Both the position numbers and the translations under genes were made by a program. 64,000 bases of DNA. It comes from an uncultured Gammaproteobacteria bacterium. GTDB lineage: Bacteria > Patescibacteriota > Patescibacteriia > Veblenbacterales > UBA10138. A model generated the notes under the pieces. The model was not told the DNA's origin and made no database searches. It saw only the letters and a list, made by a program, of their open reading frames with translations. Of the stretch, positions 1-64,000 are shown piece after piece (within the stretch, counting starts at the first letter, position 1; the number at the start of each line of letters is the position of its first letter). The stretch covers positions 310,029 to 374,028 of the forward strand of contig CAYVOI010000001.1 in the NCBI GenBank assembly GCA_964453605.1. Reading direction: 5' to 3'.

Positions 1-459
1 GAGAAAACCGAATCAGGTGGTTGGACGTTCACCCACAACCCGTTCTCTGCCCCGAAGCCTGAGCACATGGCTGACCTGCTGGGTAAGCAGAACGTGGGCG
101 ACATACTCACCACACAGTACGACGTAGTGCTCAATGGCTGGGAGATTGGCGGCGGTAGCATCCGCAACCACCAGGCTGCAGCGCTCCAGGCCGTGTTTGA
201 GGTTATGGGTTACAAACCCGACCACATCACGCAGAACTTTGGGCACATGCTGGAGGCGTTTTCCTACGGCGTGCCGCCGCATGGCGGCATCGCCTGGGGT
301 CTAGATCGCTTGCTCATGGTGCTCTGTAACGAGCCCAACATTCGCGAGGTTATAGCCTTTCCCAAAACCGCCGACGCCAAAGACCTGCTCATGGGCGCAC
401 CCGACGCAGTTTCTCGGCAGCAGCTTGAGGAGCTTGGTATTTCCAGTAAGAAAAAGTAG
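1..459 (+). CDS. aspS: Aspartyl-tRNA synthetase, C-terminal fragment (5' end lies outside the window)
   Basis: Frame 1 is open from base 1. Class II aaRS C-terminal motifs are present: GGSIR, GVPPHGGIAWGLDRLLM, AFPK. Confidence 0.85.
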   Translation, partial: EKTESGGWTFTHNPFSAPKPEHMADLLGKQNVGDILTTQYDVVLNGWEIGGGSIRNHQAAALQAVFEVMGYKPDHITQNFGHMLEAFSYGVPPHGGIAWGLDRLLMVLCNEPNIREVIAFPKTADAKDLLMGAPDAVSRQQLEELGISSKKK

Positions 460-465
460 CACGGT

Positions 466-771
466 ATGCGCCTATCTCCTTTGCAAAAATACATTATGCG
501 CACCGCCTATGTAACGCCCGCCCGGGCGGTATCGCGAGGCGGCTTTGCGCGATTCTATGAGAACCAAAAGCAGAAGCCGAAAGATGTGGTGGATATTATT
601 ACCAAAAGTTTGGAATCATTGATAGATAAGGGTTTCATGGTGGGCTATGGAGTCAGGACGCCGCAAAAGTGGTACATTAAAGAGGTTAAGCTCATGCCGG
701 CAGGGCGCAAAGCCGCGCGCAAGCTCCTGGGGGAGCAGCAGGCGTTGCCGTTTCGCCTTAGGGCGGCTTAA
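466..771 (+). CDS. Hypothetical small basic protein (101 aa)
   Basis: ORF directly downstream of aspS. Lys/Arg-rich. No motif recognised. Confidence 0.4.
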   Translation: MRLSPLQKYIMRTAYVTPARAVSRGGFARFYENQKQKPKDVVDIITKSLESLIDKGFMVGYGVRTPQKWYIKEVKLMPAGRKAARKLLGEQQALPFRLRAA

Positions 772-781
772 GGGTTAGCCT

Positions 782-1051
782 ATGACGTTTACCCGTATTG
801 CAGATTTTCTTACCTGGCTCGGCGGTGTGGTTGTCTCCTGGCTTAAGCTGCCAGCTTCGTGGGCTCCGTTCACTAGCGCGCTGCCGCTGTGGGCGTTTGG
901 TTTGGTGGCGGTGATTGTGGCTATTCTCGTTTTTAGATTAGTGACGCACGCCATCTTCAAGTTTTTAATGTGGGCCGCACTCATTATTGCCATACTCATC
1001 CTCGCTTCCTCACTGGGTGTCCCCATTGCCCAATGGCTCTCTGGGTTTTGA
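782..1051 (+). CDS. Small membrane protein (about 3 TM helices)
   Basis: 89-aa hydrophobic ORF. No overlap with other genes. Confidence 0.4.
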   Translation: MTFTRIADFLTWLGGVVVSWLKLPASWAPFTSALPLWAFGLVAVIVAILVFRLVTHAIFKFLMWAALIIAILILASSLGVPIAQWLSGF

Positions 1052-1115
1052 GTATAAAGATAAGACTACTTTCTAATTCGCGCGAATAAGAAAATAGGTA
1101 ACTACTAATCCTTAA

Positions 1116-1604
1116 TTGAGAATATTTATGGCAAAAGTTCCGGCGAAAGTTTTAAACGCACTCAATAAGACCAAGATAAAGTACGACATCCTCGAGCATC
1201 GCACGGTATTCACCGCCTACGACCTGGCACAGACGCTAAGGCGCAAGCTCGGCGAGGTGGTGAAGACTATTGTGGTCAAAGTGGACAAGGGTCACGCTAT
1301 TTTACTCCTACCCGCTTCACACCAGGTGGATTTTAAACTATTCAAAAAAGCGGTGGGGGCCAAACAGGTAGACATCGACCGTGAGAACATGATGACCAAG
1401 TTGTTCAAAGTGAAACCCGGTGCCATTTCCCCGTTCCATGGGCCGCTCCACAAGTTGCCGGTGTATGTGGACAAGGGGGTTATGAAAGTGCAAAAGGCCG
1501 TGGTGCAGGCTGGAAGCTTTGAGCACTCTTTGCACATGAAGACGAAAGACCTGCTTAAGGTGGTAGAGGGTAAGCTTGGAAACTTTGCTAAGAAGAGGAA
1601 GTAG
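1116..1604 (+). CDS. YbaK/ProX-family aminoacyl-tRNA deacylase-like protein
   Basis: About 160 aa. YbaK-like pattern (ILEHRTVFTAYDLAQTL..., Lys-rich C-terminus). An ATG at 1128 is the likely true start. Confidence 0.55.
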   Translation: MRIFMAKVPAKVLNALNKTKIKYDILEHRTVFTAYDLAQTLRRKLGEVVKTIVVKVDKGHAILLLPASHQVDFKLFKKAVGAKQVDIDRENMMTKLFKVKPGAISPFHGPLHKLPVYVDKGVMKVQKAVVQAGSFEHSLHMKTKDLLKVVEGKLGNFAKKRK

Positions 1605-2309
1605 ATGTACGAAATCAAAATCGAAAAATTTCAAGGGCCGCTTAACCTCCTGCTCCAGCTCATAGAGCAGGAAGAGCTTGATATTTCAGAAGTGAGCCTG
1701 GCACAGGTAACTGACCAGTACCTTACGTATTTAAAACAAGTTGAGGAGCTGAACCCCGAGGAAGTGGCAGACTTTTTGGTAGTAGCGGCTAAGCTCTTGC
1801 TCATTAAGTCGCGGCTCCTGTTGCCAAGCCTGAACCTAGGGGGAGAAGAAGAGGCCAAAGACTTAGAAGAGCAGCTTAAGATGTACAAGCAGTACTTGGA
1901 GGCTGGGCGGGGGATTGCTAGAATGTGGCGGCAGGGGCACGTGGCCTGGGTCAGGCCAAAACCCTTGGTGCTTAAAGCTGAAGCTGCTTTTACACCGCCA
2001 GTTGGTGTGACGCGTGAAGTTTTAACCCAGGCTTTTGAGCGAGTGCTTAAAGCGATAGAGCCTATTATTAAGCTACCCGAAGTTACCCTCATCCGCGCTA
2101 TTTCTATTCAAGAGAAAATAGTATCACTGAAAGAATTAATCACAGATAAAGTTCGCTTGAGTTGGCACACGCTGGTTAAGGGCGCACAGGACAAAACCGA
2201 GGTGGTGGTTTCGTTCCTGGCACTGCTCGAGCTTATAAAGCAGCGGCACGTGGTAGTGGAACAGCCCGCGCTCTTTCAGGACATCGCCATCTCGCGCGTT
2301 AGCAAATAA
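1605..2309 (+). CDS. scpA: Segregation and condensation protein A
   Basis: 234 aa. ScpA-like N-terminus (IEKFQGPLNLLLQLIEQEELDISEVSLAQVTDQY). Immediately followed by scpB. Confidence 0.85.
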   Translation: MYEIKIEKFQGPLNLLLQLIEQEELDISEVSLAQVTDQYLTYLKQVEELNPEEVADFLVVAAKLLLIKSRLLLPSLNLGGEEEAKDLEEQLKMYKQYLEAGRGIARMWRQGHVAWVRPKPLVLKAEAAFTPPVGVTREVLTQAFERVLKAIEPIIKLPEVTLIRAISIQEKIVSLKELITDKVRLSWHTLVKGAQDKTEVVVSFLALLELIKQRHVVVEQPALFQDIAISRVSK

Positions 2310-2314
2310 ACTAT

Positions 2315-2881
2315 ATGCCCTCGACTACCGACAAGCTGATTGGAAAACTGGAGAGCGTGCTGTTTGCCGCCGGCAAGCCCTTAAGTTTTAAGAAGCTCGC
2401 TGAGGTAACGGAAGTGACGGTGGGCGATGTGGAACACGCCTTAACCAAGTTGCAAGAGCGCTACCAGGAAGCCGGTCATGGGTTGGAAGTTATCCAGCAC
2501 CAGGGTGAGGCAGTGCTAGCCACCCACCCCGACCACGCCGAGCTGGTGCGGCAGTTCTTGAAAAAAGAGGAGCTGGGGGAGCTGACCCGGCCGCAGCTCG
2601 AAACCCTCTCCGTGGTGGCGTACCGCGGGTCGGTGAGTAAGGCCGAGCTAGAGCAGATACGTGGGGTGAACTGCAGCCTGATTTTGCGCAACCTCATGAT
2701 CCGCGGGCTGGTGGAGACTACCGACGAAGACGCCGCCCTGCCTACGTACCACGTCACGGTTGATTTTTTAAGGTTCCTTGGGCTAAAGTCGGCCACCGAG
2801 CTGCCACACTTTGCAACCCTGTCTCAGCATGCCAACCTTGCCAACATTCTCCAAACTGAAAAACCTAGCGCTACGGCTTAG
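2315..2881 (+). CDS. scpB: Segregation and condensation protein B
   Basis: 188 aa. Two winged-helix repeats (LESVLFAAGKPLSFKKLAEV..., AYRGSVSKAELEQIRGV). Position after scpA. Confidence 0.85.
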   Translation: MPSTTDKLIGKLESVLFAAGKPLSFKKLAEVTEVTVGDVEHALTKLQERYQEAGHGLEVIQHQGEAVLATHPDHAELVRQFLKKEELGELTRPQLETLSVVAYRGSVSKAELEQIRGVNCSLILRNLMIRGLVETTDEDAALPTYHVTVDFLRFLGLKSATELPHFATLSQHANLANILQTEKPSATA

Positions 2882-3821
2882 CCGCACCTTGCCCGTAGTT
2901 GGGTTGGCCGCGTTGTTCAGCGTCTGGCCAGGGAGCCTGCGCTCTGCAGCCGCTGGGGTTGCTCTGTCGCCTCGGTTGCCGAGCTTAGGGGCGCAGGCCA
3001 TGCTGCCAGAGCCGATAGACTGGTCGCAGGTGCCGTCGCTTACGAGCCTTAACCTGTCAGCCTCCTCAGCGGTGGTCGTGCATCTGCCCGACGGCCGCCT
3101 GGTAGGGGCCTTGGACCCTGAGCACGTAAGGCCGCTGGCTTCGCTCACCAAGCTCATGACCGCGGTGGTGGCGATGGAGGTAGGGCCCAAGCTTGATGAG
3201 CTTGTCACGGTAACCCGTGCTGATAACACTGACTCGCTACTGCCGTACATGAACGCAGGGGATAAGATAAGCTACCTCTTTGTAGCTGATGGGCAGACAC
3301 TCCGGCTGCGGGACGCACTTACCGCCGCGCTGGTGGGTTCAGCCAACAACGCAGCAGCTACCTTGGCCCGGGTGAGCGGACTCTCGGCCGATGATTTTGT
3401 AGCCCGCATGAACACGCGGGCTCAAGTGTTGGGCATGTACGCTAGCCACTTTACCGAGAGCACGGGCCTAAGCCCGGCTAACACCAGCACCGCCTACGAC
3501 TACGCTATCCTGGCCCGCTACGCCTGGACCAACCGGACCCTCCGGCAGGTGTCGGGCTTGCCGCGGGCTACCTTTTCCAGTTCAGATGGCAAGGTGCACC
3601 ACATGCGGAACACCAACGCGCTGGTCACTAAGCCGCCCCCAGGGGTAACGCCACTCGCTAGCAAGACCGGCTACCTTACCGAGGCCGGCTACAACCTGGC
3701 GCTGGAGTGGAGGGCGCCAAACGGTAGTGAGTACCTGCTGGTGCTCATGAACGCGCCGTCGCTCACGGCCCGTTCAGCGGATGCGCTCAAGGTTATACGC
3801 TGGCTTCAAGCAAAAACCTGA
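2811..3821 (+). CDS. D-alanyl-D-alanine carboxypeptidase (peptidase S11, PBP5/6-like)
   Basis: Signal-peptide-like N-terminus. SxxK (ASLTK), SxN (GSANN) and KTG (SKTG) motifs. The 5' end overlaps the scpB stop, so the true start may be a downstream ATG (for example 2826). Confidence 0.75.
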   Translation: MQPCLSMPTLPTFSKLKNLALRLSRTLPVVGLAALFSVWPGSLRSAAAGVALSPRLPSLGAQAMLPEPIDWSQVPSLTSLNLSASSAVVVHLPDGRLVGALDPEHVRPLASLTKLMTAVVAMEVGPKLDELVTVTRADNTDSLLPYMNAGDKISYLFVADGQTLRLRDALTAALVGSANNAAATLARVSGLSADDFVARMNTRAQVLGMYASHFTESTGLSPANTSTAYDYAILARYAWTNRTLRQVSGLPRATFSSSDGKVHHMRNTNALVTKPPPGVTPLASKTGYLTEAGYNLALEWRAPNGSEYLLVLMNAPSLTARSADALKVIRWLQAKT

Positions 3822-3838
3822 GCTATGCTGTGTACTAT

Positions 3839-4612
3839 ATGGCCGTAGTAGTCAAGCCCCTCGTCATCGCCAATTGGAAAATGAACCTGTCTATCCGGCA
3901 GAGCGTAAGCTTAGCGCGTGCGCTCGTGACTGGCTTAGCGCCGCGCCGTGGCCACCTGGCTGCTGAGGTGGTGCTCTGCCCGAGTTTTCCAGCCCTGGCG
4001 GCTGTGGCTGGGGTACTTAAGGGTAAGCCACTTACCTTGGGTGCCCAGAACGTGTTCTGGAAAGCCAAGGGGCCATACACCGGTGAGGTTTCCGCTGAAG
4101 TGCTCAAAGAACTTGGTGTGAGGTACGTTATGGTTGGTCACTCGGAGCGGCGCCAGTACCTTAGGGAAACCGACGCCATGGTACAGCAGAAGGTGGCGGC
4201 GGTGCTCCAGGCAGGCTTGACGCCGGTGGTCTGCGTCGGGGAGACGTTTGCTGAGCGACAAATTGGACAAAAAGATGTTGTCATCGACCGCCAGGTGACT
4301 GCCGCGCTCAAGGGTCTTACCCTTGAGCCAGACGACCACCTGGTCGTAGCCTATGAGCCGGTGTGGGTGATTGGTTCTGGGCAAGCCGTAGAGCCCGAGG
4401 AGGCCATGGCTACGGCCAAGGTTATTCGCCAGGCGCTCATAGATGTGTGGCCCGAGCGTGCCTGGCAGTCCCAGGTGCGCATTATCTACGGCGGTAGCGT
4501 GGACTCTAGCAACATCAAGACGTTCTTGGGTGGAGAGCTTACGGGTGTGCTGGTAGGGGGAGCTTCACTCGAGGCCAAGACCTTGCTGGCGCTGGTCAGG
4601 GAGCTCGCGTAA
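3839..4612 (+). CDS. tpiA: Triosephosphate isomerase
   Basis: IANWKMN, VGHSERR and AYEPVWVIGSG motifs. The track start at 3830 is GTG; ATG 3839 is preferred. Confidence 0.9.
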   Translation: MAVVVKPLVIANWKMNLSIRQSVSLARALVTGLAPRRGHLAAEVVLCPSFPALAAVAGVLKGKPLTLGAQNVFWKAKGPYTGEVSAEVLKELGVRYVMVGHSERRQYLRETDAMVQQKVAAVLQAGLTPVVCVGETFAERQIGQKDVVIDRQVTAALKGLTLEPDDHLVVAYEPVWVIGSGQAVEPEEAMATAKVIRQALIDVWPERAWQSQVRIIYGGSVDSSNIKTFLGGELTGVLVGGASLEAKTLLALVRELA

Positions 4613-4616
4613 AGGT

Positions 4617-5477
4617 ATGTTCGTGCACGCCCGTCAGATTATTTTTCCCGCCTACCGGAAGCACCGGGCGGTGGTGGCGTTTAACACCATTAACGCTGAG
4701 ACCAGCCTCGCGATTGCTCGGGCCGCGAGTTCCGTCGGCGTGCCAGCGCTGTTTGAAATCAGCGAGAAAACTATTCACTACCTAGGCCTCACCACCGTAG
4801 TAGCCCTCACCAAAACCGTGGCCAGCGACCCGAGCGTTACGGTGCCCCTGGCCATACACCTTGACCACGGCCACAGCTTTGCCGTGTGCCGAGCTGCTAT
4901 TCAAGCTGGGTTTTCTTCGGTCATGGTAGATGGTTCGGCCTTGCCCTACGCTCAAAACGTCAAGCTGACGCGGCGTGTGGTGGCTTACGCCCACCAGCGC
5001 GGCGTGCTGGTGCAGGGCGAGCTCGGGGCGCTGAAGCCGGTGGTTGGTAAACGGCTCAGGGCCAACACTGACCTCATGACTGACCCTGAGCAGGCCAAAA
5101 CGTTTGTGGCCGCCACAAACGTTGATACCTTAGGTGTAGCAGTTGGCACGCTCCATGGCCCAGCCAAAATTTTTCAGCCTTTACCGAAGATTGATTTTGA
5201 ACGCCTGAAAGCCATTCACCGGTTGGTTAAGGTGCCACTTGTGTTGCATGGAGCTTCAGGCGTGCCCGCGGCCGACCTCAGACAGGCGCGACGCTTAGGA
5301 GTTGGCATTGTTAATATTGATACCGATTTGCGTTTAGCGTACCTGACGAGCCTCCGACGTGAACTTCGAGTACAGCCTAAGGAGTATGACCCCAGGGTTA
5401 TCTTTGGCCCCGTAGTTGAGGCGGTCCGCCGTGTAGCAGAACGGAAGCTCCGAGCGCTCTCCGGGCACCTATGGTAA
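4617..5477 (+). CDS. Class II fructose-bisphosphate/tagatose-bisphosphate aldolase family protein
   Basis: 286 aa. AFN..N.E motif, HLDHG metal site, LHGASG. Confidence 0.8.
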   Translation: MFVHARQIIFPAYRKHRAVVAFNTINAETSLAIARAASSVGVPALFEISEKTIHYLGLTTVVALTKTVASDPSVTVPLAIHLDHGHSFAVCRAAIQAGFSSVMVDGSALPYAQNVKLTRRVVAYAHQRGVLVQGELGALKPVVGKRLRANTDLMTDPEQAKTFVAATNVDTLGVAVGTLHGPAKIFQPLPKIDFERLKAIHRLVKVPLVLHGASGVPAADLRQARRLGVGIVNIDTDLRLAYLTSLRRELRVQPKEYDPRVIFGPVVEAVRRVAERKLRALSGHLW

Positions 5478-6409
5478 TCGACGTGGTGCTGTGGGTAGTC
5501 CTCACCTTAAGCGTGGTGGGGCTTATTGGCTTGGTGGTACGTAAGCTCCCCGTACTCCGGGTGATAGACACAGCTCAGCTCAGCTCCGTAAATCAGAGCC
5601 TGCTCAAGCTGAAGCTCCTCGAGCAGCGCCTGAGGCGTAAGGTGCAGAGCCTCGTGCAACGAGCGAGCCGTAACCTGCCTGCCGCTGGTAAACTTATCGC
5701 CCGCCGTATGGGTAGTGTGCATCAGGTTTTTCAGGACGTGACGAGTCGAATAGAGCGTAAGCTAGAGCGGCACACCGCTGCGTCTGCCAGCGCGGCCGAC
5801 CTCATGGCCCAGGCTGAGGCCGCGCTGAAGAGTGGTGGCTACGAGACGGCTGAGGCTAAGTACCTCGCCGTCCTACGTAGTGATGCTCATAGCCTAGGAG
5901 CTTATGAAGGCTTGGGAGCAGTGTACCTGGATGCACGAGAGTACGAGCAGGCCAGGGAAGTGTTTGAGTACCTGGTGGGGAGGGGCGTGGACAGTGCCCA
6001 CCTGGGGCTGGCGCGCGCTAGCCTAGGGCAAGGCCAGCTCGAGCTGGCGCGCGCCGAGTACCAGCAGGCGCTGGCCCACCTCACGTCACCTCAGCTCCTG
6101 ATAGAACTGGCGCAAGTGCTCCAAGAGCTCGGCAACTCCACTGAGGCCTTTACCTACCTCAAAGAGGCTCGAGCGCTAGAACCCAAGAACCCTAAGCTCC
6201 TTGACTTTTACATCGAACTCAGTATAGTAACTGGGCAACCAATTGAAGCCCAAAGCGCCCTGGACGCTCTCCGCGAGGTAAACCCCGAGAACCAGAAGAT
6301 CCCCGAGCTAGCTCAGGCCGTGCGTAAGCTGGCGGACAAGCTGAAGCTCAAGCGGCCGCGCGCGGCCACGAGCACAACCTTTGGTGTGCCGACCAGGCGC
6401 AAGGCTTAA
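5471..6409 (+). CDS. Membrane-anchored TPR-repeat protein
   Basis: N-terminal TM helix. Repeated TPR-like A/L/Y/E pattern (AEAKYLAVL..., EYQQALAHL...). Confidence 0.55.
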   Translation: MVIDVVLWVVLTLSVVGLIGLVVRKLPVLRVIDTAQLSSVNQSLLKLKLLEQRLRRKVQSLVQRASRNLPAAGKLIARRMGSVHQVFQDVTSRIERKLERHTAASASAADLMAQAEAALKSGGYETAEAKYLAVLRSDAHSLGAYEGLGAVYLDAREYEQAREVFEYLVGRGVDSAHLGLARASLGQGQLELARAEYQQALAHLTSPQLLIELAQVLQELGNSTEAFTYLKEARALEPKNPKLLDFYIELSIVTGQPIEAQSALDALREVNPENQKIPELAQAVRKLADKLKLKRPRAATSTTFGVPTRRKA

Positions 6410-6415
6410 CAGTTC

Positions 6416-6648
6416 CTAGGCCGTTGTAATCGGGCTACAGGCCCTCATACATCGGCATCGTTCGGAAGAAATGAACCTCGGTTCATTTCGTTCCTCACTC
6501 GCCGTTGTAGCTTCCGCCTCCACTCTCGGCTTCGGCGGACAAGCAGCTGGCACGTACTTTGATAACGTTCCTTCACTATGGGGTTGAAGGTTTTCTTGAC
6601 CCGCTGCCTTGTGCCGATGTAGCTGGAGCTGGCCCCACCCCTTCTCTT
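6416..6648 (+). repeat. Degenerate tRNA-Thr 5'-end fragments and hairpins upstream of tRNA-Thr(GGU)
   Basis: gccgttgta / gccgatgta (tRNA-Thr 5' acceptor plus D start) recurs at about 6421, 6511 and 6621. The 6421 copy closes a minihelix (gccgttg..catcggc). A 9-bp hairpin gaaatgaac-ctcg-gttcatttc is also present. Confidence 0.4.
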
Positions 6649-6724
6649 GCCGTTGTAGCTCAGCTGGTAGAGCAACTCCATGGTAAGGAGTAGGTCGCCG
6701 GTTCAATTCCGGCCAACGGCTCCA
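6649..6724 (+). tRNA. tRNA-Thr (anticodon GGU)
   Basis: Cloverleaf: acceptor gccgttg/caacggc, D arm agctcagctggtagagc, anticodon loop atGGTaa, T arm gccggttcaattccggc, encoded CCA. Confidence 0.85.
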
Positions 6725-6792
6725 GAAGGGGTGGGGTAAATGGCGCAACTCCATGCTTGCCCAGTAGGGAATTGCAAAGCGATTCTGCTTCT

Positions 6793-6836
6793 GGGGTAAG
6801 GAGTAGGTCGCCGGTTCAATTCCGGCCATCGGCTCC
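6793..6836 (+). repeat. Partial duplicate of tRNA-Thr(GGU) 3' portion (anticodon-loop 3' side to CCA), 1 mismatch
   Basis: ggtaaggagtaggtcgccggttcaattccggccatcggctcca is near-identical to 6682..6724. No matching 5' acceptor strand upstream. Confidence 0.75.
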
Positions 6837-6928
6837 AGGCAGCGGGCCAAGCCGGCCACGGGCCGTAAAGCCCTCGCGGGCCCACGGCCCTTTACGAGGC
6901 TCCACGTTCCTTTTACGTTTTTGGTCTC

Positions 6929-7014
6929 GGGTGGGTATCGAAGTGGTCAAACGAGACTGACTGTAAATCAGTTGCCTTCGGGCTTCGCAGGTTCGAATCC
7001 TGCCCCACCCACCA
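6929..7014 (+). tRNA. tRNA-Tyr (anticodon GUA), class II long variable arm
   Basis: Acceptor gggtggg/cccaccc, anticodon loop ctGTAaa, long variable arm, T arm gcaggttcgaatcctgc, encoded CCA. Confidence 0.85.
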
Positions 7015-7087
7015 CGTAAAGCTCGCACAGCTCGCCATGTGGTATTAAAATAGTTGTAAGTGGTGCACCCCGTAGAGGTGCGTCAGC

Positions 7088-7123
7088 ACCTTCTTCGGGG
7101 TTCGAATCCTGCCCCACCCACCA
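7088..7123 (+). repeat. Partial duplicate of tRNA-Tyr 3' end (variable-arm remnant, T arm, acceptor, CCA)
   Basis: ggggttcgaatcctgccccacccacca is identical to the 3' 27 nt of the tRNA-Tyr at 6988..7014. Confidence 0.8.
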
Positions 7124-7191
7124 TTCGGCTCGCTTCGCTCGCTCATGGTAAACCAAGCGAGTCGAATGCCCCGAGCCGAGCCGAGGGGTTG
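7123..7191 (+). repeat. Hairpin plus conserved motif (gagtcgaatgcc ccgagccgagccgaggggttg) shared with the tRNA-Pro locus at 31928..32030
   Basis: 13-bp stem attcggctcgctt/aagcgagtcgaat with one G-U pair. The motif gagtcgaatgcc at 7159..7170 matches 31989..32000 exactly. Confidence 0.6.
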
Positions 7192-7206
7192 AAAAACAAG
7201 CGTGCT

Positions 7207-7407
7207 ATGGGTACACTATACTACGTTTATATGATGCGCTGCTCCGACGGTACGTTCTACGTCGGGATGACAGTCAACCTCGCGGCACGAGAAGCTCGTC
7301 ACATTCGAGGTGATGGCGCGAAGTTTACCAAGTCACATGGAGGAGAACGTATAGTATATCGAGAGCCACATGCTACGTATTTAACTGCACGGCGTAGAGA
7401 GATATAG
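7207..7407 (+). CDS. Stand-alone GIY-YIG nuclease domain protein (YhbQ/UPF0213-like)
   Basis: YYVYMMRCSDGTFYVGMTVNLAAREARH is a GIY-YIG motif; an ERIVYRE glutamate is present. About 66 aa from ATG 7207; the track ORF starts further upstream at an alternative codon. Confidence 0.7.
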   Translation: MGTLYYVYMMRCSDGTFYVGMTVNLAAREARHIRGDGAKFTKSHGGERIVYREPHATYLTARRREI

Positions 7408-7464
7408 ATAAAGAACTGGCGCCGCGAGAAGAAAGAACGTTTACTTTTAGGCCTTAAGCCGTAG

Positions 7465-7539
7465 GCCAGCGTAGCTCAGTGGTAGAGCAACTGTTTTGTA
7501 AACAGTAGGTCGTCGGTTCGACCCCGACCGCTGGCTCCA
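7465..7539 (+). tRNA. tRNA-Thr (anticodon UGU)
   Basis: Acceptor gccagcg/cgctggc, D arm gctcagtggtagagc, anticodon stem actgt/acagt with loop ttTGTaa, T arm gtcggttcgaccccgac, CCA. Flanked by gccttaag direct repeats. Confidence 0.85.
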
Positions 7540-7576
7540 GCCTTAAGTCATCTTATCCGTTTTTGTTTGCCCTCGT

Positions 7577-7732
7577 ATGTCGCAAGATAACCTCGTTAAG
7601 CTTGAGTGCAGTGTGTGTCACCGCATTACCTACCACACCTTCCGCAACAAGAAGAAGGTCAAGGCGCGGCTGGAAACCATGAAGCACTGCCCGTGGTGCA
7701 AGAAGCACACGCTCCACAAGGAGACGAAGTAG
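7577..7732 (+). CDS. rpmG: 50S ribosomal protein L33 (zinc-ribbon type)
   Basis: 51-aa ORF not in the ORF track (<60 aa). MSQDNLVKLECSVCHRITYHTFRNKKKVKARLETMKHCPWCKKHTLHKETK matches the L33 pattern (C-x2-C...C-x2-C and KHT.HKE.K). Confidence 0.85.
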   Translation: MSQDNLVKLECSVCHRITYHTFRNKKKVKARLETMKHCPWCKKHTLHKETK

Positions 7733-7757
7733 CTTACTACTGCCACGTCTCCCGTTT

Positions 7758-7831
7758 GGGGGGTTCGTTCAGTGGTAGGACTTCGGTCTCCAAAACCGAT
7801 AACGTGGGTTCGATTCCTACACCCCCTGCCA
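7758..7831 (+). tRNA. tRNA-Trp (anticodon CCA)
   Basis: Acceptor ggggggt/accccct (G1-U72 wobble), anticodon stem tcggt/accga with loop ctCCAaa, T arm gtgggttcgattcctac, encoded CCA. Confidence 0.85.
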
Positions 7832-7868
7832 TGAAAAATTCAGTGGATTGTTCCACTGGATTTTTCAT
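7832..7868. terminator. Perfect 17-bp-stem hairpin immediately 3' of tRNA-Trp
   Basis: atgaaaaattcagtgga-ttgt-tccactggatttttcat. A related hairpin follows the downstream partial tRNA-Trp copy at 7983..8018. Confidence 0.6.
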
Positions 7869-7956
7869 TGTGTGAGTAGGAATCGAAGGGCGCGAGATAG
7901 GCGAGCGAGTTGGCTCGAGCTCGCCTGAGTGTAGCGCCCAGGCCCCGAGTCGGAGC

Positions 7957-7982
7957 GAGGGGGATTCCTACACCCCCTGCCA
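7957..7982 (+). repeat. Partial duplicate of tRNA-Trp 3' end (T-loop 3' side, acceptor, CCA) preceded by gagtcggagcgaggggg
   Basis: attcctacaccccctgcca is identical to 7813..7831. The preceding GGGGG can pair with the CCCCC of the acceptor strand to form a minihelix. Confidence 0.8.
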
Positions 7983-8091
7983 GGAAAAAACAGTTCCACC
8001 TTGGGACTGCTTTTTCCTGATGGCTAACGAGGGATCGAAGGTCATGCCTATAGGTATACACTCTTTCGTTTAGGAGTGCTAGACTAGAGCT

Positions 8092-8508
8092 ATGCGAGCA
8101 GAGGCACTAAAGTATGTAGCTATACTAGGGTTGCTGGCTTTTCTGGCCGTGGGAGTTTTTGCTGCTGCTCATATTATGGAAATGCCGATGAATGAGCACG
8201 GTGTAATGACCGGCTGTTGGTTCACGGGCATGGCTGGCCCCTGCCCCATGACCCTGAGTGAACATGTGGCGTCTTGGCACAGCCTTTTCACTAGCGTTCC
8301 GACTACATCCGACACTTTGTCGCTCGTTGTACTCGTTCTAGCGGTATTGCTGGTAGTCCCGCGTTGGTTCGAACGATACCGCAGGTGGGTGGCGGCACGA
8401 CTGGCACTTCTCCCCAGACTGTACCTGAAGTATCACCCCAACCTGACTCTCGCCACTTCGCTACGGGAAGCATTTTCTCAGGGCATTCTCAATCCTAAAG
8501 TGTACTAG
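8092..8508 (+). CDS. Small membrane protein (138 aa)
   Basis: Two or three TM segments. No recognisable motif. Confidence 0.45.
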   Translation: MRAEALKYVAILGLLAFLAVGVFAAAHIMEMPMNEHGVMTGCWFTGMAGPCPMTLSEHVASWHSLFTSVPTTSDTLSLVVLVLAVLLVVPRWFERYRRWVAARLALLPRLYLKYHPNLTLATSLREAFSQGILNPKVY

Positions 8509-8528
8509 CTGGTAGCCAATCTTTATGC

Positions 8529-8554
8529 TTGCGTCTTCCGACGCAGGTTTTTTC
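8529..8554 (+). terminator. Rho-independent terminator
   Basis: tgcgtc-ttcc-gacgca followed by ggtttttt. Confidence 0.7.
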
Positions 8555-8577
8555 GTGACATTACTTACTAAAATTCT

Positions 8578-9396
8578 ATGGAAACATTTCCTCAAACCCA
8601 ATATTCAGAATCCAATTCCGTTCCTCAAGGTGCTGTACCAAGTATGTTCGCCGGTGCCTCGCCTAAACTCACCTTCATCATGGGTTTGGTGACCGGTATC
8701 GCCGTCGTTAGCCTGGCAGGCTTTGTACTAGCTGCCAGCTACGGCTTATCCGGTCGCGCTAGCAGTGCGCTCGGCTCTGCAACTGTAGCAGTCCAAGGCA
8801 CCACCACACCTACACCCTCTGCCGCACCCTCACCCACTTCGCCACCAGCTGCGCCAGGCAAGGCAAACGTCACCCTTAAGCCCGACGACCACATCCGTGG
8901 TCCCAAGGACGCCAAGGTAGTGCTCGTTGAGTACTCTGACCTTGAGTGCCCCTTCTGCAAACGCTTCCACCCCCAAATGCAGCAGCTCATGCAGGAGTTT
9001 TCCGGTCAGGTGGCCTGGGTGTACCGCCACTTCCCGCTCTCATTCCACCAGAACGCCGAGAAAGAGGCTGAGGCCGCAGAGTGCGTGGGTAAGCTCGGTG
9101 GTAATGATAAGTTTTGGGCTTATGTGAACAAGATATTTGAACGTACGACCTCGAACGGTACTGGCTTTGCTTTAGATAAACTAGGGCCGCTGGCGGCAGA
9201 AGTAGGGGTTTCCCAGGGTAAGTTCCAAAGCTGCCTTGATAGCGGCGAGTTTACGGCCCACGTGCAGCAGGACGAGCAGGAAGGCACGGCCTTTGGTGTG
9301 AACGGCACCCCCACTACGTTCGTGAACGGGCAGCCAGTTGAAGGCGCGGTACCCTATGAGCAGTTGAAGCAGGTGGTGCAGAGCTTACTGAAGTAG
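8578..9396 (+). CDS. Membrane-anchored DsbA-like thiol:disulfide oxidoreductase
   Basis: N-terminal TM helix, a Pro/Thr/Ser linker, and a thioredoxin-fold domain with CPFC active site (LECPFCKRFHP). DsbA-family pattern. Confidence 0.7.
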   Translation: METFPQTQYSESNSVPQGAVPSMFAGASPKLTFIMGLVTGIAVVSLAGFVLAASYGLSGRASSALGSATVAVQGTTTPTPSAAPSPTSPPAAPGKANVTLKPDDHIRGPKDAKVVLVEYSDLECPFCKRFHPQMQQLMQEFSGQVAWVYRHFPLSFHQNAEKEAEAAECVGKLGGNDKFWAYVNKIFERTTSNGTGFALDKLGPLAAEVGVSQGKFQSCLDSGEFTAHVQQDEQEGTAFGVNGTPTTFVNGQPVEGAVPYEQLKQVVQSLLK

Positions 9397-9417
9397 TCTA
9401 AAAGCCACAGAGGTAGT

Positions 9418-9984
9418 ATGTCACCCACTATGAGCACTCCACTAGTCGCCATAGGCCGAGCCCTGGCTACCGTATTTCGCCAGTGGCGGTATATCGTGCT
9501 GACCGTAACAGTAGCCATGCTACTGTTCTTACTCGTGGCTTGGATACGCAACTTCTGGTTCCTGTGGTATGTCTTCACTACGCCCGCCTTCAGTTGGGGC
9601 ACTCGGTTTAGCCTGCTCAGTGGCACATTCGCCATGTTTAGGCTCAACACCACGCTGCCTCGCCTCGTATTGTCCGTAACGCTGGTGGTGCTCGCGGGCA
9701 TTAACGTGAGCCTGCTTGTGTTCTACCTCAAGCGCCGGCTGACCCAAGCAGGTGGGGTGGGCACCAGCCTCCTTGGTACGGTGCTCGGCGTACTTGGCAT
9801 TGGCTGCGCTTCGTGTGGTTCGGTTATTCTCACCTTGCTCATCGGCTTTAGCGCCACCGCGAGCTTCTTAGGGTTACTCCCGCTCAGGGGAGCTGAGTTT
9901 GGCCTGGCGGGAGTAACCCTGCTCTTAGGTTCCATCTACCTTACAGCCAAGAAAATTAACAATCCTGTGCTATGTAAAATTTAA
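9418..9984 (+). CDS. Polytopic membrane protein with an intramembrane G-C-x-x-C-G motif
   Basis: 188 aa, about 5 TM helices. The only internal cysteines are GIGCASCGSV inside a predicted TM segment. A C-terminal Cys is also present. Confidence 0.45.
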   Translation: MSPTMSTPLVAIGRALATVFRQWRYIVLTVTVAMLLFLLVAWIRNFWFLWYVFTTPAFSWGTRFSLLSGTFAMFRLNTTLPRLVLSVTLVVLAGINVSLLVFYLKRRLTQAGGVGTSLLGTVLGVLGIGCASCGSVILTLLIGFSATASFLGLLPLRGAEFGLAGVTLLLGSIYLTAKKINNPVLCKI

Positions 9985-10003
9985 GTGTTATACCTGTACA
10001 CCC

Positions 10004-10702
10004 ATGACTAAGCGTTCCATAACAACATTTATCATTGGCGCCATCATCCTTACGGCAAGTTTGATAGCTGGTTCGTTCTTACTTATCTCTCGTGGCCAAG
10101 GTGACGTAGTGAGTACCGAAGCTTTGGCAGCAGATAAGGCCATCTATGACAGTATCCCAACCGAAGCGGGTAAGGTGAATTTCATGCGGCAGAGCGGGAG
10201 CCTAACCAAAGCCGTTAACCCCGAACTCGTAGACCTCGACAGCCAAGTTATCTCCTGTGACCCGAGCGTGGATGGTTTATTGGGGGGCAACCCCACCACC
10301 GGCGGCAGCTGCGCGGCCGGACCAACGGCACTCAAGAGCACCCAGGGCATGTACCTTAGCGGTCAGTGCTGTAGCACTATAACCGACCCTACCGAGTACC
10401 ATGAGAACCTGGAAAAACTACAAGCCTACAAGAGTATGCCCGATATTGTGCTCGACCCCATGCACACGCCTATTGCTTTAGCGAAACAGTGGATTGACTA
10501 CGACCATGCCACGACCCTCACCGCTGACGAGCAGAAGGTGTATGACCAAGCCTATGCTATCTCCAAAGAGAAACCCTGCTGCTGCAAGTGCTGGCACTAC
10601 TTTGTGAACGAAGGCATTGCCAAGAAGATGATTAAGGACGGTACGTTCAACGCGCAGCAGATTGCCGACTACTGGGACGCCTCGGATATCTGTGGTGCGT
10701 AG
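10004..10702 (+). CDS. Membrane-anchored extracytoplasmic Cys-rich protein (10 Cys, including CC and CCCKC clusters)
   Basis: N-terminal TM anchor, then a soluble domain with GQCCST and KPCCCKCWHYF motifs. Confidence 0.45.
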   Translation: MTKRSITTFIIGAIILTASLIAGSFLLISRGQGDVVSTEALAADKAIYDSIPTEAGKVNFMRQSGSLTKAVNPELVDLDSQVISCDPSVDGLLGGNPTTGGSCAAGPTALKSTQGMYLSGQCCSTITDPTEYHENLEKLQAYKSMPDIVLDPMHTPIALAKQWIDYDHATTLTADEQKVYDQAYAISKEKPCCCKCWHYFVNEGIAKKMIKDGTFNAQQIADYWDASDICGA

Positions 10703-10718
10703 TACTCGCCTCTGAAGC

Positions 10719-10749
10719 AAAAAGCAGCTCCAAGATGGAGCTGCTTTTT
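10719..10749 (+). terminator. Rho-independent terminator
   Basis: aaaaagcagctcc-aagat-ggagctgcttttt. Confidence 0.7.
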
Positions 10750-10825
10750 GCTGATAACGATATAACATTTTCATGTATCTATGATAAACTTTTGGTAGGT
10801 CTAATTCTGGTAAGCATCAGAACAT

Positions 10826-11449
10826 ATGTACATCTGCCCCATGCATCCGGAAGTGCGCCAAGAGGTGCCCGGCCGCTGCCCTAGGTGTGGTATGAAGCTC
10901 GTACCCGCTGAGGCCGTGCCAGTAAGGTCAGCACCAAGCGATGATCGCGGCTTAGGAACGTTAACGTGGAAAAGCTACGTCCCCCTGATTGTTATCATCG
11001 GACTCATTTTGTGCGTGACAATTGTAGTCTCGTGGACTGATTATATGCTCGGCAGGTTCTCCATATTTCAGTCGGTCGCCTACTTTATGACGGGATTCTT
11101 TATCGTGTTTGCCGGCTTCAAGCTCATGGACCTACCTGGTTTTGCTGAAGGCTACTCCACCTACGATCTTTTGGCCCGGGCCTGGTTTGGCTATGGTTAC
11201 GTTTACCCCTTCATCGAGCTTACCTTTGGGCTGCTTATGCTCGCTGGTTTGCATCAGGCTTGGTTACCGTGGACTGAGTTTAGCGTTATGGCACTGAGCG
11301 GCTTGGGTGTGGCTATAAAACTAGCCAAGCGCGAGCCATTTATGTGCGCCTGCCTGGGCACGTTCCTCAAAGTGCCGCTTACCTACGTGACCTTGGTTGA
11401 AGATTTTGGCATGGCGGCCTTAGCGTTGGCGCTGGTGTTATTCCGATAG
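10826..11449 (+). CDS. Heavy-metal-binding domain (CPMHP...CPRCGM) fused to a MauE/DoxX-like 4-TM domain
   Basis: N-terminal MYICPMHPEV...PGRCPRCGMKL matches the HMBD found on Cu/Ag efflux components. The C-terminal hydrophobic domain resembles the MauE/DoxX family. Confidence 0.55.
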   Translation: MYICPMHPEVRQEVPGRCPRCGMKLVPAEAVPVRSAPSDDRGLGTLTWKSYVPLIVIIGLILCVTIVVSWTDYMLGRFSIFQSVAYFMTGFFIVFAGFKLMDLPGFAEGYSTYDLLARAWFGYGYVYPFIELTFGLLMLAGLHQAWLPWTEFSVMALSGLGVAIKLAKREPFMCACLGTFLKVPLTYVTLVEDFGMAALALALVLFR

Positions 11450-11465
11450 GTTACTCGCATTTCGT

Positions 11466-11496
11466 CATGGAACCTTTCGTACGAAAGGTTCCATGG
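11466..11496. terminator. Perfect 14-bp palindromic hairpin
   Basis: ccatggaacctttcg-tac-gaaaggttccatgg. No T-run follows, so terminator function is uncertain. Confidence 0.4.
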
Positions 11497-11524
11497 TTAA
11501 AGTTAGCCATAGTTATGTTATGCT

Positions 11525-11565
11525 ATGTCAAGTAAACTTGACATGGGATTTTTGTACTTTATACT
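11525..11565 (+). promoter_or_regulatory. Sigma70-like promoter (TTGACA-16-TATACT) with an 8-bp inverted repeat (ATGTCAAG-n4-CTTGACAT) overlapping the -35, upstream of msrB
   Basis: ttgaca at 11538..11543, tatact at 11560..11565. The palindrome at 11525..11544 is a likely operator. Confidence 0.55.
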
Positions 11566-11598
11566 CTAAGTAGAGCCTAATTTATAACCAATAAGGCC

Positions 11599-12000
11599 AT
11601 GCCAGACAAAATGGTAAAAACCGAGGAAGAGTGGAAACAGCTCCTCACCCCTGAGCAGTACCGTATTTTGCGGCAGAAGGGGACTGAGGCACCTTTTTCG
11701 GGCGAGTACGCTCAAGACCATAGCCCCGGCATGTTCGCCTGTGCCGCCTGTGGACAGCAGTTGTTTTCGTCCGATGCCAAGTTTGATTCCGGCACAGGCT
11801 GGCCAAGCTTTGACCAAGCTATCCCTGGTACCATAGAAATGTACCCTGATGACAGCCACGGCATGCACCGTGTGGAGGTAACTTGTACTCGCTGTGGTAG
11901 TCACCTAGGACATGTCTTCGAGGATGGTCCACGAGACACCACGGGGCAGCGGTTTTGCATCAACTCAGCCTGCTTAAGGCTCCAACCAAAGAAGTCGTAA
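11599..12000 (+). CDS. msrB: Peptide-methionine (R)-S-oxide reductase
   Basis: SelR/MsrB motifs: two CxxC zinc pairs (CAACGQQLF, CTRCGSHLGHVFEDGP) and GWPSF. Confidence 0.9.
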   Translation: MPDKMVKTEEEWKQLLTPEQYRILRQKGTEAPFSGEYAQDHSPGMFACAACGQQLFSSDAKFDSGTGWPSFDQAIPGTIEMYPDDSHGMHRVEVTCTRCGSHLGHVFEDGPRDTTGQRFCINSACLRLQPKKS

Positions 12001-12006
12001 CGCAGC

Positions 12007-12705
12007 ATGCTCCAAGTTCTCTTTGCACTGCTAGCCGGAATACTAACCATTGCGGCACCGTGTATTCTGCCGCTTTTGCCAGTGCTGCTGGGTACATCAG
12101 TTGGGCACCGCAGCAAGACCCGGCCTGTGTTTATAGTACTGGGGTTTATTATAGTTTTTTCACTGGCTGGGTTGCTGCTGGCAACACTAAGCACGAAATT
12201 AGGACTGAACCCAAACACCCTCAGGTTGGTTGCTATTGTTGTACTGGCTTTGTTTGGGGCGCTGTTGCTGTGGCCACTGCCGTTTGAGCTCATAGCAGGC
12301 CGTCTTAGTGGCACGTTTGCCAAGGTGGGTGCAGAGGCCAACCAAGGACAGGGGAACTTGAGTGGGTTTGTGCTTGGTATGACCTTGGGGTTGGTGTGGA
12401 CGCCCTGTGCTGGGCCAGTCTTAGGGACCGTACTCACGCTGGTGGCGCTGCAGCGTGAGCTTACTACAGCCGGGATACTGCTTACCGCCTATGCTATCGG
12501 GGCTGCTCTGCCTATGCTGGCTATTGCCTACGGCGGTCAGTACCTGACGGCTAAAGTCAGGGTACTGACTCGATATACCGGCGTGTTACAGCGTACGTTC
12601 GGGGTGCTCATCATCACCCTCGCGGTAGCGCTCTACTATAACTACGACACTAAGCTCTACGCCGTCCTCCTCGAACACTACCCAACGTTTAACCCTAAGC
12701 TCTAG
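12007..12705 (+). CDS. ccdA: CcdA/DsbD-family thiol-disulfide transmembrane electron transporter
   Basis: 6-TM protein with a conserved Cys in TM1 (AAPCILP) and TM4 (WTPCAGP). Confidence 0.75.
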   Translation: MLQVLFALLAGILTIAAPCILPLLPVLLGTSVGHRSKTRPVFIVLGFIIVFSLAGLLLATLSTKLGLNPNTLRLVAIVVLALFGALLLWPLPFELIAGRLSGTFAKVGAEANQGQGNLSGFVLGMTLGLVWTPCAGPVLGTVLTLVALQRELTTAGILLTAYAIGAALPMLAIAYGGQYLTAKVRVLTRYTGVLQRTFGVLIITLAVALYYNYDTKLYAVLLEHYPTFNPKL

Positions 12706-12709
12706 CACT

Positions 12710-13762
12710 ATGCCTAACAAAACTATTGTGCTCATTACTGCCGCTGTCGTTATACTACTCGTGGCTGCTGGGTTGTACCTTGACCAAAAGGGCAAACATC
12801 CACTTACCAATACAGCGTCCGTCACCGGAACAGAGCCTTCTGCGTCAGCTACTACCATGGGCAAGGTGGAGTTTCAGGACTACGGCACGGCGCCGGAGTT
12901 TACCGGCATTAGCCACTGGCTAAACACCGAACCACTTACCATGGAGAGCCTCCGGGGTAAGGTAGTCCTCATCGATTTTTGGACGTACTCATGCATTAAC
13001 TGCATCCGCACCCTGCCCCACGTAACCGAGTGGTACAATACGTACCAAGACAAGGGTTTTGTGGTTGTGGGGGTACACACACCAGAGTTTGCTTTTGAGA
13101 AAGAAACCGGCAATGTGCAAGCGGCGATTGATCACTTCGGCATTCACTACCCCGTGGCGCAAGATAATGACTACGCCACCTGGGGAGCCTACAGCAACCA
13201 GTACTGGCCGGCTGAGTACTTGGTGGACAAGCAGGGTAGGGTGAGGTATGTGCACTTTGGTGAGGGGAACTACGACCACACCGAGAACGCTATTCGTGAG
13301 TTGCTTGGCTTAAACGATGAGGCAGAGGCAGCCGCCTCGGCTGACAACCTCACTAACGTGGGCTCGCCTGAAATGTACTTTGGTACTGACCGGCTGCAGA
13401 ACTTGGTACGCACACAAACTGCGAAAGCTGTAGCAACCGCCTATGCCTTCCCTAAAGATCTACCGCTTAATACCTTTGCCCTTGAGGGCAGCTGGCAGTT
13501 CTCGCCACAGAGCCTAACGCTCGCAGGGGAGGGAGGTGAGCTACGGCTAAAGTTTCACGCCGGCAAGGTGCACCTGGTGGCCGCGAGCCCAACTTCACCA
13601 GCCGAAGTTACCATTACCGTTGATGGTAAACCCCAGCCTACGGTTACGGTGAGTCAGGCCGAGCTCTACACCTTGTTTAGCTCAGCTGACTACACCGACC
13701 ACGTAATAGACATCAAAGTTCAGGGCCCGGGGTTTCAAGCCTTCACCCTCACCTTTGGCTAA
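12710..13762 (+). CDS. Membrane-anchored TlpA/ResA-like thioredoxin (redoxin family) with a C-terminal extension domain
   Basis: N-terminal TM helix. Redoxin fold with WTYSCINCIRTLPH (CxxC). About 150 aa of extra C-terminal domain. Confidence 0.7.
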   Translation: MPNKTIVLITAAVVILLVAAGLYLDQKGKHPLTNTASVTGTEPSASATTMGKVEFQDYGTAPEFTGISHWLNTEPLTMESLRGKVVLIDFWTYSCINCIRTLPHVTEWYNTYQDKGFVVVGVHTPEFAFEKETGNVQAAIDHFGIHYPVAQDNDYATWGAYSNQYWPAEYLVDKQGRVRYVHFGEGNYDHTENAIRELLGLNDEAEAAASADNLTNVGSPEMYFGTDRLQNLVRTQTAKAVATAYAFPKDLPLNTFALEGSWQFSPQSLTLAGEGGELRLKFHAGKVHLVAASPTSPAEVTITVDGKPQPTVTVSQAELYTLFSSADYTDHVIDIKVQGPGFQAFTLTFG

Positions 13763-13964
13763 ACCTATGCGCCTCGGGAACCAGGTTAAGCGATTGCGCT
13801 TGGTGAAGAACATCACGCAAGAGCAGTTGGCGCGGGTGGTAGGGGTGTCGCGGCAGACTATCATCGCCATTGAGCAGGGGAACTACACTCCCTCGCTGAC
13901 CCTGGCTCTGCAGCTGGCTCACTTTTTTAAAGTTGCAGTGGAGGAGCTGTTTCGTCTAGAGTAA
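13755..13964 (+). CDS. XRE-family HTH transcriptional regulator (YozG-like, 69 aa)
   Basis: ITQEQLARVVGVSRQTIIAIEQGNYTPSLTLALQLAHFF is a canonical Cro/C1 HTH. Confidence 0.75.
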   Translation: MAKPMRLGNQVKRLRLVKNITQEQLARVVGVSRQTIIAIEQGNYTPSLTLALQLAHFFKVAVEELFRLE

Positions 13965-13968
13965 ACGT

Positions 13969-14328
13969 ATGAAACTCATTAGCTACTACCTGTTCCTGCT
14001 GGTGTTCATTGCCCTGCTCACGGGGTTTCTCCTGCAGCGTGGAGCACAGGCCATGAGCATGGGGCAGGTGCTCTCGGTGTCGGTGCTCTTGGGGCTCTAC
14101 GTGGTTGGTATGTCGTTCCTGGGGGAAGGTAAGCCAACCGATGAACGGGCCGTGTTCCACCGCTACCTGGCCAACCGCTACGCCCTGCTCGCCGGCACCG
14201 TCGTGCTCTCCCTGGGTGTACTGGTGCAGCTGTTCACCGAACAGCTCGACTACTGGTTGCTCACGGGTTTGATCGCTATCAACGTAGTAAAGGTGATGAG
14301 CCTCGTGTACTCGAGCCACAAGAACTAA
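13969..14328 (+). CDS. Small 4-TM membrane protein, partner of the XRE regulator (DUF2975/YoaS-like arrangement)
   Basis: 119 aa, hydrophobic. 5 bp downstream of the HTH gene. Confidence 0.5.
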   Translation: MKLISYYLFLLVFIALLTGFLLQRGAQAMSMGQVLSVSVLLGLYVVGMSFLGEGKPTDERAVFHRYLANRYALLAGTVVLSLGVLVQLFTEQLDYWLLTGLIAINVVKVMSLVYSSHKN

Positions 14329-14469
14329 CTCCAGAGACGGTGATCAGTACATAGATCAGGTACAGATGGAAATTATTTTTGGAGATAAAGTTAAAGCCTA
14401 AAGCCTCATGCCATTTTCAGAAATGTTACCTTATGATTAATTTATCTATAATTATTAACTGCACACGCT

Positions 14470-14862
14470 ATGCCTAGTCGAGTTATACACTTTGAAATCC
14501 AAGCCGACGACGTGGCCCGCGCCACCGCGTTCTACGAGCAAACGTTTGGTTGGCAGGTTCAACAGATGATGTCGAAAGACAAGGGTGGCATGGATTACTG
14601 GGGCTTAACGACCGGTCCAGCTGGTACCCCGGGCATAAACGGTGGCATGTACCAGCGGCCTAAGGAAGGCCAGCTCCACACCTTTGACTGCACCATTATG
14701 GTGGACGATATCGATAAAGCCATAGCGGATGTACAACAGAATGGTGGTACTATTACCAGGAAAAAAGACATGATACCGGGGGTAGGTTGGTTTGCCAGCG
14801 CCAAAGACACGGAGGGGAACAAGCTGGGGCTCATGCAGGCTACTGACTGGAAGCCTGCCTAG
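14470..14862 (+). CDS. VOC/glyoxalase/bleomycin-resistance family protein
   Basis: 130 aa. The HFEIQADDVARATAFYEQTFGW start is typical of the VOC fold. Confidence 0.65.
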   Translation: MPSRVIHFEIQADDVARATAFYEQTFGWQVQQMMSKDKGGMDYWGLTTGPAGTPGINGGMYQRPKEGQLHTFDCTIMVDDIDKAIADVQQNGGTITRKKDMIPGVGWFASAKDTEGNKLGLMQATDWKPA

Positions 14863-14900
14863 GGCACATGGCACGTACGCTCTGGTATCTTCACCGGCAC

Positions 14901-14940
14901 AACCGCGTTTGGACCCCGCCCACCTGAACGCGGTTTTCTT
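14901..14940 (+). terminator. Rho-independent terminator
   Basis: aaccgcgtt...aacgcggtt followed by ttctt. Confidence 0.6.
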
Positions 14941-15096
14941 GTGCCGCGAGTTCGCTCGTGTTCCGGTAGTGGAACATCCATCGCCCCTGAGCGTTACTAG
15001 GAGTAGGGGGAGGTAAGCCAGGGTCGTTGCCTGAAGCCTAGGGAGGGGTTTATAGTATAGGTATAGGGGTTAGCCTTATCATTTACCCTTAATTCT

Positions 15097-15567
15097 ATGG
15101 TTAACCGATCAATAATTACTGCGGGGGTGGTGGGGGTGGTAGTAGTGGCCCTCGGTTGGTACTTCTCCTCGCGCGCCAACCAAGCTACCTCCACCAGTGG
15201 CCAGCAGGCTATGCAGGAAAACCAGAACACCAACACGTCGGGAGCGGCCGCACCACCTACGACTAGTAAAACTCCTACCAGCAGTACCCTGAGGGCTGGT
15301 GAGCGCTACGCCGCGGCCCGCGACGAGTACCAGTACCGCTTTACCTTTCTCCAGTGCCACGGTACGCCGGGGTCTTTGAATGTCGCGGTGGGTTCCAAGA
15401 TCATGCTGGAGAACGGGGATGATGTGAGCCACAAAATCGCGCTGGGCAGCCAAGTGTTTACCATTGGCGGCCATAAGTACGTCATTGCAACTGCCCCCTC
15501 GAAGGCTGCGGGGTACTACATCACCTGCGACGGTGGTGGAGCGGCCCAACTGTTCGTGTACCCGTAA
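15097..15567 (+). CDS. Membrane-anchored protein with a Ser/Thr/Pro linker and a small C-terminal beta-rich domain (possible cupredoxin-like)
   Basis: TM helix, then low-complexity linker, then a domain containing QCHGTPG ... SHKI ... YYITCDGG. Confidence 0.4.
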   Translation: MVNRSIITAGVVGVVVVALGWYFSSRANQATSTSGQQAMQENQNTNTSGAAAPPTTSKTPTSSTLRAGERYAAARDEYQYRFTFLQCHGTPGSLNVAVGSKIMLENGDDVSHKIALGSQVFTIGGHKYVIATAPSKAAGYYITCDGGGAAQLFVYP

Positions 15568-15591
15568 GCTAAGCCCCTGTACGTTCCTGGT

Positions 15592-15619
15592 CAAACCACC
15601 CCTTCGGTGGGGTGGTTTG
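15592..15619 (+). terminator. Hairpin terminator
   Basis: caaaccacccc-ttcg-gtggggtggtttg. Confidence 0.55.
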
Positions 15620-15694
15620 CAGTACCAGCTAGTGCCTGTGTGGTCGAGGTGAGGTGGTTGTGGTACTATTTGTACACTCTCGCTACAAAACTGC

Positions 15695-16417
15695 ATGGTA
15701 ATTATCTCTGCCCTCATCACGTTCCTATCCACCTTAATTGGTGGCTTGCTCGCGCTGCGCTACAAAGGCAAGCTTAAGTTGGTTCTGGGGTTTACTGCTG
15801 GCGTGCTCCTGGCAGTAGTAGCGTTTGATATTCTACCCGAGGTTATTGAGCTCACCGCGAAAACTGGGGTTCAGGCCCATAAACCCATGTTAGCGTTGGT
15901 GTTGGGGTTCCTGATTTTCCACGTCTTAGAGAAAGCCCTCCTCATTCACCATGCCCAAGAGGCGAGCTATGGCAAACACCGCCACCCCTCGGTAGGGTTG
16001 CTCTCGGCTCTAGCCCTGTCGGGGCACTCGTTTCTTGATGGTGTAGGGATAGGGCTTGGGTTCCAGGTTTCTTCAGCGGTGGGCTTACTCGTAGTGGTAG
16101 CGGTAGTTGCTCACGATTTCAGCGACGGTATGAACACCGTGTCGCTGATGTTAGTAAACAAAAACACCGACCGCAGGGCCCTCGGGCTCTTACTACTCGA
16201 CGCTCTCACACCCACCCTGGGAGCTGCTTCGACGTTCTTCTTCACCCTAACTGAGCCTGCACTGCTCTTGTACCTCGGGTTTTTTGCTGGTTTCTTGCTC
16301 TACATAGGCGCCTCGGACATACTCCCTGAGGCACACAGCGAGGATTCTTCCTGGAAAACGATAGCCATGACCGTGCTGGGGGTGGTATTCATTTTTATCG
16401 TTACCCGATTTGTCTAG
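15695..16417 (+). CDS. ZIP-family divalent metal (zinc) transporter
   Basis: 8-TM pattern, a His-rich loop (HHAQEASYGKHRH), and the ZIP signature GHSFLDGVGIGLG / VAHDFSDG. Confidence 0.75.
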   Translation: MVIISALITFLSTLIGGLLALRYKGKLKLVLGFTAGVLLAVVAFDILPEVIELTAKTGVQAHKPMLALVLGFLIFHVLEKALLIHHAQEASYGKHRHPSVGLLSALALSGHSFLDGVGIGLGFQVSSAVGLLVVVAVVAHDFSDGMNTVSLMLVNKNTDRRALGLLLLDALTPTLGAASTFFFTLTEPALLLYLGFFAGFLLYIGASDILPEAHSEDSSWKTIAMTVLGVVFIFIVTRFV

Positions 16418-16985
16418 CTGTATGCTTGTACACTCCACGGCCGCGCATTACTGGCTTCCCCTAGGCTTCGCTGTCACCATGCTCTGTGGTTTGGTGTACG
16501 TGGCAGTACAACAGAGCTTGCGGCAAGGCGGTAACGACCCACAGATTCAGATGGCTGAAGACCTGGCTGCCCGCGCTAGCCGCGGTGAGGCACTGAGCAG
16601 CTTAGTGCCCGTGGAGCACATTGATCTAGGTTCTAGCTTGGCGCCGTTTGTAATTATCTACGACGAGCAGGGCAAGGTTGTGGCAGGTTCAGGTGAGCTT
16701 GAGGGTAAGCTGCCCCAGGTTCCCTGGGGTGTACTACAGTACACTAAAGCTCATGGCGAAAACCGCCTCACCTGGCAACCGCGGTCAGGGGTGCGCATCG
16801 CAACCGTCACGGCCTACTTCAATGCTCCGACCCAATCAGGCTACGTGCTCGTTGGCCGGTCGCTCCGTGAGGTAGAACGCAGGGTTGGTATGCTCGGAAC
16901 CTACGCGCTCGCGGCTTGGTTTACGGCGTTAGTAGGTTCGTACGTAGCTCTGGCACTGTTGCCTAAACCATCGGGTGCTACTTGA
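16410..16985 (+). CDS. Hypothetical membrane-anchored protein
   Basis: 191-aa ORF with N- and C-terminal hydrophobic segments. Confidence 0.4.
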   Translation: MSSCMLVHSTAAHYWLPLGFAVTMLCGLVYVAVQQSLRQGGNDPQIQMAEDLAARASRGEALSSLVPVEHIDLGSSLAPFVIIYDEQGKVVAGSGELEGKLPQVPWGVLQYTKAHGENRLTWQPRSGVRIATVTAYFNAPTQSGYVLVGRSLREVERRVGMLGTYALAAWFTALVGSYVALALLPKPSGAT

Positions 16986-17643
16986 GGTAGGGGAGTACGT
17001 TTATCCACTGAGCGAGGTCGGCGGGTTTTTGTACGTAGCCTCGCAGGTTGAGGTTCACGCCGCGGTGGAGGCCGAGGTGCAGGTGCTTGCGCTCACCGTC
17101 GGTCTCAGTACTGTAGCCCCGGCCTAACACGCCTAAGCTAGCTCCGGCTTTGAGTTCAGTACCCACTAGGGCAGTTATGCTCGTGAGCTTGAGGTGACCG
17201 TACACAACGGTGATGGGTTGGCCTTGGAGCGTACAAGCCTGAACAGCCACACCACCGTAGCCTGAAGCCCACTTTTTTAGCAAGAGTTTCCCGCTGCAGA
17301 TGGCACGGACCTGGATTGCGCTGTCCTGCTCCCCGGGGAATGTTTCAAAATCAACGCCCGTATGGTAGCCCTGGAACCGCTCTGGGCTAACTGGTGAATG
17401 GGTGGGCGAGACATAGAGGCCAAAGGGTTTGAGGCTCACCCGTTCGAGCGCGCGCTCGAACGGCGCGGTGAGCTCAGGTTTGGTTTGAGGTGTGCTGGCT
17501 TGACTGGCCGAGCTGGTGCCGGGGGGTGCAGGTGTGCTCGAGGTAGAACTTGGAGGCCAGCTACAGCCAGCCAGCAACGCACTGAGCCCCAGTGAAACAG
17601 CAAGGTTTAGGAAACGTTTTAGGTAAACAGCGTGAGGTCGCAT
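16978..17643 (-). CDS. M23-family peptidase lipoprotein
   Basis: Lipobox LLAGCS. GYHTGVDFE and VYGHL match M23 HxxxD/HxH zinc motifs. Confidence 0.7.
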   Translation of the reverse strand: MRPHAVYLKRFLNLAVSLGLSALLAGCSWPPSSTSSTPAPPGTSSASQASTPQTKPELTAPFERALERVSLKPFGLYVSPTHSPVSPERFQGYHTGVDFETFPGEQDSAIQVRAICSGKLLLKKWASGYGGVAVQACTLQGQPITVVYGHLKLTSITALVGTELKAGASLGVLGRGYSTETDGERKHLHLGLHRGVNLNLRGYVQKPADLAQWINVLPYLK

Positions 17644-17716
17644 AGCGGTGCAGGTTAGTGAGTACAGTACCGCGGTTGTACGGAGAGCACAGAGGCACTA
17701 TACTACCTTAGTACTT

Positions 17717-18277
17717 ATGAAAACGTACTCAGATGAAGAGCTGGTGCGCCTGAGCGCTGAGGGTAGCCGCGAGGCCTTGGAAACGTTGGTCGCTCGCTAC
17801 CTCCAGCGTATCTATAGCTTTGCCTATGCTCGGGTGCGTTCGCGGGAAGCAGCCGAGGACATTGCCCAAGACGTGTTCGTGAAAGTGTGGCGGAATTTGC
17901 ACAGGTTTGACCAGGCCAGGCTGTTTAGGCCATGGCTCTACGAAATTGCTCGTAATACCGTGCTCGACGCCCTGAAGAAAAAGTCGGCTCTACCGTTTGC
18001 GCACTTTGCCGCGGCCGATGGGACCAACTGGTTGGAGCAGACCCTGGTTGACGAATCGCAGCAGTTGGAAGGAACTGCCGACCAGGCGCTGGTACGTGAT
18101 AAGCTAGCAGCGGCAGTAGGGCAACTTGCACCTAAGTACGCTGAAGTTGTCTCCCTCCACCATACCAAGGGTTTGCGCTTTAGGGAAATTGCCGAGTCCC
18201 TCAGGGAGCCACTCAACACCATCAAGAGCCGCTACCGCAGGGCAGTGCTGGCACTTAAGGGCATCATCAAGCCGTAG
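17717..18277 (+). CDS. ECF (sigma-70 family group 4) RNA polymerase sigma factor
   Basis: Region 2 (AEDIAQDVFVKVWRNLHRFD) and region 4 HTH (KGLRFREIAESLREPLNTIKSRYRRAV). ATG at 17717. Confidence 0.8.
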   Translation: MKTYSDEELVRLSAEGSREALETLVARYLQRIYSFAYARVRSREAAEDIAQDVFVKVWRNLHRFDQARLFRPWLYEIARNTVLDALKKKSALPFAHFAAADGTNWLEQTLVDESQQLEGTADQALVRDKLAAAVGQLAPKYAEVVSLHHTKGLRFREIAESLREPLNTIKSRYRRAVLALKGIIKP

Positions 18278-18422
18278 TGCACCAGGTTCGCTGCATGTGT
18301 CGTACTCATACATGAGGGCTCTTTAGTCAGCCCCTCTACCTTAGGGTGCTACCTCCGTGCCTTAGGGTATAATGTACATAAGGGTGCACCATTGTGCATC
18401 CTTATGTCGTACTAGGTTAGGT

Positions 18423-18833
18423 ATGGCTATGAATCAACCTCCCGTGCGTGTGCCTGAAGCTTCTCCTGATTTACTGGAGCGGGTACTGCTGAGGCTTGAC
18501 GTGGAGCAGCGCCTGCGTCGGGTGCGGCAGCGTTTGGTAGGTGCCTTATGCTTGGGTGCTGGCTTGTTAGTCTCTGCCATTCCGGCTTGGCACTCGTTCC
18601 AAGTGAACATCGCCCAGAGTGGGTTCAGTGACTTTGTGGGCCTGGGGTTCCACGATTTTAACCTGGTGGCTGCCACCTGGCAGGACTACCTCTTGAGCTT
18701 AGTTGAGTCATTACCCTTGCTTAGTACAACGGTACTCTTGGTATTGCTGTTGGGGGTGCTGTTTGCGGCTAAGCGCGTAGCTGAGTACAGCCGCACGCTC
18801 ATGAGTGGGGCCGAGGCACCGCTTTCAATTTAA
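18423..18833 (+). CDS. Putative anti-sigma factor-like membrane protein
   Basis: Downstream of the ECF sigma. Cytoplasmic N-terminus, one central TM helix, extracytoplasmic tail. Sequence is not diagnostic. Confidence 0.35.
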   Translation: MAMNQPPVRVPEASPDLLERVLLRLDVEQRLRRVRQRLVGALCLGAGLLVSAIPAWHSFQVNIAQSGFSDFVGLGFHDFNLVAATWQDYLLSLVESLPLLSTTVLLVLLLGVLFAAKRVAEYSRTLMSGAEAPLSI

Positions 18834-18842
18834 GCAAAATGT

Positions 18843-19352
18843 ATGGATACAGCAGCATTTTTTAGGTCAGTCTGGTTCACCCGCGCTCTCTATGGGCTGG
18901 GTGGCCTGATTGTGCTCCTCACTGTGTTCCAGCTCGGGGTGGTGGTAGGGTTTCACAAGGCAAGGTTTTCCTACCGTTGGGCAGAAAACTACCACCGTAC
19001 GTTCGGTGGCCCCCGCGCGGGCCTGTGGGGTGATGTAGAGGATCATGAGTTTATGGACAGCCATGGTTTGGTCGGTACGGTTATAAAAGTTGATGGGACC
19101 TCGGTAGTTGTGAAAGGCTCCGACGGTCTAGAGAAAGTTATTAGTACCACCCCTGCCACAACCCTGGAGCGCGGGCGACAAGTAGTGCAGCTTAGTGATC
19201 TTAAAGTCGACGATAAAATTGTGGTCCTAGGCTCGCCGCAAGATGACGGCTCGATTGCGGCTAAGTTCATTCGCATTTTTGATCAACTATTCGACCAGGC
19301 GCTGCCGCCACCTCCGCCGAGCGGGTTTCACTTCAAACCGTTGGGGTTTTAG
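18843..19352 (+). CDS. Membrane-anchored protein with a beta-rich domain paralogous to the N-domain of the 23099..23812 protein
   Basis: VIKVDGTSVVVKGSDGLEKV...DDKIVVLGSPQDDGSIAAKFIRI resembles KDDKSITVKMRDGSTKIVFF...GKQVTVMGMANSDGSVTAQSIQL. Confidence 0.4.
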   Translation: MDTAAFFRSVWFTRALYGLGGLIVLLTVFQLGVVVGFHKARFSYRWAENYHRTFGGPRAGLWGDVEDHEFMDSHGLVGTVIKVDGTSVVVKGSDGLEKVISTTPATTLERGRQVVQLSDLKVDDKIVVLGSPQDDGSIAAKFIRIFDQLFDQALPPPPPSGFHFKPLGF

Positions 19353-19373
19353 GACCAGCGGTACTGTACTTCT

Positions 19374-21134
19374 ATGAACATACTTACCCGTTTGTGGCAG
19401 CGTAAAGCTCTTGTGGGGCTTGTCACCGTGGTACTTGTTGGGGCAGGTTACTATGCTTATGCCCGTGGCAAAACTACCAGTGCCGCCCCGCGCTACGTTA
19501 CGGCTCAGGTTACGCGAGGTACATTGAGTGTTTCACTGAGTGGCACGGGGCAGGTAGCAGTTTCGAGCCAGCTTGACCTTAAGCCTAAGGCGTCTGGTGA
19601 CGTGGTTAAGGTGTTCGTTACCCAGGGGCAGAAGGTTACCGCTGGCCAGGTACTGATCCAGCTTAATACCCGAGACGCTGACAAGGCAATTCGCGATGCT
19701 CAAACTAACATTGAGTCGGCTAAGCTCGCTTTGCTCAAACTGCAGCAGCCGGCTGATGACCTCTCACTGCTCCAGGCTCAGAATGCTCTGGTGCAAGCTC
19801 AGGCGGGCAAGCAAAAAGCCACCGACGTCTTAGCTCAAGACTACGAGAGCGGGTTTAACACCGTAACCAGCACCTTCCTTAACCTGCCAACCATTATGGT
19901 GGGGCTACAAGATACGCTCTTGGGCACTTCCCTGGGCACCGCTGGGCAGACAAACAAAGATTACTACATCGACGCTCTTAAGCTGATTGATAACAAAGTC
20001 TACCAGTACGCTGATGATACCAACCAGAGCTACCAAGCAGCGCGTATGGTCTACGATGCCAATTTCCAGCACTACAAGGTAACTGACCGTTCGGCTCCAC
20101 CTGCCACCATCGAGGCGCTACTCACCGAAACGTACACCACTACGCAGGCCATAGCCCAAGCGGTAAAGGATGCTAACAACTTAATTCAGTTCTACAACGA
20201 CACACTTACCCAGCGGAGCCTAAAACCAAACCCCGGTGCTGCTACCTACCTTACAAACCTTACCACTTACGCTAGTCAAACTAACTCGGCGCTCACAAAT
20301 GTACTGAGTGCTAGAACAACACTCCAAACTGATAAAGACGCGTTAGTAGCTGACGACCAGTCGATTGCGGAAAAAACTGCTTCGCTCACGAAGCTCAAAG
20401 CCGGTACTGATCCACTGGACATTCAGTCACAGCAGCTCGCCATCACGCAGCGTGAAAACGCTCTACGTGATGCTGAAGAGGCGCTAGCGAACTACACTGT
20501 GCGGGCACCGTTCGGCGGTGTAGTGGCGGCCGTTACGACCAGAGTCGGGGACACGGTTTCTACCGGCACATCCTTAGGCACACTCATAACTACCGAACGC
20601 CTGGCCGATGTTACCCTGAACGAGGTAGACGTGGCTAAGGTAAAGCTGGGGCTGAAAGCGGTGTTGACGTTTGATGCTATACCAGACCTGAGCCTTAGCG
20701 GCCAGGTGGATGATATTGCGGCTTTAGGCACGGTGAGCCAAGGGGTGGTGTCGTACGATGTTAAAATTGGTTTTGATTCGCAAGACGACAGAATTAAAGA
20801 CGGCATGAGTGTGGCGGCGGCTATTATCACCGATGTTAAACAAGACGTGCTCATGGTGCCAAATGCGGCTGTGAAAACCCAAGGTACAGCCGGTTCCTAC
20901 GTGCAGGTGATGGTGAATGGCGCACCCGAGCGGAGGCCGGTGGAGGTCGGGGCTGCTAACGACACGGAGACCGAGGTGTCGGGGAATATTAGCGAAGGCG
21001 ACGAGGTGGTGACTCAGACTATTACCTCTACCACTACATCAAGCACCACGAACACTCAACAGCGCGGTGGCGTGGGTGGTGGCCTGTTTGGCGGTGGTAC
21101 GTTCCGTATAGGCACTGGCGGCCCTGGCCGCTAG
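19374..21134 (+). CDS. HlyD/MacA-family periplasmic adaptor (membrane fusion protein) with a long coiled-coil insert and Gly-rich tail
   Basis: N-terminal TM helix, biotinyl/lipoyl-like hairpin (VKVFVTQGQKVTAGQVLIQL), beta-barrel domain (YTVRAPFGGVVAAV), C-terminal GGVGGGLFGGG. Confidence 0.7.
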   Translation: MNILTRLWQRKALVGLVTVVLVGAGYYAYARGKTTSAAPRYVTAQVTRGTLSVSLSGTGQVAVSSQLDLKPKASGDVVKVFVTQGQKVTAGQVLIQLNTRDADKAIRDAQTNIESAKLALLKLQQPADDLSLLQAQNALVQAQAGKQKATDVLAQDYESGFNTVTSTFLNLPTIMVGLQDTLLGTSLGTAGQTNKDYYIDALKLIDNKVYQYADDTNQSYQAARMVYDANFQHYKVTDRSAPPATIEALLTETYTTTQAIAQAVKDANNLIQFYNDTLTQRSLKPNPGAATYLTNLTTYASQTNSALTNVLSARTTLQTDKDALVADDQSIAEKTASLTKLKAGTDPLDIQSQQLAITQRENALRDAEEALANYTVRAPFGGVVAAVTTRVGDTVSTGTSLGTLITTERLADVTLNEVDVAKVKLGLKAVLTFDAIPDLSLSGQVDDIAALGTVSQGVVSYDVKIGFDSQDDRIKDGMSVAAAIITDVKQDVLMVPNAAVKTQGTAGSYVQVMVNGAPERRPVEVGAANDTETEVSGNISEGDEVVTQTITSTTTSSTTNTQQRGGVGGGLFGGGTFRIGTGGPGR

Positions 21135-21150
21135 AGCTACTCCCCACACC

Positions 21151-21840
21151 ATGATTGAGTGCAAGAACATAACCAAGGTCTACCAGAGCGGGGGCACTGC
21201 TACCACAGTGCTTAAAGGTGTGTCGTTTACTGTTCGAGACGGCGAGTTTGTGGCTATCATGGGCCCTTCGGGCAGCGGTAAGAGCACCCTCATGCACATT
21301 TTAGGCGGGCTCGACACGCCAACGAGCGGTACCTACGTGCTCGATGACAAGGACGTGTCTACACTTTCGGACGACGATCTGGCGGAAGTGAGAAAGAACA
21401 GCATCGGGTTTGTGTTTCAAGCCTTTAACCTGCTCCCTCGCGCCAGCGTTTTACGGAACGTGAGCTTGCCGCTGGTCTACGCCAACATTCCCCGTGCCGA
21501 GCGCGAGCAGCGTGCCCGTGAGGCTCTGACACAGGCGGGTATGGAGGAGGAGCGGTTCCACCACCTTTCAAACCAGCTCTCCGGTGGGCAGATGCAACGT
21601 GTGGCAATAGCGCGGGCCTTGGTTAATAATCCAAAACTCGTGCTGGCTGATGAACCAACCGGTAACTTGGACACTAAGACTGGCGAGGTGGTGCTGAAAA
21701 CTTTTCAAGAGCTTAACGCCCAAGGCCACACCATTGTGCTCATTACCCACGAGCACGACGTAGCGAGCCACGCGCGGCGGATAGTTTCGATTCGCGATGG
21801 CAACATTGTAGACGACCAAATGGTTACCCAGCATCTATGA
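21151..21840 (+). CDS. ABC transporter ATP-binding protein (MacB/LolD type)
   Basis: Walker [10 protein letters not shown], signature [15 protein letters not shown], Walker [13 protein letters not shown]. Confidence 0.85.
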
Positions 21841-23060
21841 AGTTTGTCGATTTGCTAGAGGAAACTTACGCTGCTATCGCGGTCAATAAGGTGCGCTCTG
21901 GACTTACCATTTTGGGTATTGTGATAGGTATTGGCTCGGTTATCGCCATGGTGGCGATTGGTCAAGGTGCCCAAGGGTCTATTCAAGCCAGCATTCAGTC
22001 CATTGGTTCTAACCTCATTATTGTGGTGCCAGGGTTTCAGCGTGGGGTGGGGAGCCAGGTGAGGACCGGCCGCGGCGGCGCCACCACCTTGACCCAAGAC
22101 GATGCCGACGCTATCGCTGCCCAGGTCACGCTGGCTCGCGCGGTCGCGCCCGAGAACTCACGGCGGTACCAGGTGACCACGCGCGGCCAGAACACCAACA
22201 CCCAGGTGGTGGGGACCGTGCCCCAGTACCCCGAAGTTCGCAACGTTACGGTGGATAGTGGCTCGTTCATAACTCAGGAACAAGTAGTAAGTGGCGCCAA
22301 GGTAGCCGTGCTCGGGCCCACCACCGTGAGCGACCTGTTTGGTGAGGGGGCCGACCCGATTGGTGAAACCGTACGCATCAACCGTATCGATTTCCGGGTT
22401 ATTGGCGTGACGCGGGCTAAGGGCGGTAGTGGGTTTGCGAATCCTGACGACGTGGTATTTGTCCCGCTCACGACCGCCGAGCACTATCTGGCGGGTGACA
22501 GCTATGTCACCACTATAAGCGTCGAGGCACAGGACCAGGGCAGCATGAGCACTATTCAGCAGCAGATAACGGAGCTATTGCTTCAGCGTCACAAGATTTC
22601 AGACCCTACCCAAGCTGATTTCCAAGTGCTGAACCAGTCTGACATTGTGGCTGCTGCATCGAGTGCTACGGGCATCTTTACCATTCTGCTGGCGTCCATC
22701 GCCGGCATTAGCTTGCTGGTGGGGGGCATTGGCATTATGAACATGATGTTAACCACGGTAACCGAGCGCACGCGGGAGATCGGGCTCCGTAAGGCGATTG
22801 GCGCACACCGTGGCGACATCAGTACTCAGTTCTTGCTCGAGGCGGTGATGCTGACGCTGGTTGGCGGTTGTTTAGGTGTATGTTTGGGGTGGCTGTTGGC
22901 GTGGGGTGTAACCAAGTTTGCTGCCATAACCACAACCGTGTCGGCCAGTTCGGTGCTACTGGCGTTTGGTGTTTCGGCTGCTATTGGTATTGTGTTTGGG
23001 TACTACCCAGCGCGGCGAGCGGCACGCTTGAACCCAATTGAGGCACTCAGATACGAGTAG
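21837..23060 (+). CDS. ABC transporter permease (FtsX/MacB-type, with MacB periplasmic domain)
   Basis: N-terminal TM helix, large periplasmic domain, C-terminal FtsX 3-TM bundle. Overlaps the ATPase stop. Confidence 0.8.
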   Translation: MKFVDLLEETYAAIAVNKVRSGLTILGIVIGIGSVIAMVAIGQGAQGSIQASIQSIGSNLIIVVPGFQRGVGSQVRTGRGGATTLTQDDADAIAAQVTLARAVAPENSRRYQVTTRGQNTNTQVVGTVPQYPEVRNVTVDSGSFITQEQVVSGAKVAVLGPTTVSDLFGEGADPIGETVRINRIDFRVIGVTRAKGGSGFANPDDVVFVPLTTAEHYLAGDSYVTTISVEAQDQGSMSTIQQQITELLLQRHKISDPTQADFQVLNQSDIVAAASSATGIFTILLASIAGISLLVGGIGIMNMMLTTVTERTREIGLRKAIGAHRGDISTQFLLEAVMLTLVGGCLGVCLGWLLAWGVTKFAAITTTVSASSVLLAFGVSAAIGIVFGYYPARRAARLNPIEALRYE

Positions 23061-23098
23061 TGTAACTTTACTGTGCTTATTTTTTAGTTAGAGCACGT

Positions 23099-23812
23099 AT
23101 GAACAAAATGATACTAACTGCAGCCGTGGCTGCAGTGGTAGCAGGTGGTGGAGCTTTCTACGCTGGCATGCAGTACGCCAAAGCCCAAGCTCCAAGTAGA
23201 GGAGCCGGTCAGTTTCAACAGTTTGGTGGCGGTCAGGGTGGACGCCGAAACGGGAGCCCCAGCGCCGGTGGGTTTGTGGGTGGTGAAATTTTAAGCAAGG
23301 ACGACAAGAGCATCACGGTTAAAATGCGTGACGGCAGTACCAAGATAGTGTTTTTTTCAAGCTCCACCTCAATCGGGAAGGTGGCAGAGGGTACAGCCGC
23401 CGACCTCGCGGTGGGGAAGCAGGTTACGGTTATGGGTATGGCGAATAGCGACGGCAGTGTCACAGCCCAAAGTATTCAGCTCCGGCCTGCTATGCCCATG
23501 CCGCAGGCGAGTAGCGCGCCAACCACTACCCAAGCAGGCGTAAAACAGTTTACCGTGGTGGCGCAGAACTTTGCCTTCGCCCCAGGCGAAATTCGAGTAA
23601 AGAAAGGGGATACGGTTAAGCTTACGCTCCAGAACCAAGACGGCTTCCACGACCTGGTGATAGACGAGTTCAACGTGCGCACGCCGCGTATTGGCCAAGG
23701 GCAAACCGCTGACGTGCAGTTTGTGGCCGATAAAACCGGCACCTTCCAGTACTACTGCTCGGTCGCGAACCACCGGGCTATGGGCATGTGGGGTAACCTT
23801 GTGGTGGAGTAG
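23099..23812 (+). CDS. Membrane-anchored cupredoxin (type-1 copper, plastocyanin/amicyanin-like) with an N-terminal beta-domain
   Basis: C-terminal FHDLVIDEF ... YYCSVANHRAMGM supplies His, Cys, His and Met copper ligands. Confidence 0.65.
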   Translation: MNKMILTAAVAAVVAGGGAFYAGMQYAKAQAPSRGAGQFQQFGGGQGGRRNGSPSAGGFVGGEILSKDDKSITVKMRDGSTKIVFFSSSTSIGKVAEGTAADLAVGKQVTVMGMANSDGSVTAQSIQLRPAMPMPQASSAPTTTQAGVKQFTVVAQNFAFAPGEIRVKKGDTVKLTLQNQDGFHDLVIDEFNVRTPRIGQGQTADVQFVADKTGTFQYYCSVANHRAMGMWGNLVVE

Positions 23813-23928
23813 CTTGCTCGTGCAAGTTTGGCGAAGCGCGAAGCTTAGCCAAATTTTCCTGTGGATTACGTCTTTTTTTGAGTGGAGTATACTGATGGTA
23901 TCATTTTTAACCACTAAGGAGTCAACCT

Positions 23929-24717
23929 ATGATCAAGTTCCGTGTTATGAAGCGAGTTTTGGCAACCGGCGTGGTGGGGCTCATGAGCACCATTGTTGTG
24001 CCGTCAGCTTCGGCCAACCACTCGTGGAACGGTTACCACTGGGCGCGCCAGAGTAACCCCTTTACCGTAAAGCTCGGTGATAACGTGAGCAGCGGCTGGG
24101 ACAGCTACCTCACCACCGCCTCGTCGCAGTGGAGCCAGTCCGATGTGCTCGACACTACCGTCGTTACCGGCCAAGCCAAGGCCAACTGTCGGCCAACGAG
24201 TGGGCGGGTGGAAGTCTGCAACAAAGCTTACGGTAACAACGGGTGGTTGGGGATTGCACAAATCTGGGTGAGCGGTAGCCACATCACCCAGGGCACGGTG
24301 AAGATGAATGACACCTACTTTGCTAGCTCAAGCTACAACACACAGGGCTGGAAGAGCTTGGTGATGTGTCAGGAAATTGGCCACACTTTTGGGTTGGCGC
24401 ACCAGGATGAGGACTACAACAACCCGCCAATTGTACCGCACACCTGTATGGATTACTTTGTGCCTGGTACCAACGAAACCGTGGGCCCGAACCAGCATGA
24501 CTACGACGAGCTCGACGTTATTTACTCACACCTCGACAGCACCACAACTGTTGGTGCGGCGCTGCCGGGCAACGGTCAGCGCCTCGGCGTGGGGAACGAC
24601 ACGCCGGGCGAGTGGGGTAAAGCTGTGCGCCAAGACGCCAAGGGCCGGAACTCCCTCTACGAGCAGGACTTGGGTGGCGGCAACAAGGCGTTCACCTTCG
24701 TGGTTTGGGCAGAGTAG
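23929..24717 (+). CDS. Secreted protein with a degenerate zincin-like motif (QEIGHTFGLAH)
   Basis: Signal peptide. ExxHxxGxxH resembles metzincin HExxHxxGxxH, but the first His is replaced by Gln. Confidence 0.4.
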   Translation: MIKFRVMKRVLATGVVGLMSTIVVPSASANHSWNGYHWARQSNPFTVKLGDNVSSGWDSYLTTASSQWSQSDVLDTTVVTGQAKANCRPTSGRVEVCNKAYGNNGWLGIAQIWVSGSHITQGTVKMNDTYFASSSYNTQGWKSLVMCQEIGHTFGLAHQDEDYNNPPIVPHTCMDYFVPGTNETVGPNQHDYDELDVIYSHLDSTTTVGAALPGNGQRLGVGNDTPGEWGKAVRQDAKGRNSLYEQDLGGGNKAFTFVVWAE

Positions 24718-24792
24718 CGGATTGTGCTGCGGCGGGGACCTACGGTCCCCGCCGTTTACGTAGTGTGTCAGGTACAGCTACAATAGCTGTAT

Positions 24793-27405
24793 ATGGCTCC
24801 TGAACCCAAGGTAGGCCAAGGTGGCTTGCTCACTCAATTCCCGAGCCTGCAAGACGTAGCCCAGCTCACCCCCGAGCTCGCCGTCAAGGGCCTCGGCAGT
24901 AGTGCCTCAGGCCTCAGTTCCGCCCGAGCGCGGGAACGCTTGGCAACGTATGGCCCCAATACGATTGCGGCTGAGCGACAGACCAGCTGGTTTACTATGC
25001 TGCTTTCGAACCTCAGGGACCCGCTGAGCGGGCTGCTGCTGGTGTTAGCAGTTATTTCATACTTTACTGGTGACCAGCGTTCCACCGTGCTCATTGTGGT
25101 GATGTTGGTCCTGAGCGTAGGCCTCCGCTTCCTGCAAGAGCTTAAGGCCGACCACGCGGCAGAAAAGCTTAAAGCTATGGTGCGGACAACTGCTACGGTG
25201 GTACGGGGTGGTGCTGCGCTTGAGGTGCCTCTCCGCGCGCTGGTACCGGGGGACGTGGTGCAGCTTTCAGCTGGCGATATGGTCCCGGCCGACCTTAGGC
25301 TCATAGAGTCCAGGGATCTGTTCGTAAACCAAGCTACGCTGACTGGTGAGGCACTGCCAGTCGGAAAGCACGCGCCGGCTGTTACCGACAAGTCTTTAGC
25401 TCAGTTCGACATTCCCAACTTATGTTTCATGGGGACTGACGTAGAGAGCGGTACAGCTACAGCGCTGGTGGTGGCCACGGCAGGTGCCACCTACTTTGGT
25501 GGACTTTCCCTAAGTTTACAACGTCGGGACGAGGTTACCGACTTTGACCGCGGCGTGACTCGTTTCACCTGGCTCATGATCCGCTTTATTGCGGTCATGG
25601 TGCCACTGGTGTTCCTCATCAACTGGTTTGGCAAGGGTGACTGGGCCCAAGCCTTCCTCTTTGCCCTGGCTGTGGCGGTTGGGCTGACACCCGAGCTCCT
25701 GCCTATGATTGTGACGGTAAACCTGTCCAAGGGGGCGCTCAACATGTCGAAGCAGAAGGTGATTGTGAAGCGCCTCAACGCTATTCAAAACTTTGGCGCC
25801 ATGGATATTCTCTGCACCGATAAGACCGGCACGCTGACAGAAGGCAAGGTAACACTTATCAAACACGTCGATATCGAGGGCAAGGAGAACAGTGACGTCC
25901 TGACCTACGCCTACCTCAACAGCTTTTACCAAACGGGCTTACGGAACTTGCTTGACCAAGCTGTGCTAGCACACGACACAGCTCAAGCCCAGAGGGTTGA
26001 ACATAGCTACCAGAAGGTCGATGAAGTGCCGTTCGACTTTGTGCGCCGGCGGATGTCGGTAGTGGTGGAAGACGGCAAGGGTAAACACCTCTTGATCTGC
26101 AAAGGTGCGGTTGAGGAAGTGCTAGCCCAGTCCAACGCAGTTCAGGTTGCTGGGCGCACCTTGCCCCTAAGCCAGCTGCACCACCAGAGCAAACAGGACT
26201 TGGTGGGCAAGCTCAACGCCCAGGGGTTTCGTTTGATTGCGTTGGCGATTCGCGAGCTGCCACCTTCGAAGCGTGTCTACTCAGTCGCCGACGAGGTAAA
26301 CCTGACCCTGGTGGGGTTTCTAGCTTTCTTAGATCCAGCCAAGCCAACCGCTGCCCAGGCACTTAAAGATCTGTCACGCCATGGTGTGCAGGTTAAAGTG
26401 CTGACCGGTGACAATGAGGTGGTAACCCGCAAGCTCTGTAGTGAGGTGGGGCTGCCGATTACGCGCATACTTTTGGGCAGTGAGGTGGACAAATTCAGCG
26501 ACGCCGAACTTGAGCAGGCAGCCGAAGAGGCTACCGTGTTTGATAAACTTGAACCCGCGCATAAAGAGCGCGTGATACAGGCGCTTAAACGCCGTGGGCA
26601 CGTGGTAGGGTTTATGGGTGACGGCATCAACGATGCGCCGGCGCTTAAAGCCGCCGACGTTGGCATCTCCGTTGACTCGGCGGTCGACATTGCGAAAGAG
26701 TCGTCAGACATTATTCTGCTCGAGAAGAGCCTCTATGTACTCAAGGACGGGGTCAGGGAGGGCAGGAAGGTGTTCGGCAACATCGATAAGTACATCAAGA
26801 TGACAGCTAGTTCAAACTTTGGCAACATGCTGAGCGTGGTAGGGGCCAGCCTGTTCTTGCCGTTTTTACCTATGCTCCCCATTCAAGTTATCGCCAACAA
26901 CTTGCTCTACGACCTTTCCCAAGTAGCCATTCCTACTGACGGCGTTGATGTGGAGTACCTCAACCGCCCGCGGCCGTGGAACCTCAAGCACCTGGAACGT
27001 TTTATCTTAATTATGGGTTCGGTGAGTTCGGTGTTTGATTTCGCCACCTATGCTATTCTCATTTTCTTGTTTGGTGCTTGGACTGGCGCCCAAGCTTTGT
27101 TCCATACGGGTTGGTTCGTGGAATCGCTCCTCAGCCAAACGCTTATCATCCACATCCTCCGGACTAACCGTCTACCGTTCTTCCAGAGCCGAGCGAGCTG
27201 GCCCCTCACTATAACTACACTGGCCGCTGTGGCGGTAGGCGTGTACCTGCCCTTCTCCCCGCTGGCGCAAACGTTAAGCTTTGTGCCGCTGCCAGGGCGG
27301 TACTGGCTGTTCATGTTGGGGGTGCTGCTGCTCTACGCCGCCGCGGCCCAGCTGGTGAAGCGTTGGTTTGAGCGCTACGTTGAGGCAAAATCTCAACCTG
27401 TATAA
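24793..27405 (+). CDS. mgtA: P-type ATPase, Mg2+-importing MgtA-like (type IIIB)
   Basis: 870 aa. ICTDKTGTLT phosphorylation site, TGDN, GDGINDAPALK, 10-TM architecture, MgtA-like N-terminus. Confidence 0.8.
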   Translation: MAPEPKVGQGGLLTQFPSLQDVAQLTPELAVKGLGSSASGLSSARARERLATYGPNTIAAERQTSWFTMLLSNLRDPLSGLLLVLAVISYFTGDQRSTVLIVVMLVLSVGLRFLQELKADHAAEKLKAMVRTTATVVRGGAALEVPLRALVPGDVVQLSAGDMVPADLRLIESRDLFVNQATLTGEALPVGKHAPAVTDKSLAQFDIPNLCFMGTDVESGTATALVVATAGATYFGGLSLSLQRRDEVTDFDRGVTRFTWLMIRFIAVMVPLVFLINWFGKGDWAQAFLFALAVAVGLTPELLPMIVTVNLSKGALNMSKQKVIVKRLNAIQNFGAMDILCTDKTGTLTEGKVTLIKHVDIEGKENSDVLTYAYLNSFYQTGLRNLLDQAVLAHDTAQAQRVEHSYQKVDEVPFDFVRRRMSVVVEDGKGKHLLICKGAVEEVLAQSNAVQVAGRTLPLSQLHHQSKQDLVGKLNAQGFRLIALAIRELPPSKRVYSVADEVNLTLVGFLAFLDPAKPTAAQALKDLSRHGVQVKVLTGDNEVVTRKLCSEVGLPITRILLGSEVDKFSDAELEQAAEEATVFDKLEPAHKERVIQALKRRGHVVGFMGDGINDAPALKAADVGISVDSAVDIAKESSDIILLEKSLYVLKDGVREGRKVFGNIDKYIKMTASSNFGNMLSVVGASLFLPFLPMLPIQVIANNLLYDLSQVAIPTDGVDVEYLNRPRPWNLKHLERFILIMGSVSSVFDFATYAILIFLFGAWTGAQALFHTGWFVESLLSQTLIIHILRTNRLPFFQSRASWPLTITTLAAVAVGVYLPFSPLAQTLSFVPLPGRYWLFMLGVLLLYAAAAQLVKRWFERYVEAKSQPV

Positions 27406-27552
27406 GTCAGGTAAGCGCCGTCTTCACCCATTAGCAGAGTTAGGCTTAATGGTTGCTTCACGCTGGTCAGGAACAGTTTGACCTGTGGATTGTGCGGTTT
27501 TCTTAGGGTTTGCTATACTGAGGAGTACTAATTCGTTAACCAGCCACAACCT

Positions 27553-27837
27553 ATGGCTAAAGGTATGACCAAGTCACAGGTGCTCGCCGCTCTGGCTGAA
27601 GCTACCGGCCACAGCCGGAAAGAGGCTTCGGCTTGGGTAGAGGCTATGGTGATGCTCGCCTACAAAGAGACCAAGCGCTCCGGCGAGTTCACCATTCCAG
27701 GCCTCGGCAAGCTCGTTAAGAAGCAGCGCGCCGCCCGCATGGGCCGCAACCCCGCCACTGGCCAGGAGATCAAAATTCCGGCTAAGACGGTAGTTAAGTT
27801 CCGGGTAGCCAAGGCTGCCAAGGACAGTATTCTCTAA
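27553..27837 (+). CDS. HU/IHF-family nucleoid-associated DNA-binding protein
   Basis: 94 aa. Beta-arm with RMGRNPATGQEIKIPAKTVVKFR. Confidence 0.85.
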   Translation: MAKGMTKSQVLAALAEATGHSRKEASAWVEAMVMLAYKETKRSGEFTIPGLGKLVKKQRAARMGRNPATGQEIKIPAKTVVKFRVAKAAKDSIL

Positions 27838-28021
27838 GTTAAACTCGCTCTCCGCAGTCGCCCACTGCCTGAGTGTTCATACGGCCCTCCGATTGGTATC
27901 GGAGGGCCGTATGTTGTCTTTTTACGATTAAGAGGTTGACATTTTAGCTCCACTAGATTAAGGTTTTACCACAGCAGACAGTTAAACAAACCAATGTATA
28001 AACTACACAAGGAGATTTACC

Positions 28022-28564
28022 TTGAAAACTAAACAGCAGATATTCTTGATTCATGGGATTTATTTCTATGAAGGTGCTATGCCTGGTATAGGTCATGAGC
28101 CAGGTATCGGTGAAATCGTGGTCACGCGCCATACTGGAGCGTACTCCCTCTTTAGTGGGGTAATTGCCCCGCACAAGGATGATGGAACCACGTACGGTGG
28201 TGAATTGTCAGACTATTTCGGTGAGTCCACGCTTAGTGAAGTTGAAATCTCTGACAATACGCTGTCGTTCCTCAAGACCTACAAGGTGAGTGGCTACACT
28301 AGTCTCTATACTTTCAAAAGAGCCGGTCCGTTATGGTTCGGGTCATGGGGTTCACGCAGTGGCTCAGACAATGGTTGCGCCAGGTGCATCGTCCATTCGG
28401 TTACTGAGAGCTTCTTCCATGTTGAGGATCCGAAAGTTCTGGATGTGCCGACGGAGGTTGCCGAGAAAGTACAACCCCCCTGCGATCAATGCGGTAGCAT
28501 CATGATTCGCAAAGGAAGCGAGTGCAAGTGCCCTAACTGCGAGGAAACAAAATCAGACTCTTAG
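28022..28564 (+). CDS. Hypothetical protein with a C-terminal zinc ribbon (TTG start)
   Basis: TTG at 28022 with aaggag 7 nt upstream. C-terminal CDQCGS...CKCPNCEE. Flanked by AT-rich DNA. Confidence 0.4.
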   Translation: MKTKQQIFLIHGIYFYEGAMPGIGHEPGIGEIVVTRHTGAYSLFSGVIAPHKDDGTTYGGELSDYFGESTLSEVEISDNTLSFLKTYKVSGYTSLYTFKRAGPLWFGSWGSRSGSDNGCARCIVHSVTESFFHVEDPKVLDVPTEVAEKVQPPCDQCGSIMIRKGSECKCPNCEETKSDS

Positions 28565-28714
28565 ATTTTGGGCTCGAAAAAAGGCCTCTACAAGAACTGC
28601 TTTGCGCAAGCCAGATGGGGTGTGGTGCGTAAAATCCTGGAATGATGGCGAGGGCTTAGACATCCACCCTAGTAATGGGTTGAGTAACCAAAGACACTTC
28701 CAGTTAGAGAAAAA

Positions 28715-28756
28715 GGGCGGTGATGATAGACCATCTAACCGCCCTCCCTTTTTATT
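28715..28756 (+). terminator. Rho-independent terminator
   Basis: gggcggt...accgccc followed by tccctttttatt. Confidence 0.65.
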
Positions 28757-28807
28757 CATGGCCCTGTCAAAGAATACATTCAGCTACCCTGTGGTATACT
28801 GCAGGGT

Positions 28808-29701
28808 ATGAGTTGGCTCTGGTGGGTTACCCTCGGGTACCTGTTGAACGCCCTAACCTTGGTGGTTGATAAGGCGCTCCTTGCGCGCAAGGAGATTAAG
28901 GACCCTGCCGTGTACACGTTGTCTATTTCTCTACTCGGCGCGCTGGTGCTGGTACTTGCCCCTTGGGGACTCACCTGGCCAAGTGCCCAAGTGCTCGCCT
29001 TAGGGTTTACCTCAGGCTTTTGTTTTAGCCTAGCACTCTGGCTCATGTTCATGGTGCTGAAGGTGGGTGAGGCCTCACGCGTGCCGGCTTTTATTGGCAG
29101 TTTAAGCCCCATGTTTGTTTTTCTCTTTTCCGCTGTACTCTCGGGCGAGCGTCTTAGTGCGCTAGAGGTAGTGGCGTTCGCGTTTCTAGTTTTTGGTGGA
29201 TTGTTAATGGTCGGTGGTCACGGCGGGCTCAAGCACCGTCCACTCCTACTGGCCGCACTGTCAGCCGCCATTTTTGCCTTGGCCTATGTTACGTTAAAAC
29301 TCACCTTTGAGCACACTAATTTTATCTCCGGGCTCATCTGGTCCAGGCTTGGGGCGCTACTGGCAAGTTTGCTGCTCCTGGCTATTCCAGGGACTTACCG
29401 GCGTTGGCGACAGAGCATGGGCCAGAGTACCAATGGTTTGAAGCTCGTGTTTCTCGGCGGTCAAATTTCAGCGGCGCTGTCGGGGCTTTTTATTACCTAC
29501 GCTATTACCAAGCAGAGCGTAACGTTGGTGAACGCGCTCCAGGGTTTGCAGTACGTTTTTCTACTCGGGCTAGCGGTGCTAGTGTCCTGGCGGTATCCTG
29601 AGTTTTTCCGCGACGAGTTCAGTGGCCGAACCTTGGCGCGTAAGGTGCTAGGTACTGTGGCCATTGGAGTTGGGCTGTGGCTGGTAGCGGCTGTAGCGTG
29701 A
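28808..29701 (+). CDS. EamA/DMT-superfamily transporter
   Basis: 10-TM protein with two EamA-like repeats. Confidence 0.55.
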   Translation: MSWLWWVTLGYLLNALTLVVDKALLARKEIKDPAVYTLSISLLGALVLVLAPWGLTWPSAQVLALGFTSGFCFSLALWLMFMVLKVGEASRVPAFIGSLSPMFVFLFSAVLSGERLSALEVVAFAFLVFGGLLMVGGHGGLKHRPLLLAALSAAIFALAYVTLKLTFEHTNFISGLIWSRLGALLASLLLLAIPGTYRRWRQSMGQSTNGLKLVFLGGQISAALSGLFITYAITKQSVTLVNALQGLQYVFLLGLAVLVSWRYPEFFRDEFSGRTLARKVLGTVAIGVGLWLVAAVA

Positions 29702-29705
29702 GCGT

Positions 29706-30680
29706 ATGAAGTACCTGTGGGCCTTCTTAGGGTTTCTTGCCCTCTTAGTCGCCGTTGGGCTAACGCTCCAACGTAGCTTGCCGTTCGTACCTGAGCCCCG
29801 GTTCGTAGTGACGTTTTCTAGCGAGCAAGCTCGCTACCTAGGGTTAGACCCGGCTGAAACCTACCAAGCGATACTCACCGAGCTCAAACCGGCTCACGTT
29901 AGGCTGCAGGCGAACTGGCGCGACGTTGAACCTGAACCGGGTCAGTTCACGTTTGCTGAAGTTGATGCGCTGGTGGCAGGGGCTCAGGCACATGGTGCCA
30001 CGGTGACATTGGCGGTGGGGAGAAAACTTCCCCACTGGCCCGAGTGCCACGACCCACTGTGGGCTAAGAGTTTAAAACCATGGGAGCTTGATGAGCGTAT
30101 TTTGGGTATGCTCTCCACCGTGGTGAAGCACTACCGTGGTAACGCCACGATTGTTCGTTGGCAGCTTGAGAACGAGCCCATGTTCGGCTATGGCGACTGC
30201 CCACCGCCATCGTGGCACCGGCTGGTGGCCGAGCGAGACCTGCTGCGCTCTCTAGACCCTACGCGGCCAATCTTGCTAACTGATTCCGGTGAACTATCAC
30301 CGTGGTTTGAAACCGCCGCCCTGGCCGATGAACAGGGTGCTACCATGTATCGGGTAACCTGGAACCCAATTTTGGGGTACTTTACCTACCCGTGGCCGCC
30401 ACTCTACTACCGTATTAAGGCTGGTTTGGTTAGCCTGTTTGTGAAGAAGGTAATAGTAAGCGAGCTGCAGATGGAACCGTGGGCACCGGCCGGGCTAGCG
30501 CAGCTTTCGCTTGAGGAAGCGCGCAAGTCGTTTGACCTCGATCGGTTTCACGCTAACGTAAATTTTTTCCGGCGCACGGGTTTGCCGGAGGCTATGGTTT
30601 GGGGTACGGAGTGGTGGTATAGCGCGCTGAAGCACGGCGACCCTAGCTACTGGCAGGCTGGTGGGCAGCTGTTCCACTAA
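29706..30680 (+). CDS. Membrane-anchored TIM-barrel glycoside-hydrolase-like protein (GH5-like NEP motif)
   Basis: WQLENEPMFGYG contains the GH5 catalytic N-E-P. N-terminal TM helix. Confidence 0.4.
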   Translation: MKYLWAFLGFLALLVAVGLTLQRSLPFVPEPRFVVTFSSEQARYLGLDPAETYQAILTELKPAHVRLQANWRDVEPEPGQFTFAEVDALVAGAQAHGATVTLAVGRKLPHWPECHDPLWAKSLKPWELDERILGMLSTVVKHYRGNATIVRWQLENEPMFGYGDCPPPSWHRLVAERDLLRSLDPTRPILLTDSGELSPWFETAALADEQGATMYRVTWNPILGYFTYPWPPLYYRIKAGLVSLFVKKVIVSELQMEPWAPAGLAQLSLEEARKSFDLDRFHANVNFFRRTGLPEAMVWGTEWWYSALKHGDPSYWQAGGQLFH

Positions 30681-30722
30681 AAATACCCTGGCCTAAGGCC
30701 AGGGTATTTGGTAGACCGGAGG

Positions 30723-31154
30723 TTACGGCGTGACGGTTACCTTGCCGAAGTGGCTGGCGTTGAGGTGGTCGTGGAATCCCCAGGCGCCGGACTTGGTGAA
30801 GGTAAATGTCCAGCTTTGCCCAGGTGCAATACCCCGCCGCGGGTCAAATTCCGGGTAGTTGGTGTGGGTGGGGTGAGGAGCTGAGGCGGGCCAGTGGGGG
30901 AGTGCGCCGTTGTTCATAAACCTCACCGTATCGCCAACGGTAATGCTAAGCTGCGATGGAGTGAAGCCATCGTCGGTCATGCTGATGACGACCGTTTTTG
31001 GCTGATGAGCGGGAGGGGTAACCGTTGCCGGAGCATTGGTGTTGGTGACTGGCGTGGTGGTAGGTGGTGTAGCTGCCGGTGTTCCGCTGCAGGCGGCACC
31101 AACCAAGCTTAGCGTAGCCAGAGCACCTACGGTTACTAGGGAACGTTTGAACAT
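30723..31154 (-). CDS. Cupredoxin-like lipoprotein without Cys ligand (EfeO/cupredoxin-like)
   Basis: Lipobox LVGAACS, Thr/Pro linker, His-rich beta-domain (HWPASAPHPTH, FHDHL...HFGKVTV). Confidence 0.45.
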   Translation of the reverse strand: MFKRSLVTVGALATLSLVGAACSGTPAATPPTTTPVTNTNAPATVTPPAHQPKTVVISMTDDGFTPSQLSITVGDTVRFMNNGALPHWPASAPHPTHTNYPEFDPRRGIAPGQSWTFTFTKSGAWGFHDHLNASHFGKVTVTP

Positions 31155-31276
31155 ACGTTTCTGTTTAAGGATTAGCTTACCCAGTGTACCCTACGATTCA
31201 TAGGTGAGGCAATTATGATTATCGTCGGGTGGGCGTTGCCAGAGCACCGAGCTTTGGCTATACTACGCCTGTTGTA

Positions 31277-31301
31277 CGGGGTATGGCCTAACCCCGACGC
31301 C
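31277..31301 (+). repeat. Internally deleted tRNA-Pro remnant (5' acceptor/D start cggggtatggcctaa joined to 3' acceptor ccccgacgcc)
   Basis: The first 15 nt are identical to tRNA-Pro 31670..31684. The tail matches the 3' acceptor strand. Lies upstream of the GIY-YIG gene. Confidence 0.6.
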
Positions 31302-31386
31302 TGGGCGCCGACGCTGCGGTCGGCGTTCCGCACCAGAAGCGTCGGAATCGGGGCTCCGACAGCGGAGCTCGTCGGAGTTGGTTTAT

Positions 31387-31647
31387 ATGATAGGATATTT
31401 GTATATTTTGAAGAGCTCGCAAACGGGACGTTATTACGTCGGTAGTACGAATGATTTACGTCGGCGACTGGTTCAACATCACCAGGGCCAGACTGCAACA
31501 ACTAAACGTCTCGGCAAGTTTGAGTTAGTTTTTTCTCAGGAGTTTAGTTCGCTAGCAGAAGCGAGGCTAGCCGAACGCCGAGTAAAGGAGTGGAAACGAC
31601 GAGATTTTATTGAAAAAATTATCCGTGATGGTAGAATTAAAACTTAA
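31387..31647 (+). CDS. Stand-alone GIY-YIG nuclease domain protein (YhbQ/UPF0213-like)
   Basis: GYLYILKSSQTGRYYVGSTNDLRRRLVQHHQG plus a downstream ...ERRVKEW glutamate. ATG at 31387; the track start at 31378 is TTG. Confidence 0.7.
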   Translation: MIGYLYILKSSQTGRYYVGSTNDLRRRLVQHHQGQTATTKRLGKFELVFSQEFSSLAEARLAERRVKEWKRRDFIEKIIRDGRIKT

Positions 31648-31669
31648 CATGTGATGTTGAGGTAATTAT

Positions 31670-31745
31670 CGGGGTATGGCCTAATTGGTAAGGCGCACGC
31701 TTCGGGTGCGTGAGATTCTGGGTTCGAGTCCCAGTACCCCGACCA
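31670..31745 (+). tRNA. tRNA-Pro (anticodon CGG)
   Basis: Acceptor cggggta/taccccg, D arm gcctaattggtaaggc, anticodon stem cacgc/gcgtg with loop ttCGGgt, T arm ctgggttcgagtcccag, CCA. Confidence 0.8.
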
Positions 31746-31784
31746 GACAAATGCGCCGGTAGCGTTACTGGCGCATTTGTCTGC
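31746..31784 (+). terminator. 12-bp-stem hairpin immediately 3' of tRNA-Pro
   Basis: gacaaatgcgcc-ggtagcgttact-ggcgcatttgtc. Confidence 0.55.
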
Positions 31785-31795
31785 TGATTGGTAGT

Positions 31796-31812
31796 ATGGG
31801 ACTCGAAGGGTA
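31796..31812 (+). repeat. Inverted partial copy of the tRNA-Pro T-arm (gggactcgaa = reverse complement of ttcgagtccc)
   Basis: Same arrangement as the inverted T-arm copy gtaggaatcgaa (about 7873) after tRNA-Trp. Confidence 0.5.
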
Positions 31813-31908
31813 CTTTAGAAACGTAAACAGTTTTACGTTGCTAAAGACCCAGGCTTTGGCGGAGCGGTGAGTGTTGTGCTGTAAGCACCACGAGCCGCGG
31901 GGGAGAAG

Positions 31909-31928
31909 GAGTCCCAGTACCCCGACCA
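31909..31928 (+). repeat. Partial duplicate of tRNA-Pro 3' end (copy 1), preceded by gagccgcggggg
   Basis: gagtcccagtaccccgacca is identical to 31726..31745. Confidence 0.8.
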
Positions 31929-32030
31929 TTCGACTCGGCCTTCGACAAGCTCAGGCCTTGCCCATGGTCTACGACCTATAGATGAGCCGAGTCGAATGCC
32001 CTGAGCGAACGAAGTGAGTCGAGGGGCGCT
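31928..32030 (+). repeat. Long hairpin (attcgactcggc...gccgagtcgaat) plus motif gagtcgaatgccctgagc...gagtcgagggg
   Basis: 12-bp stem with a loop of about 46 nt. gagtcgaatgcc at 31989..32000 matches 7159..7170. Confidence 0.6.
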
Positions 32031-32047
32031 GCCCAATACCCCGACCA
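32031..32047 (+). repeat. Diverged partial duplicate of tRNA-Pro 3' end (copy 2)
   Basis: gcccaataccccgacca versus tcccagtaccccgacca. Confidence 0.6.
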
Positions 32048-32081
32048 GCTCCCTATTTTTATTGGTTGTCCTGTATCCCTG

Positions 32082-32786
32082 ATGAATTCCGCTGATCCAA
32101 AAATGTCACAACCTAAGCACGTAGCGGTGATTGTTGATGGCAACCGCCGCTGGGCGAAAGCAAAAAATCTTCCGAGTTTGGAGGGGCACCGGGCTGGCTA
32201 TACAAGGGTAAAAGAGCTTGCCCGCTGGCTGTTTGCTCGTGGGGTTAAGTTTGCCAGCTTCTACCTGTTCTCGCGCGAGAACTGGAATCGTTCGGCTGAG
32301 GAGGTGGCCTACCTGTTCAATTTACTGGACGATGGGTTAGAGCGCGATGTTAAAGATTTTGTGCGCGATGGCATTAGATTGCGGTTTGCTGGTAGCCGCA
32401 CTGAGCTGAAACCCCGTACCCAGAAGCTCATGCGCCAGGCCGAAGCTGAGACCGCGGCTGGCACCAAGGGCACTATTGTGGCCTGCATCAACTACGGCGG
32501 GCAGCAGGAGATTGTAGAGGGCGTGCGCAAACTTGCGGCCGAGGGAACGAATTTAGCCGAGCTCACACCCGAAGGCCTCAAAGCCGGGCTCACGACGGCC
32601 CAGGTGCCGCCGGTTGACTTAATGATTCGCACCTCGGGTGAGCAACGTATTTCGAATTTTCTGTTGTGGGAGCTGGCGTATGCTGAGCTCTATTTTACCC
32701 CCGTGCTGTTTCCTGATTTTTCTGAGAAAAATTTAGACGAGGCTTTAGTTTGGTACCACAGCCGCGAGCGGCGCTTCGGCAGTTGA
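32082..32786 (+). CDS. uppS: Undecaprenyl-diphosphate synthase (cis-prenyltransferase)
   Basis: HVAVIVDGNRRWA, FSRENWNR, and C-terminal RFG. The true start may be ATG 32103. Confidence 0.85.
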   Translation: MNSADPKMSQPKHVAVIVDGNRRWAKAKNLPSLEGHRAGYTRVKELARWLFARGVKFASFYLFSRENWNRSAEEVAYLFNLLDDGLERDVKDFVRDGIRLRFAGSRTELKPRTQKLMRQAEAETAAGTKGTIVACINYGGQQEIVEGVRKLAAEGTNLAELTPEGLKAGLTTAQVPPVDLMIRTSGEQRISNFLLWELAYAELYFTPVLFPDFSEKNLDEALVWYHSRERRFGS

Positions 32787-32846
32787 GGCATACTGAGCAA
32801 ACAAAACATTCCTCGGCACGAGGAATGTTTTGTTTGCAGTAAAGCA

Positions 32847-33173
32847 TTAGGCTGTTTGGAGCAAACCTCGGCAGCTCGCTTCTATAGTACGAATCAGCTC
32901 GTCTTTCGCTGGCTGAGGCGCTTCTAGCCGGTTAATACGGCCAATGAGTTCAATGGCCAGGGCATTCATGTTGTCAACGCCCATTTCCTCAGTGCGGGCG
33001 AGCTTTAGCGCTTCTGTCAAGGCTGCTTGCACTGCAGCAATTTCGCCATTACGAATAGCATCAATACTATGCTCAATAAGTTCTTGGGCTGTTTGCCCGC
33101 GAGCGAGTTCGGCCGTTTCATTGCGCACCTCATCTGTGTCGGCACCGTAAATTGATTGCTCGTTCTGTCTCAT
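32847..33173 (-). CDS. Hypothetical acidic helical protein (108 aa)
   Basis: Only ORF explaining this interval. Convergent with uppS. Confidence 0.35.
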   Translation of the reverse strand: MRQNEQSIYGADTDEVRNETAELARGQTAQELIEHSIDAIRNGEIAAVQAALTEALKLARTEEMGVDNMNALAIELIGRINRLEAPQPAKDELIRTIEASCRGLLQTA

Positions 33174-33269
33174 ATGATGTATACGCTTAATAGTAGTACA
33201 TTCAGATTAGCATGCGATTGTGTAGTTGTTGAGCTTTTTGTCAAGGCCTCTTCGGTGTAAACTAAGCTT

Positions 33270-34547
33270 ATGCCTAAATCCAAATCAGGCCCGCCGCAGC
33301 GTGATTTATTCGATAGCGGTCTCGAGCAACACCTCCGTGCCGAGGCGCCTTTGGCTGAGCGCTTACGTCCAGAAACCTGGACAGATTTTGTTGGCCAAGA
33401 ATCTGTTATTGGGCTTGGCACGCCCCTCCGGCAGCTTATTGAGCGCGACCAGGTGCCCTCGCTCATTTTTTGGGGCCCGCCCGGGAGCGGCAAAACCACG
33501 CTCGCCAGGCTGATCGCCCGGTTGACTAAATCCGTATTTGTGCAGCTGTCGGCGGTGCAAGCCGGGCTGGCAGAACTCAGGCAGATTGTGGCTGAAGCGC
33601 TTGAGCGGCGTAAGCTCCACCACACACGTACCATTCTCTTTATCGACGAAATTCACCGCTGGAACAAAGCACAGCAAGATGCGCTCTTACCCTATGTAGA
33701 GAACGGCACGGTGACGTTGATTGGCGCCACCACCGAAAACCCGTCGTTCGAGGTGGTGTCGGCCTTACTTTCTCGTTGTCGGGTGGTGGTGCTGCGGCCG
33801 CTCGCACCTGAGAACATCACCAGCATTCTAGAGCGGGCACTGCAAAGTCCTGCCGCTGGGTTTGGCACCGTTCGCGTCGAGGGTGCCGCGGCTGCCATTG
33901 CCCATCTCTCCGTAATGGCGAACGGCGATGCGCGCGTGGCGCTAAACGCGTTAGAGCTCGCGATAAAGTCGCAGGTGAAGGATGGTGTGGCGCGCCTGAC
34001 AGATGAGGTTTTAAAACAAAGCCTGCAGCGCACGCACCTGATGTATGATAAAGCCGGTGAGGAGCACTACAACATTATTTCCGCGTTGCACAAATCCATG
34101 CGGGGTTCTGATGCCGACGCTGCACTGTATTGGTTGGGGAGAATGCTCGAAGCAGGCGAGGATCCCTTGTACGTTGCCCGCCGGCTCATTCGTTTTGCTA
34201 GCGAAGACATTGGCCTGGCTGACCCGCAGGCGCTGGTGCAGGCGGTGGCCGCTTACCAAGCCGCACACGATATTGGCATGCCTGAATGTAATCTAGCGCT
34301 TGCCCAGGCTACCGTGTATCTGGCCCGCGCGCCCAAATCTAACGCACTCTACACCGCTTATGGTAAAGTAAAGGAAGATATAGAGAAGACTATCAACGAG
34401 GGCGTACCGCTGCACCTCAGGAACGCGCCCACCAAGCTCATGAAAGATCTACAGTACGGCAAGGGGTACAAGTATAACCCAGATTTTAGTGAGCCGGTGG
34501 AACAGGACTATTTACCACCGAGCTTGAAAGGAAAAAAGTACCTATGA
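33270..34547 (+). CDS. rarA: Replication-associated recombination protein A (MgsA/RarA AAA+ ATPase)
   Basis: Walker A GPPGSGKTT, Walker B ILFIDEIHRWNK, sensor and arginine-finger regions. C-terminal MgsA helical domain (HYNIISALHKSMRGSD). Confidence 0.85.
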   Translation: MPKSKSGPPQRDLFDSGLEQHLRAEAPLAERLRPETWTDFVGQESVIGLGTPLRQLIERDQVPSLIFWGPPGSGKTTLARLIARLTKSVFVQLSAVQAGLAELRQIVAEALERRKLHHTRTILFIDEIHRWNKAQQDALLPYVENGTVTLIGATTENPSFEVVSALLSRCRVVVLRPLAPENITSILERALQSPAAGFGTVRVEGAAAAIAHLSVMANGDARVALNALELAIKSQVKDGVARLTDEVLKQSLQRTHLMYDKAGEEHYNIISALHKSMRGSDADAALYWLGRMLEAGEDPLYVARRLIRFASEDIGLADPQALVQAVAAYQAAHDIGMPECNLALAQATVYLARAPKSNALYTAYGKVKEDIEKTINEGVPLHLRNAPTKLMKDLQYGKGYKYNPDFSEPVEQDYLPPSLKGKKYL

Positions 34548-34876
34548 CCTACGAACGTTGGCAAACCTTGCGTGAGAGCCTAAAGGGTAAGTTCCAAGTT
34601 TCCGCCGAGGGCACGGAGGAACTTAACCCCGGCCCTGGGCACGTGGAGTTTCTGGAGTGCACCACGCCGATGGGTCAGGTTCGGCTTGAGCTTGAGGTCA
34701 GGCCCAGGGTGTTGGAAAAGAAAACTTACTACTCCAAGCGCGCAGGCTCTCAGACTACCGTGGAATATAAGTACGACGAAAACGAACACACCTTAACCCT
34801 CAAGGCCTATCGCTTAGACCAGGGAAGTGGTGATTGGCTAGAGGTAAAGCCCGAAGCGTTTGCCGGGCATGTATAG
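34544..34876 (+). CDS. Hypothetical protein (110 aa)
   Basis: ORF overlapping the rarA stop by 4 nt. Confidence 0.4.
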   Translation: MTYERWQTLRESLKGKFQVSAEGTEELNPGPGHVEFLECTTPMGQVRLELEVRPRVLEKKTYYSKRAGSQTTVEYKYDENEHTLTLKAYRLDQGSGDWLEVKPEAFAGHV

Positions 34877-34928
34877 ACTTGCGAAAGTGCGCTATACTAA
34901 AAGGGTACTTAGTTGCTAGCCGTAGAGT

Positions 34929-35132
34929 ATGTTTTTAGGAACTGTTCTTATTGTGCTGGGTGTGCTCCTACTCCTCAAGAACCTGGGGGTAATTCAGGCT
35001 GCCACCTGGGACGTGCTCTGGCCGGTGCTACTCATCATTTTTGGTTTTGTGTTGCTAAAACGCAAGCGCGGCCGGGCCAGCTGGTGGGAATCGCGCCAGA
35101 ACGGTAACCGCGTACCACCGCCTACGCCGTAA
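34929..35132 (+). CDS. Small 2-TM membrane protein
   Basis: 67 aa: two hydrophobic helices and a basic tail. Confidence 0.35.
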   Translation: MFLGTVLIVLGVLLLLKNLGVIQAATWDVLWPVLLIIFGFVLLKRKRGRASWWESRQNGNRVPPPTP

Positions 35133-35138
35133 GGTGCT

Positions 35139-35594
35139 ATGCTGCCGCGCCTCCAGGTTGCCGCCGTCGTTGGTACCGCCGCCATACTCCTGGTAGTTGG
35201 GGGTGTGGTGGTGTACGTGGGCACGAGGAGTTACTCTCGTGGACCTGCCTCCACCTCTAGCTCAGCCGAAACAGTAGCTACACCGGCTCAGGTAGCCGAG
35301 CAGTACCAGGTAGGCTTGCGCGCTGCGGTGGCTGAGCTCGAACCACTCTTAGATCACAAGCTCTCTAGCCAGGACCAGGCAGCCCTAGCTTCCATACGTA
35401 ACACGTTGTTGGGTTTGAGTGTGCCACCCGAGGACCAGGCCTTCCACCTTAAGCTCGTGCTCAAGGTGTCACTGCTCCATGAGCTTCTCACCCCAGGTAC
35501 GGTGACCGCCGCCTCGCGCGGTGTGCCGACCGTGGCCTCTACCCAGGCTGAGCTTAAGCGCCTACTGGTGAGTTCGCCAGTGCTGGTTCGGTGA
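35139..35594 (+). CDS. Membrane-anchored hypothetical protein
   Basis: 151 aa. TM helix, then an Ala/Leu-rich domain. Confidence 0.4.
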   Translation: MLPRLQVAAVVGTAAILLVVGGVVVYVGTRSYSRGPASTSSSAETVATPAQVAEQYQVGLRAAVAELEPLLDHKLSSQDQAALASIRNTLLGLSVPPEDQAFHLKLVLKVSLLHELLTPGTVTAASRGVPTVASTQAELKRLLVSSPVLVR

Positions 35595-35597
35595 GCT

Positions 35598-36440
35598 ATG
35601 GTTGTCGCCGTACCTCATCCCGGTCGACCTCGGCTGTGGCACAAGGTGAGCCTGATGTGGCGTGCGCCGCGCCGCGGTGAGTGGTTTAGTCGGTGGTTGA
35701 TACGCGCCCTGGCGCTGGCAGTGCTGCTCCCCCTGGTCGCCACGTGGTACGAACCCTTGCTCTTACCCTACGCCATCGGTGTTCTTTTCTTCACCATTGG
35801 TTTAGCGGTCTGGTGGCAGTGGTTGGGGCTTGAGCACGTGGGAGCTTGGCTGGCAGGCGCGGCCACCCTGGCACTGTTCTGGTCGAGTAGTTTTGCGTTC
35901 TGGTTGTTCCTGGAGAACCCACGCTACCGGGTAGTCTGGCTCCTCGTGCTGGCGGTGTTTTCGTGGTGGTACCTTACGGAGTGGCAACGGCTCAGGCAGA
36001 AGTTATTCATTGGTGAGCCGCTGGTAGCAAGTTCCCCCAACCTGGCCCTGGGGTTTCTCACCACCTTAAGCTTGGGGGTGTCGGCCGAGGGCTTTCTGGT
36101 GTACCTCAATACGCCGCTGCCCTGGCTGTGGCTACTGTGCTACGGGCCGCTCGTGGTATCGTTCCTCGGCCTCTGTCAACTCAGCGGCTGGTCACCGTTC
36201 TCTCGTCCACTCTACCCCCTCACGGCGGCGGTGGTACTAGCCGAGGTGTTCGCGGTGGTAACTTGGTGGCCAACCAGCTTGTATGTTACGGGTTTTACAC
36301 TTGGTGCTACCTACCTAGTGGTGGCAGTAGTAGTGCGGCAAGAGGCGCAAGGCTTTGTGAACCGCCGGTCCTTGGGCCGTGAACTTGGGGTTCTGCTGGG
36401 CTCGCTGGTGTTGGTTCTCCTCTTAGCGCGTTGGGTGTAG
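35598..36440 (+). CDS. Polytopic Trp-rich membrane protein
   Basis: 280 aa, at least 7 hydrophobic segments. Start codon uncertain. Confidence 0.4.
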   Translation: MVVAVPHPGRPRLWHKVSLMWRAPRRGEWFSRWLIRALALAVLLPLVATWYEPLLLPYAIGVLFFTIGLAVWWQWLGLEHVGAWLAGAATLALFWSSSFAFWLFLENPRYRVVWLLVLAVFSWWYLTEWQRLRQKLFIGEPLVASSPNLALGFLTTLSLGVSAEGFLVYLNTPLPWLWLLCYGPLVVSFLGLCQLSGWSPFSRPLYPLTAAVVLAEVFAVVTWWPTSLYVTGFTLGATYLVVAVVVRQEAQGFVNRRSLGRELGVLLGSLVLVLLLARWV

Positions 36441-36443
36441 CCT

Positions 36444-37685
36444 ATGCCAGATCGCGACACCAGAGAAGTTCCGCCTCAGGTGCGGAACGACCAAGAGCTC
36501 AGGGCCCTCTACCAAGAGCGTAATGCCCGGAGCAGCTTCCGTACGCCCACCACTCACCTGGCGCCGCGCCGCGGGTGGTACCTCCAGCTCTTTCTCTTGG
36601 TTGTAGTAGCAGCCTCCGTGAGCCTGCTGACCGCTTTGAGTGTGTTCAACGCCGTACCCTTGTCGCTATTCCTGCCGTTTGAGCGTACCCTGCGGCCAGC
36701 CCAGCCCGCCCTTGAGCTCTCGGAAGATCTCCAGCATCGGCTGGCTTCGTCGGTTGTTGCCATGCTGCCGGCCAAAGCTGGCTCGGGCAGCACGGGCCAA
36801 CCGTACCTGGTGCAGGACAGTGTGGGACAGGGCTTGGCGCTCTCGAGCGATGGCTGGTTGGTTACTACCCAGGGCGTGGTGGCTCAGACTGGCCGTACCT
36901 ACCAGGTGGCGTCAGGGAGTGGCCACCTCTACCCCAGCGAGCTACTCCTGGTTGATCCGGTAGCCCCCCTGACGTTCATTAAAACCTCTGCCGTGGGGCT
37001 CACCGCTACGCCGTTTGCGGATGCCGTAAGTTTAGTGGTGAATCAGCCAGTGGCAGTGGCAGTGCTCGGCACGCAGTCCGCCGACCCAGCGTTCTACCTG
37101 AGACACCTGGCGCACCTTTCGGCCCACCTGGTACGCTCGAGTGCCGAGGTGCCGGTGAGCTCAGAAACTCTGCCCGACCGCTACCTGCTCGACAGTCCGC
37201 TGCCGCCGGGGAGCCAAGGTGCACCAGTAACCACACTCCGTGGCGACGTTATTGGTTTAGTGGCTGACTATGGCGGTGAGCTGAGGGCTGTGGTGCCGCT
37301 GGACTCTCTCGGCAGCGTAATTGACCGCCTGTTCGCCGACCATGAGGTGCACCGGTCTGCCTTGGGTATCACCTACGTGCAGTCAGCCTGGCTGGCGCCA
37401 TTTGTGACCTCCGGTGTGCCCACTGACGGCGCCCTGGTTACAGCCGTAAGAACGCCGGCACCAAAAACGGCTGCTCCTGGCGGCGGGCTCCAGGTGGGAG
37501 ATCGCATAGTGGCCGTGGCCGGCGAGCGCGTTGCTGAACGGAGCCTTTCGAGTTTGCTCCAACAGTACCGACCCGGCACACGCTTGAACCTAAGCGTCAA
37601 CCGAGGGGGCAATGAGCTTACCGTCACCGTTACCTTGGGCGAGCTAGTAGGTAAGCAAGCAGCATCAGCTAAACCAACTAGCTAG
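36444..37685 (+). CDS. Membrane-anchored trypsin-like (S1C/HtrA-like) domain plus PDZ protein, catalytic motif degenerate
   Basis: TM helix. The trypsin-fold region has GSQGAPV in place of GNSGGP. C-terminal PDZ (GLQVGDRIVAVAGERV). Confidence 0.45.
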   Translation: MPDRDTREVPPQVRNDQELRALYQERNARSSFRTPTTHLAPRRGWYLQLFLLVVVAASVSLLTALSVFNAVPLSLFLPFERTLRPAQPALELSEDLQHRLASSVVAMLPAKAGSGSTGQPYLVQDSVGQGLALSSDGWLVTTQGVVAQTGRTYQVASGSGHLYPSELLLVDPVAPLTFIKTSAVGLTATPFADAVSLVVNQPVAVAVLGTQSADPAFYLRHLAHLSAHLVRSSAEVPVSSETLPDRYLLDSPLPPGSQGAPVTTLRGDVIGLVADYGGELRAVVPLDSLGSVIDRLFADHEVHRSALGITYVQSAWLAPFVTSGVPTDGALVTAVRTPAPKTAAPGGGLQVGDRIVAVAGERVAERSLSSLLQQYRPGTRLNLSVNRGGNELTVTVTLGELVGKQAASAKPTS

Positions 37686-37829
37686 GGCTTAGGTCGGAAG
37701 GCATTGCAGCTGAAACGTAGAGTGCCCAAGTAGCTTTGGGGTTTTTGCTCTTGACAAAATTATAGTTTTGTACTAGCATAGTATGTTACATAAAAATCAA
37801 AACCACAACTTTTAGGAAAGGGTTCCACA

Positions 37830-38399
37830 GTGAAAACATCGTTCTTTATATTACTCATCGTACTCGTATTATTCGCCGCTACCGCTTCGGCACAAACCAC
37901 CACCGTCGACTACATTAACCAGCCCTATTTGCAGTTCGGGCTTGGGCTGGGAAATTACTCCGGACCCGAGGGAAGCTACCGGTTGGCTCAGTTCAACATT
38001 GTCCAATACTCAAGCTATCACCTGGGGTTTGTTGTTGAGCCTACTATTGGGCTAGCGGGTACTTACCCCCACCAGGTTGCTGGCAGCCCCGTGTACGCTC
38101 TGTTTTTTGGGCTGCAGTGGACGGTGTGGCACCGTTCGGCCATTGTCGGTGGCTATGCGTGGGTTGCCAAGTACGATGGCATCCAATTAAGTGATGCCAT
38201 TAACCGCCGTTCCCACGGACCGAGCATTGGAGTCCGCTATAACTGTACAGATGGGCTCTGGGTTCCCCACGGAAACGTGTCGGTGGAGGTTAGGGCGCTC
38301 TTCTTAAACACAGAAGATCGCACGACTGGCTGGCAACCTGAGTACAACAAGAGTTTCCTAGTGATAGTAGGGTACAATTTCGACCTCTCTAGTCATTAG
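37830..38399 (+). CDS. Outer-membrane beta-barrel protein (OmpW/OmpA-like 8-strand barrel)
   Basis: Cleavable signal peptide (..ATASA|QTT). Alternating amphipathic beta-strand pattern. Aromatic-rich C-terminal strand. Confidence 0.5.
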   Translation: MKTSFFILLIVLVLFAATASAQTTTVDYINQPYLQFGLGLGNYSGPEGSYRLAQFNIVQYSSYHLGFVVEPTIGLAGTYPHQVAGSPVYALFFGLQWTVWHRSAIVGGYAWVAKYDGIQLSDAINRRSHGPSIGVRYNCTDGLWVPHGNVSVEVRALFLNTEDRTTGWQPEYNKSFLVIVGYNFDLSSH

Positions 38400-38556
38400 T
38401 CATTGAGTTCCAAAACAAGCCCCACCCAAGCAACATCAGGTGGGGTTTTGCTATACCTAGAGCTAACCCTTGCACTTCGGGTTTCTTTGTGGTAGGCTAT
38501 CTACAGATCAAGGCCCCCGACGGGCCTTTTAAAAGACCCTAAATTCCTTAAAGGTT

Positions 38557-38748
38557 ATGCCTAACGTTCTCACTAATTACCTAAAACAGGCTACCGAAGA
38601 GCTTAAGAAGGTAGTTTGGCCCACACGCCAAGAAACTACCACCCACACCCTCATAGTCGTGGGCCTTTCGCTTGGGCTGGCGCTCTTCTTAGGAGCTATT
38701 GACTACGCCCTGAACTACGGGCTGCAGTCACTACTTTTGAACCGTTAA
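38557..38748 (+). CDS. secE: Preprotein translocase subunit SecE
   Basis: 63 aa: amphipathic N-terminus (ELKKVVWPTRQE) plus a single TM helix. Immediately upstream of nusG. Confidence 0.8.
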   Translation: MPNVLTNYLKQATEELKKVVWPTRQETTTHTLIVVGLSLGLALFLGAIDYALNYGLQSLLLNR

Positions 38749-38752
38749 GCTT

Positions 38753-39298
38753 ATGTCCAGGCAAGCTACACAACTTGGCCGTCGCTGGTACGCTATTCAC
38801 ACCTACTCAGGTTACGAGGAGAACGTTACTCGGAACTTACGGCAGCGTATTGAGTCCATGGATATGGGCGATAAGATTTTTAACGTGCTCATTCCCACCG
38901 AAAAGAAAATCCGCATTAAGAACGGTAAGCGTCGCGTAATCGAGGAAAAAATATTCCCGGGCTACGTGCTGGTGGAAATGCTGGTGACGGACGACAGCTG
39001 GTACGTGGTGCGCAACACCCCTAACGTCACGGGGTTCATCGGCACTGGCACCACGCCGACTCCAGTTTCCGAAGAGGAGATAAAGTCTATTCAGAAGCGC
39101 ATGGGTATCGAAGAGCCTAAGTACCAAATCGACGTTACCCCCGGTACACCAGTGCGCATCACCGACGGCCCGTTCAAAGAGTTTGAGGGTAAGGTGTCAG
39201 AAGTTGACGAAGGCCGTGGCAAAATTAAGGTCTTGGTTTCCATGTTCGGCCGCGAAACTCCGGTTGAACTCGACAGCTTGCAGATTCAAAAACTCTAG
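38753..39298 (+). CDS. nusG: Transcription termination/antitermination factor NusG
   Basis: NGN domain (WYAIHTYSGYEENV) and KOW domain (GTPVRITDGPFKEFEGKV). Confidence 0.9.
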   Translation: MSRQATQLGRRWYAIHTYSGYEENVTRNLRQRIESMDMGDKIFNVLIPTEKKIRIKNGKRRVIEEKIFPGYVLVEMLVTDDSWYVVRNTPNVTGFIGTGTTPTPVSEEEIKSIQKRMGIEEPKYQIDVTPGTPVRITDGPFKEFEGKVSEVDEGRGKIKVLVSMFGRETPVELDSLQIQKL

Positions 39299-39369
39299 CA
39301 CCAGTTCATAGTTCTTAGTCGTTAGTTCATAGTACTAAGAACTGTTGACTAATAACTATTAACTATTTT

Positions 39370-39795
39370 ATGGCTAAGAAAGTAAAAACAGTTATCAAGC
39401 TCCAAATTCCAGCTGGCAAGGCGAACCCCGCCCCGCCAGTAGGTCCGGCCTTGGGACAGCACGGCCTTAACATTCAGGAGTTCTGTACCAAGTTTAACGC
39501 CGCCACTAAGGACAAGGGTGGCGACATTACCCCAGTGGAAATTACGGTCTACGAAGACCGTACTTACACCTTTATTTTGAAGACCCCGCCCGCGGCTGAG
39601 CTGTTGAAGAAGGCCGCTGGCGTTCAGAAGGGGAGCGGTAAGCCGCTGCAGGAAAAGGTTGGCAAGGTTACACGTGCGCAGATTGAGGAAATCGCCAAGA
39701 TAAAACTACCCGACCTCAACGCTAACGACATCCCGGCTGCCATGAAGATTATCGAGGGTACGGCCCGCCAGATGGGCTTAGTGGTTGAAGGCTAA
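39370..39795 (+). CDS. rplK: 50S ribosomal protein L11
   Basis: [30 protein letters not shown] is the L11 signature. Confidence 0.9.
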
Positions 39796-39996
39796 AGCCT
39801 TCAGCGAGCCAATAGTTTGGCTCGCGTAACCACTAAGCGGGCATTGCGATGCGGCTCCGCCGCAATGCCCAGGGACCGTTCCTGAAGAGCCCACGAACGT
39901 CTAGCGAATTTATCAACTAAACTTACTTATTATTTTGTGGGACCTGAGTCCGCCAGCTGGCGGACAAAGGGTTTGCACCACGAAAGGAACCACGTT
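39796..39996 (+). promoter_or_regulatory. Structured rplK-rplA intergenic leader (possible L1 autoregulatory site)
   Basis: 200-nt spacer with three strong hairpins (cagcgagccaa..ttggctcgcg; gggcattgcg..cgcaatgccc; gtccgccagctggcggac) ahead of the rplA RBS gaaagga. Confidence 0.35.
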
Positions 39997-40686
39997 ATGT
40001 CACAGCGCAGTAAGCGGTACAAAGCCGCCAAAGCCGCCGTCACGCCAGGTAAGGCTTACGAGCCTAAAGAGGCGGTAGACATTATTAAGGCTGAACCAGC
40101 AGCTAAGTTCGACGCCTCAGTGGAGGTGCACCTGCACCTCGGGGTCGATGTTAAACAGGCTAACCAGCAGGTGCGGGGCAGTGTCGTGCTCCCAAACGGC
40201 ATAGGGAAGACTAAGCGCGTGGCTGTGTTCTGCGCCGAGGACAAGCAGAAGGCGGCCAAGGCCGCTGGCGCCACCCTGGTCGGTGGTGAAGAACTCATTA
40301 AGGAAATTCAAACCACGGGCAAGTGCGATTTTGATGTCGCGGTGGCAACTCCTGACATGATGAAGCTCCTGGCCCCCATTGCCAAAATTTTAGGGCAGAA
40401 GGGCCTCATGCCTAACCCTAAAACTGAGACCATTACGCCAGACGTAGCCAAGGCAGTTGAGAACTTGAACAAGGGCAAGGTAAGTTTTAAGGCCGACGAC
40501 ACCGGCAACGTGCACCAAATGATCGGCAAGCTCTCGTTTGAGGCAGCCAAACTCCTGGAGAACCTCACCACCTTTATTGAGGCGGTAAAGCGCGCCAAAC
40601 CCTCGGGCGCTAAGGGCACCTACGTTATGAGTGCTACGCTTACCACCACCATGGGCCCGGCAGTCAAGGTACACGTGAGTGCCTAA
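39997..40686 (+). CDS. rplA: 50S ribosomal protein L1
   Basis: MSQRSKRYKAAK..., FDASVEVHLHLGVDVKQANQQVRGSVVLPNG. ATG at 39997 with RBS. Confidence 0.9.
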   Translation: MSQRSKRYKAAKAAVTPGKAYEPKEAVDIIKAEPAAKFDASVEVHLHLGVDVKQANQQVRGSVVLPNGIGKTKRVAVFCAEDKQKAAKAAGATLVGGEELIKEIQTTGKCDFDVAVATPDMMKLLAPIAKILGQKGLMPNPKTETITPDVAKAVENLNKGKVSFKADDTGNVHQMIGKLSFEAAKLLENLTTFIEAVKRAKPSGAKGTYVMSATLTTTMGPAVKVHVSA

Positions 40687-40807
40687 GGTTAGCCCTGTTT
40701 TGTTAATAGTGCTACTGTTATCTTAGATTTTTAGTTACTGTTAATTAACTTTATCTTCTCTTAAAGCGGTTCTCGTTAGCTAGCCGTATAAGGGAGAGGA
40801 CAACCAT

Positions 40808-41698
40808 ATGCCTGAAAAGTCTATGGGAGCTGACTTGAGTGAGCAAATATACCAGGAGCATCGCGACGCTTCTTGGAAACTGGATTCTAGTAAACAGAAA
40901 AAAGAGTTTTTGGACGAATCAGACTTTGTTAGTAAGTTTATTGCGGCTATTAGTGGTAAAAGACGAGAAGTTGAACAGAGAGTACAAGAAAGTCGGAAAA
41001 CTTATGAGGAAAATTTACGCCTCGCGCAAGAGCATATAGACGAAATGCATGAGCAAGCAAATGAGTATGTAAAAAGTTATGAGGTTTACGAACGAGAGCT
41101 GCAAAGGCTTACACAAGAGCTTGGGGCACAGTATAGTGAACGAGTAGAGGCGCTTCCTTGGCCAGCTTCGACAGCTGATATCAATGGCTATATTGATGAG
41201 ATGGTGGGGCTGAAAGTCGAACGTGGGATATCTTTGGAAGATCGGGCGCGGATAGTCGCCGCTATTGATATTTTTAAGCCTAAAATGGATAACCCAGGTT
41301 TTGCTGGTGAATCTTTTGTGATTGGCGAAGGAACCGATAGCGTAGAAGTCGGAATTTATAACGGCTCCCGTTTTCCAAGGTGGGAACTAGGTCAAGATAA
41401 CATCGCATCGGCCTCTGAAGTAGCGCACAGCAAAGGCTGGAAGGACATTTTGGAGGTGTCAACAGCTGTTACCTATCCGAGGAGGTATGATTCTCCTAAG
41501 GACCCTTCTGTTGAGGCTGAAAAGAAAGTTTATATTGCCCTAAGTGATGAAACAGCTAACCTGCTAAAGCAAGCTGGGCCCGATAATCTGAATTCTAGCT
41601 CCACCTTAACTTCGAAATTTGGTCGAGGTCTAGACTTGAGCACGCTCCATAATAGCTTTAATGTCATTGAGCTAGAGCGGGTGCGACAGAACAATTAG
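40808..41698 (+). CDS. Hypothetical protein (296 aa), coiled-coil N-terminal half, in an AT-rich segment
   Basis: Visibly lower GC than flanking genes. AT-rich 120-nt upstream region. No recognisable motif. Confidence 0.45.
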   Translation: MPEKSMGADLSEQIYQEHRDASWKLDSSKQKKEFLDESDFVSKFIAAISGKRREVEQRVQESRKTYEENLRLAQEHIDEMHEQANEYVKSYEVYERELQRLTQELGAQYSERVEALPWPASTADINGYIDEMVGLKVERGISLEDRARIVAAIDIFKPKMDNPGFAGESFVIGEGTDSVEVGIYNGSRFPRWELGQDNIASASEVAHSKGWKDILEVSTAVTYPRRYDSPKDPSVEAEKKVYIALSDETANLLKQAGPDNLNSSSTLTSKFGRGLDLSTLHNSFNVIELERVRQNN

Positions 41699-41718
41699 CT
41701 CACTTTGGTTGCAGTAAC

Positions 41719-42297
41719 ATGATACTCTCTGACCGTGACATCAAAGCAGCTCTCAAGGAGGGCAAGATCGGCGTGGAGCCGCTCTATGAGGGCGCTCTGC
41801 AGCCCGCCTCGGTGGATTTGCACCTCGACAAAAAGTTCCTCATTTTTCGGAACACCGAACACGCGTTCATAGACGTTAAGCAACCCATTGCTGACCTCAT
41901 GGAGGAGGTTGTCATTGCCGAGGACCGGCCGTTCATCATCCACCCTGGTGAGTTTGCGCTTGGGGTAACCGTTGAGAAGATAACCCTAGCTGACGATATG
42001 GTGGCCAGGCTCGAGGGCAAATCTTCCTTAGGTCGTATTGGTATCATCATCCACGCCACCGCCGGCTTTATTGACCCTGGAAATTCACTCAAGCCCACGC
42101 TCGAGCTCCACAACATTGGTAACTTGCCGGTGAAGCTCTACTACAACATGCCCATAGCGCAGATAGCTTTTATGCCGCTCTCGAGCCCTGCCGAGCACCC
42201 CTACGACAAGAGCCACAAGTACTTTGGCGCCTCAGAGCCGCAAGCCTCTAAGATGCACGAGAACTTTACCCCGCACCACCCAACTCCACGCACGTAA
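41719..42297 (+). CDS. dcd: dCTP deaminase
   Basis: MILSDRDIK...ASVDLHLD...IIHPGEFALGVT...EGKSSLGRIGI. Confidence 0.85.
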   Translation: MILSDRDIKAALKEGKIGVEPLYEGALQPASVDLHLDKKFLIFRNTEHAFIDVKQPIADLMEEVVIAEDRPFIIHPGEFALGVTVEKITLADDMVARLEGKSSLGRIGIIIHATAGFIDPGNSLKPTLELHNIGNLPVKLYYNMPIAQIAFMPLSSPAEHPYDKSHKYFGASEPQASKMHENFTPHHPTPRT

Positions 42298-42476
42298 GTG
42301 AGAACGGGTATGACCATATTGATAGTACCTAATCTTCAGGCGACCTTAGTCGTGTTAAGGGTTGGTGCTGGGTTTAAGGGCCAGAGTTAGCCTAACTCTG
42401 GTACTGAGCTTCCGGATATAAGCAGACCTACCACAGTGTTGTAGTAGGTCCGTTTCTGCTCGGGGAACCTCGGTTT

Positions 42477-42770
42477 TTAACCGTTCGCTGCTTCCATCAG
42501 TTCATTGGCATGAATGGGTGAGCCGTATCTGAACTGTGGTTCCTTTTGATGCTTGGGGCAGTACATATGGAACACGGTACGTGTGCCCGAGCCGGCGCAT
42601 GGCCCAGGACCATCTTCCCATATCGTGTGGGTTGCCTGCACCATGATAATGCCAGCGCCGGTTTTCTTACAAACCCATTTGTTCCTTTTATACACAGCAT
42701 GCCGCCCAAGCCACTCGCGTTCTTTTTTCACTATGGTAACTTGGCCAGGAGCAGTTTGTATGCCGCTCAT
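42477..42770 (-). CDS. Hypothetical small basic Cys/His-containing protein (97 aa)
   Basis: Only ORF in a 600-nt gap. Antisense to the flanking operon. Function unknown. Confidence 0.3.
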   Translation of the reverse strand: MSGIQTAPGQVTIVKKEREWLGRHAVYKRNKWVCKKTGAGIIMVQATHTIWEDGPGPCAGSGTRTVFHMYCPKHQKEPQFRYGSPIHANELMEAANG

Positions 42771-42902
42771 AGTAATCTCCTTGTTGGTTGTGGAATATTT
42801 ACCTCCCGTTTTTTGAATTTTTGTAAATCAACCTTAGCGCTGACCTGCCTGAAAGTCAATAGCGCCCCCTTGAGCTTTAGGGTGTAATTTTTTATACTAC
42901 CC

Positions 42903-43481
42903 ATGCCTATGCCCAAACGCAGGAACCCAAAACCCATGGTAGTCGTCTTTGTCGGTGAGAAGCTGGCAGGGAAAGAGGTGGCCTCTCACTACCTACAGCG
43001 GCGCCATGGTTTTGTGAGCTACCGCTTTTCTAAAATTTTGGTAGACATTCTAGACAGGCTCCACCTGCCCGTAAGCCGGGTGAATGAGGTGGCACTGGTG
43101 GGGGGCCTCAGGGAGCGGTTTGGTGGCGGGGTGTTGGCGCAGGTGATTGCCGCGGAAATTAAGATGCGTAAGCAGAAGAGGGTAGTGCTCGACGGTATGC
43201 GCCACCCCGCAGAGTTTGAGGCCTTAAAAAAGCTGCCAGGGTTTTTACTGGTCTACCTTACTGCGCCCCTAGAGCTCAGGTTCAAGCGCGCCAGGGCACG
43301 TGGGGAAAAGGTAGGGGAGCGTAACTTTACACTTGCCGAGTTCAAGCGTGAGGAGAGTCTGCCGACTGAGGTGTTTATCCGCGGTTTAGGGCGTAAGGCT
43401 AAGGTAAAGCTCGTGAACAGTAGCACACTGCCTGAGCTCTACCAGCAGATTGAAGACAAGGTAATTAAGCCTTACCTATGA
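42903..43481 (+). CDS. NMP-kinase-fold P-loop protein (adenylate/cytidylate-kinase-like; putative (d)NMP kinase)
   Basis: Atypical Walker A VVFVGEKLAGKEV (GxxxxGK-E, as in AK GxPGxGKGT). DG-R NMP-binding motif (VLDGMRHPAEF). LID-like LVYLTAPLELRFKRARARGE. Confidence 0.45.
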   Translation: MPMPKRRNPKPMVVVFVGEKLAGKEVASHYLQRRHGFVSYRFSKILVDILDRLHLPVSRVNEVALVGGLRERFGGGVLAQVIAAEIKMRKQKRVVLDGMRHPAEFEALKKLPGFLLVYLTAPLELRFKRARARGEKVGERNFTLAEFKREESLPTEVFIRGLGRKAKVKLVNSSTLPELYQQIEDKVIKPYL

Positions 43482-43903
43482 AGCTTGAGGTGAAAAAGTT
43501 AGACCCCAGGGCCAAGCTGCCTTCCTACGTGCACCCAGGGGACGCGGGGTTGGACTTTTTTGCGCTGGAGGACACCGTGGTTCGGGCAGGGGAGCGGCAA
43601 GCCGACATTCGCACTGGCGTGGCCATCGCTATACCCCAGGGTTACGTAGGGTTGTTTTGGGATAAGTCGGGCCTGGCTGCTAAGTACGGGCTTAAAGTTA
43701 TGGCGGGGGTTATAGATTCTGGCTACCGCGGCGAGCTTTTACTCACGCTCTTCAACACCAGTGATAAGGATTACCACTTTAAGGCAGGGGACAAAGTTAT
43801 GCAGCTTGTGGTGCAGCCCGTTGAACAGGCAGAAATTATGGAGGTGCAAGAGCTGTCTGAAACACCCCGCGGCTCGAGCGGGTTTGGGAGTACGGGGAAG
43901 TAG
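43478..43903 (+). CDS. dut: dUTP diphosphatase
   Basis: dUTPase motifs AGLDF, IDSGYRGEL, and C-terminal RGSSGFGSTG. Confidence 0.85.
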   Translation: MKLEVKKLDPRAKLPSYVHPGDAGLDFFALEDTVVRAGERQADIRTGVAIAIPQGYVGLFWDKSGLAAKYGLKVMAGVIDSGYRGELLLTLFNTSDKDYHFKAGDKVMQLVVQPVEQAEIMEVQELSETPRGSSGFGSTGK

Positions 43904-43967
43904 GTAAAATAAAGACGACCAGTTAGAATCAACTGGTCGTCTTTTTGTTGAGCGATGTCGTAGCGCG

Positions 43968-44684
43968 CTACCCGCCGTTTTTGCCCTTCAATAGGGCGAG
44001 CATTTTGGGGCGGTAGGGAGCGTAGAGCACCTTTATTGAAATGAACTCCTCAGCGTAGCAATCGAGTTCATCGTGGTGCAGGGGTAAGTCAGAGGCGTAC
44101 TTCTGGTGCCCGGCCTCAAGCTCTTCGAACATGTGCATAACGTAGCCGATGCGTTCCAGGGCGTTGAAGAACCTACCTTCACGTGTATTTTCATACTGGA
44201 TTTCGTACAGGGTTTGGTAGGCACTCACCACCGCACTCTTGTAGGGTTCCTCGAGGGGGAGCTGGCTCAGCCAGTGGCGGAAGCGCTTGCGCTCCAGCTC
44301 GTCGTAGTAGGCTTTCTTGTCACCCAGTTTTTCCGTCCAGGGTACATCGAAGTGTCCCTCGCCATTGTGGTTTGGTTCCCCCTCTTCACCTAGGTCGTGT
44401 ATACCCGCTGCGATGATGAGTGAAGCCATGTTCAGAGGTTCCCCAGAGCCAAACTGTGCTTCAATAAAGAGAGCAACTTCAGTTAGGCGCACCTGTTCAA
44501 ACAGGTGTTGGAGCACGTTCTGAACGCGGTAGCGTTCGTCAAGTTTGAACCTGCCCCACCGCTTGGTACGCTGGGCTTGCGCTGCGGCGTAGAGTATGTG
44601 CTGCTGTAAGGTAACGATTTGTTTGGATACTGGTATGGCATCTTCCGGTACAACTGCCGGCGCGGTATCTATTTTTTGCTCCAT
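43968..44684 (-). CDS. HD-domain phosphohydrolase (YfbR-like 5'-deoxynucleotidase candidate)
   Basis: His...HDLGE...D pattern (IAAGIHDLGEEGEP). Confidence 0.5.
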   Translation of the reverse strand: MEQKIDTAPAVVPEDAIPVSKQIVTLQQHILYAAAQAQRTKRWGRFKLDERYRVQNVLQHLFEQVRLTEVALFIEAQFGSGEPLNMASLIIAAGIHDLGEEGEPNHNGEGHFDVPWTEKLGDKKAYYDELERKRFRHWLSQLPLEEPYKSAVVSAYQTLYEIQYENTREGRFFNALERIGYVMHMFEELEAGHQKYASDLPLHHDELDCYAEEFISIKVLYAPYRPKMLALLKGKNGG

Positions 44685-44838
44685 GGCAATACCTCATGAT
44701 TGTTGGTTTTATAGTTGATTTGTTATTGTTGTTATATGGCGCTATAGTACTAGCGAGCGGTTTTTTGGTCAAGCTCTATCACCCTATGCAACAGTACCTA
44801 AGCTTAGTTCAGGAAATACTAGAAAAGGAGAGGTAACT

Positions 44839-45711
44839 ATGAAGGCTTACTTAGATATAGTCAGAAAGGTTTTGGAAACTGGTCAGTTGAAATCAACTCG
44901 CCAGGGTACCGATGCTTATACGATTGCTGGTGAGAAGTTTGAGCACGACATGGCCAACGGTTTTCCATTGTTGACAACGAAAAAAGTTCCGCTTCGGCTG
45001 GTGGCTTCAGAACTGGAATTTTTTATAAAAGGCATTACTGATAAAAAATGGTTACAAGATAGGAATAATCACATTTGGGATGAGTGGGCCAACCCCCGCC
45101 AGGCACCCTATGGTCATGACCAGGCTGCTAAGGAACGCATGCTTAATGAGCGCGACCTAGGCGCAGTGTATGGTTACCAGTGGCGTCATTTCAACTATCC
45201 CTACGAGAGCTATGGTACTGACTATGCTGGCAAGGGCTACGACCAGCTGCAAAAGGTTATAGATACGCTAAAATCAAACCCAAATGATCGGCGCATGATC
45301 GTTAGTGCCTGGAACCCGTTGATGCTCGACAGCATGGCGCTGCCGCCGTGCCACTATGGATTTCAGGTGACAGTGATTCGTGGTCGGTTGAATTTATTAT
45401 GGAATCAGCGCTCCGTTGATATTATATTGGGTTTGCCTTTTAATATCGCAAGCTACGCTTTGTTATTGCATTTACTAGCTAAAGAGACTGGGCTCCAAGA
45501 AGGAAAACTAATTGGGTTTTTGGCTGATATACATTTATTTCTTAATCACGTTGATGGGGCTAAAGAGCAATTATCTAGAGACCCGGATAAATATAAATTA
45601 CCCAAAATAGAAACCGAGAATTTCACCTCCATATTTAATTGGCAGTACACTGACAGTAAGCTGGTTGGCTACGAGAGCTATCCAGCTATTAAATTTGATA
45701 TCGCGGTTTAG
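44839..45711 (+). CDS. thyA: Thymidylate synthase (ThyA type)
   Basis: FPLLTTKKV, R..E..WF..G, active-site LPPCH, and SYALLLHLLA motifs. Confidence 0.9.
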   Translation: MKAYLDIVRKVLETGQLKSTRQGTDAYTIAGEKFEHDMANGFPLLTTKKVPLRLVASELEFFIKGITDKKWLQDRNNHIWDEWANPRQAPYGHDQAAKERMLNERDLGAVYGYQWRHFNYPYESYGTDYAGKGYDQLQKVIDTLKSNPNDRRMIVSAWNPLMLDSMALPPCHYGFQVTVIRGRLNLLWNQRSVDIILGLPFNIASYALLLHLLAKETGLQEGKLIGFLADIHLFLNHVDGAKEQLSRDPDKYKLPKIETENFTSIFNWQYTDSKLVGYESYPAIKFDIAV

Positions 45712-45713
45712 CT

Positions 45714-46238
45714 ATGGGTTTCGCAATTATCGCGGCGCTGGATAAAAACCGCGGCATAGGCCAGGGAGGTAAACTGCCCTGGAACCTGAGAGGCGATATG
45801 AAGCACTTTAAAGAGGTCACGGTAGGGGCCCAAGAGGCTACAGCAGGGCAGAACGCGGTTATTATGGGTCGGACCACTTGGGACTCAATACCGGCCCGTT
45901 TTAGGCCTCTGGAAGGCCGTATAAACGTAGTTTTAAGCCGTAAGCCCTTGGTGGAGCTCCCCCAGGGGGTTTTGCAGGCGGGGTCGCTTGATGAGGCCCT
46001 AGCCCAAACCAAGGCCCAAGGCGGCCGCGAGGTTTTTATTATAGGTGGGGCTAGTGTGTACGCTCAAGCTATAAACCACCCCGACTGCCAAACACTTTAC
46101 CTAACAGAGATCGAAAGTGAATTTCCGTGTGATACGTTTTTCCCCGAGGTTCCCGCTAACTTTCACCGCACCGAGACTGCGGACCCGGCGGCCGAGCAAG
46201 GGGTGAACTATAGATTTGTTACCTATAAGCGGAGGTAG
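45714..46238 (+). CDS. folA: Dihydrofolate reductase
   Basis: IIAALDKNRGIG..GKLPW, VIMGRTTWDSIP, FIIGGASVY. Confidence 0.85.
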   Translation: MGFAIIAALDKNRGIGQGGKLPWNLRGDMKHFKEVTVGAQEATAGQNAVIMGRTTWDSIPARFRPLEGRINVVLSRKPLVELPQGVLQAGSLDEALAQTKAQGGREVFIIGGASVYAQAINHPDCQTLYLTEIESEFPCDTFFPEVPANFHRTETADPAAEQGVNYRFVTYKRR

Positions 46239-46244
46239 ATTTTT

Positions 46245-46922
46245 ATGAAACAACGCGGCAGGTTTATTGTTATCGAAGGTACCGATGGCTCGGGCAAGGC
46301 CACGCAGGTTAAGCTGTTGGTGCGAGCGTTAAAAAAAGCTGGGTATAAAATTAAGTATGTTGACTTTCCGCAGTACGGTAAGCCGTCAGCCCGATTAGTT
46401 GAGCGGTACCTAAATGGCGCCATGGGACTAGCCAGCAGCATTAGCCCGTACGACGCGTCGCTGTTTTACGCCGTGGATAGGTTTGCCAGCGGCCACAAGC
46501 TGCGCCAGTGGTTTGCCCAAGGCTACACGGTGGTGGCGAACCGTTTTACCTGGAGCAATGCCGCCCACCAGGGCGGCAAGCTTAACTCACTGGCAGCCAG
46601 AAAAAAGTTTTGGAAGTGGCTCTTTCGCCTGGAGTACCACCTGCTCGATATCCCCTGGCCGAATATAACGGTCGTGCTGCACGTGCCCGCTGCCCAAGCC
46701 CAGCAGCTAGTTGATAAAAAAGGCCGGCGTGCCCACCTCGGCGGAGCTCGGCGCGACGCCCATGAGGCAGACCTCGCGCACCTTAAAGCTGCTGAGCAGG
46801 CTTACCTTACTCTAGCCAAGACACACCGGGCCCCGGTTATTGAATGTGTGGAGAAGGGACGGCTCTTGACCCCAGCCGAAATTCATAAAAAAGTACTCGC
46901 CGTAGTTCTGCGACGAATGTAG
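46245..46922 (+). CDS. tmk: Thymidylate kinase
   Basis: GRFIVIEGTDGSGKATQ P-loop, DRF..S motif, LID region. Confidence 0.85.
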   Translation: MKQRGRFIVIEGTDGSGKATQVKLLVRALKKAGYKIKYVDFPQYGKPSARLVERYLNGAMGLASSISPYDASLFYAVDRFASGHKLRQWFAQGYTVVANRFTWSNAAHQGGKLNSLAARKKFWKWLFRLEYHLLDIPWPNITVVLHVPAAQAQQLVDKKGRRAHLGGARRDAHEADLAHLKAAEQAYLTLAKTHRAPVIECVEKGRLLTPAEIHKKVLAVVLRRM

Positions 46923-47042
46923 CCACGCCTACACATAGGCTCTTGACAACTGCAGCAGTACGTGCCAAAGTTTGGAAAATTATCATTTCACAACAGATAA
47001 CGTTTCATTCAAATTATTCAAAACCACAAGAAAGGAGTGAGC

Positions 47043-47846
47043 GTGAAGAAAAAAGTATTGGTAGTAGGAGTCACCGGCGTCGGTGGTATGGCAGCGGCCG
47101 CCGCTGCCGCAGCCGCAGGCTACCGCGTAGTAGGAACACGGAAGAAAGCAGTCGACGCGTTCAGCAGGCCATGCCCCCATGTCGATGTACTGGTTGGCGG
47201 TGTGGACGTCACCACATCAAACTGGCTTGACAGCGTACTCTCAGCCGAGCCCGGGGTTTATGAGTTTGGGTTTCTGGCTTTTGCTCAAGGCGAGGTTGGG
47301 TTCCCCGCCGACGAGGCTACTCATGAGCAGCAGGCGCGAGCTTTGCGGGCTAGCCTCCAACCCCTGCTCGATATGGAAGCCAGTGGCCGTTTTAAAAACC
47401 TGGTTGGGTTTAGCTCGTTCCACGAGCTTGACATTTCTCAGCTGGTGTACGGCAGTATGGTTCAGGGCAAGGTTCAGATTGACCACTGGCCGCAAACTGC
47501 CACCAAGGCAGTGGGGCGGTACGTCATAAAATCCGGCGGCTTCGATAGTAAGTCGCTGCGGGGTGTGAAGCTAGCAACGTTCAGGCAGCTTAGCCGTCGT
47601 CAAGGAAATGTAGACGACCGGCTGGTGAAAGCGTTTGGTAACCCAGACGTAGCCACACTCGAGCAAATGCTCCGCCAGCGCCTCCTCATGGAGGAGAACG
47701 CGCGGTTTGGCAATACCAGGCTAACGACGGGTGATGATCTGGTTCCTGCCGTAGCGGCTGTGCTCAGGGGCGCCGCCGATGATGCTATTGGCCCCATTAC
47801 CTGTGTGGTCGCTGATGAGGTGTTTTACCTTGAGTGTTTGATATAA
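47043..47846 (+). CDS. NAD(P)-binding Rossmann-fold protein (atypical SDR/NmrA-like)
   Basis: GxTGxxG (VVGVTGVGG) at the N-terminus. GTG 47043 lies 6 nt after aaaggag; the track start at 47037 is too close to the RBS. Confidence 0.45.
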   Translation: MKKKVLVVGVTGVGGMAAAAAAAAAGYRVVGTRKKAVDAFSRPCPHVDVLVGGVDVTTSNWLDSVLSAEPGVYEFGFLAFAQGEVGFPADEATHEQQARALRASLQPLLDMEASGRFKNLVGFSSFHELDISQLVYGSMVQGKVQIDHWPQTATKAVGRYVIKSGGFDSKSLRGVKLATFRQLSRRQGNVDDRLVKAFGNPDVATLEQMLRQRLLMEENARFGNTRLTTGDDLVPAVAAVLRGAADDAIGPITCVVADEVFYLECLI

Positions 47847-47918
47847 GCTGCAGTTCTGTCAGTCCCAGCATCTATAATCAGGTGCTGTGCCGATTTTATT
47901 ATGGTAGAATGTGCTGGT

Positions 47919-49373
47919 ATGAACCTGGAACCAGTTATCGGTCTGGAAATTCACGTCCAGCTAAAAACCAAGTCTAAAATGTTCTGCTCGTGCGACAACA
48001 CGGGTGAGCTGCAACCTGCCAACACCACCATTTGCCCCATCTGCCTAGGGCACCCAGGCACCCTGCCGGTGCCAAACGCCGAGGCTATTCGTTTGAGTGC
48101 ACTGGCGGCGCTGGCGCTAAACCTCCACGTCAACAACCACTCAAAGTTCGACCGCAAGAACTATTTTTACCCCGATCTGCCGAAAGGGTACCAAATTTCT
48201 CAGTACGACGAGCCACTCGCGAGCGACGGCTACCTAGAGGTTGAGGTGGGTGGTGAGGTGCGCAAAGTCGGTATTGAGCGGCTGCATTTGGAAGAAGACA
48301 CGGCCAAACTCATGCACGTTAAAGCAAGCTCGCTCCTCGATTACAACCGCGCGGGCACGCCGCTGATGGAAATTGTGACCAAGCCGGAAATCAAGAGCCC
48401 GGCTGAAGCCAAAGCATTCCTGCAAGAGCTTAGGCTTACCATGCGCTACCTGGGGGTGTCGGACGCGGATATGGAAAAGGGGCACCTACGGTGTGACGCC
48501 AACATCTCTTTGCGGCCGGTCGGTGACAGTAAGCTCTACCCTAAGACCGAGGTAAAGAACCTGAACTCATTCCGCGCCGTTGAGCGGGCGCTGGCCTACG
48601 AGGTGGAACGGCAGGGTAAGCTCTGGGAGCAGGGTAAGGCACCGACCGTGGGCTCCACCCGCGGCTGGGACGAAAAGAAAGGCGAGACCGTGGCGCAACG
48701 CGAGAAAGAAGCGGTGCACGACTACCGCTATTTCCCCGAGCCCGATATTCCGCCGCTGGAGCTGGCTAAGAAGCAGATCGATGAGTGGCGCGCCTCGTTA
48801 CCAGAGCTGCCGGCAGCACGGCGCAGGCACTACCGCGAAGACTGGCAGCTTGCATCGAAAGTCGCTGAGTTTTTACTTGAGAATCAGAACTTCGGCACAT
48901 TTGCTGAGCAGGTGATTGATGAAATTTTGCCCGCCGTTGAGGGCGATGCCGCTACCGCAGCTAAGCTTGCGACCAACTGGATAGTGAACAAGTACCCCAG
49001 CGTTTTGGAAGAGGTGGGCAAGGCTTTTGTCGACGCACCACTCAACGCCGTTCAGTTTGGAAACTTTTTGCAGGTTGTAGCTGGTGGAAAGGTCAATTCC
49101 ACCAATGCGCAAGTGCTGCTCAAGCGCATGGTGGAAACCGGTAAGGATCCGCAGGCCGTATTGGCAGAAGAAGACTTGGCCCAGGGTGGGGGAGAGGAGC
49201 TGGCAGAGGTAGTAGCGCGTGTGCTCGCGGCTAACCCTGCGCCAGCGGCCGAACTTAAGGCCGGTAAGCAGGCTCTGCTCAAGTTCTTTGTCGGACTAGT
49301 GATGAAAGAAACCAAGGGTAAGGTTAACCCCATAGAGGCTGAGGCTCAACTTAAACGTAGCTCAGGTTTGTAG
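47919..49373 (+). CDS. gatB: Asp-tRNA(Asn)/Glu-tRNA(Gln) amidotransferase subunit B
   Basis: MNLEPVIGLEIHVQLKTKSKMFCSC..., C-terminal GatB/YqeY domain. ATG 47919 fits the GatB N-terminus. Confidence 0.9.
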   Translation: MNLEPVIGLEIHVQLKTKSKMFCSCDNTGELQPANTTICPICLGHPGTLPVPNAEAIRLSALAALALNLHVNNHSKFDRKNYFYPDLPKGYQISQYDEPLASDGYLEVEVGGEVRKVGIERLHLEEDTAKLMHVKASSLLDYNRAGTPLMEIVTKPEIKSPAEAKAFLQELRLTMRYLGVSDADMEKGHLRCDANISLRPVGDSKLYPKTEVKNLNSFRAVERALAYEVERQGKLWEQGKAPTVGSTRGWDEKKGETVAQREKEAVHDYRYFPEPDIPPLELAKKQIDEWRASLPELPAARRRHYREDWQLASKVAEFLLENQNFGTFAEQVIDEILPAVEGDAATAAKLATNWIVNKYPSVLEEVGKAFVDAPLNAVQFGNFLQVVAGGKVNSTNAQVLLKRMVETGKDPQAVLAEEDLAQGGGEELAEVVARVLAANPAPAAELKAGKQALLKFFVGLVMKETKGKVNPIEAEAQLKRSSGL

Positions 49374-49418
49374 TAGTTCACTCGTCGCGCTGCACCTACT
49401 GATGCAGGGTGTTTAGTA

Positions 49419-49447
49419 TTGACGTGCCGTTTGCTGTAGGTTATAAT
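49419..49447 (+). promoter_or_regulatory. Sigma70-like promoter TTGACG-17-TATAAT
   Basis: ttgacg at 49419..49424, tataat at 49442..49447. RBS aaaggaac ahead of ATG 49491. Confidence 0.6.
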
Positions 49448-49490
49448 TGCTCGGCAGTACAGTGCTCTTTGTCAAACAGAAAGGAACGTT

Positions 49491-50006
49491 ATGCCTAAGA
49501 GAACGTCGTGTGCAGTTTGCGGAAAACCGAGAGGGAAGTTTCAGCTGGTGACGTTCATAGATGCCGATGGTAGTGCGCATGAAGGGCAGTCACTCTGTGG
49601 TACATGCAGCGCCGGTCGTTCATTCATTTGTGAACGCAGGCACCCCTGTGTCGTCTTTATCGACGCTACGTCTATCTGCCCCGTGTGCGCCGAACGGCAC
49701 GCTAACCACCTGTGCAAACGTGACTTCGCACTGCTCCGCAGGGAGTGGCAAGCCATTACTCAGTGCATCCCGGCTGAAGATGTGGCCGAGTTCTTGAAGC
49801 TCGTTAGGACTGCTATCAATAACGATAGCGCCTCGCCCGAGCTTTGCTTGATCTCTGCCGTGGTTGCTGCCGCTCAGCGTTTTGGTACTACCGTTTCTCG
49901 GGTAGAGCAGCAGCTCCGGCGCGAAACCATGGCTACGAAATCTATCGTTACGGCACTACTTCCCAGCCGTAACCCCGCCAAACGATACAAACCTAAACAA
50001 CCCTAG
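49491..50006 (+). CDS. Hypothetical protein with an N-terminal multi-Cys zinc-ribbon region
   Basis: CAVCGKP...CGTCSAG...CPVCAERH. Confidence 0.4.
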   Translation: MPKRTSCAVCGKPRGKFQLVTFIDADGSAHEGQSLCGTCSAGRSFICERRHPCVVFIDATSICPVCAERHANHLCKRDFALLRREWQAITQCIPAEDVAEFLKLVRTAINNDSASPELCLISAVVAAAQRFGTTVSRVEQQLRRETMATKSIVTALLPSRNPAKRYKPKQP

Positions 50007-50013
50007 CCCACTA

Positions 50014-50940
50014 CTATTTGAAGCTAGGGTTGTTTTCTTTGTTGAGGAATTGGGCGGTTTGCTTTTGTGCTTGTGCGCTCGTACGCACCCACTCTACGTT
50101 CGGCCTGTTCCTAAACCACGTCATCTGCCGCCGGGCGAACTGCCAAATTTTGGTAGCCAGCTGCTGCTCAAGCTCGGCTTTTGTAATTTTACCTTGAAGG
50201 TAGTAGCTCACGTAGCGGTACTCAAGCCCCAAGCTCGCTAGCCTGTCCCACGAGAGGCCGCTGTGGTGTAGCGTGCGAACTTCGGCAATGAGCCCTTGGT
50301 GCAGGCGGCTTTTGAGGCGTTTGGTTATGAGCCGACGGAGCGTAGAAGCTCTGGGCTTAAGGCTTAGGATAAGAACGTTGGTCGTCGGCGGATGATAGCT
50401 TACTGTTTTTACCTTTCCAGTGGCGGTGGCGATTTCGATGGCCCGTACTAAGCGGCGGCGATTATGGATGTCTATACCCTTGGCGCGTTTTGAGTCTAGC
50501 CGCCGCAGCATTTTTACCAACTCGGCGGTGGTTTTGTGTTCAAGTGTTTGGCGGAGCGCTAGGTTCGGTTTTACATTTGGCAGAGCAGTGCCCTTGAGAA
50601 CCGAGTCAATGTAGAACCCGGTGCCCCCGCAGAGTATGGGCAGCTTGCCGCGCTGCCAAATCCCCTTGAGTGCTTTGAGCGCCAGGCGTTGGTACTGCGC
50701 TACGCTGAACGTACGCCGGGGGCTCGCTACGTTGAGCAGGTGGTGGGGTACACCCTGCATGGCGCGACGCGTGATTTTGCCACTGCCAATATCAAGCCCG
50801 CGGTACACCTGGCGCGAGTCAGCCGAAATAACCTCCCCATTGAACCGTTTGGCTAAGCTTACCGCCAGCCTACTCTTGCCGCTGGCGGTAGGGCCGACAA
50901 TAGCTAGCAGCGGCCGCAGCTTGACAGTTTTAGTAGGCAT
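50014..50940 (-). CDS. miaA: tRNA dimethylallyltransferase
   Basis: P-loop GPTASGKS, ISADSRQVYRGLDIGSGK, FARRQMTWFR. Confidence 0.85.
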   Translation of the reverse strand: MPTKTVKLRPLLAIVGPTASGKSRLAVSLAKRFNGEVISADSRQVYRGLDIGSGKITRRAMQGVPHHLLNVASPRRTFSVAQYQRLALKALKGIWQRGKLPILCGGTGFYIDSVLKGTALPNVKPNLALRQTLEHKTTAELVKMLRRLDSKRAKGIDIHNRRRLVRAIEIATATGKVKTVSYHPPTTNVLILSLKPRASTLRRLITKRLKSRLHQGLIAEVRTLHHSGLSWDRLASLGLEYRYVSYYLQGKITKAELEQQLATKIWQFARRQMTWFRNRPNVEWVRTSAQAQKQTAQFLNKENNPSFK

Positions 50941-51024
50941 TGCTATAGTGTAACGTTACAATAAAAAAAAGGAAATCAATAAACAAACTAGCAAAAAACC
51001 AAGAATAAAGAAAGGAGTTTACCA

Positions 51025-51435
51025 ATGAAATGTATGGTTGTGAGCGGACAGCTGGAATTGCAGCTGGTTGTTAAAAACGCCCTGCGCAAAGTGTTCCCGG
51101 GCAAAACGACCACTACGGTGGAGGCTCAGTGTGTCGCCGAGGCGCTGCAAAAATTCCCAAGTTTTCCTATGGACGTCATATTCTTGGATCGCGAGGCAGA
51201 AAGTGATATCATTCACGCTATCCACGAAGCCTACAACAACCTGCGCGACGTTAGCCATGGCCGGGTGATTGTTATATGCAATTACCAGCCCTCACTGGCC
51301 ATGTTGCACAAGCTGGTAGACGCGGGAGTTAACAACATACTCATTAACCCCGCGCCGCAAGACTTTGAGCGAGAGATTCAGATTACGGCAGCTGCCAGCC
51401 AAGTGGCAGCTGCATCCCCAACCAACCATCATTGA
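51025..51435 (+). CDS. Receiver-like (pseudo-receiver) domain protein
   Basis: CheY-like alpha/beta pattern with a candidate Asp (DVIFLDRE) but no N-terminal acidic pair. Confidence 0.45.
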   Translation: MKCMVVSGQLELQLVVKNALRKVFPGKTTTTVEAQCVAEALQKFPSFPMDVIFLDREAESDIIHAIHEAYNNLRDVSHGRVIVICNYQPSLAMLHKLVDAGVNNILINPAPQDFEREIQITAAASQVAAASPTNHH

Positions 51436-51580
51436 GTGCTTGTGCCGCTAGCCGTGGCGCTAGTACTAGCTATGAGTAGGCCTCTCTTGACTTTTTCTTG
51501 AGGCATTGCTATGGTTGGTTGAAATAAAAAGTAAGGATATTCAATAATCACAGTAACACAAACAACAAAGGAGTTATACA

Positions 51581-51967
51581 ATGGAACAGCGAATATTACT
51601 CGTCGACGATGAAGAGTCAATTCGTTTTTTAACGGCGAATACCCTTCGCGACGAAGGGTATAATGTGATCGAAGCTTCCGATGGTCAAGAGGCGCTGGAC
51701 AAAATTCTGGCTCAGCCAGAGCCGTTCAACCTCATCGTCACCGATCTCCGGATGCCGCGCATGGACGGCAAGGGCTTGCTCGATCACTTGCAGGGGAGCA
51801 TTCCCACCATTGTTACGTCAGGTACCTTTGCGGAAGGTGGTGATGCAAGCACCGACGAGGTGGTACACCTTGGCGCCGTGGCTACCTTACGGAAGCCGTA
51901 CGACGCCGAAGACCTCCTGACCTGTGTCAGGAAATACCTGCCTCGGGCCGTGCCACAAACGTTATAG
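51581..51967 (+). CDS. Single-domain response regulator (CheY-like receiver)
   Basis: ILLVDDEESIR, phospho-Asp LIVTDLRMPRMDG, downstream Thr/Ser and Lys. Confidence 0.75.
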   Translation: MEQRILLVDDEESIRFLTANTLRDEGYNVIEASDGQEALDKILAQPEPFNLIVTDLRMPRMDGKGLLDHLQGSIPTIVTSGTFAEGGDASTDEVVHLGAVATLRKPYDAEDLLTCVRKYLPRAVPQTL

Positions 51968-52030
51968 TGCGCTCCTGCGCACCAAAGATTCACCCCGTTG
52001 CTGCTGATACTAGCGGCAACGGGTTTTTTA

Positions 52031-53794
52031 TTAGCTCTGGCGAGTGGTAATTTCCTGCTCGAGCTTTTCCAAGAATGCTTTTTTGTTTAGCGCAAGCAAA
52101 TCTTTCTGCCCGCGCTGGCGCACGGCGAGCTGGCCAGAAGCAATTTCTTTATCGCCGATAACTAGGGCGTAGGGTATTTTCTCTTTTTCAGCTTGGCGGA
52201 TTTTCTTGCCAATGGTTTCGTTAGCATCGTCCACCTCCACGCGGACCATCTGGTCTCTAAGCTCTCCAGCAAACTTGTGGCAGAAGTCGCGATGTGCCTC
52301 GCCAACTGGTAGGAGCTTTACCTGCACAGGCGCCAGCCAGGTGGGGAAGTTGCCTGCGTAGTGCTCAATCAAGAAGCCAATAAACCGTTCATGGGTACCC
52401 AAAGGGGCCCGGTGGATAATGAGTGGGGTTTTGGCAGCACCGCCCTTGTCTACATACGTTAGGCCGAAGCGTTTGGGCTGAGCAAAGTCCACCTGGTTGG
52501 TAGCGAGCGTGAACTCGCGGCCAATTGAGCTCCATACCTGTACGTCGATTTTGGGACCATAGAAGGCAGCCTCGTTCGGCACCTCCACAAAGTTAATGCC
52601 GCTCTCTTGCATTACTTTGCGCACCATGTCCTCGGTCTGCTTCCAGAGCGCCGGTTCATCCACGTACTTTTTACCGAGCTCTTTAGGGTCATGAGTTGAA
52701 AAGCGCATGACGTACTTGGCTATGCCAAAGAGCTTAAAGTATTTTAGATATATTTCATTGACCGCCAGAAATTCGTTGGCAAATTGTTCAGGGGTTAAGT
52801 AGAGGTGGGCGTCGTTCATAGAGAGCTGTCGCGTGCGCATGAGGCCAAACAGCTCGCCCGATTTTTCGTAGCGGTAGCACGTGCCGTACTCGGCGAGCCT
52901 TAAGGGCAGGTCGCGGTAGCTCCTAGGCTCGGCGGCGTAAATTTGGTGGTGGTGAGGGCAGTTCATAGCCTTGAGGTAGTAGGTGGTTTTGGTGCCCTCT
53001 TCGTCCATCACCATAGGCGGGAACATGCTCTCGGCGTAGTAGGGGAGGTGGCCCGAGGTTTTGTACATGCTCTCTTTGGCAATGTGCGGTGTGCGCACGT
53101 GAAGGTAGCCGACCTTGAACTCGGTTTCCTGAGCTAGCTTTTCAAGCTCGTCGGCAATTACCGTGCCATTTGGTAACCACAGGGGCAGCCCTGGGCCCAC
53201 GTAGTCGGAAAAGGTGAAGAGCTTGAGCTCTTTCCCAAGTTTGCGGTGGTCGCGCTTTAGGCCCTCCTCGCGCTGGGTTAGGTACTCGTCGAGCTCTTTC
53301 TTACTATCAAACGCCAGACCATAGATGCGCGTTAACATTTTATTCTTCTCGTCGCCACGCCAGTAGGCGCCGGCGAGCCGGTCGAGTTTCCACGAGTTGC
53401 CCTGCGCATCACCCATGCTCTCAACGTGGCCGCCGCGACACAGGTCAGTAAACTCGCCCGAGGTGTAGCAGGTGAGCTGTTCGCCGTCTTTAGAAAATTC
53501 CTCAATCAGTTCGAGCTTGTAGGGGTTGGCCTTGAAGGTTTTTTTAAGCTCGGCAGCTGAGTGCTCGCTCCGGGCGAAGCCTTTCCAGGAGGGGGCGAGT
53601 TCGCGCATTTTTGACTCGATAGCAGCTAGGGCACTTTCGGTGATTTTCTCCTTACCGAAATCAAAGTCGTAGTAAAAGCCATCATCAACCGCTGGGCCGA
53701 TGGTGCGTAGGGCTTTGGGGTAAAGTTCGGCCACAGCAGCCGCCAGCAGGTGTGCTAGCGAGTGGCGTTTTGCTTCGATAGAGGATTGCGACAT
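52031..53794 (-). CDS. thrS: Threonyl-tRNA synthetase (lacks the N-terminal TGS/editing extension)
   Basis: Class II motifs (FRLAEYGTCYRYE, HRAPLGTHERFIGFLIEHYAGNFP) and the anticodon-binding domain. Confidence 0.9.
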   Translation of the reverse strand: MSQSSIEAKRHSLAHLLAAAVAELYPKALRTIGPAVDDGFYYDFDFGKEKITESALAAIESKMRELAPSWKGFARSEHSAAELKKTFKANPYKLELIEEFSKDGEQLTCYTSGEFTDLCRGGHVESMGDAQGNSWKLDRLAGAYWRGDEKNKMLTRIYGLAFDSKKELDEYLTQREEGLKRDHRKLGKELKLFTFSDYVGPGLPLWLPNGTVIADELEKLAQETEFKVGYLHVRTPHIAKESMYKTSGHLPYYAESMFPPMVMDEEGTKTTYYLKAMNCPHHHQIYAAEPRSYRDLPLRLAEYGTCYRYEKSGELFGLMRTRQLSMNDAHLYLTPEQFANEFLAVNEIYLKYFKLFGIAKYVMRFSTHDPKELGKKYVDEPALWKQTEDMVRKVMQESGINFVEVPNEAAFYGPKIDVQVWSSIGREFTLATNQVDFAQPKRFGLTYVDKGGAAKTPLIIHRAPLGTHERFIGFLIEHYAGNFPTWLAPVQVKLLPVGEAHRDFCHKFAGELRDQMVRVEVDDANETIGKKIRQAEKEKIPYALVIGDKEIASGQLAVRQRGQKDLLALNKKAFLEKLEQEITTRQS

Positions 53795-54020
53795 AGTGTT
53801 AGCTTAATTAACAAACAACCCAAACGATACGTGTCGTTTGGGTCCCGTAAAATTTGCTTTAGCTCACCACGGGAGGTTCCACCCATATTCCCCGTGGCCG
53901 TAAGGCTTTACGGGGCACTCTCAAGTTGTCTGTACGCTTAGTTCCGCCTAGACGGGAGCCCCTCGACAAGCTCGGGGCAAGCAGGTGGTAGCTGCCGCAA
54001 TCGCGTACAGGTGTAGCCTA
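53795..54020 (-). promoter_or_regulatory. T-box-like leader upstream of thrS
   Basis: On the - strand, AAUAUGGGUGGAACCUCCCGUGG (reverse complement of 53867..53891) resembles the T-box consensus AAUUAGGGUGGUACCGCGG. It is followed by a terminator hairpin cccaaacgacacgtatcgtttggg plus a U-run, immediately before the start codon. Confidence 0.5.
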
Positions 54021-54140
54021 CCAACGCTTGACAAGTTTGTCAATCTGGCGTACAGTGAATGGTTACTGTTGTTGAGTAGGTACATTACTAACCCCGAATA
54101 ACGGGGAAAATCATACACACATAAAAGGAAAGGAACACCC

Positions 54141-54821
54141 ATGTCTAAACATGGCACACCCTTGACTACCCAGTTCGTGAAGCTGCTGAATGCGGTTACG
54201 ACCGCGGTAGCAACGGCCGTGGAGGGTTTCTCCATTGCCGACCTCTTAAACGTCGTCACCCAAAAGGGTGAAACGTTGACCCGGTTTCTTCGCCTCGTGT
54301 TCACCGGCCTCCTAAACGACCAGGAAATCATGCTCGTGGAAACACAAGCAGCCGTGCAGCGCTTGCTCGAACCAATCAGTGTCACTACAGTCAATGCCGT
54401 CAAGGAGTTCATTGCCAAAAACTGTTTTCAGGTCGGCAACTCCACTGGTGTGACCGTCGCTTCCGTTAGGGATAATTTCAAGCAGCACTTCCTAAATAAG
54501 GTCGAGCGTGACGTTGCCAGCGCTACCTTGAAATCGTTTAGGCTGAAAAAAGCTTCGCTCGATCCGCCCATTATTACTGAGCTCGGAAGCGGGCACGAAA
54601 CAGCCCTGGCCCACCTCTGGGAGCTGCTTACCAAGCAGCCGAATGGCGAAGTTGGACCCTTACGCACGAGTTGGTGGATAAACATTTTCTATATTCGGGA
54701 TACGGAAGGCACTCTCTGGGCCGTGGGGGTCGACTGGCACGACGGTGGTTGGAACGTGAATGCGTTCTCGGTTGAGCACCCGTTCAGGTGGCACCCTGTC
54801 TGCCAGATGTTCGGTCGCTGA
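54141..54821 (+). CDS. Hypothetical protein (226 aa)
   Basis: ORF with RBS aaaggaaagga. Divergent from thrS. Confidence 0.4.
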   Translation: MSKHGTPLTTQFVKLLNAVTTAVATAVEGFSIADLLNVVTQKGETLTRFLRLVFTGLLNDQEIMLVETQAAVQRLLEPISVTTVNAVKEFIAKNCFQVGNSTGVTVASVRDNFKQHFLNKVERDVASATLKSFRLKKASLDPPIITELGSGHETALAHLWELLTKQPNGEVGPLRTSWWINIFYIRDTEGTLWAVGVDWHDGGWNVNAFSVEHPFRWHPVCQMFGR

Positions 54822-55026
54822 TTCTTTGGCCCTTGCTTAAAAAATTGTACCTTTGAACTTTAGACCCTTTGAACTTTCACACCATGTGGAACGAAGAAGG
54901 GTCTTTTTATTTTCAAACGCCGACAGAGGAATCTGCCAGCGTTGTTTTATAGCTAAATAACTTTAGGAACCTTTCGCGCGAAAGGTTCCTAAGCAATTAT
55001 AGAACATGTGCCGCGCTGCCCGCGCC

Positions 55027-56184
55027 TTACTGCTTCAGGACTATGGTGATGTGGCTCTCGATGGTGGGCACGGTCTTGACCCAGAACGGGGACAGCACAA
55101 CGGTGGCGTTCACTACCCCCGGCACGTTACTGAAGTAGTTCTTAACTTCGGCCGGCGTGCGGCCTACGAGGGCAGCTTTGCTAAACGCTAGGTCGGGGTC
55201 GGTAATAGTTTCCTGGGTTAACAGCTTCACCTTAAGACTGGCCGTTGTAAGGTCTTGGCTTACGCTGTCGAGTGAAGTAGCAATGCTTTGGTCCTCTAGG
55301 CTAACAATTTTGTGGCCGGTTGAGGTGTCCCCCTGCAGGGTAGCGAGCAGTGCCGCGTGCAGCGTAGCGGGGTCGTAGAACACCGCGGTAACTTTGGCTT
55401 TGAGGGTGTAGGCAAAGTTGGGTTGCGCGGTACCAGCCGGCACCGACGGGCTGCCCTGGGCAGTGTCGCTCTGGTAGACTACTGACCAGGCGCGCTTGGC
55501 CGGTGGTAGCTGCTCCCTGAGCTTGGCTAGAGCTTGCGGTATGAGGAGGTCAGCCAGAGCTTTGCGGGCTTGTTCGAAGTCAAGCGAGGTTACCTTGTTG
55601 CCCGGCTTCTCGGCTCGCCGCATAGGCTCGCTTGATTCAGCGTAGATTTTGTCCTGTAGGTTGGGGCGAAGCCCCGGGAAGGTGAACTTGGTTGGGCCAA
55701 TTTCGCTGCCATCACCTGGCTTGTCGGCTACTACGGGGATGTTCGCGACCTTGCCGCGTGCTGGCACATTCACTGTTTCCTTCAGACGAAACAGTGCGTT
55801 CTGCGGACTAAGGAGCCTGGTGGTAGCGATTAACGTTTGGCCAGCACCCGTAGTGTTGGTGATGGTGACCACGCCCGAGGCCTTGTCCTCTTTCTCGCCT
55901 GAGGCCGAAGCCGTGAACGTTTTAGTTTGCTCAACCTCGGTTTGGGTAATAGCGCCCGCGACCGCACCACCTTCACCCGAGCCGGTTACCCCTACGGTAG
56001 TTTCCCGGACGGCTTGCGAGGTACCGGTTTCTAAGGTGATGGTAGCTTGCGCCAGGCTGTAGTAGAGCACCAGGCTGACAATGGCAACTACAGCCACCAA
56101 GAAGCTTATGACAATGCGCTTGTACTGGTAGCGCTCAGGTTCTGGCCGCGCGGTACCAGCGGCGGAGTGAGTGCGACGAGGCAT
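55027..56184 (-). CDS. Membrane-anchored extracytoplasmic hypothetical protein (385 aa)
   Basis: Basic cytoplasmic N-terminus, one TM helix, large Thr/Ser/Ala-rich ectodomain. Confidence 0.4.
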   Translation of the reverse strand: MPRRTHSAAGTARPEPERYQYKRIVISFLVAVVAIVSLVLYYSLAQATITLETGTSQAVRETTVGVTGSGEGGAVAGAITQTEVEQTKTFTASASGEKEDKASGVVTITNTTGAGQTLIATTRLLSPQNALFRLKETVNVPARGKVANIPVVADKPGDGSEIGPTKFTFPGLRPNLQDKIYAESSEPMRRAEKPGNKVTSLDFEQARKALADLLIPQALAKLREQLPPAKRAWSVVYQSDTAQGSPSVPAGTAQPNFAYTLKAKVTAVFYDPATLHAALLATLQGDTSTGHKIVSLEDQSIATSLDSVSQDLTTASLKVKLLTQETITDPDLAFSKAALVGRTPAEVKNYFSNVPGVVNATVVLSPFWVKTVPTIESHITIVLKQ

Positions 56185-56247
56185 ATATAGAGGATAGAGG
56201 GTTACGAGATAGGTTTATGTTGCCTCTACTATACCAGAAGTGGGAAC

Positions 56248-59200
56248 TCAGGTCGAGTACTGGACCTGGCCCCTTGGGCCTATGATGCTCCGACAGGCAG
56301 CTTCGAAGTCGGGGGTACAGTTGACCCGGTACGGGGTGGTGATACGTTTTGGGGTCGAACCTTCGGTAACCATGAGCCGTACCGCGGCGTCACCGGGTGA
56401 GCGTTCGAGCAGCGCCTTGAGCGCGGCCATGGTTTGGGCAGTGGTGTGGGGTGGCAGCGTTATGGTGACCTCGCGCTTACTCGAACTCGTTGGCGGCTGG
56501 CCGCGTTCTCCGGCCGGTAGTTTGCCGGTGGCCCAGGCGGCTACCACCTGAGCGGCGGTAGCCGCGGCGGACAGCCGGACAACGCTTTGAGCAATGAGCT
56601 TGCGCTCGCCGTTTTTTTCTGATAGCCGCCCGCGCAGGGCTACCAGCGCGTCGGGCACAAGTTCCCCGCGGAACTGCCGGAAGGTTTCAGGAAACACCAC
56701 CACCTCAGTGCTGCCACCAACATCTTCCAGGGTGACAAAGGCCATGGGCTCCCCCTTCTTAGTCGTAATTGGTTTAACGTTGGTAACAAGCCCCGCGCTG
56801 GTGACCAAGGGTTCGCCAGCGAGCTGGCCCAGGTCCTTGAGCGGCACCACCGCGCCTTGGAGGGTGGTGGCGTAGTCAGCGAAGGGGTGCTCGGTAACGT
56901 AGAGCCCTAAGAGCTCGCGCTCCCAGGCCAGGCGCTCGGTTTTACTAGCTGGTGCGGTAGGGGGTAGCCTAAGCTGGCTTAAGGCGGTGGCCTCGCTACC
57001 AAATAGGCTGGACTGCTGGGCGGCTTTAGCTTGGGCGGCGCTGCGGGCAAAGCCGAGCAGGGTATCCATACCGCCAAGCAGCTGCCCGCGTTCCATACTG
57101 AAACTGTCGAGCGCGCCTGATTTGATGAGGCTCTCTAGCGATTTCTTGTTGAGCTCGCGGCCAGCGGTACGCTGCAGGAAGCTGTCTAGTCCCAGGAACG
57201 GGCCGCTGGTCTTACGCTCCGCGATAATGCTCTCTATAACCTGTTCACCTAAGTTCTTAATAGCGCTGAGGCCGAACCGTATCTTGGTGTCGTCGACTAC
57301 GGTAAAGGTTGCCAGCGATTCGTTAACGTCGGGCGGCAGCACGGTTATACCCATGCGTGAACACTCGCCCACAGCCTGGGCAATAGTGTCGAGGTCGCCA
57401 GCTTCGGCCGTCATGAGCGCGGCCATGAACTCGGTGGGGTAGTTGGCCTTGAGGTAGGCAGTTTGGTAGGCCACAATGCCGTAGGAAGCGGCGTGGGCTT
57501 TGTTGAAGCCGTAGGCGGCAAACGGTTCGATGAGCTCCCACAGCTTGAGGGCTTTGTCTTCCTTCAAGCCACCGTGGGTGATGCACCCAGACACAAACTT
57601 TTCTTTCTGCCGGCCCATTTCTTTAGGGATCTTCTTCCCCATAGCCTTGCGCAGCTTGTCCGCTTCTTCCCAGGTGTAGCCGGCGATGTCAATGGCTATA
57701 AGGAGCACATCGTCTTGGTAGGTAATAATGCCGTAGGAATCTTTGAGAATATCTTTGAGCCTGGGGTCGAGGTAGGCTACACTCTGCGGGTTGTGCTTAC
57801 GCTTGATAAAGTCAGGGATAGAGTTCATGGGCCCAGGCCTAAACAGCGCTACCATAGCCATGATGTCGGTAATGCTTGAGGGTTTGAGCTCTTTGAGGTA
57901 GCGGGTCATGCCGCTGCCGCCGAGCTGGAACATGCCCATGGTTTCACCCTTGGCCATGAGGGCGAAGGTTTTCTGGTCAGTAAGGGGCAGGTTCTCGAGG
58001 TCAACCTCTAGGCCCTTGGTTTTCTTGATAATGTTGACCGTGCTCCCCATGATGGAGAGGTTGCGGATCCCGAGGAAATCCATTTTGACTAAGCCAACAT
58101 CCTCACAGGCCCACATGTCGTACTGGGTTATGACGTGCTTGCCATCTACGTCGTACTGCAGGGGCAGGTAGTTGGTTAGGGCGTCGGGCGCTATCACCAC
58201 ACCCGCAGCGTGCACCGAGGCGTGCCGCGCGCAACCCTCGAGCCGTTCGGCTAAACTAAGGAGCCTCATAACCTGCGGGTCAGCTTGGTACAGCGCTTTG
58301 AGCTCCGGCGTTTCTTTGAGCGCGCGCTCAATAGTCATGTGGAAGCCTTGGCTCCCAAACGGTATGAGCTTCGCCACCTGGTCGCAGAGGCTGTAGGGGA
58401 GTCCTAGGGCACGGCCAACGTCTCGTACCGCAGCCCGGGCCGCCATGGTGCCGAAGGTTACAATTTGCGCTACTTGGTCCACGCCGTACTTGGCCGTGAC
58501 GTAGGCTATTACCTCGTCGCGGCGGTTATCGGCAAAGTCCATATCAATATCAGGTGGGGTGGGCCGGAAGTCGTTGAGGAACCGCTCGAACGGCAGACGG
58601 TAGGTGAGTGGGTTTACCGTAGTGACGCCAATAAGGTAGGAGACCAAGCTACCGGCCGCACTCCCGCGCGTAGTGGCGATGATGCCGTTGGAACGGGCCC
58701 AGTTCACAAAGTCAGCCACTACCAAGAAGTAGCTCGCAAAACCTTTTTTCATAATAATGCCGAGTTCGTACTCAAGGCGCTTCCTCACTTCTTCGCCGAC
58801 CTCTTGGCTGTAGTGTTCTACTAGCCCCTGCTCGGCCTGGAGCCTCAAGTAGGCCTCCGGCGTTTCACCCCGTGGGGTAGGAAAGCGCGGGAAGTGGCGT
58901 TCCGCAAGGGGGAGCTCGGTCGTAAGTTCGTCGGCTAGCTGGCCGGCCCGGTCGATAGCGTCGCCAAAGTCAGGCAGGTCTTGCCGCATGGTGGGCTCGT
59001 TCTTTAACGACGTGTTTACCCCGCGCATGTCGAGCCGTTTTTCGTCGGTTACCTTTTTGCCGGTTTGAATGCAGACTAAAATGTCTTGCACCTCTTGGTC
59101 AGCGGGCTCTAGGTAGTGGCTGTCGTTGGTAGCAACCAGCGGGACCGAGCGCTCGCTAGAGAGGCGCCGGAGGCGCTGGTTGAGTTCAACTTGCTCCGGC

Positions 59201-59742
59201 AGCTCAGGGTGTGCTTGAACTTCCAAAAAGAAGTTACCTTCGCCAAACGTGCGCAGGTAAAAGTCAGTAAGTTCCCCGGCCCCTGCCTGGTCGCCCTGCA
59301 TCAGGGCCTGTGGAATTTCGCCTTTCAGGCAGGCTGACAGTGCCACCAGGCCCTCGTGGTACCGTTCCAGCGCCTCGTGGTCGATTCTCGGTTTGTAGTA
59401 GAACCCCTGCAGGTGGGCGAGCGTGGTAAGCTTCAGGAGGTTCTGGTAGCCGGCGAGGTTCCGCGCCAAGAGCACGAGGTGGGCGGCTGAGTCGTCGAGC
59501 CGCGCCTGCTTGTCCGTAAGCTTCCGTGGGGCCACGTACGCCTCCACCCCCAAAATTGGTTTGAGGCCAGCCGCCACCGCCGCCTTGTAAAACTCCACGG
59601 TGCCGTACATGACGCCGTGGTCGGTGAGCGCTAGGCTGCCGAAGCCCTGTGCTTTAGCAAAACTAACCAGGTCCGGAATTTTCGGTAACCCGTCGAGCAG
59701 GGAGTAGTGCGAGTGGACGTGGAGGTGTGCAAATTTTGACAT
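56248..59742 (-). CDS. dnaE: DNA polymerase III alpha subunit
   Basis: 1164 aa. PHP domain (HLHVHSHYSLLDG), palm, fingers and OB-fold regions. Confidence 0.9.
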   Translation of the reverse strand: MSKFAHLHVHSHYSLLDGLPKIPDLVSFAKAQGFGSLALTDHGVMYGTVEFYKAAVAAGLKPILGVEAYVAPRKLTDKQARLDDSAAHLVLLARNLAGYQNLLKLTTLAHLQGFYYKPRIDHEALERYHEGLVALSACLKGEIPQALMQGDQAGAGELTDFYLRTFGEGNFFLEVQAHPELPEQVELNQRLRRLSSERSVPLVATNDSHYLEPADQEVQDILVCIQTGKKVTDEKRLDMRGVNTSLKNEPTMRQDLPDFGDAIDRAGQLADELTTELPLAERHFPRFPTPRGETPEAYLRLQAEQGLVEHYSQEVGEEVRKRLEYELGIIMKKGFASYFLVVADFVNWARSNGIIATTRGSAAGSLVSYLIGVTTVNPLTYRLPFERFLNDFRPTPPDIDMDFADNRRDEVIAYVTAKYGVDQVAQIVTFGTMAARAAVRDVGRALGLPYSLCDQVAKLIPFGSQGFHMTIERALKETPELKALYQADPQVMRLLSLAERLEGCARHASVHAAGVVIAPDALTNYLPLQYDVDGKHVITQYDMWACEDVGLVKMDFLGIRNLSIMGSTVNIIKKTKGLEVDLENLPLTDQKTFALMAKGETMGMFQLGGSGMTRYLKELKPSSITDIMAMVALFRPGPMNSIPDFIKRKHNPQSVAYLDPRLKDILKDSYGIITYQDDVLLIAIDIAGYTWEEADKLRKAMGKKIPKEMGRQKEKFVSGCITHGGLKEDKALKLWELIEPFAAYGFNKAHAASYGIVAYQTAYLKANYPTEFMAALMTAEAGDLDTIAQAVGECSRMGITVLPPDVNESLATFTVVDDTKIRFGLSAIKNLGEQVIESIIAERKTSGPFLGLDSFLQRTAGRELNKKSLESLIKSGALDSFSMERGQLLGGMDTLLGFARSAAQAKAAQQSSLFGSEATALSQLRLPPTAPASKTERLAWERELLGLYVTEHPFADYATTLQGAVVPLKDLGQLAGEPLVTSAGLVTNVKPITTKKGEPMAFVTLEDVGGSTEVVVFPETFRQFRGELVPDALVALRGRLSEKNGERKLIAQSVVRLSAAATAAQVVAAWATGKLPAGERGQPPTSSSKREVTITLPPHTTAQTMAALKALLERSPGDAAVRLMVTEGSTPKRITTPYRVNCTPDFEAACRSIIGPRGQVQYST

Positions 59743-59877
59743 AGAAGTGGAGGCTTGCCCTACACCATTAGGTAGTAGAGCGTTGCCTGATAGAGTTGGG
59801 CACGGAACACGCTGCCCTGTTTAGGTTAACTCTAGCATGCCCATCCTCGAGATGGAAGTTGTTCCCTGGATTTAAAA

Positions 59878-59899
59878 CAGCCCGCCGAAAGGCGGGCTG
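59878..59899 (-). terminator. Hairpin terminator (U-run on - strand)
   Basis: cagcccgcc-gaaa-ggcgggctg. The - strand continues ttttaaatcc. Confidence 0.55.
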
Positions 59900-59925
59900 T
59901 GAGAAGTCTTCAGTGATAGCTTAAA

Positions 59926-60294
59926 CTACAGTTCCATGCTCTTCTTTTTCCTGGCCCCAGTGCCGCTCGCGCGTTTGGCCATGAAATAGGCAAGGAGTTC
60001 CTTAGCACCAGTTGCTAGTATCGAAAGGTACGAGCTTGAGTGCTCAAGTTTTTCCCGAGCCGCGGCCATAAAACTCTCTACCTTTTGCAGGCTCTCTTCT
60101 ACGCGGCTGAATATGCGGACTAGCCTGCGGACCGTGATAATAACATACACCAGTATCCACCCCAGGAGGAACGCCAGGCCAAAAACTGACAGGGCTAAAG
60201 CCAGGTTCAGAATATCTTTGCTGGTTTCGAGGTACATAGGAGAGGTAGGCCAGTAGCTAGTGGTAGCATAGCACGGCCCCCTAGCCCTTGACAA
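59926..60294 (-). CDS. Small membrane protein (122 aa)
   Basis: One central TM helix. Confidence 0.4.
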   Translation of the reverse strand: MSRARGPCYATTSYWPTSPMYLETSKDILNLALALSVFGLAFLLGWILVYVIITVRRLVRIFSRVEESLQKVESFMAAAREKLEHSSSYLSILATGAKELLAYFMAKRASGTGARKKKSMEL

Positions 60295-60406
60295 AATAGC
60301 CAGCTTGCCCCATAACTAGCTTGTTACTGTATCAGTTACGTACATTACCAATCAACCCGCCAAGTAAGGCGGAAAACACTCACACAATAAAGTAAAGGAG
60401 CTGACC

Positions 60407-60997
60407 ATGTCAGATAATGACACACTCGGCAGATCAGGAGAGGACAACCTCGGCCTGGTCATCGACTTCGCAAATAAGCTACGGACTGGGAACATTTCCC
60501 GTGGAGAAGCCAAACGCTTCCTCCAGAGGCAAAACCCCTGGCCTACCGACATCATTCACGCCGTCCCGTTCGACCCCGTTGCCTTCTTAGGTCAAGGCTG
60601 GTCTATCGAAAAGGAAGAGCAGGACGAGCGCTCCCTGGCCCTCACCGAAGTTGACCTTAGTAAGGTCAAGCTCAAAACCTACCTTCGGAAAGGTGAAGTC
60701 AGCATCACGGGCGAAGAAAAGCTCAACCGCGCAAAAGCAAGCGGTGACATCCGCCTTGATGCCAGGTTCCTTATGGCTCTTTGGAATAACAAAAAGCTTA
60801 TCCCCGAAAGCTGGAAGGAGAAAACGAACGGTAATACTACGTACATCTACTTCGACGGCACTGTTCTGGGCAGCCCGGGCGGTTACCCCCGCGTCCTTGG
60901 CCTGTGCTGGCGCGATGGCGAGTGGATCTGGGACTACGGCTGGCTTGAGCGCGGCTGGAGCTCCCGCAGGCCCTCCGCTGTTCTCGCCGCCGCATAA
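60407..60997 (+). CDS. Hypothetical protein (196 aa)
   Basis: RBS aaaggag upstream. No recognised motif. Confidence 0.4.
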   Translation: MSDNDTLGRSGEDNLGLVIDFANKLRTGNISRGEAKRFLQRQNPWPTDIIHAVPFDPVAFLGQGWSIEKEEQDERSLALTEVDLSKVKLKTYLRKGEVSITGEEKLNRAKASGDIRLDARFLMALWNNKKLIPESWKEKTNGNTTYIYFDGTVLGSPGGYPRVLGLCWRDGEWIWDYGWLERGWSSRRPSAVLAAA

Positions 60998-61246
60998 TGC
61001 GGGGCAGGCAAGTTAGTTCTTTGAACTTTGGTCTTTGGTTTTTTGCCTTAGACACTAAGTCCTCAGAGCTTTCGTAGTTTTACACCCGTGTCCACAGTAG
61101 TGGGCATGGGTGTTCTTTTGCTACACTAAAATGTAGTAATAGCTGAATATGTCTCGACGTACTACCAGAGCTGCCTATGGCTCGATGGCGATGCTGGGTT
61201 ATGTGCTGAGGCGTTGAGCTGTGCTACACTACCACCAGGTAAAGCT

Positions 61247-62080
61247 ATGCCCGAGCTCTCGGACCAACAACTTAAATTTGGCTACTGGTACTTCCTGCAC
61301 CGTGCCACCCTACGGCGAGCACTGATTGGTTTGTTCGTGGTAGCTATCGCGGCTCTGTGGGGGTATGCTGGTTGGCAGCTCGTGGATTGGCTAGCAGGTA
61401 AGCGCGCTGATGATGAGTTGGTGCAGCAGCTAACCTCGACCACGGTGAATAGCCAAGACTACCTCAAGCGCCACCAACCCCTACCCCTGGAGGTTGGCAC
61501 TGCCACCGCCGTGCCGAGCGGTAACGGCCGGTACGATCTGCTAGCTGAGGTTAGGAACCCCAACCCCACCTGGGGGCTGAAAGCCTTGAGCTATACCCTT
61601 ACCGCCGATGGCCAGGTGTTTAGCGGCTCTGGGTTCCTGCTGCCGCTCGAGGATAGCTACCTCGTGAGCTTAGGTGCTAAGCTGGCGGCGCAGCCTGCCC
61701 AGGTGAGTTTTGCCGCCGCTGGCCTGGCGTGGCAGCGCGTCAGGAACGTGACTGATTTTACGGTACCAACGTTTACGGTGGCGAACCAAAAACTGGAGCA
61801 GCTCTCACCGCTGACGCCCGGGGGCAGTCCGGTGGCCCGCCTGCGCTTTGACCTCACCAACGACAGCGCGCTGAGCTTCTGGCGTATGAACGTGGTGGTG
61901 GTGCTCATGAACGGTAACGTGCCTCAGGCGGTGGGACAGCAGCAGCTTACCAACATCGAGAGTGCGCGCACGTACCCGGTTGAGTTTTCCTGGCCGCGAG
62001 GGCTCCCGCCGGTGGACCACGTGGTGGTGAAGCCAGAGGTAAACGTGTTTGACCCTGAGGTGCTGAAGCCGGTGCAGTAA
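61247..62080 (+). CDS. Membrane-anchored hypothetical protein
   Basis: ATG 61247 (MPELSDQQ...). One TM helix, then a beta-rich ectodomain. Confidence 0.4.
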   Translation: MPELSDQQLKFGYWYFLHRATLRRALIGLFVVAIAALWGYAGWQLVDWLAGKRADDELVQQLTSTTVNSQDYLKRHQPLPLEVGTATAVPSGNGRYDLLAEVRNPNPTWGLKALSYTLTADGQVFSGSGFLLPLEDSYLVSLGAKLAAQPAQVSFAAAGLAWQRVRNVTDFTVPTFTVANQKLEQLSPLTPGGSPVARLRFDLTNDSALSFWRMNVVVVLMNGNVPQAVGQQQLTNIESARTYPVEFSWPRGLPPVDHVVVKPEVNVFDPEVLKPVQ

Positions 62081-62219
62081 GTTTATGCCCGAGCTAACAA
62101 CTTCGCTAGCGCTCGCTTCAACCACCACAACCCTATGCTTCGTACACAGACTTTATTGACTAACCATTCGCTTACTCCTACTCGCGCTCGGGTGGTTGAG
62201 CGAAGTTGGCAGCTCGGGC

Positions 62220-63368
62220 ATGTGGCGTAAGCTCATTGAGCTGTGGCGTAGCCTGGACGGCACGCTCTTAGCCCTCACCGCCTCGCTCCTGGCCTTGGGG
62301 CTAGCCGCCATTTACTCCAGCTCACTGTCGCAGCCTGAGCTCTCTAGCCTCTTGGCCCGCCAGCTCGTGGGTGTGGCGGTGGGGGTGGTAGCTCTGGTGG
62401 CGTGCGCCAGCTTTGACTACCGCCACTACCGTGCTTGGTCGAGGCTCATCTACGTGGTGGCGCTCGGGCTCTTGGTAGTAGTGCTGCTGTTGGGGCACAC
62501 GGTTCGTGGCACCACCGGCTGGCTGCGGGTTGGCGCGTTCGGCTTGCAACCAGTGGAGGTGGTGAAGCTGTTGTGGGTTATGAGCTTGGGCAGCTACCTG
62601 GCGCACGTTGGCCCACCGCTGACCTGGCGGAAAACCTTGGTCAGCGGCCTACTCTTAGCGCCGCTCTTTATCCTCGTGCTGCTGCAACCCGATTTTGGTT
62701 CGGCTGCGGTACTGGCTATGGCCGGTTTTGCTATGCTCGTCGCTATGCCTAAGCCCAAGCGCTGGTGGTTGGGGATGGCAGTGCTCCTCGTGCTGGCCGC
62801 CGGCGCCGGCAGTGTTTTCCTGAAAGACTACCAGCGCGCGCGCCTGCGCACGTTCTTTAACCCCAGGGCCGACGTCTTAGGCAGCGGCTACAACGTCACC
62901 CAGTCGGTAGTGGCAGTGGGCGCCGGTGGTTTCTGGGGGAGGGGCCTGGGGCTTGGCACCCAGAGCCAGCTCCACTTTTTGCCGGAGCAGCAGACTGACT
63001 TTATTTTTGCTTCCCTGGCTGAGGAACTTGGGTTTTTAGGTGCTGGCCTGGTGATTGCCCTGTGGCTAGCGTTCTTCCTGCGCCTCACCTGGCTCATCCG
63101 CCGCCTCCGGGACGACTACGCCGTGTTCATAGCCATTGGCATTTTTACTACCTTGGCGGTACAGGTAGCCTTGAACATTGGCATGAACTTAGGCGTGGCT
63201 CCAGTGGTAGGGTTAACCTTGCCGTTTTTAAGCTTTGGCAGCTCGTCTCTCGTGGTGAGTCTGGCCGCCGTAGGCGTGCTCGAGAACCTGGCGCGTACCT
63301 ATGGCCGCATGGCACCTCAGGAAGCGGTCGGGAGTATTGACAGGGGAGCGGAAGTGGTGCTACACTAG
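62220..63368 (+). CDS. SEDS-family peptidoglycan glycosyltransferase (FtsW/RodA/SpoVE)
   Basis: 10-TM pattern. Conserved SEDS segments (QPVEVVKL, LLQPDFGSA, ...GGFWGRGLG..Q...LPE..TDFIF). Confidence 0.75.
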   Translation: MWRKLIELWRSLDGTLLALTASLLALGLAAIYSSSLSQPELSSLLARQLVGVAVGVVALVACASFDYRHYRAWSRLIYVVALGLLVVVLLLGHTVRGTTGWLRVGAFGLQPVEVVKLLWVMSLGSYLAHVGPPLTWRKTLVSGLLLAPLFILVLLQPDFGSAAVLAMAGFAMLVAMPKPKRWWLGMAVLLVLAAGAGSVFLKDYQRARLRTFFNPRADVLGSGYNVTQSVVAVGAGGFWGRGLGLGTQSQLHFLPEQQTDFIFASLAEELGFLGAGLVIALWLAFFLRLTWLIRRLRDDYAVFIAIGIFTTLAVQVALNIGMNLGVAPVVGLTLPFLSFGSSSLVVSLAAVGVLENLARTYGRMAPQEAVGSIDRGAEVVLH

Positions 63369-63392
63369 CGCGGTAGGTTAAGGCACATTCCT

Positions 63393-63704
63393 ATGCAGCC
63401 CAGGCGAAAACCACACCACTTTTCAGGCGACGGCTTGCGGCTTATTTCATACTGTCCACTGTGCGAGCGGTCCTACAACCCGCTCAAGGCCAGGGTCTTA
63501 GAGGAGCGCGATGACGCCCACCTCGTACACATGCAGTGCGCCGCCTGCGGGAGCTCTATTGTGGCCCTTATTTTGAGCTCCAGTGTAGGCCTAACCTCGG
63601 TCGGGCTTATTACCGACCTCACCGGTGACGACGTGCTCCACTTTAAAGACGTTGGTCAGGTGAGCGCCGATGAAGTTTTAGAACTCCACAACCTCTTGTC
63701 GTAA
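63393..63704 (+). CDS. Hypothetical zinc-ribbon protein (103 aa)
   Basis: CPLCER...CAACGS pairs. Confidence 0.35.
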   Translation: MQPRRKPHHFSGDGLRLISYCPLCERSYNPLKARVLEERDDAHLVHMQCAACGSSIVALILSSSVGLTSVGLITDLTGDDVLHFKDVGQVSADEVLELHNLLS

Positions 63705-63723
63705 CCGTTTTTTATTTTATCCT

Positions 63724-64000
63724 ATGACTACGCTGGCTGTTACCTCACGCTCTATCACCGGAAAGCTGGTGCGTTCACTCAGGCACCGGGGCGCTATTCC
63801 CGGTGTTATCTACGGCCACGGTGTTAAGCCCTCGGCCGTTACCATTAACCGTTCTGAGTTTGAAAAGGTGTACCGCCAGGTGGGTGAGAGCACGCTGGTT
63901 GATTTAGTGCTTGACGATAGCAAACCCGTTAAGGTGCTGGTGCAGGAAGTGCAGCACAACCCGACGAGCGGGGCACCAGTGCACGTTGATTTTCACCAGG
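63724..64000 (+). CDS. rplY: 50S ribosomal protein L25/general stress protein Ctc, N-terminal part (runs off window)
   Basis: SRSITGKLVRSLRHRGAIPGVIYGHG... Confidence 0.8.
   Translation, partial: MTTLAVTSRSITGKLVRSLRHRGAIPGVIYGHGVKPSAVTINRSEFEKVYRQVGESTLVDLVLDDSKPVKVLVQEVQHNPTSGAPVHVDFHQ

Follow-up and report, generated by a model that had tools for sequence, protein, structure and literature searches.

The RtT repeat of Escherichia coli was reportedly described in 1991, as a curiosity of a single tRNA operon. RtT is an RNA derived from one repeat unit of tyrT, and a possible part in the stringent response has been suggested for it. The corresponding Rfam family (RF00391) matches four units in the E. 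coli tyrT operon, scoring 133-138 bits; there are 1 to 9 units per genome (median 2), and 4700 of 5426 E. coli genomes contain them. In the RtT consensus, GgGaaGGAU pairs with AUCCuuCcC, which belongs to a 19-nt copy of the 3′ end of tRNA-Tyr, and the tail ccaCCACCA is unpaired. The 178-bp repeats of the tyrT operon are what we take to be the look-alike of the element reported here.

Direct repeats that begin in the T loop or the anticodon loop of a tRNA gene and extend to its CCA, a pattern that Williams is said to have set out in 2002, are reportedly the classical footprint of tyrosine integrases that target tRNA genes. Integron attC sites and the attP(+) site of CTX phage are folded single-stranded recombination sites.

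The locus examined here lies in a 64,000-nt stretch of DNA, referred to as the window, from a bacterium of the Patescibacteria (CPR) that stands close to Candidatus Veblenbacteria and Kerfeldbacteria. Its tRNA-Trp gene begins 25 nt after the end of rpmG (ribosomal protein L33, 7577-7732), and a Pfam scan of the neighbouring genes gave L33, a membrane protein and DsbA-like proteins. The features of the locus are collected in Table 1.

Table 1. Features of the tRNA-Trp locus and the second element of the window
Feature	Position	Strand	Basis
tRNA-Trp(CCA) gene, CCA encoded	7758..7831	+	ARAGORN; Rfam RF00005, 60.3 bits
Repeat copy 1: T loop, 3′ strand of T stem, 3′ strand of acceptor and GCCA of tRNA-Trp	7812-7831		
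Hairpin 1 (hp1), terminator-like, directly after the CCA of tRNA-Trp	7831..7868	+	
P1, 5′ strand GTAGGAATC (inverted T-arm piece); pairs with 7963-7971	7876..7884	+	Fold and covariation
Junction J1/2, GAA	7885..7887	+	Fold; alignment
P2, long hairpin	7888..7939	+	Fold; covariation (helices 2 and 3)
Junction J2/3, AGG, within the invariant CCCAGGC block	7940..7942	+	
P3, hairpin CCCC-GA-GU-CGGA-GC-GA-GGGG	7943..7962	+	Fold; covariation (helix 4)
Repeat copy 2, exact 20-nt match to the 3′ end of tRNA-Trp, GATTCCTACACCCCCTGCCA	7963..7982	+	
Hairpin 2 (hp2), terminator-like, after repeat copy 2	7981..8019	+	
AGGGATCGAAGG, truncated or decayed start of a further unit	8030..8041	+	
Second member of X, type 2, behind tRNA-Pro(CGG) (31670-31745)	31791..31928	+	Fold; model match

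The first-pass annotation had listed a tRNA-Trp, an inverted piece of its T arm, a copy of its 3′ end and two terminator-like hairpins, all of which were recovered with ARAGORN, Rfam and a repeat search. The copy had been given as 19 nt; it is exact, as claimed, and measures 20 nt, extending to 27 nt if one mismatch is admitted (7812-7838 and 7963-7989). It begins 132 nt past the end of the tRNA, with 131 bp between the two repeats, and none of 100 shuffles contained two matches of the exact 20-nt repeat. The inverted piece GTAGGAATCGAA (7876-7887), hereafter the anti-T, is complementary at 12 of 12 positions to TTCGATTCCTAC (7809-7820), that is, to T54-C65 of tRNA-Trp. Hairpin 1 does have arms of 17 nt (7831-7847 and 7852-7868), of which 16 positions are paired, so that it is not perfect as had been stated; in hairpin 2 (7981-7998 and 8002-8019), 16 of 18 positions are paired. 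A terminator scan returned a plus-strand site at hairpin 2 (7991-8009, tail CTTTTTCC) and called the stem of hairpin 1 on the minus strand, this stem being followed on the plus strand by GATTTTTCAT. A third inverted piece is also present, at 8030-8041 and not at 8025 as had been noted. It is identical at 11 of 12 positions to the first one, AGGAATCGAAGG (7878-7889), and complementary at 9 of 10 to the T arm of tRNA-Trp, only the generic part of the motif being matched; neither a P2, a P3 nor a 3′ copy follows it, nor does either model of X match there.

The sequence between the first hairpin and the end of the copy (7869-7982) is one member of a conserved, tRNA-linked structured family of about 110 nt, which we named X. 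Its predicted RNA fold is a three-way junction with the order P1, GAA, P2, AGG, P3 (z = -3.0). The junction is closed by the 9-bp P1, formed by the anti-T and the T part of the copy (7876-7884 with 7963-7971), and the fold is backed by compensatory changes. The GAA of the first junction, invariant in 15 of 15 type-1 members, is complementary to T54-C56 of the tRNA and unpaired inside the element. In P2, a proximal stem (GGGCGC/GCGCCC) leads to an internal loop with invariant GAG and G.G.GUAG residues and then to a distal stem which is hypervariable in sequence but always paired. The G run at 7958-7962 is the 3′ strand of P3 and pairs with the C run of that hairpin (CCCC/GGGG here), while elsewhere in the alignment P3 switches among UCC/GGA, UGC/GCA and CCC/GGG; it has a tandem G.A pair and a U.G pair, the latter invariant in 15 of 15 members. 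The 3′ strand of the acceptor with GCCA (7972-7982) is predicted to be a single-stranded tail, upstream of the terminator-like hairpin 2. What had been described as about 90 nt of GC-rich palindromic filler is, then, the conserved core P2, AGG, P3 of the family.

Covariation was evaluated in an alignment of 15 type-1 members with a consensus of 25 pairs. Both partners had changed with retention of pairing in 12 of these, including 6 pairs of P2 (helices 2 and 3) and 3 of P3. Paired cells amount to 95.2%, as against 84.5% in shuffled alignments (0 of 500 reach 95.2%), and fall to 38-52% when the partners are slid. P1 covaries with the tRNA, one of its positions being A-U in eight sequences and U-A in six; on average it comprises 7.25 bp when each anti-T is matched to its own copy, and 4.03 bp when it is matched to the copies of other members. 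A covariance model (R2) trained on 12 members, all of them downstream of tRNAs for Ser, Lys, Met or His and none from a Trp locus, matched the window at 7871-7974 with 86.8 bits (E = 6e-23) and, again outside its training set, at 31791-31920 in the tRNA-Pro element with 28.1 bits (E = 9e-6). The same model had no match in L001, L003, L053 and L058, relatives in which the element is absent.

The invariant U.G and tandem G.A pairs of P3 indicate that the folding strand is the tRNA-sense strand. As to the nature of that strand, G.U pairs (11, leaving the invariant U.G aside) are in no large excess over A.C mismatches (8), which makes the alignment compatible with a folded single strand of DNA as well as with RNA.

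The G run of P3 bears on the proposal that the copies are functional acceptor minihelices (five G:C pairs followed by GCCA), transcribed, CCA-processed and each provided with its own terminator. The pairing exists on paper, since GGGGG at 7958-7962 can pair with CCCCC at 7972-7976, and CGGGG with CCCCG in the tRNA-Pro element. However, in both the minimum free energy fold and the family consensus the G run belongs to P3 and the anti-T is the partner of the copy's T part. In members that follow tRNA-Lys, tRNA-His and some other tRNAs, P3 has a 3′ strand (GAGGAG, GAGCAG) unable to pair with the acceptor strand, so that the G5:C5 match at this locus is coincidental, the acceptor strand being rich in C. 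Conservation is, in addition, lowest in the acceptor strand and CCA: the copies differ from their tRNAs at 6 of 243 residues (2.5%) in positions 57-65, at 21 of 189 (11%) in the acceptor strand and at 15 of 108 (14%) in NCCA. L082, L103 and L104 have a mutated CCA, and in four members the copy is interrupted by a 19-20-nt palindrome (L002, L076) or by other inserts. The weaker conservation of the tail relative to P1, with CCA mutated in some members, argues against an essential CCA end, a point that also weighs against the RNA-module reading given below. We regard the minihelix reading as highly improbable; of the duplicated unit that had been proposed together with it, the repetition of tRNA 3′ end plus terminator-like hairpin stands and the minihelix falls.

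Partial tRNAs are reused to recruit processing enzymes and define an RNA end in the t-elements of plant mitochondria, in mascRNA and in viral tRNA-like structures, and to this extent X resembles them. In contrast to them, X is invisible to tRNA detection (neither ARAGORN nor RF00005, the latter at E up to 10, gave a tRNA call in 7832-8040) and has no acceptor stem, its acceptor strand being unpaired. Inspection by eye also led us to reject a minus-strand tRNA (or tRNA-like) gene, which would have neither acceptor pairing nor CCA. A hammerhead or other small three-way-junction ribozyme was discarded for want of a CUGANGA...GAAA core, the junctions being GAA and AGG(C) only, and so was a hammerhead or group I intron with the anti-T as internal guide, because the core motifs are absent and a core of 80-100 nt is too small. 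The ribozyme models of Rfam gave no match on X at E up to 10. Searched with all of Rfam at the same threshold, the Trp and Pro loci returned only their tRNAs, and no RtT, ribozyme or tRNA-like family.

A comparison with 31650-32060, which the first-pass annotation had suggested, revealed a tRNA-Pro locus of identical architecture. Behind this tRNA the order is hairpin, anti-T, GAA, P2, AGG, P3 and an exact 19-nt copy of the 3′ end (31910-31928), and the same three-way topology is predicted (z = -4.7). The spacers after the Trp and Pro genes share the order anti-T, TCGAAGG, hairpin, CCCAGGC; the pattern TCGAAGG..CCCAGGC has two matches in the window, with 0.03 expected. Altogether, four of the five tRNAs in the window have their own 3′ part copied 100-180 nt downstream. 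Exact repeats measure 25 nt for Tyr, 20 nt for Trp and 19 nt for Pro, while for tRNA-Thr(GGT) a 25-nt pattern from T arm to CCA recurs with one mismatch, the copy recognizable by eye being 43 nt long and reaching from the anticodon loop to CCA (6795-6837).

The distribution of X was studied by scanning metagenome contigs for a tRNA 3′ end followed after 40-70 nt by TCGAAGGG and then by CCCAGGC. About half of the 68 loci obtained are chance matches in GC-rich DNA; the remaining half have a tRNA, called by ARAGORN, whose last residues are precisely this CCA. The full arrangement (a real tRNA, hairpin, anti-T, P2, AGGC, P3 and, directly after P3, a copy of the last 14-19 nt of the tRNA with at most two mismatches) is present in 27 of the loci, twice in the window and in the Kerfeldbacteria locus L002. 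It should be noted that the compact layout is in part an ascertainment effect, because the pattern itself demanded X within 40-70 nt of the tRNA end; the window Trp and Pro loci and L002 are the three found with no requirement for tRNA adjacency. A scan of genome contigs with the type-2 pattern, which is informative on type 2 only, gave 49 matches, of which 48 were due to chance in GC-rich genomes and one was the already known Kerfeldbacteria contig.

X stands behind at least 15 tRNA species, namely Ser (TGA, CGA, GCT), Lys, Asp, Gln, His, Glu (CTC, TTC), Met, Trp, Gly (TCC, GCC), Cys and Pro, in metagenomes of Veblen-, Kerfeld-, Moran- and Parcubacteria. The proteins encoded on the same contigs fall in clusters named Veblenbacteria, Parcubacteria SG8_24 and Moranbacteria. 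In all members the strand of X is that of the tRNA, and in every member a terminator-like hairpin with a T run separates the two. Three subtypes can be distinguished, the window Trp element belonging to type 1 and the Pro element to type 2; the three-way junction is also predicted for most type-2 members. One variant with the architecture of X, not matched by the X model, was seen in a Clostridia MAG from camel gut. X is absent from Rfam 15 and literature searches gave no description of it; it is a new, covariation-supported family that is widespread in Patescibacteria.

A resemblance due to chance, or a mere tandem duplication confined to this strain, has nothing in its favour other than the duplication itself. 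Such an origin is refuted by the comparative data, namely the orthologues (L083 and L109) and the members of the family on about 30 independent contigs; the shuffling result and the twofold occurrence of TCGAAGG..CCCAGGC speak against it as well.

The syntenic relatives of the Trp locus were gathered through homologues of L33, the window protein being 90% identical to a Veblenbacteria L33 and 82% to a Kerfeldbacteria one. The former comes from L001, where a compact tRNA cluster has tRNA-Trp followed by a terminator only, without X. In L002, a type-2 X follows tRNA-Trp, and its core is nearer to the Pro element of the window than to the Trp element. Among the orthologous Trp loci (window, L083, L109), the fold is kept through compensatory changes and the copy tracks the changes in the acceptor of the tRNA, as exemplified by L109, which has CCGCCCCT in both; therefore, the identity of copy and tRNA is maintained, either by selection or by recombination between the repeats. 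Hairpin 1 of the window has a homologue in the alignment with L083, whereas hairpin 2 is unrelated between the orthologous loci. Units are also multiplied and lost: L117 has two full X units in tandem, the window one full unit and the truncated start at 8030-8041, and decayed copies are present in L109 and L119.

It could be argued that the repeats are attL/attR scars of integrase islands or prophages which had entered the T loop and have since been almost wholly deleted, X being a remnant of an attP arm. The resemblance to the T-loop type of tyrosine-integrase sites is evident in the direct repeat from T loop to 3′ end with an intact tRNA, as found for Trp, in tandem arrays whose older units lie further out, and in the tRNA-Thr repeat (6795-6837), which starts in the anticodon loop; moreover, such repeats accompany four of the five window tRNAs, and the genes downstream of tRNA-Trp vary between relatives. 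This origin is nevertheless very unlikely. No more than 130-190 bp lie between the repeats, and this segment is a conserved structured unit, compact and complete in the three loci found irrespective of adjacency as well as in the approximately 30 for which adjacency was required; covariation preserves its helices, as would not be the case for random remnants of deletions. No integrase lies in or adjoining any unit, and a core-type site would be expected right beside the repeat, not 80-100 nt off.

The main rival proposal, which we consider somewhat unlikely, is that X is a small non-autonomous mobile element inserted site-specifically in the tRNA T loop, at the junction of positions 56 and 57. 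What is inserted would consist of the copy from G57 to CCA, hairpin 1, the spacer, anti-T, P2 and P3; it would carry a spare tRNA 3′ end that leaves the gene intact, and the resident 3′ end would be displaced downstream. The anti-T, whose complementarity to T54-N65 is complete and spans the junction, would serve as a guide or, in the folded strand, as a mimic of the duplex target, in the way that integron attC and CTX-phage attP carry a copy of their target in a folded strand, and the recombinase would be supplied in trans. In agreement with this, the repeat begins exactly at G57 in all members, and the unpaired GAA is complementary to the TTC on the left of the junction. Near-identical cores, with different hairpins 1 and ends, accompany different tRNAs (L082 Lys, L104 Ser, L109 Trp, L113 Lys), and related genomes have different X types at tRNA-Trp (window and L002) or none (L001). 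A terminator like the one at the empty site of L001 stands after the downstream copy in L002, and in tandem arrays it is the distal unit that is the more degenerate (L117; 8030-8041 in the window). Stems that are hypervariable yet always paired are a property of attC sites too. By GC skew, the sense strand of X is the lagging-strand template. The likeness to attC and CTX attP(+) would comprise this conservation of structure, the strand specificity and a folded duplex that mirrors the double-stranded target. The differences are that no integrase was found to be associated with X, that its fold is a three-way junction and not a bulged hairpin, and that the target would be a tRNA T loop.

Several observations speak against mobility. 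Clustering of the genes neighbouring X at 36 loci brought out no recurrent recombinase, transposase or reverse transcriptase, only a small GIY-YIG ORF recurring, at 4 of them. No matches of X were obtained in viral contigs (two scans) or, by blastn, in phages and plasmids, and neither circular nor empty-site junctions were observed. The postulated unit is not uniform, since hairpin 1 differs from locus to locus, and in L079 and L107 the repeat takes in the host terminator. A preference of the anti-T for the tRNA upstream or for the copy downstream can be judged in L117 only, whose two units disagree: the distal anti-T matches the upstream copy over 10 nt and its own downstream partner over 7 nt, as mobility predicts, whereas the proximal one fits its downstream partner better, which is the opposite of the prediction. 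Finally, we know of no mobility for the E. coli RtT repeats, which are alike in design. A bolder version, in which X would be a guide-directed cassette of about 150 nt (moving as folded single-stranded DNA or RNA) whose anti-T locates the T loop of the cognate tRNA gene for insertion at position 56/57, and RtT a domesticated or fossil relative of it, is in our opinion unlikely; if it were true, such a cassette would itself supply the 3′ end of the tRNA and would never break the essential gene.

The only known system that X appears to resemble in overall design is RtT. Both adjoin a tRNA gene downstream, in the same orientation, and end in the last nucleotides of that tRNA including CCA (19 nt in RtT, the 20-nt copy 7963-7982 here). 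In both, the T-loop/T-stem portion of the copy is paired to a segment on the 5′ side, which closes a branched structure and leaves the CCA tail unpaired, and both have a tandem-G.A hairpin (CUC-GA-GC-GCCA-GC-GA-GAG in RtT, UCC-GA-GU-CGGA-GC-GA-GGA in P3 of X). RtT units are repeated in numbers that vary between strains; X may share this, with two full units in L117 and one full unit plus a truncated start in the window. There are also clear differences: RtT is known only behind tRNA-Tyr of enterobacteria and their relatives, whereas X is not tied to one tRNA; P1 of RtT spans A59-C68, i.e. the T stem and three acceptor bases, while that of X spans G57-N63/65; the hairpin that always separates X from its tRNA has no counterpart between tRNA and RtT; and RtT overlaps a small ORF (tpr). 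The RtT model, whose gathering threshold is 45 bits, had no match in the window at 6300-8150 with E up to 10, and comparison of the covariance models of X and RtT detected no homology in either direction. X is not classed as a member of RtT, and the resemblance may be convergent.

As far as design goes, X can be regarded as the equivalent in Patescibacteria of RtT from the E. coli tyrT operon. Our preferred explanation, to which we would give about an even chance of being correct, is that X is an RtT-like RNA module which is gained, lost and duplicated through recombination at the tRNA 3′-end repeats. Transcription of the plus strand of X would continue through hairpin 1 from upstream or would have an independent start, and the RNA would fold into the three-way junction. 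Given the hairpin with a T run between tRNA and X, and the lack of a promoter-like site before X in a scan of the window tRNA-Trp element, transcription is not assured; the spacers of some other X loci contain TATGAT or TATAAT, and the picture is inconsistent between loci. Because X terminates in the 3′ sequence of the tRNA itself, the tRNA 3′-end machinery might trim the transcript at CCA, with a stable RNA of some 110-150 nt as the product; such a release has been reported for RtT. The direct repeats, which consist of the tRNA 3′ end and at some loci include the terminator, would meanwhile permit units to be duplicated, deleted, swapped and homogenized by recombination, which would explain the second hairpin, the truncated third piece, the tandem arrays and the presence or absence of X in close relatives. 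As for the cellular role, the best guess is that of a tRNA-matched RNA mimicking part of its uncharged tRNA.

For annotation, these results mean that many tRNA-adjacent intergenic regions in these reduced genomes are filled with tRNA fragments and X-like elements, which generate spurious ORFs and are open to being misread as integration scars. More generally, the RtT type of design is that of a widespread, evolutionarily maintained family, which in Patescibacteria is matched one-to-one to many tRNAs. With covariation-backed structures, many natural variants and clear predictions at hand, the question posed by RtT, whether such an RNA imitates a tRNA, arises as a by-product of processing or behaves as a selfish repeat, becomes a testable one.

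In the window and in comparison loci (the Table gives all coordinates), tRNA genes sit one inside another like Russian dolls. An inverted repeat on the leader and trailer sides (CCCCACCCC / GGGGTGGGG) flanks the window's live tRNA-Thr(GGT). This gene is located within the D loop of a dead outer copy of tRNA-Thr; the 5' fragment of the dead copy precedes the live gene and the 3' fragment follows it, and the acceptor strands of the two fragments are complementary. This outer copy is in turn surrounded by a second inverted repeat and by additional 5' fragments. The repeats flanking nested tRNAs vary in sequence from genome to genome, with their complementarity kept, and the dead tRNA copies of the nested loci carry short stable hairpins in place of their anticodon or T loops. 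Several genomes have a GC palindrome of 19-20 nt, CCTGCCTGCCGGCAGGCAGG, inserted into loops of their dead tRNA copies. In L058, L003 and L053, its halves, lengthened to about 17 nt, border live tRNA-Thr genes. The arrangement resembles a tRNA-carrying element bounded by terminal inverted repeats, of which the palindrome would be the collapsed form.

Coordinates of the features in the window and in the comparison loci (L002, Kerfeldbacteria; L076, L109 and L119, metagenome loci; L106, Clostridia)
Feature	Window	Comparison loci
Nested tRNA genes	6420-6905	L002 1060-1345, 1886-2250; L003 3172-3650; L053 1290-1690, 2280-2550; L058 2598-2730
Live tRNA-Thr(GGT)	6649-6724	
GC palindrome		L002 2690-2708; L003 3182-3201; L053 3367-3385; L058 3301-3319; L076 (within 3' copy); L119 (after X element)
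tRNA-Tyr	6929-7014	
tRNA-Tyr relic	7040-7123	
Exact 3' copy in relic	7099-7123	
Second repeated module	7124-7190; 31929-32030	L053 1873-2005
Degenerate third 3' copy (tRNA-Pro locus)	32031-32049	
Swapped tRNA-Trp alleles		L058 3200-3362; L053 3182-3395; L057 3254-3387
Genes after tRNA-Trp	8092-11449	
PF05635 ORF		L053 2796-3143; L054-L056
Short hairpin		L058 3157-3199
Small GIY-YIG ORFs	7210-7407; 31387-31647	L002 1597-1890; L056 567-824; L092; L109
Element of X-like layout		L106 4771-4960

After tRNA-Tyr, the window holds a relic comprising the 3' three-quarters of a tRNA-Tyr, in which the D-loop motif AAGTGGT is present, a hairpin substitutes for the anticodon arm, and the 3' end is an exact copy of 25 nt; the core of X, the family of tRNA-linked structured elements, is absent from this relic. 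A second repeated module starts directly after a CCA with the T-loop-like TTCGRCTCG and forms a long hairpin with CGAGTCGAA; a CCCYGAG...GAGGGG hairpin resembling P3 of X comes next. At the tRNA-Pro locus, this module precedes a third, degenerate 3' copy.

An X-like layout was also observed behind tRNA-Gly(TCC) in a Clostridia MAG from camel gut (L106), in the order hairpin, anti-T, GAA, branched core and exact 19-nt 3' copy. The layout is like that of X in Patescibacteria, but the core is different, and the covariance model of X gave no match to this element. Because this layout occurs in Clostridia, the X-type design may be more widespread than Patescibacteria.

The tRNA-Trp alleles have been swapped at three loci. 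In L058, a live type-A gene is followed by a dead type-B 3' half. The live gene of L053 is of type B, and the dead remnant behind it is of type A and carries three hairpin insertions; in L057, a third allele is preceded by a dead 5' half. These fragments are a record of gene replacement, not of in-place duplication. Going by other bacteria, secE-nusG would be expected 3' of tRNA-Trp. The stretch that follows tRNA-Trp in the window contains no secE-nusG and encodes a small membrane protein, a DsbA-like thioredoxin, two proteins without Pfam match and an HMBD/MauE protein, a gene content unlike that of L001 (Veblenbacteria), L002 and L003; it is a variable region adjoining tRNA-Trp. On the other side, between rpmG and tRNA-Trp, one lineage (L053-L056) carries a PF05635 ORF ('23S rRNA intervening sequence protein' family) bordered by inverted repeats. 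The matching position in L058 has only a short hairpin, which looks like the empty site.

Small ORFs of 65-97 aa with a GIY-YIG nuclease domain lie within or adjoining tRNA clusters bearing elements of the kinds described above, and in the window and L053 the second repeated module is found upstream of such an ORF. They are reminiscent of SegB, a free-standing GIY-YIG homing endonuclease from the tRNA region of phage T4, and may contribute to tRNA gene turnover in these clusters.

Follow-up and report, generated by a model that had tools for sequence, protein, structure and literature searches.

Do the seven consecutive plus-strand genes at positions 8578-13762 make up a single extracytoplasmic pathway of thiol redox and methionine repair, as the original prediction held? 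The genes were examined within a 64,000-nucleotide stretch of DNA, referred to as the window. We find that the span is at least three (three or four) independently transcribed units and not one pathway. The units, predicted from hairpins, a promoter and comparative data, are a DsbA operon with two cysteine-motif proteins, a copper-type HMBD–MauE gene, and an msrB–ccdA–dipZ operon with a candidate repressor.

Gene content of the span

All seven open reading frames (ORFs) were present, and every testable domain assignment of the original prediction was borne out by Pfam searches (Table 1). These include the DsbA-like oxidoreductase with a CPFC active site (g1), the HMBD–MauE fusion (g4), MsrB (g5) and CcdA (g6). 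The protein g2, which has no Pfam match, is multi-spanning and carries the GCxxCG motif. Two descriptions were amended. The predicted 10-Cys ectoprotein, g3, is an ectoprotein with one N-terminal transmembrane (TM) segment, but has nine cysteines. The predicted TlpA-like lipoprotein, g7, is a CxxC thioredoxin, but has a signal-anchor TM segment and lacks a lipobox Cys; its C-terminal domain contains no Cys. The functional neighborhood is wider than the seven genes, with g0 upstream and g8 and g9 downstream.

Table 1. Genes and predicted signals of the span and its flanks (window coordinates)
Feature	Position	Strand	Details
Hairpin, 18-nt arms with A/T tracts	7981..8019	.	Inverted repeat 89% complementary; terminator scan
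g0, 138 aa, two TM segments	8092..8508	+	External loop M..G.M..C(8-9)C.M...EH; C-terminus GILxPK
Intrinsic-terminator-like hairpin (9 bp) and U6 run	8527..8554	+	-15.3 kcal/mol, z -2.3; between g0 and g1
g1, membrane-anchored DsbA-like oxidoreductase, 272 aa	8578..9396	+	Thioredoxin_4 4e-29; DSBA 2e-21; CPFC; one N-terminal TM
g2, polytopic membrane protein, 188 aa	9418..9984	+	GIGCASCGS
g3, signal-anchored ectoprotein, 232 aa, 9 Cys	10004..10702	+	One N-terminal TM
Perfect 17-bp hairpin, flanking A5 and T5 tracts	10716..10752	.	-29.1 kcal/mol, z -5.9
g4, HMBD fused to MauE/DoxX membrane domain, 207 aa	10826..11449	+	HMBD 5e-13; MauE 2e-9
Perfect 14-bp hairpin 3' of g4	11465..11496	.	-22.2 kcal/mol, z -4.3
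Operator-like 20-bp palindrome	11525..11544	.	ATGTCAAGT-AA-ACTTGACAT; right arm includes -35 box
Sigma-70-like promoter, msrB operon	11538..11565	+	TTGACA-16-TATACT, 11/12
g5, MsrB, 133 aa	11599..12000	+	SelR 5e-51
g6, CcdA-type membrane electron transporter	12007..12705	+	DsbD_TM 2e-15; Cys19, Cys134 in PCxxP-type motifs
g7, thioredoxin domain and Thioredoxin_10	12710..13762	+	AhpC-TSA/Redoxin; Thioredoxin_10 8e-33; CxxC is CINC
g8, XRE-family HTH regulator	13755..13964	+	Gene caller start 13767
g9, 4-TM protein, 119 aa	13969..14328	+	Always accompanies XRE gene in related loci

Transcription units

Strong predicted hairpins after g3 and g4, together with a promoter and operator belonging to msrB, argue against the single seven-gene system that had been proposed, and related loci likewise split into independent modules. 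The hairpin after g3 is predicted to be a strong bidirectional terminator closing the g1-g2-g3 unit. That after g4 is probably a terminator, since a second copy in the window, at 54966-54989, lies between convergent genes. Upstream, the hairpin between a tRNA cluster and g0 is probably a bidirectional terminator, and the one between g0 and g1 is a possible attenuator. The hairpins and the consensus promoter are predictions rather than transcript maps, and read-through is possible.

Because of the hairpins after g3 and g4 and the separate msrB promoter with its palindrome, we delimit msrB–ccdA–dipZ'–xre–membrane gene as unit B. A single copy of the palindrome is present in the window, against none expected by chance, and neither it nor the msrB promoter is found elsewhere in the window. 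The palindrome is kept in 10 loci of g7 relatives, where it precedes the operon or immediately precedes the XRE gene. The XRE-family regulator g8 is a candidate repressor acting at this palindrome, and g9 may be its sensor partner. Unit B (11525-14328) is a predicted autoregulated stress operon, comprising promoter and XRE operator, msrB, ccdA, dipZ', xre and the membrane gene.

Unit B: a cytoplasmic MsrB and an electron-import pair

Spacers of 7 nt between msrB and ccdA and of 4 nt between ccdA and the thioredoxin gene hold the core of unit B together. CcdA (g6) and the extracytoplasmic CxxC thioredoxin (g7) are a genuine electron-import pair; among 69 loci of g7 relatives, CcdA is fused to the thioredoxin or encoded directly upstream in 54, and an XRE gene with a TM gene follows downstream in 11-12. 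Residues 45-350 of g7 align to the soluble region of Mycobacterium tuberculosis DipZ (Rv2874; PDB 2HYX, 5CYY) at 2.5e-72, and g6 corresponds to its CcdA-type membrane half. Most relatives have the fused, full-length form. DipZ of M. tuberculosis is likewise a single protein, whereas the window has two genes, grouped with msrB and the XRE/membrane-protein pair in one predicted operon. Because CPR-type organisms, among them the host of the window, generally lack c-type cytochromes, the clients of a DipZ-type protein here must differ from those in M. tuberculosis.

MsrB (g5) has two Zn-type CxxC pairs (C48/51, C96/99) and Cys120 in the motif RFCINS. Since no hydrophobic segment, signal peptide or TM segment was found in g5 (maximum Kyte-Doolittle value 0.5), whose ORF could not be extended upstream, we place this enzyme in the cytoplasm on sequence grounds. 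The original prediction had likened the genes to the streptococcal pathway (CcdA to Etrx/TlpA to MsrAB) that repairs oxidized surface methionines. An electron-import pair packed with msrB is indeed present, but the surface-exposed, membrane-anchored Msr that defines the streptococcal system (PMC3914529) is not. In the Streptococcus pneumoniae CcdA1/2-Etrx1/2-MsrAB2 system, as in unit B, ccdA and an msr gene share an operon with the gene for an extracytoplasmic CxxC protein of thioredoxin fold, and cytoplasmic thioredoxin is the presumed electron source. The pneumococcal system differs in that MsrAB2 is TM-anchored and surface-exposed, whereas the MsrB of the window is soluble, carries no export signal and is not joined to an MsrA domain, and in that its thioredoxin is a lipoprotein and not a signal-anchored, DipZ-type protein.

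At least 9 of the 69 loci have MsrB next to the DipZ relative. Five of these MsrBs, in more distant DipZ loci, bear Tat or Sec signals, so the pathway named in the original prediction exists elsewhere; in the three loci closest to that of the window, MsrB lacks both a signal peptide and TM segments. None of the 69 DipZ loci has g1-g4 alongside. In unit B, cytoplasmic thioredoxin would supply two sinks: MsrB, repairing Met-R-sulfoxide inside the cell, and CcdA, passing reducing equivalents over the membrane to the anchored DipZ-type thioredoxin and on to envelope clients.

g4: a predicted copper-regulon membrane protein

Lying between two hairpins, g4 is proposed to be a separate, monocistronic membrane protein of a copper regulon. 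Its HMBD is of the type found as the N-terminal metal-binding domain of copper P-type ATPases and matches residues 39-74 at the N-terminus of Legionella pneumophila CopA; the MauE match scores above the Pfam gathering threshold. Both domains are present in all listed g4 homologues except a truncated self-match, and an intramembrane C174-x-C176 (CxC) is invariant. CsoR is encoded directly upstream of g4 relatives in two of the four contexts examined. The design would combine a cytoplasmic CopA-type metal-binding domain with the intramembrane CxC. P1B-type Cu(I) ATPases (L. pneumophila CopA, 3RFU) share the N-terminal HMBD, and their CPC motif resembles the CxC of g4; in contrast, g4 lacks ATPase domains and measures just ~200 aa, with 4-5 TM segments. 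It belongs to the MauE/DoxX family of membrane proteins; to our knowledge, the sole studied role of MauE is in maturation of the disulfide-rich small subunit of methylamine dehydrogenase.

Unit A: a DsbA and two uncharacterized cysteine-motif families

Unit A consists of the small membrane protein g0 upstream, the DsbA g1, the GCAxCG membrane protein g2 and the poly-Cys ectoprotein g3. No family match for g0 was found in Pfam or NCBIfam, and related loci conserve g0 immediately before the DsbA gene (HMM matches in 13 loci). For g1, the gene caller of the source contig chose an internal start at 8644 (250 aa). Its nearest solved relatives are 4N30, BdbD, four ScsC structures and Corynebacterium diphtheriae DsbA, the last two at about 1e-9 to 1e-12; C. 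diphtheriae DsbA is the reductant of CueP (PMC4546943).

Invariant residues of g2 are GxGCAxCxS (C130, C133), P155, G158, E160 and a C-terminal C186. Searches of Pfam, NCBIfam and PDB sequences gave no match to g2, and a fold search gave nothing DsbB/VKOR-like. Its topology appears to be N-in/C-in, with the CxxC within a membrane helix and the C-terminal Cys cytoplasmic. Fused forms have an extra TM segment after the third conserved Cys, and one fused variant begins with a cytoplasmic segment, rich in Cys and zinc-ribbon-like, which a P-type ATPase also carries.

The g3 family has the core GSCC...GPCCCxCW..GLAKxLI...CG, and no family, sequence or fold match was found in Pfam, NCBIfam or PDB. 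Seven to eight Cys do not vary in a set of 38 representatives (<=50% identity), no His is conserved family-wide, and His/Met-rich C-terminal tails are common among relatives. In one relative SCO1/SenC is joined to the g3 core; in another, g3 is fused to YtkA. Both g2 and g3 represent uncharacterized families.

Distribution and copper context of unit A

Relatives are rare, being present in 269 of 185,579 species genomes and forming 153 clusters at 50% identity. They are concentrated in CPR bacteria and DPANN, with others in Thaumarchaeota, Gammaproteobacteria and a few further groups; identity across domains is 55-60%. Neighborhood counts rest on crude ORF calling. Of 76 non-redundant g3 loci, 34 have a DsbA gene in the same orientation no more than 1.5 kb away, and 29 have g2 so placed; g2 is absent from ~60% and g0 from ~90%. 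MsrB was found in none of the 76, and 19 have at least one CcdA or Trx-like gene.

Copper markers (CsoR, CopY/BlaI, multicopper oxidase, P-type ATPase, Lrp-TRASH) were found in 45 of 64 long g3 loci and in 0 of 21 long DipZ loci used as controls (Fisher p = 3e-9); the controls differed in taxonomic composition and their flanks were shorter. Thirty-four g3 loci encode a CPx-motif P-type ATPase, and one locus sits amid CusABC, multicopper oxidase, DUF411 and CopA. ArsR-type regulators also occur, and recombinase genes are present in 11 loci. Within the window, no CsoR, CopY or P1B-ATPase gene adjoins unit A and no CopY box was found near it; a cupredoxin protein, an HlyD/MacB pump and a Zip transporter are encoded 5-14 kb away.

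Discussion

We favor, at a probability of roughly 0.55, the reading that the span is not one pathway and that unit A is an envelope system for copper and thiols that resembles Scs/CueP and is made of new parts. From the observed gene content, domains, conservation, synteny, hairpins, promoter/operator, context enrichment and domain fusions, we infer metal binding, a direction of thiol chemistry and clients as follows. The ectoprotein g3 would be a membrane-tethered poly-cysteine protein that binds Cu(I) with the thiolates of its vicinal CC and CCCxC motifs and serves as chaperone or sink. Its dedicated ScsC/CdDsbA-like oxidoreductase, g1, would form or resolve the right disulfides such that ligand cysteines stay usable. 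The membrane protein g2 would be a thiol relay whose intramembrane CxxC and cytoplasmic Cys shift metal or reducing equivalents between the cytoplasm and g1/g3, and g0, with its small Met/His/Cys loop, would be an analogue of ScsA.

The known systems closest to this arrangement are Scs of Salmonella, Proteus and Caulobacter (ScsA, ScsB, ScsC, ScsD; PMC11634996) and the DsbA-CueP pair of C. diphtheriae (PMC4546943). Shared with them are the DsbA-fold Thioredoxin_4 protein (g1), a small membrane protein with a putative Cu site (ScsA, g0), a membrane-anchored TlpA-like thioredoxin (ScsD, g7), a DsbD-family electron importer (ScsB, g6), a Cys-bearing envelope copper protein as the end point (CueP, and g3 in its proposed role) and, for relatives of unit A, a copper-resistance context. 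However, CueP and g3 are not homologous, and g3 lacks a known fold; nothing in Scs corresponds to g2, and g6 is a minimal CcdA without the periplasmic domains of ScsB. Moreover, the reductive pair g6/g7 of the window lies in the other operon, with a candidate XRE repressor, and travels with msrB.

A variant in which g2 is a new CcdA/ScsB-like importer of reductant, and no metal relay, is possible but unlikely. Electrons would pass from thioredoxin through the C-terminal Cys to the CxxC and keep g1 and g3 reduced, with g3 still the copper-binding end point. This would suit the N-in/C-in topology, intramembrane CxxC and cytoplasmic Cys of g2, the precedent of ScsC, whose reduction by ScsB enables copper sequestration (PMC11634996), and those g2-less g3 loci that sometimes have CcdA and Trx-like genes instead (one or both in the 19 loci above). 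Against it, homology to DsbD/CcdA in fold or motifs was not found, only a single cytoplasmic Cys is conserved, and the zinc-ribbon-like segment shared with a P-type ATPase is typical of metal-handling proteins.

CPR and DPANN lineages generally lack quinone biosynthesis, and g1-g2-g3 could instead generate disulfides in quinone-less organisms, with g2 (with or without g3) re-oxidizing DsbA as a DsbB/VKOR analogue and a metal-thiolate center in g3 perhaps serving as the electron sink. The tight, conserved DsbA-g2-g3 order, the conserved CxxC in a g2 membrane helix, the concentration in CPR and DPANN and the fact that no DsbB or VKOR was seen in the loci agree with this. We nonetheless consider it improbable: the rarity of the family fits an accessory rather than a housekeeping trait, most g3 loci lack g2, relatives extend to Thaumarchaeota and Gammaproteobacteria, and the genomic context is one of metal resistance. 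Moreover, g2 has only three conserved Cys, the third apparently cytoplasmic, and its fold search returned nothing of the DsbB/VKOR kind.

Similarly doubtful is that g3 is a receptor, or a secreted or structural protein rich in disulfides, which depends on its own DsbA for folding and merely co-travels with metal genes on mobile islands, or that its target is Hg, Cd, Ag or Zn and not Cu. Eight conserved Cys could give four disulfides, the recombinase genes would fit mobile islands, the cross-domain identity points to horizontal transfer, and ArsR-type regulators respond to several metals. Vicinal CC/CCC motifs, however, are rarely disulfide-bonded and are typical thiolate-cluster ligands, as in KPCCxC of Cox17; the SCO1 and YtkA fusions and His/Met tails favor metal chemistry, and CsoR, CopY/BlaI and Lrp-TRASH are specifically copper-type regulators. 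Least credible is the single extracytoplasmic system in which CcdA and a TlpA-like thioredoxin serve a surface MsrB, with DsbA and metal proteins as accessories: the close packing of msrB, ccdA and the thioredoxin gene, the MsrBs (some exported) beside other DipZ relatives and a weak similarity of g7 to pneumococcal Etrx structures (4HQZ, 2YP6) are outweighed by an MsrB that, unlike the anchored pneumococcal enzyme, has no export signal here or in the closest loci, by the predicted terminator hairpins and separate promoter/operator, and by the mutual absence of g1-g4 from DipZ loci and of MsrB from g3 loci.

Returning to the Scs/CueP-like reading, units A and B may interact functionally to some extent, because CcdA or Trx-like genes do occur in a subset of g3 loci. 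We propose that unit A is an envelope module that moves by horizontal transfer and is linked to stress by copper or other thiophilic metals.

Gene content and domain assignments

All seven consecutive + strand ORFs of the original prediction were found at exactly the positions it gave (Table), and the HMM searches that it proposed, run against Pfam and NCBIfam, backed five of them (g1, g4, g5, g6 and g7). The DsbA-like CPFC oxidoreductase, g1, was recovered as Thioredoxin_4/DSBA (4e-29; PF13462, 102 bits; PF01323, 77 bits) with its CPFC active site and an N-terminal TM anchor. It has the Trx fold, helical insert, CxxC and extracytoplasmic placement of the DsbA/BdbD/ScsC (Thioredoxin_4) class. 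The HMBD-MauE fusion expected for g4 carries both domains above the Pfam gathering threshold (HMBD, PF19335, 5e-13, 49.2 bits vs 23.6; MauE, PF07291, 2e-9, 38.2 bits vs 27). MsrB (g5) was identified by SelR (5e-51, 172 bits against a 24.9-bit cut-off) and TIGR00357 (168 bits against 113), with cysteines at 48/51 and 96/99 (Zn-type CxxC pairs) and at 120, and CcdA (g6) by DsbD_TM (2e-15). The product of g7, previously described as a TlpA-like CxxC thioredoxin and lipoprotein, has AhpC-TSA/Redoxin and Thioredoxin_10 (PF17991, 8e-33) matches and the CxxC, but it is signal-anchored without a lipobox Cys and so is not a lipoprotein. The ectoprotein g3 has nine cysteines rather than ten. Searches of Pfam, NCBIfam and the PDB sequences gave no family match for g2 (GIGCASCGS) or g3.

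The neighborhood extends upstream to g0, a 138-aa protein with two TM segments, and downstream to an XRE regulator (g8) and a 4-TM protein (g9). Homologues are overwhelmingly from Patescibacteria. Further upstream lie a tRNA cluster and two small ORFs recognized by eye, and a series of transporter, pump and cupredoxin genes downstream gives the window a loose metal/efflux flavor, with no P1B ATPase or CsoR in the window.

Table. Coordinates of genes and predicted elements in the window
Feature	Position	Location or content	Remarks
Four clustered tRNA genes	6649-7831	Thr-GGT, Tyr-GTA, Thr-TGT, Trp-CCA	
ORF	7060-7407	GIY-YIG-like YYVYMM..G.FYVG motif	by eye
51-aa Cys4 ORF	7577-7732	resembles ribosomal protein L33	by eye
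Predicted terminator-like hairpin, 9-bp + U6	8527-8554	3' of g0	only ~30 nt before annotated g1 start
TAAAAT box	~8569-8574	between g0 and g1	
g1, DsbA-like	8578-9396	unit A	
g2, GCAxCG membrane protein	9418-9984	unit A	
g3, poly-Cys ectoprotein	10004-10702	unit A	
Predicted hairpin, perfect 17-bp	10716-10752	3' of g3; A + T tracts at flanks	-29.1 kcal/mol, z -5.9
g4, HMBD-MauE	10826-11449	+ strand	
Predicted hairpin, 14-bp	11465-11496	3' of g4	-22.2 kcal/mol, z -4.3
Second copy of 14-bp hairpin	54966-54989	between convergent genes	
Predicted promoter TTGACA-16-TATACT	11538-11565	upstream of msrB	sole strong promoter match in region
Candidate XRE operator			ATGTCAAGTAAACTTGACAT
g5, MsrB	11599-12000	unit B	
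g6, CcdA	12007-12705	unit B	
g7, DipZ'-type thioredoxin	12710-13762	unit B	
Downstream genes	15695-27405	Zip transporter, ECF sigma factor, two DUF5666 proteins, P2-type cation ATPase, HlyD/CusB-like adaptor with MacB-type ABC pump	
DUF5666-cupredoxin fusion	23099-23812	one of the two DUF5666 proteins	

Transcription units and regulation

Intergenic gaps are 21 and 19 nt along g1-g2-g3 and 7 and 4 nt along msrB-ccdA-g7. Predicted hairpins behind g0, g3 and g4 partition the region (Table). Since g4 is bracketed by hairpins in the window, it was treated as a separate copper-regulon gene. The -35 box of the predicted msrB promoter sits within a 20-bp palindrome, ATGTCAAGT-AA-ACTTGACAT, of which the window has a single copy (chance expectation 0). 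Ten loci with g7 relatives also contain the pattern RTGTNAAGTNNACTTGACAT, which precedes the orthologous operon or lies directly upstream of the XRE gene. From these sequence features we infer an operon running from msrB through the membrane gene, probably autoregulated by the XRE protein. The palindrome was not found upstream of g0, g1 or g4, and the idea of shared regulation was dropped. The original prediction had joined all seven genes in one extracytoplasmic methionine-repair and thiol-redox module; sequence prediction and comparative evidence instead place them in separate units with unrelated regulation, an outcome that the prediction itself had named as counting against it.

The palindrome that follows g4, GGAACCTTTCG..CGAAAGGTTCC, stands at a gene end in both of its positions, with 2 mismatches and 0 occurrences expected by chance, and may represent either a terminator used twice or a short repeat element. 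The layout of the g0-g1 gap suggests either attenuation or a transcript from ~8580 that uses an internal ATG at 8644.

MsrB, CcdA and the DipZ-type thioredoxin

Residues 45-350 of g7 align to the soluble region of DipZ from M. tuberculosis (2HYX, 5CYY) at 2.5e-72, with a Trx domain followed by a C-terminal beta-sandwich domain as in DipZ, and g6 and g7 therefore constitute a split DipZ. In the M. tuberculosis protein the CcdA domain is part of one polypeptide, whereas in the window it is encoded by a separate gene; relatives of g7 include both fused and split forms. With Cys19 and Cys134 in g6, and C95-x-x-C98 behind one TM segment in g7, the two adjacent genes encode a CcdA-type transporter and an extracytoplasmic Trx-fold CxxC partner. 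Among 69 metagenomic loci with g7 relatives, CcdA was fused to or directly upstream of the relative in 54, an XRE gene with a membrane partner lay directly downstream in 11-12, and MsrB adjoined in at least 9; g1-g4 stood beside a g7 relative in none. Unit B is a further instance of an already known type of system.

The genes had been likened to the CcdA-Etrx-Msr surface-repair pathway of streptococci. This pathway needs a membrane-anchored, surface-exposed Msr, and in pneumococcus the enzyme carries a TM segment (PMC3914529). No TM anchor, lipobox or signal peptide was found in the window MsrB, which reaches a maximum 19-residue Kyte-Doolittle value of 0.5 with no TM-like window and whose ORF is bounded by an upstream stop codon. 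It lacks a hydrophobic segment, and the locus is therefore not a streptococcal-type pathway. Judged by sequence, g7 and MsrB would lie on opposite sides of the membrane, and unit B may be a thioredoxin-dependent stress operon that serves both membrane faces, with MsrB inside and CcdA supplying DipZ' outside. An analogy to SOQ1, whose C-terminal domain has reported Msr activity, was rejected because the C-terminal domain of g7 is without cysteine, so a SOQ1-type tandem mechanism does not apply.

The MsrBs beside g7 relatives form two classes: those of the closest loci have no signal, like that of the window, and those of more distant loci have Tat-like or Sec-like signals. In the metagenomic loci L133, L163, L129/L131 and L162, an MsrB gene with such a signal comes after a full-length DipZ gene. 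By sequence, a pairing of DipZ with periplasmic MsrB looks genuine in other lineages, and no description of it was found in the literature searched.

The g3 and g2 families

At least 321 clusters of g3 were obtained at 90% identity and only 153 at 50%, and the family is therefore small. It is present in 269 of 185,579 species genomes, most of them from CPR, DPANN and Thaumarchaeota, along with a few from Gammaproteobacteria and one each from Brocadiaceae and Anaerolineales. The CPR-type query shares 52-61% identity with its relatives from Thaumarchaeota and Gammaproteobacteria, which suggests horizontal transfer. In 38 representatives, C103, C122, C123, C192, C193, C196 and C230 are invariant and C194 is nearly so, with no invariant histidine. 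A PDB sequence search gave no match, and no homology in sequence or fold was found to CueP, Sco, CopG/DUF411, Csp or Cox17. An Erv/ALR sulfhydryl oxidase, considered for the PC..C..HYF-like motif, was dropped in the absence of a fold match and of family-wide His conservation. The CC...CxC-aromatic...GLAKxLI core also occurs in a remote sister family (hhalign 96%). One relative is a SCO1/SenC protein fused with the g3 core, another joins g3 to a YtkA-like domain, and many members have His/Met-rich C-terminal tails, all of which points the same way as the copper-gene context of g3.

The 79 homologues of g2 share an invariant GxGCAxCxS, P155, G158, E160 and a C-terminal Cys. A PDB sequence search with the g2 profile found no match. 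By sequence or fold, g2 gave no match to DsbB, VKOR or ScsB/DsbD, the known types of membrane redox partner that might adjoin g1, and the four-helix core, two essential Cys pairs and quinone site of DsbB/VKOR were not found in it. In two proteins a g2-like domain is joined, across an additional TM segment, to a Cys-motif ectodomain of another kind, and one of the two begins with a cytoplasmic zinc-ribbon-like segment that it has in common with a P-type ATPase; the g2 termini are therefore placed in the cytoplasm. These fusions, of 554 aa (L007, 10697-12361) and 495 aa (L084, 2947-4434), have large ectodomains with YRPCC(N/G)NST.F.DCNHG and C-terminal GGG.CG motifs and no Pfam match, and appear to represent another uncharacterized Cys-motif family within the same loci. 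HMM comparison found no true g3 domain in them (the motif is PCC...C.H...CG), so they serve as a parallel architecture only. In the Patescibacteria locus L005 (9187-9780), and also in L012, a g2 homologue downstream of g3 is without GCAxCG (ALRAASSVSDARRAV) and is probably frameshifted or decaying.

Genomic context of g3 and g4

In 76 non-redundant g3 loci, counted like the neighbors of g7 relatives with a simple ORF caller and single-sequence or small-HMM searches, a DsbA gene lay beside g3 (same strand, <=1.5 kb) in 34 and anywhere in the locus in 47, and a g2 relative lay beside it by the same measure in 29. CcdA-like and Trx-like genes each occurred in 14, g0 in 8 and MsrB in none. Repeated neighbors were CsoR, a BlaI/CopY repressor with a BlaR1-type protease, Lrp-TRASH, ArsR, multicopper oxidase and a DUF3105-like protein, and 34 loci held a CPx-motif P-type ATPase. 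One locus is flanked by CusABC, multicopper oxidase, DUF411, HMA-DsbD_2-cupredoxin proteins and CopA. Copper markers were present in 45 of the 64 g3 loci of at least 10 kb vs 0 of 21 DipZ loci (Fisher p = 3e-9), the latter controls being shorter contigs of another taxonomic mix. Two close relatives, L002 (8701-9195) and L005 (8952-9203), encode right after g3 a small protein that has no Pfam match but contains a motif rich in His (MHPIHTHDxSGxIHIESP); it may be a further metal-binding partner, and it does not occur in the window.

All 119 listed homologues of g4, among 1552, carry HMBD and MauE except a truncated self-hit, which supports the long start of this gene at 10826. C174-x-C176 within a membrane helix is invariant, and the HMBD aligns with the N-terminus of L. 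pneumophila CopA. Of four contexts, two have a CsoR gene immediately upstream of the g4 relative. Full-length g4 relatives occur in only three g3 loci, in two of them directly beside g3. In the literature searched, nothing relevant was found on CPR disulfide systems, HMBD-MauE, or MauE/DoxX with CsoR.

Proposed function and significance

While the gene observation of the original prediction stands, its interpretation is supported only in part. Unit A is a putative Scs/CueP-like system on uncharacterized families. In it, g3 would be a tethered Cu(I)-thiolate protein and g1 an ScsC/CdDsbA-like oxidoreductase serving it, with g2 a possible membrane thiol relay, for metal or for electrons, and g0 a small ScsA-like protein whose loop contains Met, His and Cys. 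Scs with CueP is the closest known system, but unit A departs from it considerably: both g3 and g2 represent new families, another operon contains the reductive pair, and in the window unit A has no flanking copper regulator and no CopY box nearby. We regard as improbable the bolder proposal that g2 and g3 serve g1 as a membrane thiol-relay machine unrelated to DsbB, VKOR or DsbD, which would set envelope-Cys redox in quinone-free CPR/DPANN cells with a copper-thiolate centre of the new-fold g3 ectodomain as redox or metal cofactor. If true, it would be a third bacterial and archaeal solution to disulfide and copper handling, spread horizontally across domains.

For annotation, surface methionine repair should be inferred from msrB lying beside ccdA and a thioredoxin gene only where the Msr has an export signal. 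DipZ-linked MsrBs are a mixture of exported and cytoplasmic enzymes. The conserved XRE operator is a regulatory element open to direct testing in organisms beyond culture. Annotators and biochemists can readily start from two motifs, GSCC...GPCCCxCW...CG in the g3 core and GCAxCG in g2. If the Scs/CueP-like reading of unit A is true, it adds three uncharacterized protein families, one without a detectable fold relative, to the envelope copper/thiol-stress toolkit, and ultra-small CPR/DPANN cells and ammonia-oxidizing archaea would have in common a mobile Scs/CueP-like solution made of different parts.

Follow-up and report, generated by a model that had tools for sequence, protein, structure and literature searches.

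The gene pairs dsbA-dsbB, bdbD-bdbC and dsbA-vkor are among the closest described systems to the locus presented here, and in some bacteria a fifth helix links VKOR to an extracytoplasmic partner domain, as in the bacterial VKOR-thioredoxin fusions. In the Scs system, which likewise belongs to this comparison, the partner proteins carry both Cu(I) and electrons. Scs comprises thiol oxidoreductases that are Dsb-like, bind Cu+ and are induced by copper, together with a membrane partner, and it includes ScsA, a small membrane protein of unknown function with a CX2C motif that is perhaps buried in the membrane (PMC10907172). Very tight Cu(I) binding is reported for ScsC-type proteins (PMC8900818; PMC10907172), and the pairing of VKOR with DsbA is also on record (PMC3792642).

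Here, we describe two proteins, A and B, and their gene neighbourhood in a 64-kb stretch of DNA (the window, in which all coordinates are given). Both are real, widely conserved and unnamed proteins, and the literature that we searched on CPR DsbA, Patescibacteria copper, DsbA and copper in AOA, and DsbB/VKOR partners describes neither family. Our preferred reading is that the A/B system is a non-homologous counterpart of the Scs/DsbD-type copper-stress thiol relays in which B would be a Cu(I)-thiolate protein, and, jointly, that a DsbA-like protein, A, B and an HMBD-MauE protein are encoded by one operon within the islands for copper homeostasis that occur in CPR bacteria, DPANN archaea and Thaumarchaeota; we put the probability of this reading at about 0.4. 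The two open reading frames lie on the + strand where a preliminary description of the window had placed them, protein A at 9418-9984 (188 aa) and protein B at 10004-10702 (232 aa).

Protein A is a four-helix membrane protein with exactly three cysteines, C130, C133 and C186. In its AF2 model (pLDDT 85.6) the third membrane helix is broken (helix 118-125, gap, helix 131-150), and the intramembrane CxxC formed by C130 and C133 within GIGCASCGS (9796-9822, + strand) sits at this gap. Helices 3 and 4 are joined by an outer loop, LPLRGAE (9877-9897, +), with the invariant P155, G158 and E160, and C186 (9973-9975, +) is in the alignment a conserved cytoplasmic Cys near the C-terminus, about 10 residues past helix 4. 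To the CxxC inside a helix that the preliminary description gave, the invariant cytoplasmic C186 has to be added as a third Cys. In 54 homologues G127, G129, C130, C133, S135, P155, G158, E160 and C186 are invariant; no Met, His or further Cys is conserved among them, and E160 is the sole other invariant polar residue. The CxxC is kept in all 128 A-like proteins collected with jackhmmer and is followed by P..G.E in 112 of them, 108 of which have a counterpart of C186, and this counterpart is also present in every fusion of A to B or to two further Cys-rich ectodomains, clus11 and clus7. A profile search with protein A over 1.84 billion representatives gave 1,853 clusters (50% identity) at E<=1e-3 and at least 1,262 at E<=1e-10, and among the matches listed there were close members only, with no bridge to a known family.

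Neither protein belongs to a family that can be named, as the preliminary description had stated. Searches of Pfam and NCBIfam with A and B returned no match at E<=1 save one noise match, a PDB sequence-profile search with A returned none at E<=10, and B had no match among PDB sequences, those of CueP included. The AF2 models of A and B, both confident, matched no PDB fold, so that remote-homology comparison of sequence profiles and of modelled folds alike placed neither protein in a known family. For B, a profile or fold match to metallothionein, Cox17 (CHCH), CopG (DUF411) and CueP was equally absent. Kinship of protein A with CcdA, MauE, the 138-aa membrane protein discussed below and the MerT-like CCmem family was also considered, and none was found by hhalign. 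On these comparisons we class A as a new family.

Protein A has four helices and both termini inside, with the CxxC in the broken helix 3, the Cys-bearing tail in the cytoplasm and protein B on the outside. This topology is derived from the protein P0201, in which the A module is followed by a C-terminal cytoplasmic SAM-methyltransferase domain, and from A-B fusions, which need a fifth helix; a zinc ribbon at the N-terminus of the A-clus7 fusion of locus L002 was used for it as well. One fused polypeptide of A and B is found on five contigs (for example L109:5983-7140), and A-like modules are fused to the clus11 ectodomain in three loci (L044, L048 and L077) and to the clus7 ectodomain in two (L002 and L079). 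The A-B, A-clus11 and A-clus7 fusions have a common layout of four helices, cytoplasmic Cys, fifth helix and Cys-rich ectodomain.

Protein B, likewise of a new family, is a type II anchored ectoprotein with an N-terminal anchor (10022-10087, +) and nine Cys residues (85, 103, 122, 123, 192, 193, 194, 196 and 230), not ten as first counted. The vicinal CC and the CCCKC run reported earlier are both present, and their Cys residues occur in 98/98 homologues. The former (C122, C123; 10367-10372, +) lies directly before helix 129-142, and the latter forms the family signature PCCCKCW (P191-W197; 10574-10594, +) directly before helix 197-212, in which P191, C192, C193, C194, C196 and W197 are kept in all 98 homologues and K195 in 95. 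The C-terminal core Cys, C230, part of a CG (10691-10693, +), is found in 97/98 members, while C103 (76/98) and C85 (49/98) are accessory. Across the homologues of both A and B, the conservation of Cys is far beyond chance. Members of the B family were found at 269 sites in the GTDB species genomes, spread over CPR bacteria, DPANN archaea and Thaumarchaeota. A tail beyond C230 is found in 54 homologues and is His-rich right after the last Cys in 50 of these, three family members have a Met-rich N-terminal region, and a YtkA-like domain is fused to two; such His-rich tails, Met-rich segments and YtkA-like fusions may be read as signs of metal binding by protein B.

Profile comparison of B with the clus11 ectodomain gave an hhalign probability of 93.9% (E 1.6e-7, 66 columns), with the PCCCKCW stretch aligned to the CC..CxCxH core of clus11, which argues that the two are related. 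The probability for clus7 was only 16.7% (E 1.5e-3), too low to establish kinship. As defined here, the putative protein B superfamily comprises the ectodomains of B, clus11 and clus7, and its shared core would consist of a helix, CC ... C(x)CxH/W and a helix. An Fe-S cluster in protein B was considered and is unlikely, since the anchor is of the Sec type, a twin-arginine signal is absent and the Cys spacing is wrong.

In the window, A follows a gene for a membrane-anchored DsbA-like thiol:disulfide oxidoreductase (8578-9396, +; active site CPFC at 8947-8958), its primary partner, and the gaps between the DsbA-like gene, A and B are 21 and 19 nt. The DsbA-like protein matches the Pfam families Thioredoxin_4 (4.1e-29) and DSBA (2.1e-21), its active site is CPFC in 103/125 homologues, and its closest solved relatives are 4n30, BdbD, ScsC and MdbA. 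An HMBD (heavy-metal-binding domain) fused to a MauE/DoxX-type membrane protein is encoded at 10826-11449 (+; HMBD 5.1e-13 and MauE 2.1e-9 in Pfam; CAC motif at 11345-11353), starting 123 nt past B, and a terminator-like and a promoter-like site come next (11523-11565); the operon probably ends with this gene, homologues of which occur in 18/80 A loci. Upstream lies an accessory island member, m138, a 138-aa membrane protein with a Cys/Met/His motif (8092-8508, +) in which CWFTGMAGPC (8215-8244, +) is followed by PMT..EH. It has no family in Pfam or NCBIfam, its homologues in 12 related loci typically stand directly upstream of the DsbA-like gene, and their family consensus is G.M..CPFMG..SLC.M...EH..WQS.F; a terminator-like hairpin (8527-8548) lies between the two genes in the window. 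A neighbouring operon on the + strand (11599-13762), outside the A/B unit, encodes MsrB (11599-12000; SelR 4.7e-51), CcdA (12007-12705; DsbD_TM 2.3e-15) and a TlpA/ResA-like protein with Thioredoxin_10 (12710-13762; Thioredoxin_10 7.8e-33 with AhpC-TSA/Redoxin), with intergenic gaps of 6 and 4 nt, and it is predicted to form a classical reducing pathway adjoining the A/B operon. Beside the window operon itself there is no CopA, CsoR or multicopper oxidase (MCO), just the HMBD domain and a plastocyanin-like protein 12 kb off. A P-type ATPase at 24793-27405 was considered as the copper pump of the window and rejected, being of the P2 type.

Across metagenomic loci, the DsbA-like gene is directly upstream of A in 67/80 cases, or 35/50 after dereplication at 90%, mostly at a gap of 1-14 nt. 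Protein A is thus genetically coupled to a DsbA-like oxidoreductase. B accompanies A in 17/80 A-seeded loci (8/50 dereplicated); seen from B, an A-family gene lies within 8 kb in 41/80 species loci, in most cases as a same-strand neighbour, and B often adjoins CopA or CopZ without A. Over these counts, B is found with A in about 16-50% of loci; in Nitrosotalea the three genes stand in the order DsbA, A, B. The preliminary description had treated A and B as a pair, and this pair does recur, in 41/80 B loci and as the five fusion contigs; it is not the core unit, however, as the tight partner of A is the upstream DsbA-like gene, which had been overlooked.

At least one of CopA, CopZ, CsoR, a cupredoxin and MCO lies within 8 kb in 47/80 B loci and 40/80 A loci, and counting just loci of at least 8 kb, 25/36 A loci have a copper-gene neighbour. 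The island copper genes include CopA, CopZ, CsoR, multicopper oxidase and CupA-like cupredoxin, together with BlaI/BlaR1; the ATPases have CPC or CPH, YN(x)4P and MxxSS motifs, and Pfam confirmed Cu-oxidase, Cupredoxin_1, Trns_repr_metal and Peptidase_M56 among the island genes. The commonest gene order is BlaI, BlaR1, DsbA, A, a DUF3105-like gene and MCO, and independent gene calls with Pfam labels read Penicillinase_R, Peptidase_M56, Thioredoxin_4/DSBA, A, CsoR ... HMA-ATPase. When ten island neighbours were searched together with the two proteins, Pfam and NCBIfam yielded nothing for A, B, m138, clus7, clus11, HxH180 and CCmem. One island protein (L015:9393-9881) has a weak merT_RC607 match (E 0.015) and is unrelated to protein A (hhalign probability 2%). 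DsbA-A pairs are also found outside copper islands, for example in L162 beside SOD and AhpC. Large serine recombinases are encoded in 7-9 loci; mobile islands are suggested by the spread across domains of life. The earlier ideas of a thiol or metal relay and of copper are in keeping with the DsbA-like gene that abuts A and with the CopA, CopZ, CsoR, MCO and cupredoxin genes in most loci. Nothing supports polysulfide chemistry, a sulfur-metabolism context being absent except for one rhodanese in L164.

In the relay that we favour, the DsbA-like protein, A and B would form a trans-membrane cysteine relay that works on the same principle as the Scs or DsbD/DsbC systems for copper stress. In it, reducing equivalents would pass from the cytoplasm to C186 of A, on to the intramembrane C130/C133 and then to the outside, where together with the CPFC oxidoreductase they would, under copper stress, maintain the Cys cluster of B and further thiols of the envelope in a reduced or correctly paired state. 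Protein B would bind Cu(I) as a polythiolate cluster and could serve as a sink or chaperone for copper that is expelled by CopA or passed to the multicopper oxidase, and the cysteines of A, B and the DsbA-like protein could carry Cu(I) as well as electrons. In favour of the relay are the coupling of A to the DsbA-like gene, the fusions and the topology that they give, the copper genes nearby, the signs of metal binding in B, the precedent of Scs, and the DsbA-like protein, which is about equally close to the ScsC copper-resistance proteins (6nen, 6mhh, 4xvw, 4gxz) and to BdbD. Against it, membrane-anchored Thioredoxin_4 proteins are often oxidases (BdbD, MdbA), and protein A, with its three Cys only, has no detectable DsbD/CcdA kinship (hhalign probability 3.4% against the CcdA sequences of related loci). 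Moreover, a CcdA plus TlpA-like reducing pathway adjoins the unit in L164 as well as in the window, so that a second reducing conduit would be partly redundant. Further points against the relay are the window operon without adjoining CopA, CsoR or MCO, the pairs of the L162 type, and the presence of B in a minority of A loci.

The tight DsbA-A adjacency also mirrors the dsbA-dsbB, bdbD-bdbC and dsbA-vkor pairs, and A could instead be a functional analogue of DsbB, VKOR or BdbC that re-oxidises the adjacent DsbA-like oxidase for ordinary oxidative folding in mostly quinone-less hosts, with B or a B-like domain as an extracytoplasmic relay or terminal acceptor, possibly copper-dependent. The four helices of A with a CxxC in the outer half of one of them would fit such a role, and the Cys domain that a fifth helix joins to A on the outside is reminiscent of the bacterial VKOR-thioredoxin fusions. 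The oxidases BdbD and MdbA are among the near solved relatives of the DsbA-like partner, a number of DsbA-A pairs are not in copper islands, and the separate CcdA-TlpA reducing pathway next to the window operon would leave the oxidising role vacant, as in Bacillus with BdbCD plus CcdA-ResA. However, the second outer-loop Cys pair that DsbB and VKOR need is missing from A, the conserved third Cys is cytoplasmic, where an oxidase has no need of one, A matches DsbB and VKOR in neither sequence nor fold, and there is no evident electron acceptor. With its BlaI/BlaR1 regulator, the strong stress-type copper context points to an accessory rather than a housekeeping function, and Thaumarchaeota carry the module yet have quinones. 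We regard this reading as unlikely, although of the rivals it deserves the most weight. The same copper context could alternatively mean that A is a MerT/MerC-like conduit for thiophilic metal, moving Cu(I) without ATP between cytoplasmic carriers (CopZ, a zinc-ribbon protein, HMBD), C186, the CxxC and then the Cys cluster of B or the DsbA-like CPFC, and thereby loading MCO-type extracytoplasmic cuproproteins or buffering copper. The order of Cys, from cytoplasmic Cys through membrane CxxC to outside cluster, suits such a path, as do the metal-type cytoplasmic domains fused or adjacent to A (the zinc ribbon of L002, HMBD-MauE), the MCO gene directly downstream of DsbA-A in many loci, the His-rich and Met-rich extensions in the B family and the very tight Cu(I) binding of ScsC-type proteins. 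The G-x-G-C-A-S-C of A further matches the GMxCASC of HMA domains in the same loci, but this likeness could reflect shared geometry, with a CxxC at a helix N-terminus. We hold the conduit to be doubtful and rank it next, as a metal path through A would lack conserved Met, His or extra Cys, the DsbA-like coupling is explained just secondarily, CopA is usually there and already exports Cu(I), and A shows no homology to MerT, MerC or MerF, with no MerA or MerR seen.

Most A loci lack B, about half of the B loci lack A within 8 kb and B is often beside CopA/CopZ without A, and there may be no dedicated A-B machine at all, B being a disulfide-rich surface protein and substrate of the DsbA-like enzyme that rides the same mobile island, and A an unrelated membrane protein. 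Large serine recombinases (7-9 loci) and the cross-domain distribution fit mobile islands. Yet A-like modules are independently fused to B, clus11 and clus7 ectodomains, A and B are adjacent on the same strand where both occur, and seven Cys are invariant over bacteria and archaea, with a CCCKC run unlike structural disulfide patterns; on this evidence we find the reading improbable.

CPR bacteria and DPANN archaea have tiny cells and account for a large part of the diversity of microbes. Their exposed pili and surface proteins depend on disulfides, and respiratory quinones are absent from most of these organisms. To our knowledge, the recycling of DsbA-type enzymes and copper handling with a single membrane are essentially unstudied in these groups. 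The work defines a membrane family that is large and had no annotation (at least 1,262 clusters), a Cys-cluster ectodomain superfamily that is common to bacteria and archaea at 50-60% identity, and a reproducible operon grammar, BlaI-BlaR1-DsbA-A-(B or MCO) ... CopA/CsoR. Proteins A and B and the DsbA-like protein are specific candidates, open to cloning, for a new thiol/copper relay. Were the preferred relay true, transmembrane thiol transfer would have a third solution in addition to DsbB/VKOR and DsbD/CcdA, and B would represent a new type of copper-thiolate protein outside the cytoplasm, of relevance to the ammonia-oxidising archaea with their heavy dependence on copper. A bolder and, in our judgement, rather unlikely proposal is that A is the founding member of a new transmembrane cysteine-relay fold and the missing membrane partner that recycles DsbA-type enzymes, in either direction, in the quinone-poor cells of CPR and DPANN; working with a new class of Cu-thiolate ectodomains (B, clus11, clus7), it would couple copper and disulfide chemistry, and copper might, for instance, act as the acceptor or donor when thiols are oxidised.

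Among the known systems, protein A may be likened to DsbB, VKOR and BdbC, which also have four membrane helices, carry a CxxC in a helix close to the outer face and are encoded beside a DsbA-like partner, and the A-B fusions share the fifth-helix layout of the VKOR fusions. Unlike in DsbB and VKOR, neither outer loop of A has a Cys and there is an invariant cytoplasmic Cys instead, use of quinones by A is unlikely in most host lineages, and neither the Pfam profiles of DsbB (PF02600) and VKOR (PF07884) nor their folds match A. With MerT, MerC, MerF and MerP the system has in common a Cys pair in a membrane helix, a cytoplasmic Cys and an outside protein that is Cys-rich or has a CxxC; it differs in the number and order of helices, in its copper context, in the lack of MerA and MerR and in the DsbA partner, which is not part of mer, and A matches none of the MerT/MerC/MerF profiles (NCBIfam merT models, Pfam). 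The GIGCASC of A resembles the GMHCASC of HMA domains (GMxCxxC) in the same loci as a local motif only, lying in a membrane helix and not in a soluble ferredoxin-like fold, and the HMA profile (PF00403) does not match A. CcdA/DsbD with TlpA/ResA, encoded side by side with the A/B unit in the window (12007-13762), move thiol reducing power over the membrane to an anchored thioredoxin-fold protein, the kind of transfer suggested here for A. CcdA, however, has six helices and two Cys in separate PCxxP helices, as against a single CxxC-bearing helix and a Cys in the tail of A, and the Pfam profiles of DsbD/CcdA (PF02683, PF13386) do not match A.

Protein B is comparable to the small Cys-cluster Cu(I) proteins, namely Cox17 (KPCCxC), the metallothioneins, CopG with its CxCC Cu4 cluster and CueP. 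Its seven invariant thiols would be enough for a Cu4S6-type cluster, it is found in copper loci beside CopA, CopZ and MCO, and its EKPCCCKC may be likened to the copper site of Cox17, KPCCAC, which also stands ahead of a helix. Unlike Cox17, CopG and CueP, B has about 200 aa, is mostly helical, membrane-anchored and extracytoplasmic, and has neither the twin Cx9C nor the folds of CopG (thioredoxin-like) and CueP. From Scs (ScsB/ScsC/ScsD/ScsA, with CueP as client) the locus differs in several respects: A has four helices and 188 aa, with no DsbD_TM match and no periplasmic thioredoxin-like domains, unlike ScsB/DsbD; it matches no ScsA-named model in Pfam or NCBIfam; B is without a Scs counterpart; regulation looks BlaI/BlaR1- or CsoR-based and not Cpx-based; and it is CPR, DPANN and Thaumarchaeota, rather than enterobacteria, that carry it. 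What the two have in common is a copper-linked locus in which a DsbA-fold CxxC protein stands beside a Cys-bearing membrane partner, the DsbA-fold protein being of the ScsC type (Thioredoxin_4/DSBA), with four ScsC structures among the nearest to the window protein (E about 1e-12 to 2e-9), and the tie between envelope thiol control and Cu(I) binding that marks Scs may have its counterpart here.

The 188-aa membrane protein with a CxxC motif (protein A, 9418-9984) and the 232-aa cysteine-rich anchored ectoprotein (protein B, 10004-10702) belong to a run of genes at 8092-13762, all on the plus strand. A is preceded by the gene of a membrane-anchored DsbA-like protein with the active site CPFC (8578-9396; Thioredoxin_4 4.1e-29, DSBA 2.1e-21), and B is followed by a gene (10826-11449) that joins a heavy-metal-binding domain (HMBD; CPxH...CPxCGM) to a MauE/DoxX-type membrane protein bearing a CAC motif. 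Based on the short gaps (DsbA-like/A 21 nt, A/B 19 nt, B/HMBD-MauE 123 nt), the terminator-like hairpins flanking the group (8527-8548, 11523-11546), and a promoter-like site 5' of MsrB (11538-11565), the DsbA-like gene, A, B and possibly HMBD-MauE are likely to form one operon, adjoining a classical reducing operon. The latter comprises MsrB, CcdA and a TlpA/ResA-like protein with Thioredoxin_10 (11599-13762), densely packed with gaps of 6 and 4 nt, and resembles a unit for the extracytoplasmic repair of methionine sulfoxide and thiols. At the 5' end of the run, m138 (8092-8508) encodes a 138-aa membrane protein of no known family with the Cys/Met/His motif HG.MTGCWFTGMAGPCPMT..EH, and about 12 related loci have a homologue of it directly 5' of the DsbA-like gene. 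As m138 is present and A absent in some loci, ordered [m138][DsbA][B][HxH180] (HxH180 being a recurrent neighbour gene), m138 may be an alternative membrane partner.

Just 5' of the operon, four tRNA genes (Thr-GGT, Tyr, Thr-TGT, Trp) cluster at 6649-7831, interspersed with an ORF with a GIY-YIG nuclease domain (7060-7407) and an L33 gene (7577-7732). Downstream, further metal and envelope genes occupy 15695-27405, including a ZIP transporter (15695-16417), a HlyD/CusB-like adaptor (19374-21134), a MacB-type ABC pump (21151-23060), a plastocyanin/azurin-type protein with DUF5666 (23099-23812) and a P2-type cation ATPase (24793-27405). The window also holds two more cysteine-rich ORFs without a Pfam match, one of 171 aa with 11 cysteines, starting MPKRTSCAVCGKPRG (49491-50006), and one of 180 aa with seven (28022-28564).

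As the preliminary description had stated, neither A nor B matches a nameable family, and both are without homology to described families; the cysteine inventories given there needed revision. In A, the CxxC cysteines C130 and C133 (GIGCASCGS) are accompanied by a third cysteine, C186, and B has nine cysteines (85, 103, 122, 123, 192, 193, 194, 196 and 230) instead of ten. A word-indexed search returned 79 homologues of A, and when 1.84 billion representatives were scanned in full with a profile, 1,853 clusters reached E<=1e-3, 1,262 of them E<=1e-10. Residues G127, G129, C130, C133, S135, P155, G158, E160 and C186 are invariant; among A-like proteins gathered from related loci, the CxxC is present in 128/128 and the P..G.E loop in 112/128, with a cysteine soon after helix 4 in 108 of those 112. 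The AF2 model on the family alignment is confident (pLDDT 85.6) and places GIGCASCGS where the third membrane helix is broken; with residues 118-125 helical and a restart at 131, C130 lies in the break and C133 in the first turn.

The orientation of A can be deduced from its fusions and charges. All fusions to ectodomains have four helices, the conserved cysteine, a fifth helix and then the ectodomain, whereas P0201, a 381-aa protein from the profile scan, carries a class I SAM-dependent methyltransferase domain (Methyltransf_25/23/31) directly C-terminal to A with no additional helix. Together with an N-terminal zinc ribbon on the A-like fusion of L002, and with positive charges on both termini and on the KRR loop (104-107), these layouts make A N-in and C-in, which places C186 in the cytoplasm and the P..G.E loop and the B domain outside. 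The cysteines of the system thus lie on the cytoplasmic side and in the membrane and, through B, outside.

B has at least 321 homologues (58-81% identity), and its presence was confirmed at 269 places in GTDB species genomes. C122, C123, C192, C193, C194 and C196 are present in 98/98 members and C230 in 97/98, and in the confident AF2 model (pLDDT 86.2, family alignment) CC and PCCCKC each immediately precede a helix. His-rich tails (CGH[DE]EDTxMxxHY or CGGxGHxxGxGH) occur in 50 of the 54 members with a tail past the last cysteine, Met-rich N-terminal segments in three, and fusions to a YtkA-like domain in two; on two Woesearchaeota contigs (L050:5458-7143, L051:184-1710) B is joined through a His-rich linker to an Ig-like region that gives a YtkA-like match (PF13115) and contains HVHPEDF / HTHG motifs.

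B was the seed for related loci from GTDB genomes (L001-L080) and A for those from JGI metagenomes (L082-L161); ORFs were called, and neighbours were labelled with HMMs, phmmer and blastp clusters. Judged by record title, 38/80 of the B loci kept are bacterial, mostly CPR/Patescibacteria, and 42/80 archaeal (Woese-, Pace-, Aenigmat-, Nano-, Micrarchaeota and Thaumarchaeota, including Nitrosotalea and Nitrosotenuis). Ammonia-oxidising Thaumarchaeota (Nitrosotalea, Nitrosopumilaceae, Nitrosotenuis; L019, L023, L026, L027, L033, L035-L038, L063, L074) have [DsbA][A][B] or [HxH180][B][A]...[CopA]. The CPR window protein is still 50-60% identical to its closest Thaumarchaeota and Pacearchaeota copies, and 52-61% identical to the copies of B in L019, L023, L026, L027 and L033, which suggests transfer of the island between domains; large serine recombinase genes occur in 7-9/80 loci. 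Just upstream of their [DsbA][A][B] cluster, Thaumarchaeota also encode a distant A-like paralogue that has six helices and the motifs PCCG and GCFVGCPTCAG (L026:5528-6439, L019:5720-6556, L023:32-943).

The tight partner of A is the DsbA-like gene: 67/80 A loci contain it, and it nearly always immediately precedes A, at a distance of 1-14 nt. After dereplication at 90% identity, 35/50 loci have it immediately upstream, and the same order appears in independent gene calls with precomputed Pfam labels. The proposed co-occurrence of A and B holds in part: in 41/80 B loci a member of the A family is encoded no more than 8 kb from B, mostly as a neighbouring gene on the same strand, but B is present in only 17/80 A loci (8/50 dereplicated). 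B is therefore a frequent, non-obligate companion of A. The strongest evidence that they work together is the recurrent, independent fusion of the A module to related ectodomains. Single A-B proteins of 383-385 aa occur on five contigs (at least three distinct sequences), and A-like modules are also fused to two unnamed Cys-rich ectodomain families of the same islands (L001:14310-15308, minus strand; L067:4023-4706, plus strand), clus7 (PCCxNSTxFxDCNHG...GGGSCG; L002, L079) and clus11 (CDYCCG...CGCAH; L044, L048, L077). The clus7 family has PCCGNSTYFPDCNHG plus a C-terminal GGGSCG[AV], and clus11 has CEFCCG...CGCQHNPA plus a C-terminal MVGGC. B has a core in common with clus11, made up of helix, CC...CxCxH and helix (hhalign probability 93.9%, E 1.6e-7), while the link of B to clus7 is weak (16.7%).

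A belongs to copper-homeostasis islands, which appear to be stress-regulated. At least one of CopA, CopZ, CsoR, a CupA-like cupredoxin (CxMxM) and a multicopper oxidase (MCO) lies within 8 kb in 47/80 B loci and 40/80 A loci, and copper genes are found in 25 of the 36 A loci that span 8 kb or more; the labels were confirmed by Pfam, and the ATPases combine CPC or CPH with YN(x)4P and MxxSS. The commonest order round A is [BlaI-type repressor][BlaR1/M56 sensor-protease][DsbA-like][A][DUF3105-like][MCO], with CopA or CsoR nearby; orders round B also include [CopZ][B][CopA], [CopA][B] and [B][MCO][CopA]. The BlaI/CopY-family repressor (Penicillinase_R), without the CopY Cys motif, and the BlaR1-type M56 sensor-protease lie directly 5' of DsbA-A in 25/80 A loci (loci with this layout include L002, L018, L031, L089, L097, L122, L125, L143-L146, L151, L153-L155 and L164). 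HMBD-MauE homologues occur in 18/80 A loci. Other recurrent, unnamed island genes encode a DUF3105-like protein (L079:5436-5990, plus strand), an anchored His-rich protein (H.HP...HTHD..G.IH.E, 22-35 copies; L033:1130-1594, minus strand), a MarR-type regulator that is anchored in the membrane and has an N-terminal Cys motif (L078:5748-6233, minus strand) and a 54-aa zinc-ribbon protein (DUF7128-like; L049:3906-4070, plus strand). In L162, the DsbA-A pair sits beside SOD and AhpC, not copper genes. The window operon is a lean version: CopA, CsoR and MCO are not beside it, and it has just the HMBD domain and, 12 kb downstream, a plastocyanin-like protein.

By analogy with known systems, we tentatively favour the reading (probability about 0.4) that A, as part of a cysteine relay, would pass cytoplasmic reducing power to the cell exterior, for use by the DsbA-like protein and for holding the thiol cluster of B in a state fit for Cu(I) binding. 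The tight coupling of A to a DsbA-fold CPFC protein would suit a housekeeping DsbB/VKOR analogue, as would the VKOR-like layout of the A fusions and the separate CcdA-TlpA pathway adjoining in the window; however, the conserved cytoplasmic cysteine and the stress-island setting speak for the relay and make this role unlikely. A MerT-like Cu(I) conduit would account for the HMA-like motif of A and the downstream MCO, yet it leaves unexplained both the DsbA coupling and why A has no other metal ligands, and we consider it unlikely. That B is only a substrate is improbable, as this fits poorly with the A-B and related fusions.

The cysteine relay is favoured because the nearest known logic is that of the Scs system of Salmonella and relatives, in which copper-induced, Dsb-like, Cu+-binding thiol oxidoreductases act with a membrane partner (PMC10907172), and because ScsC proteins, besides the oxidases BdbD and MdbA, are among the nearest solved relatives of the window DsbA-like protein. 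Scs includes the membrane protein ScsA, whose CX2C may be membrane-buried (PMC10907172). A literature search found no published description of A or B. An envelope thiol/copper relay is already known as a kind of system, whereas the parts and architecture of the A/B system are new and comprise new protein families.
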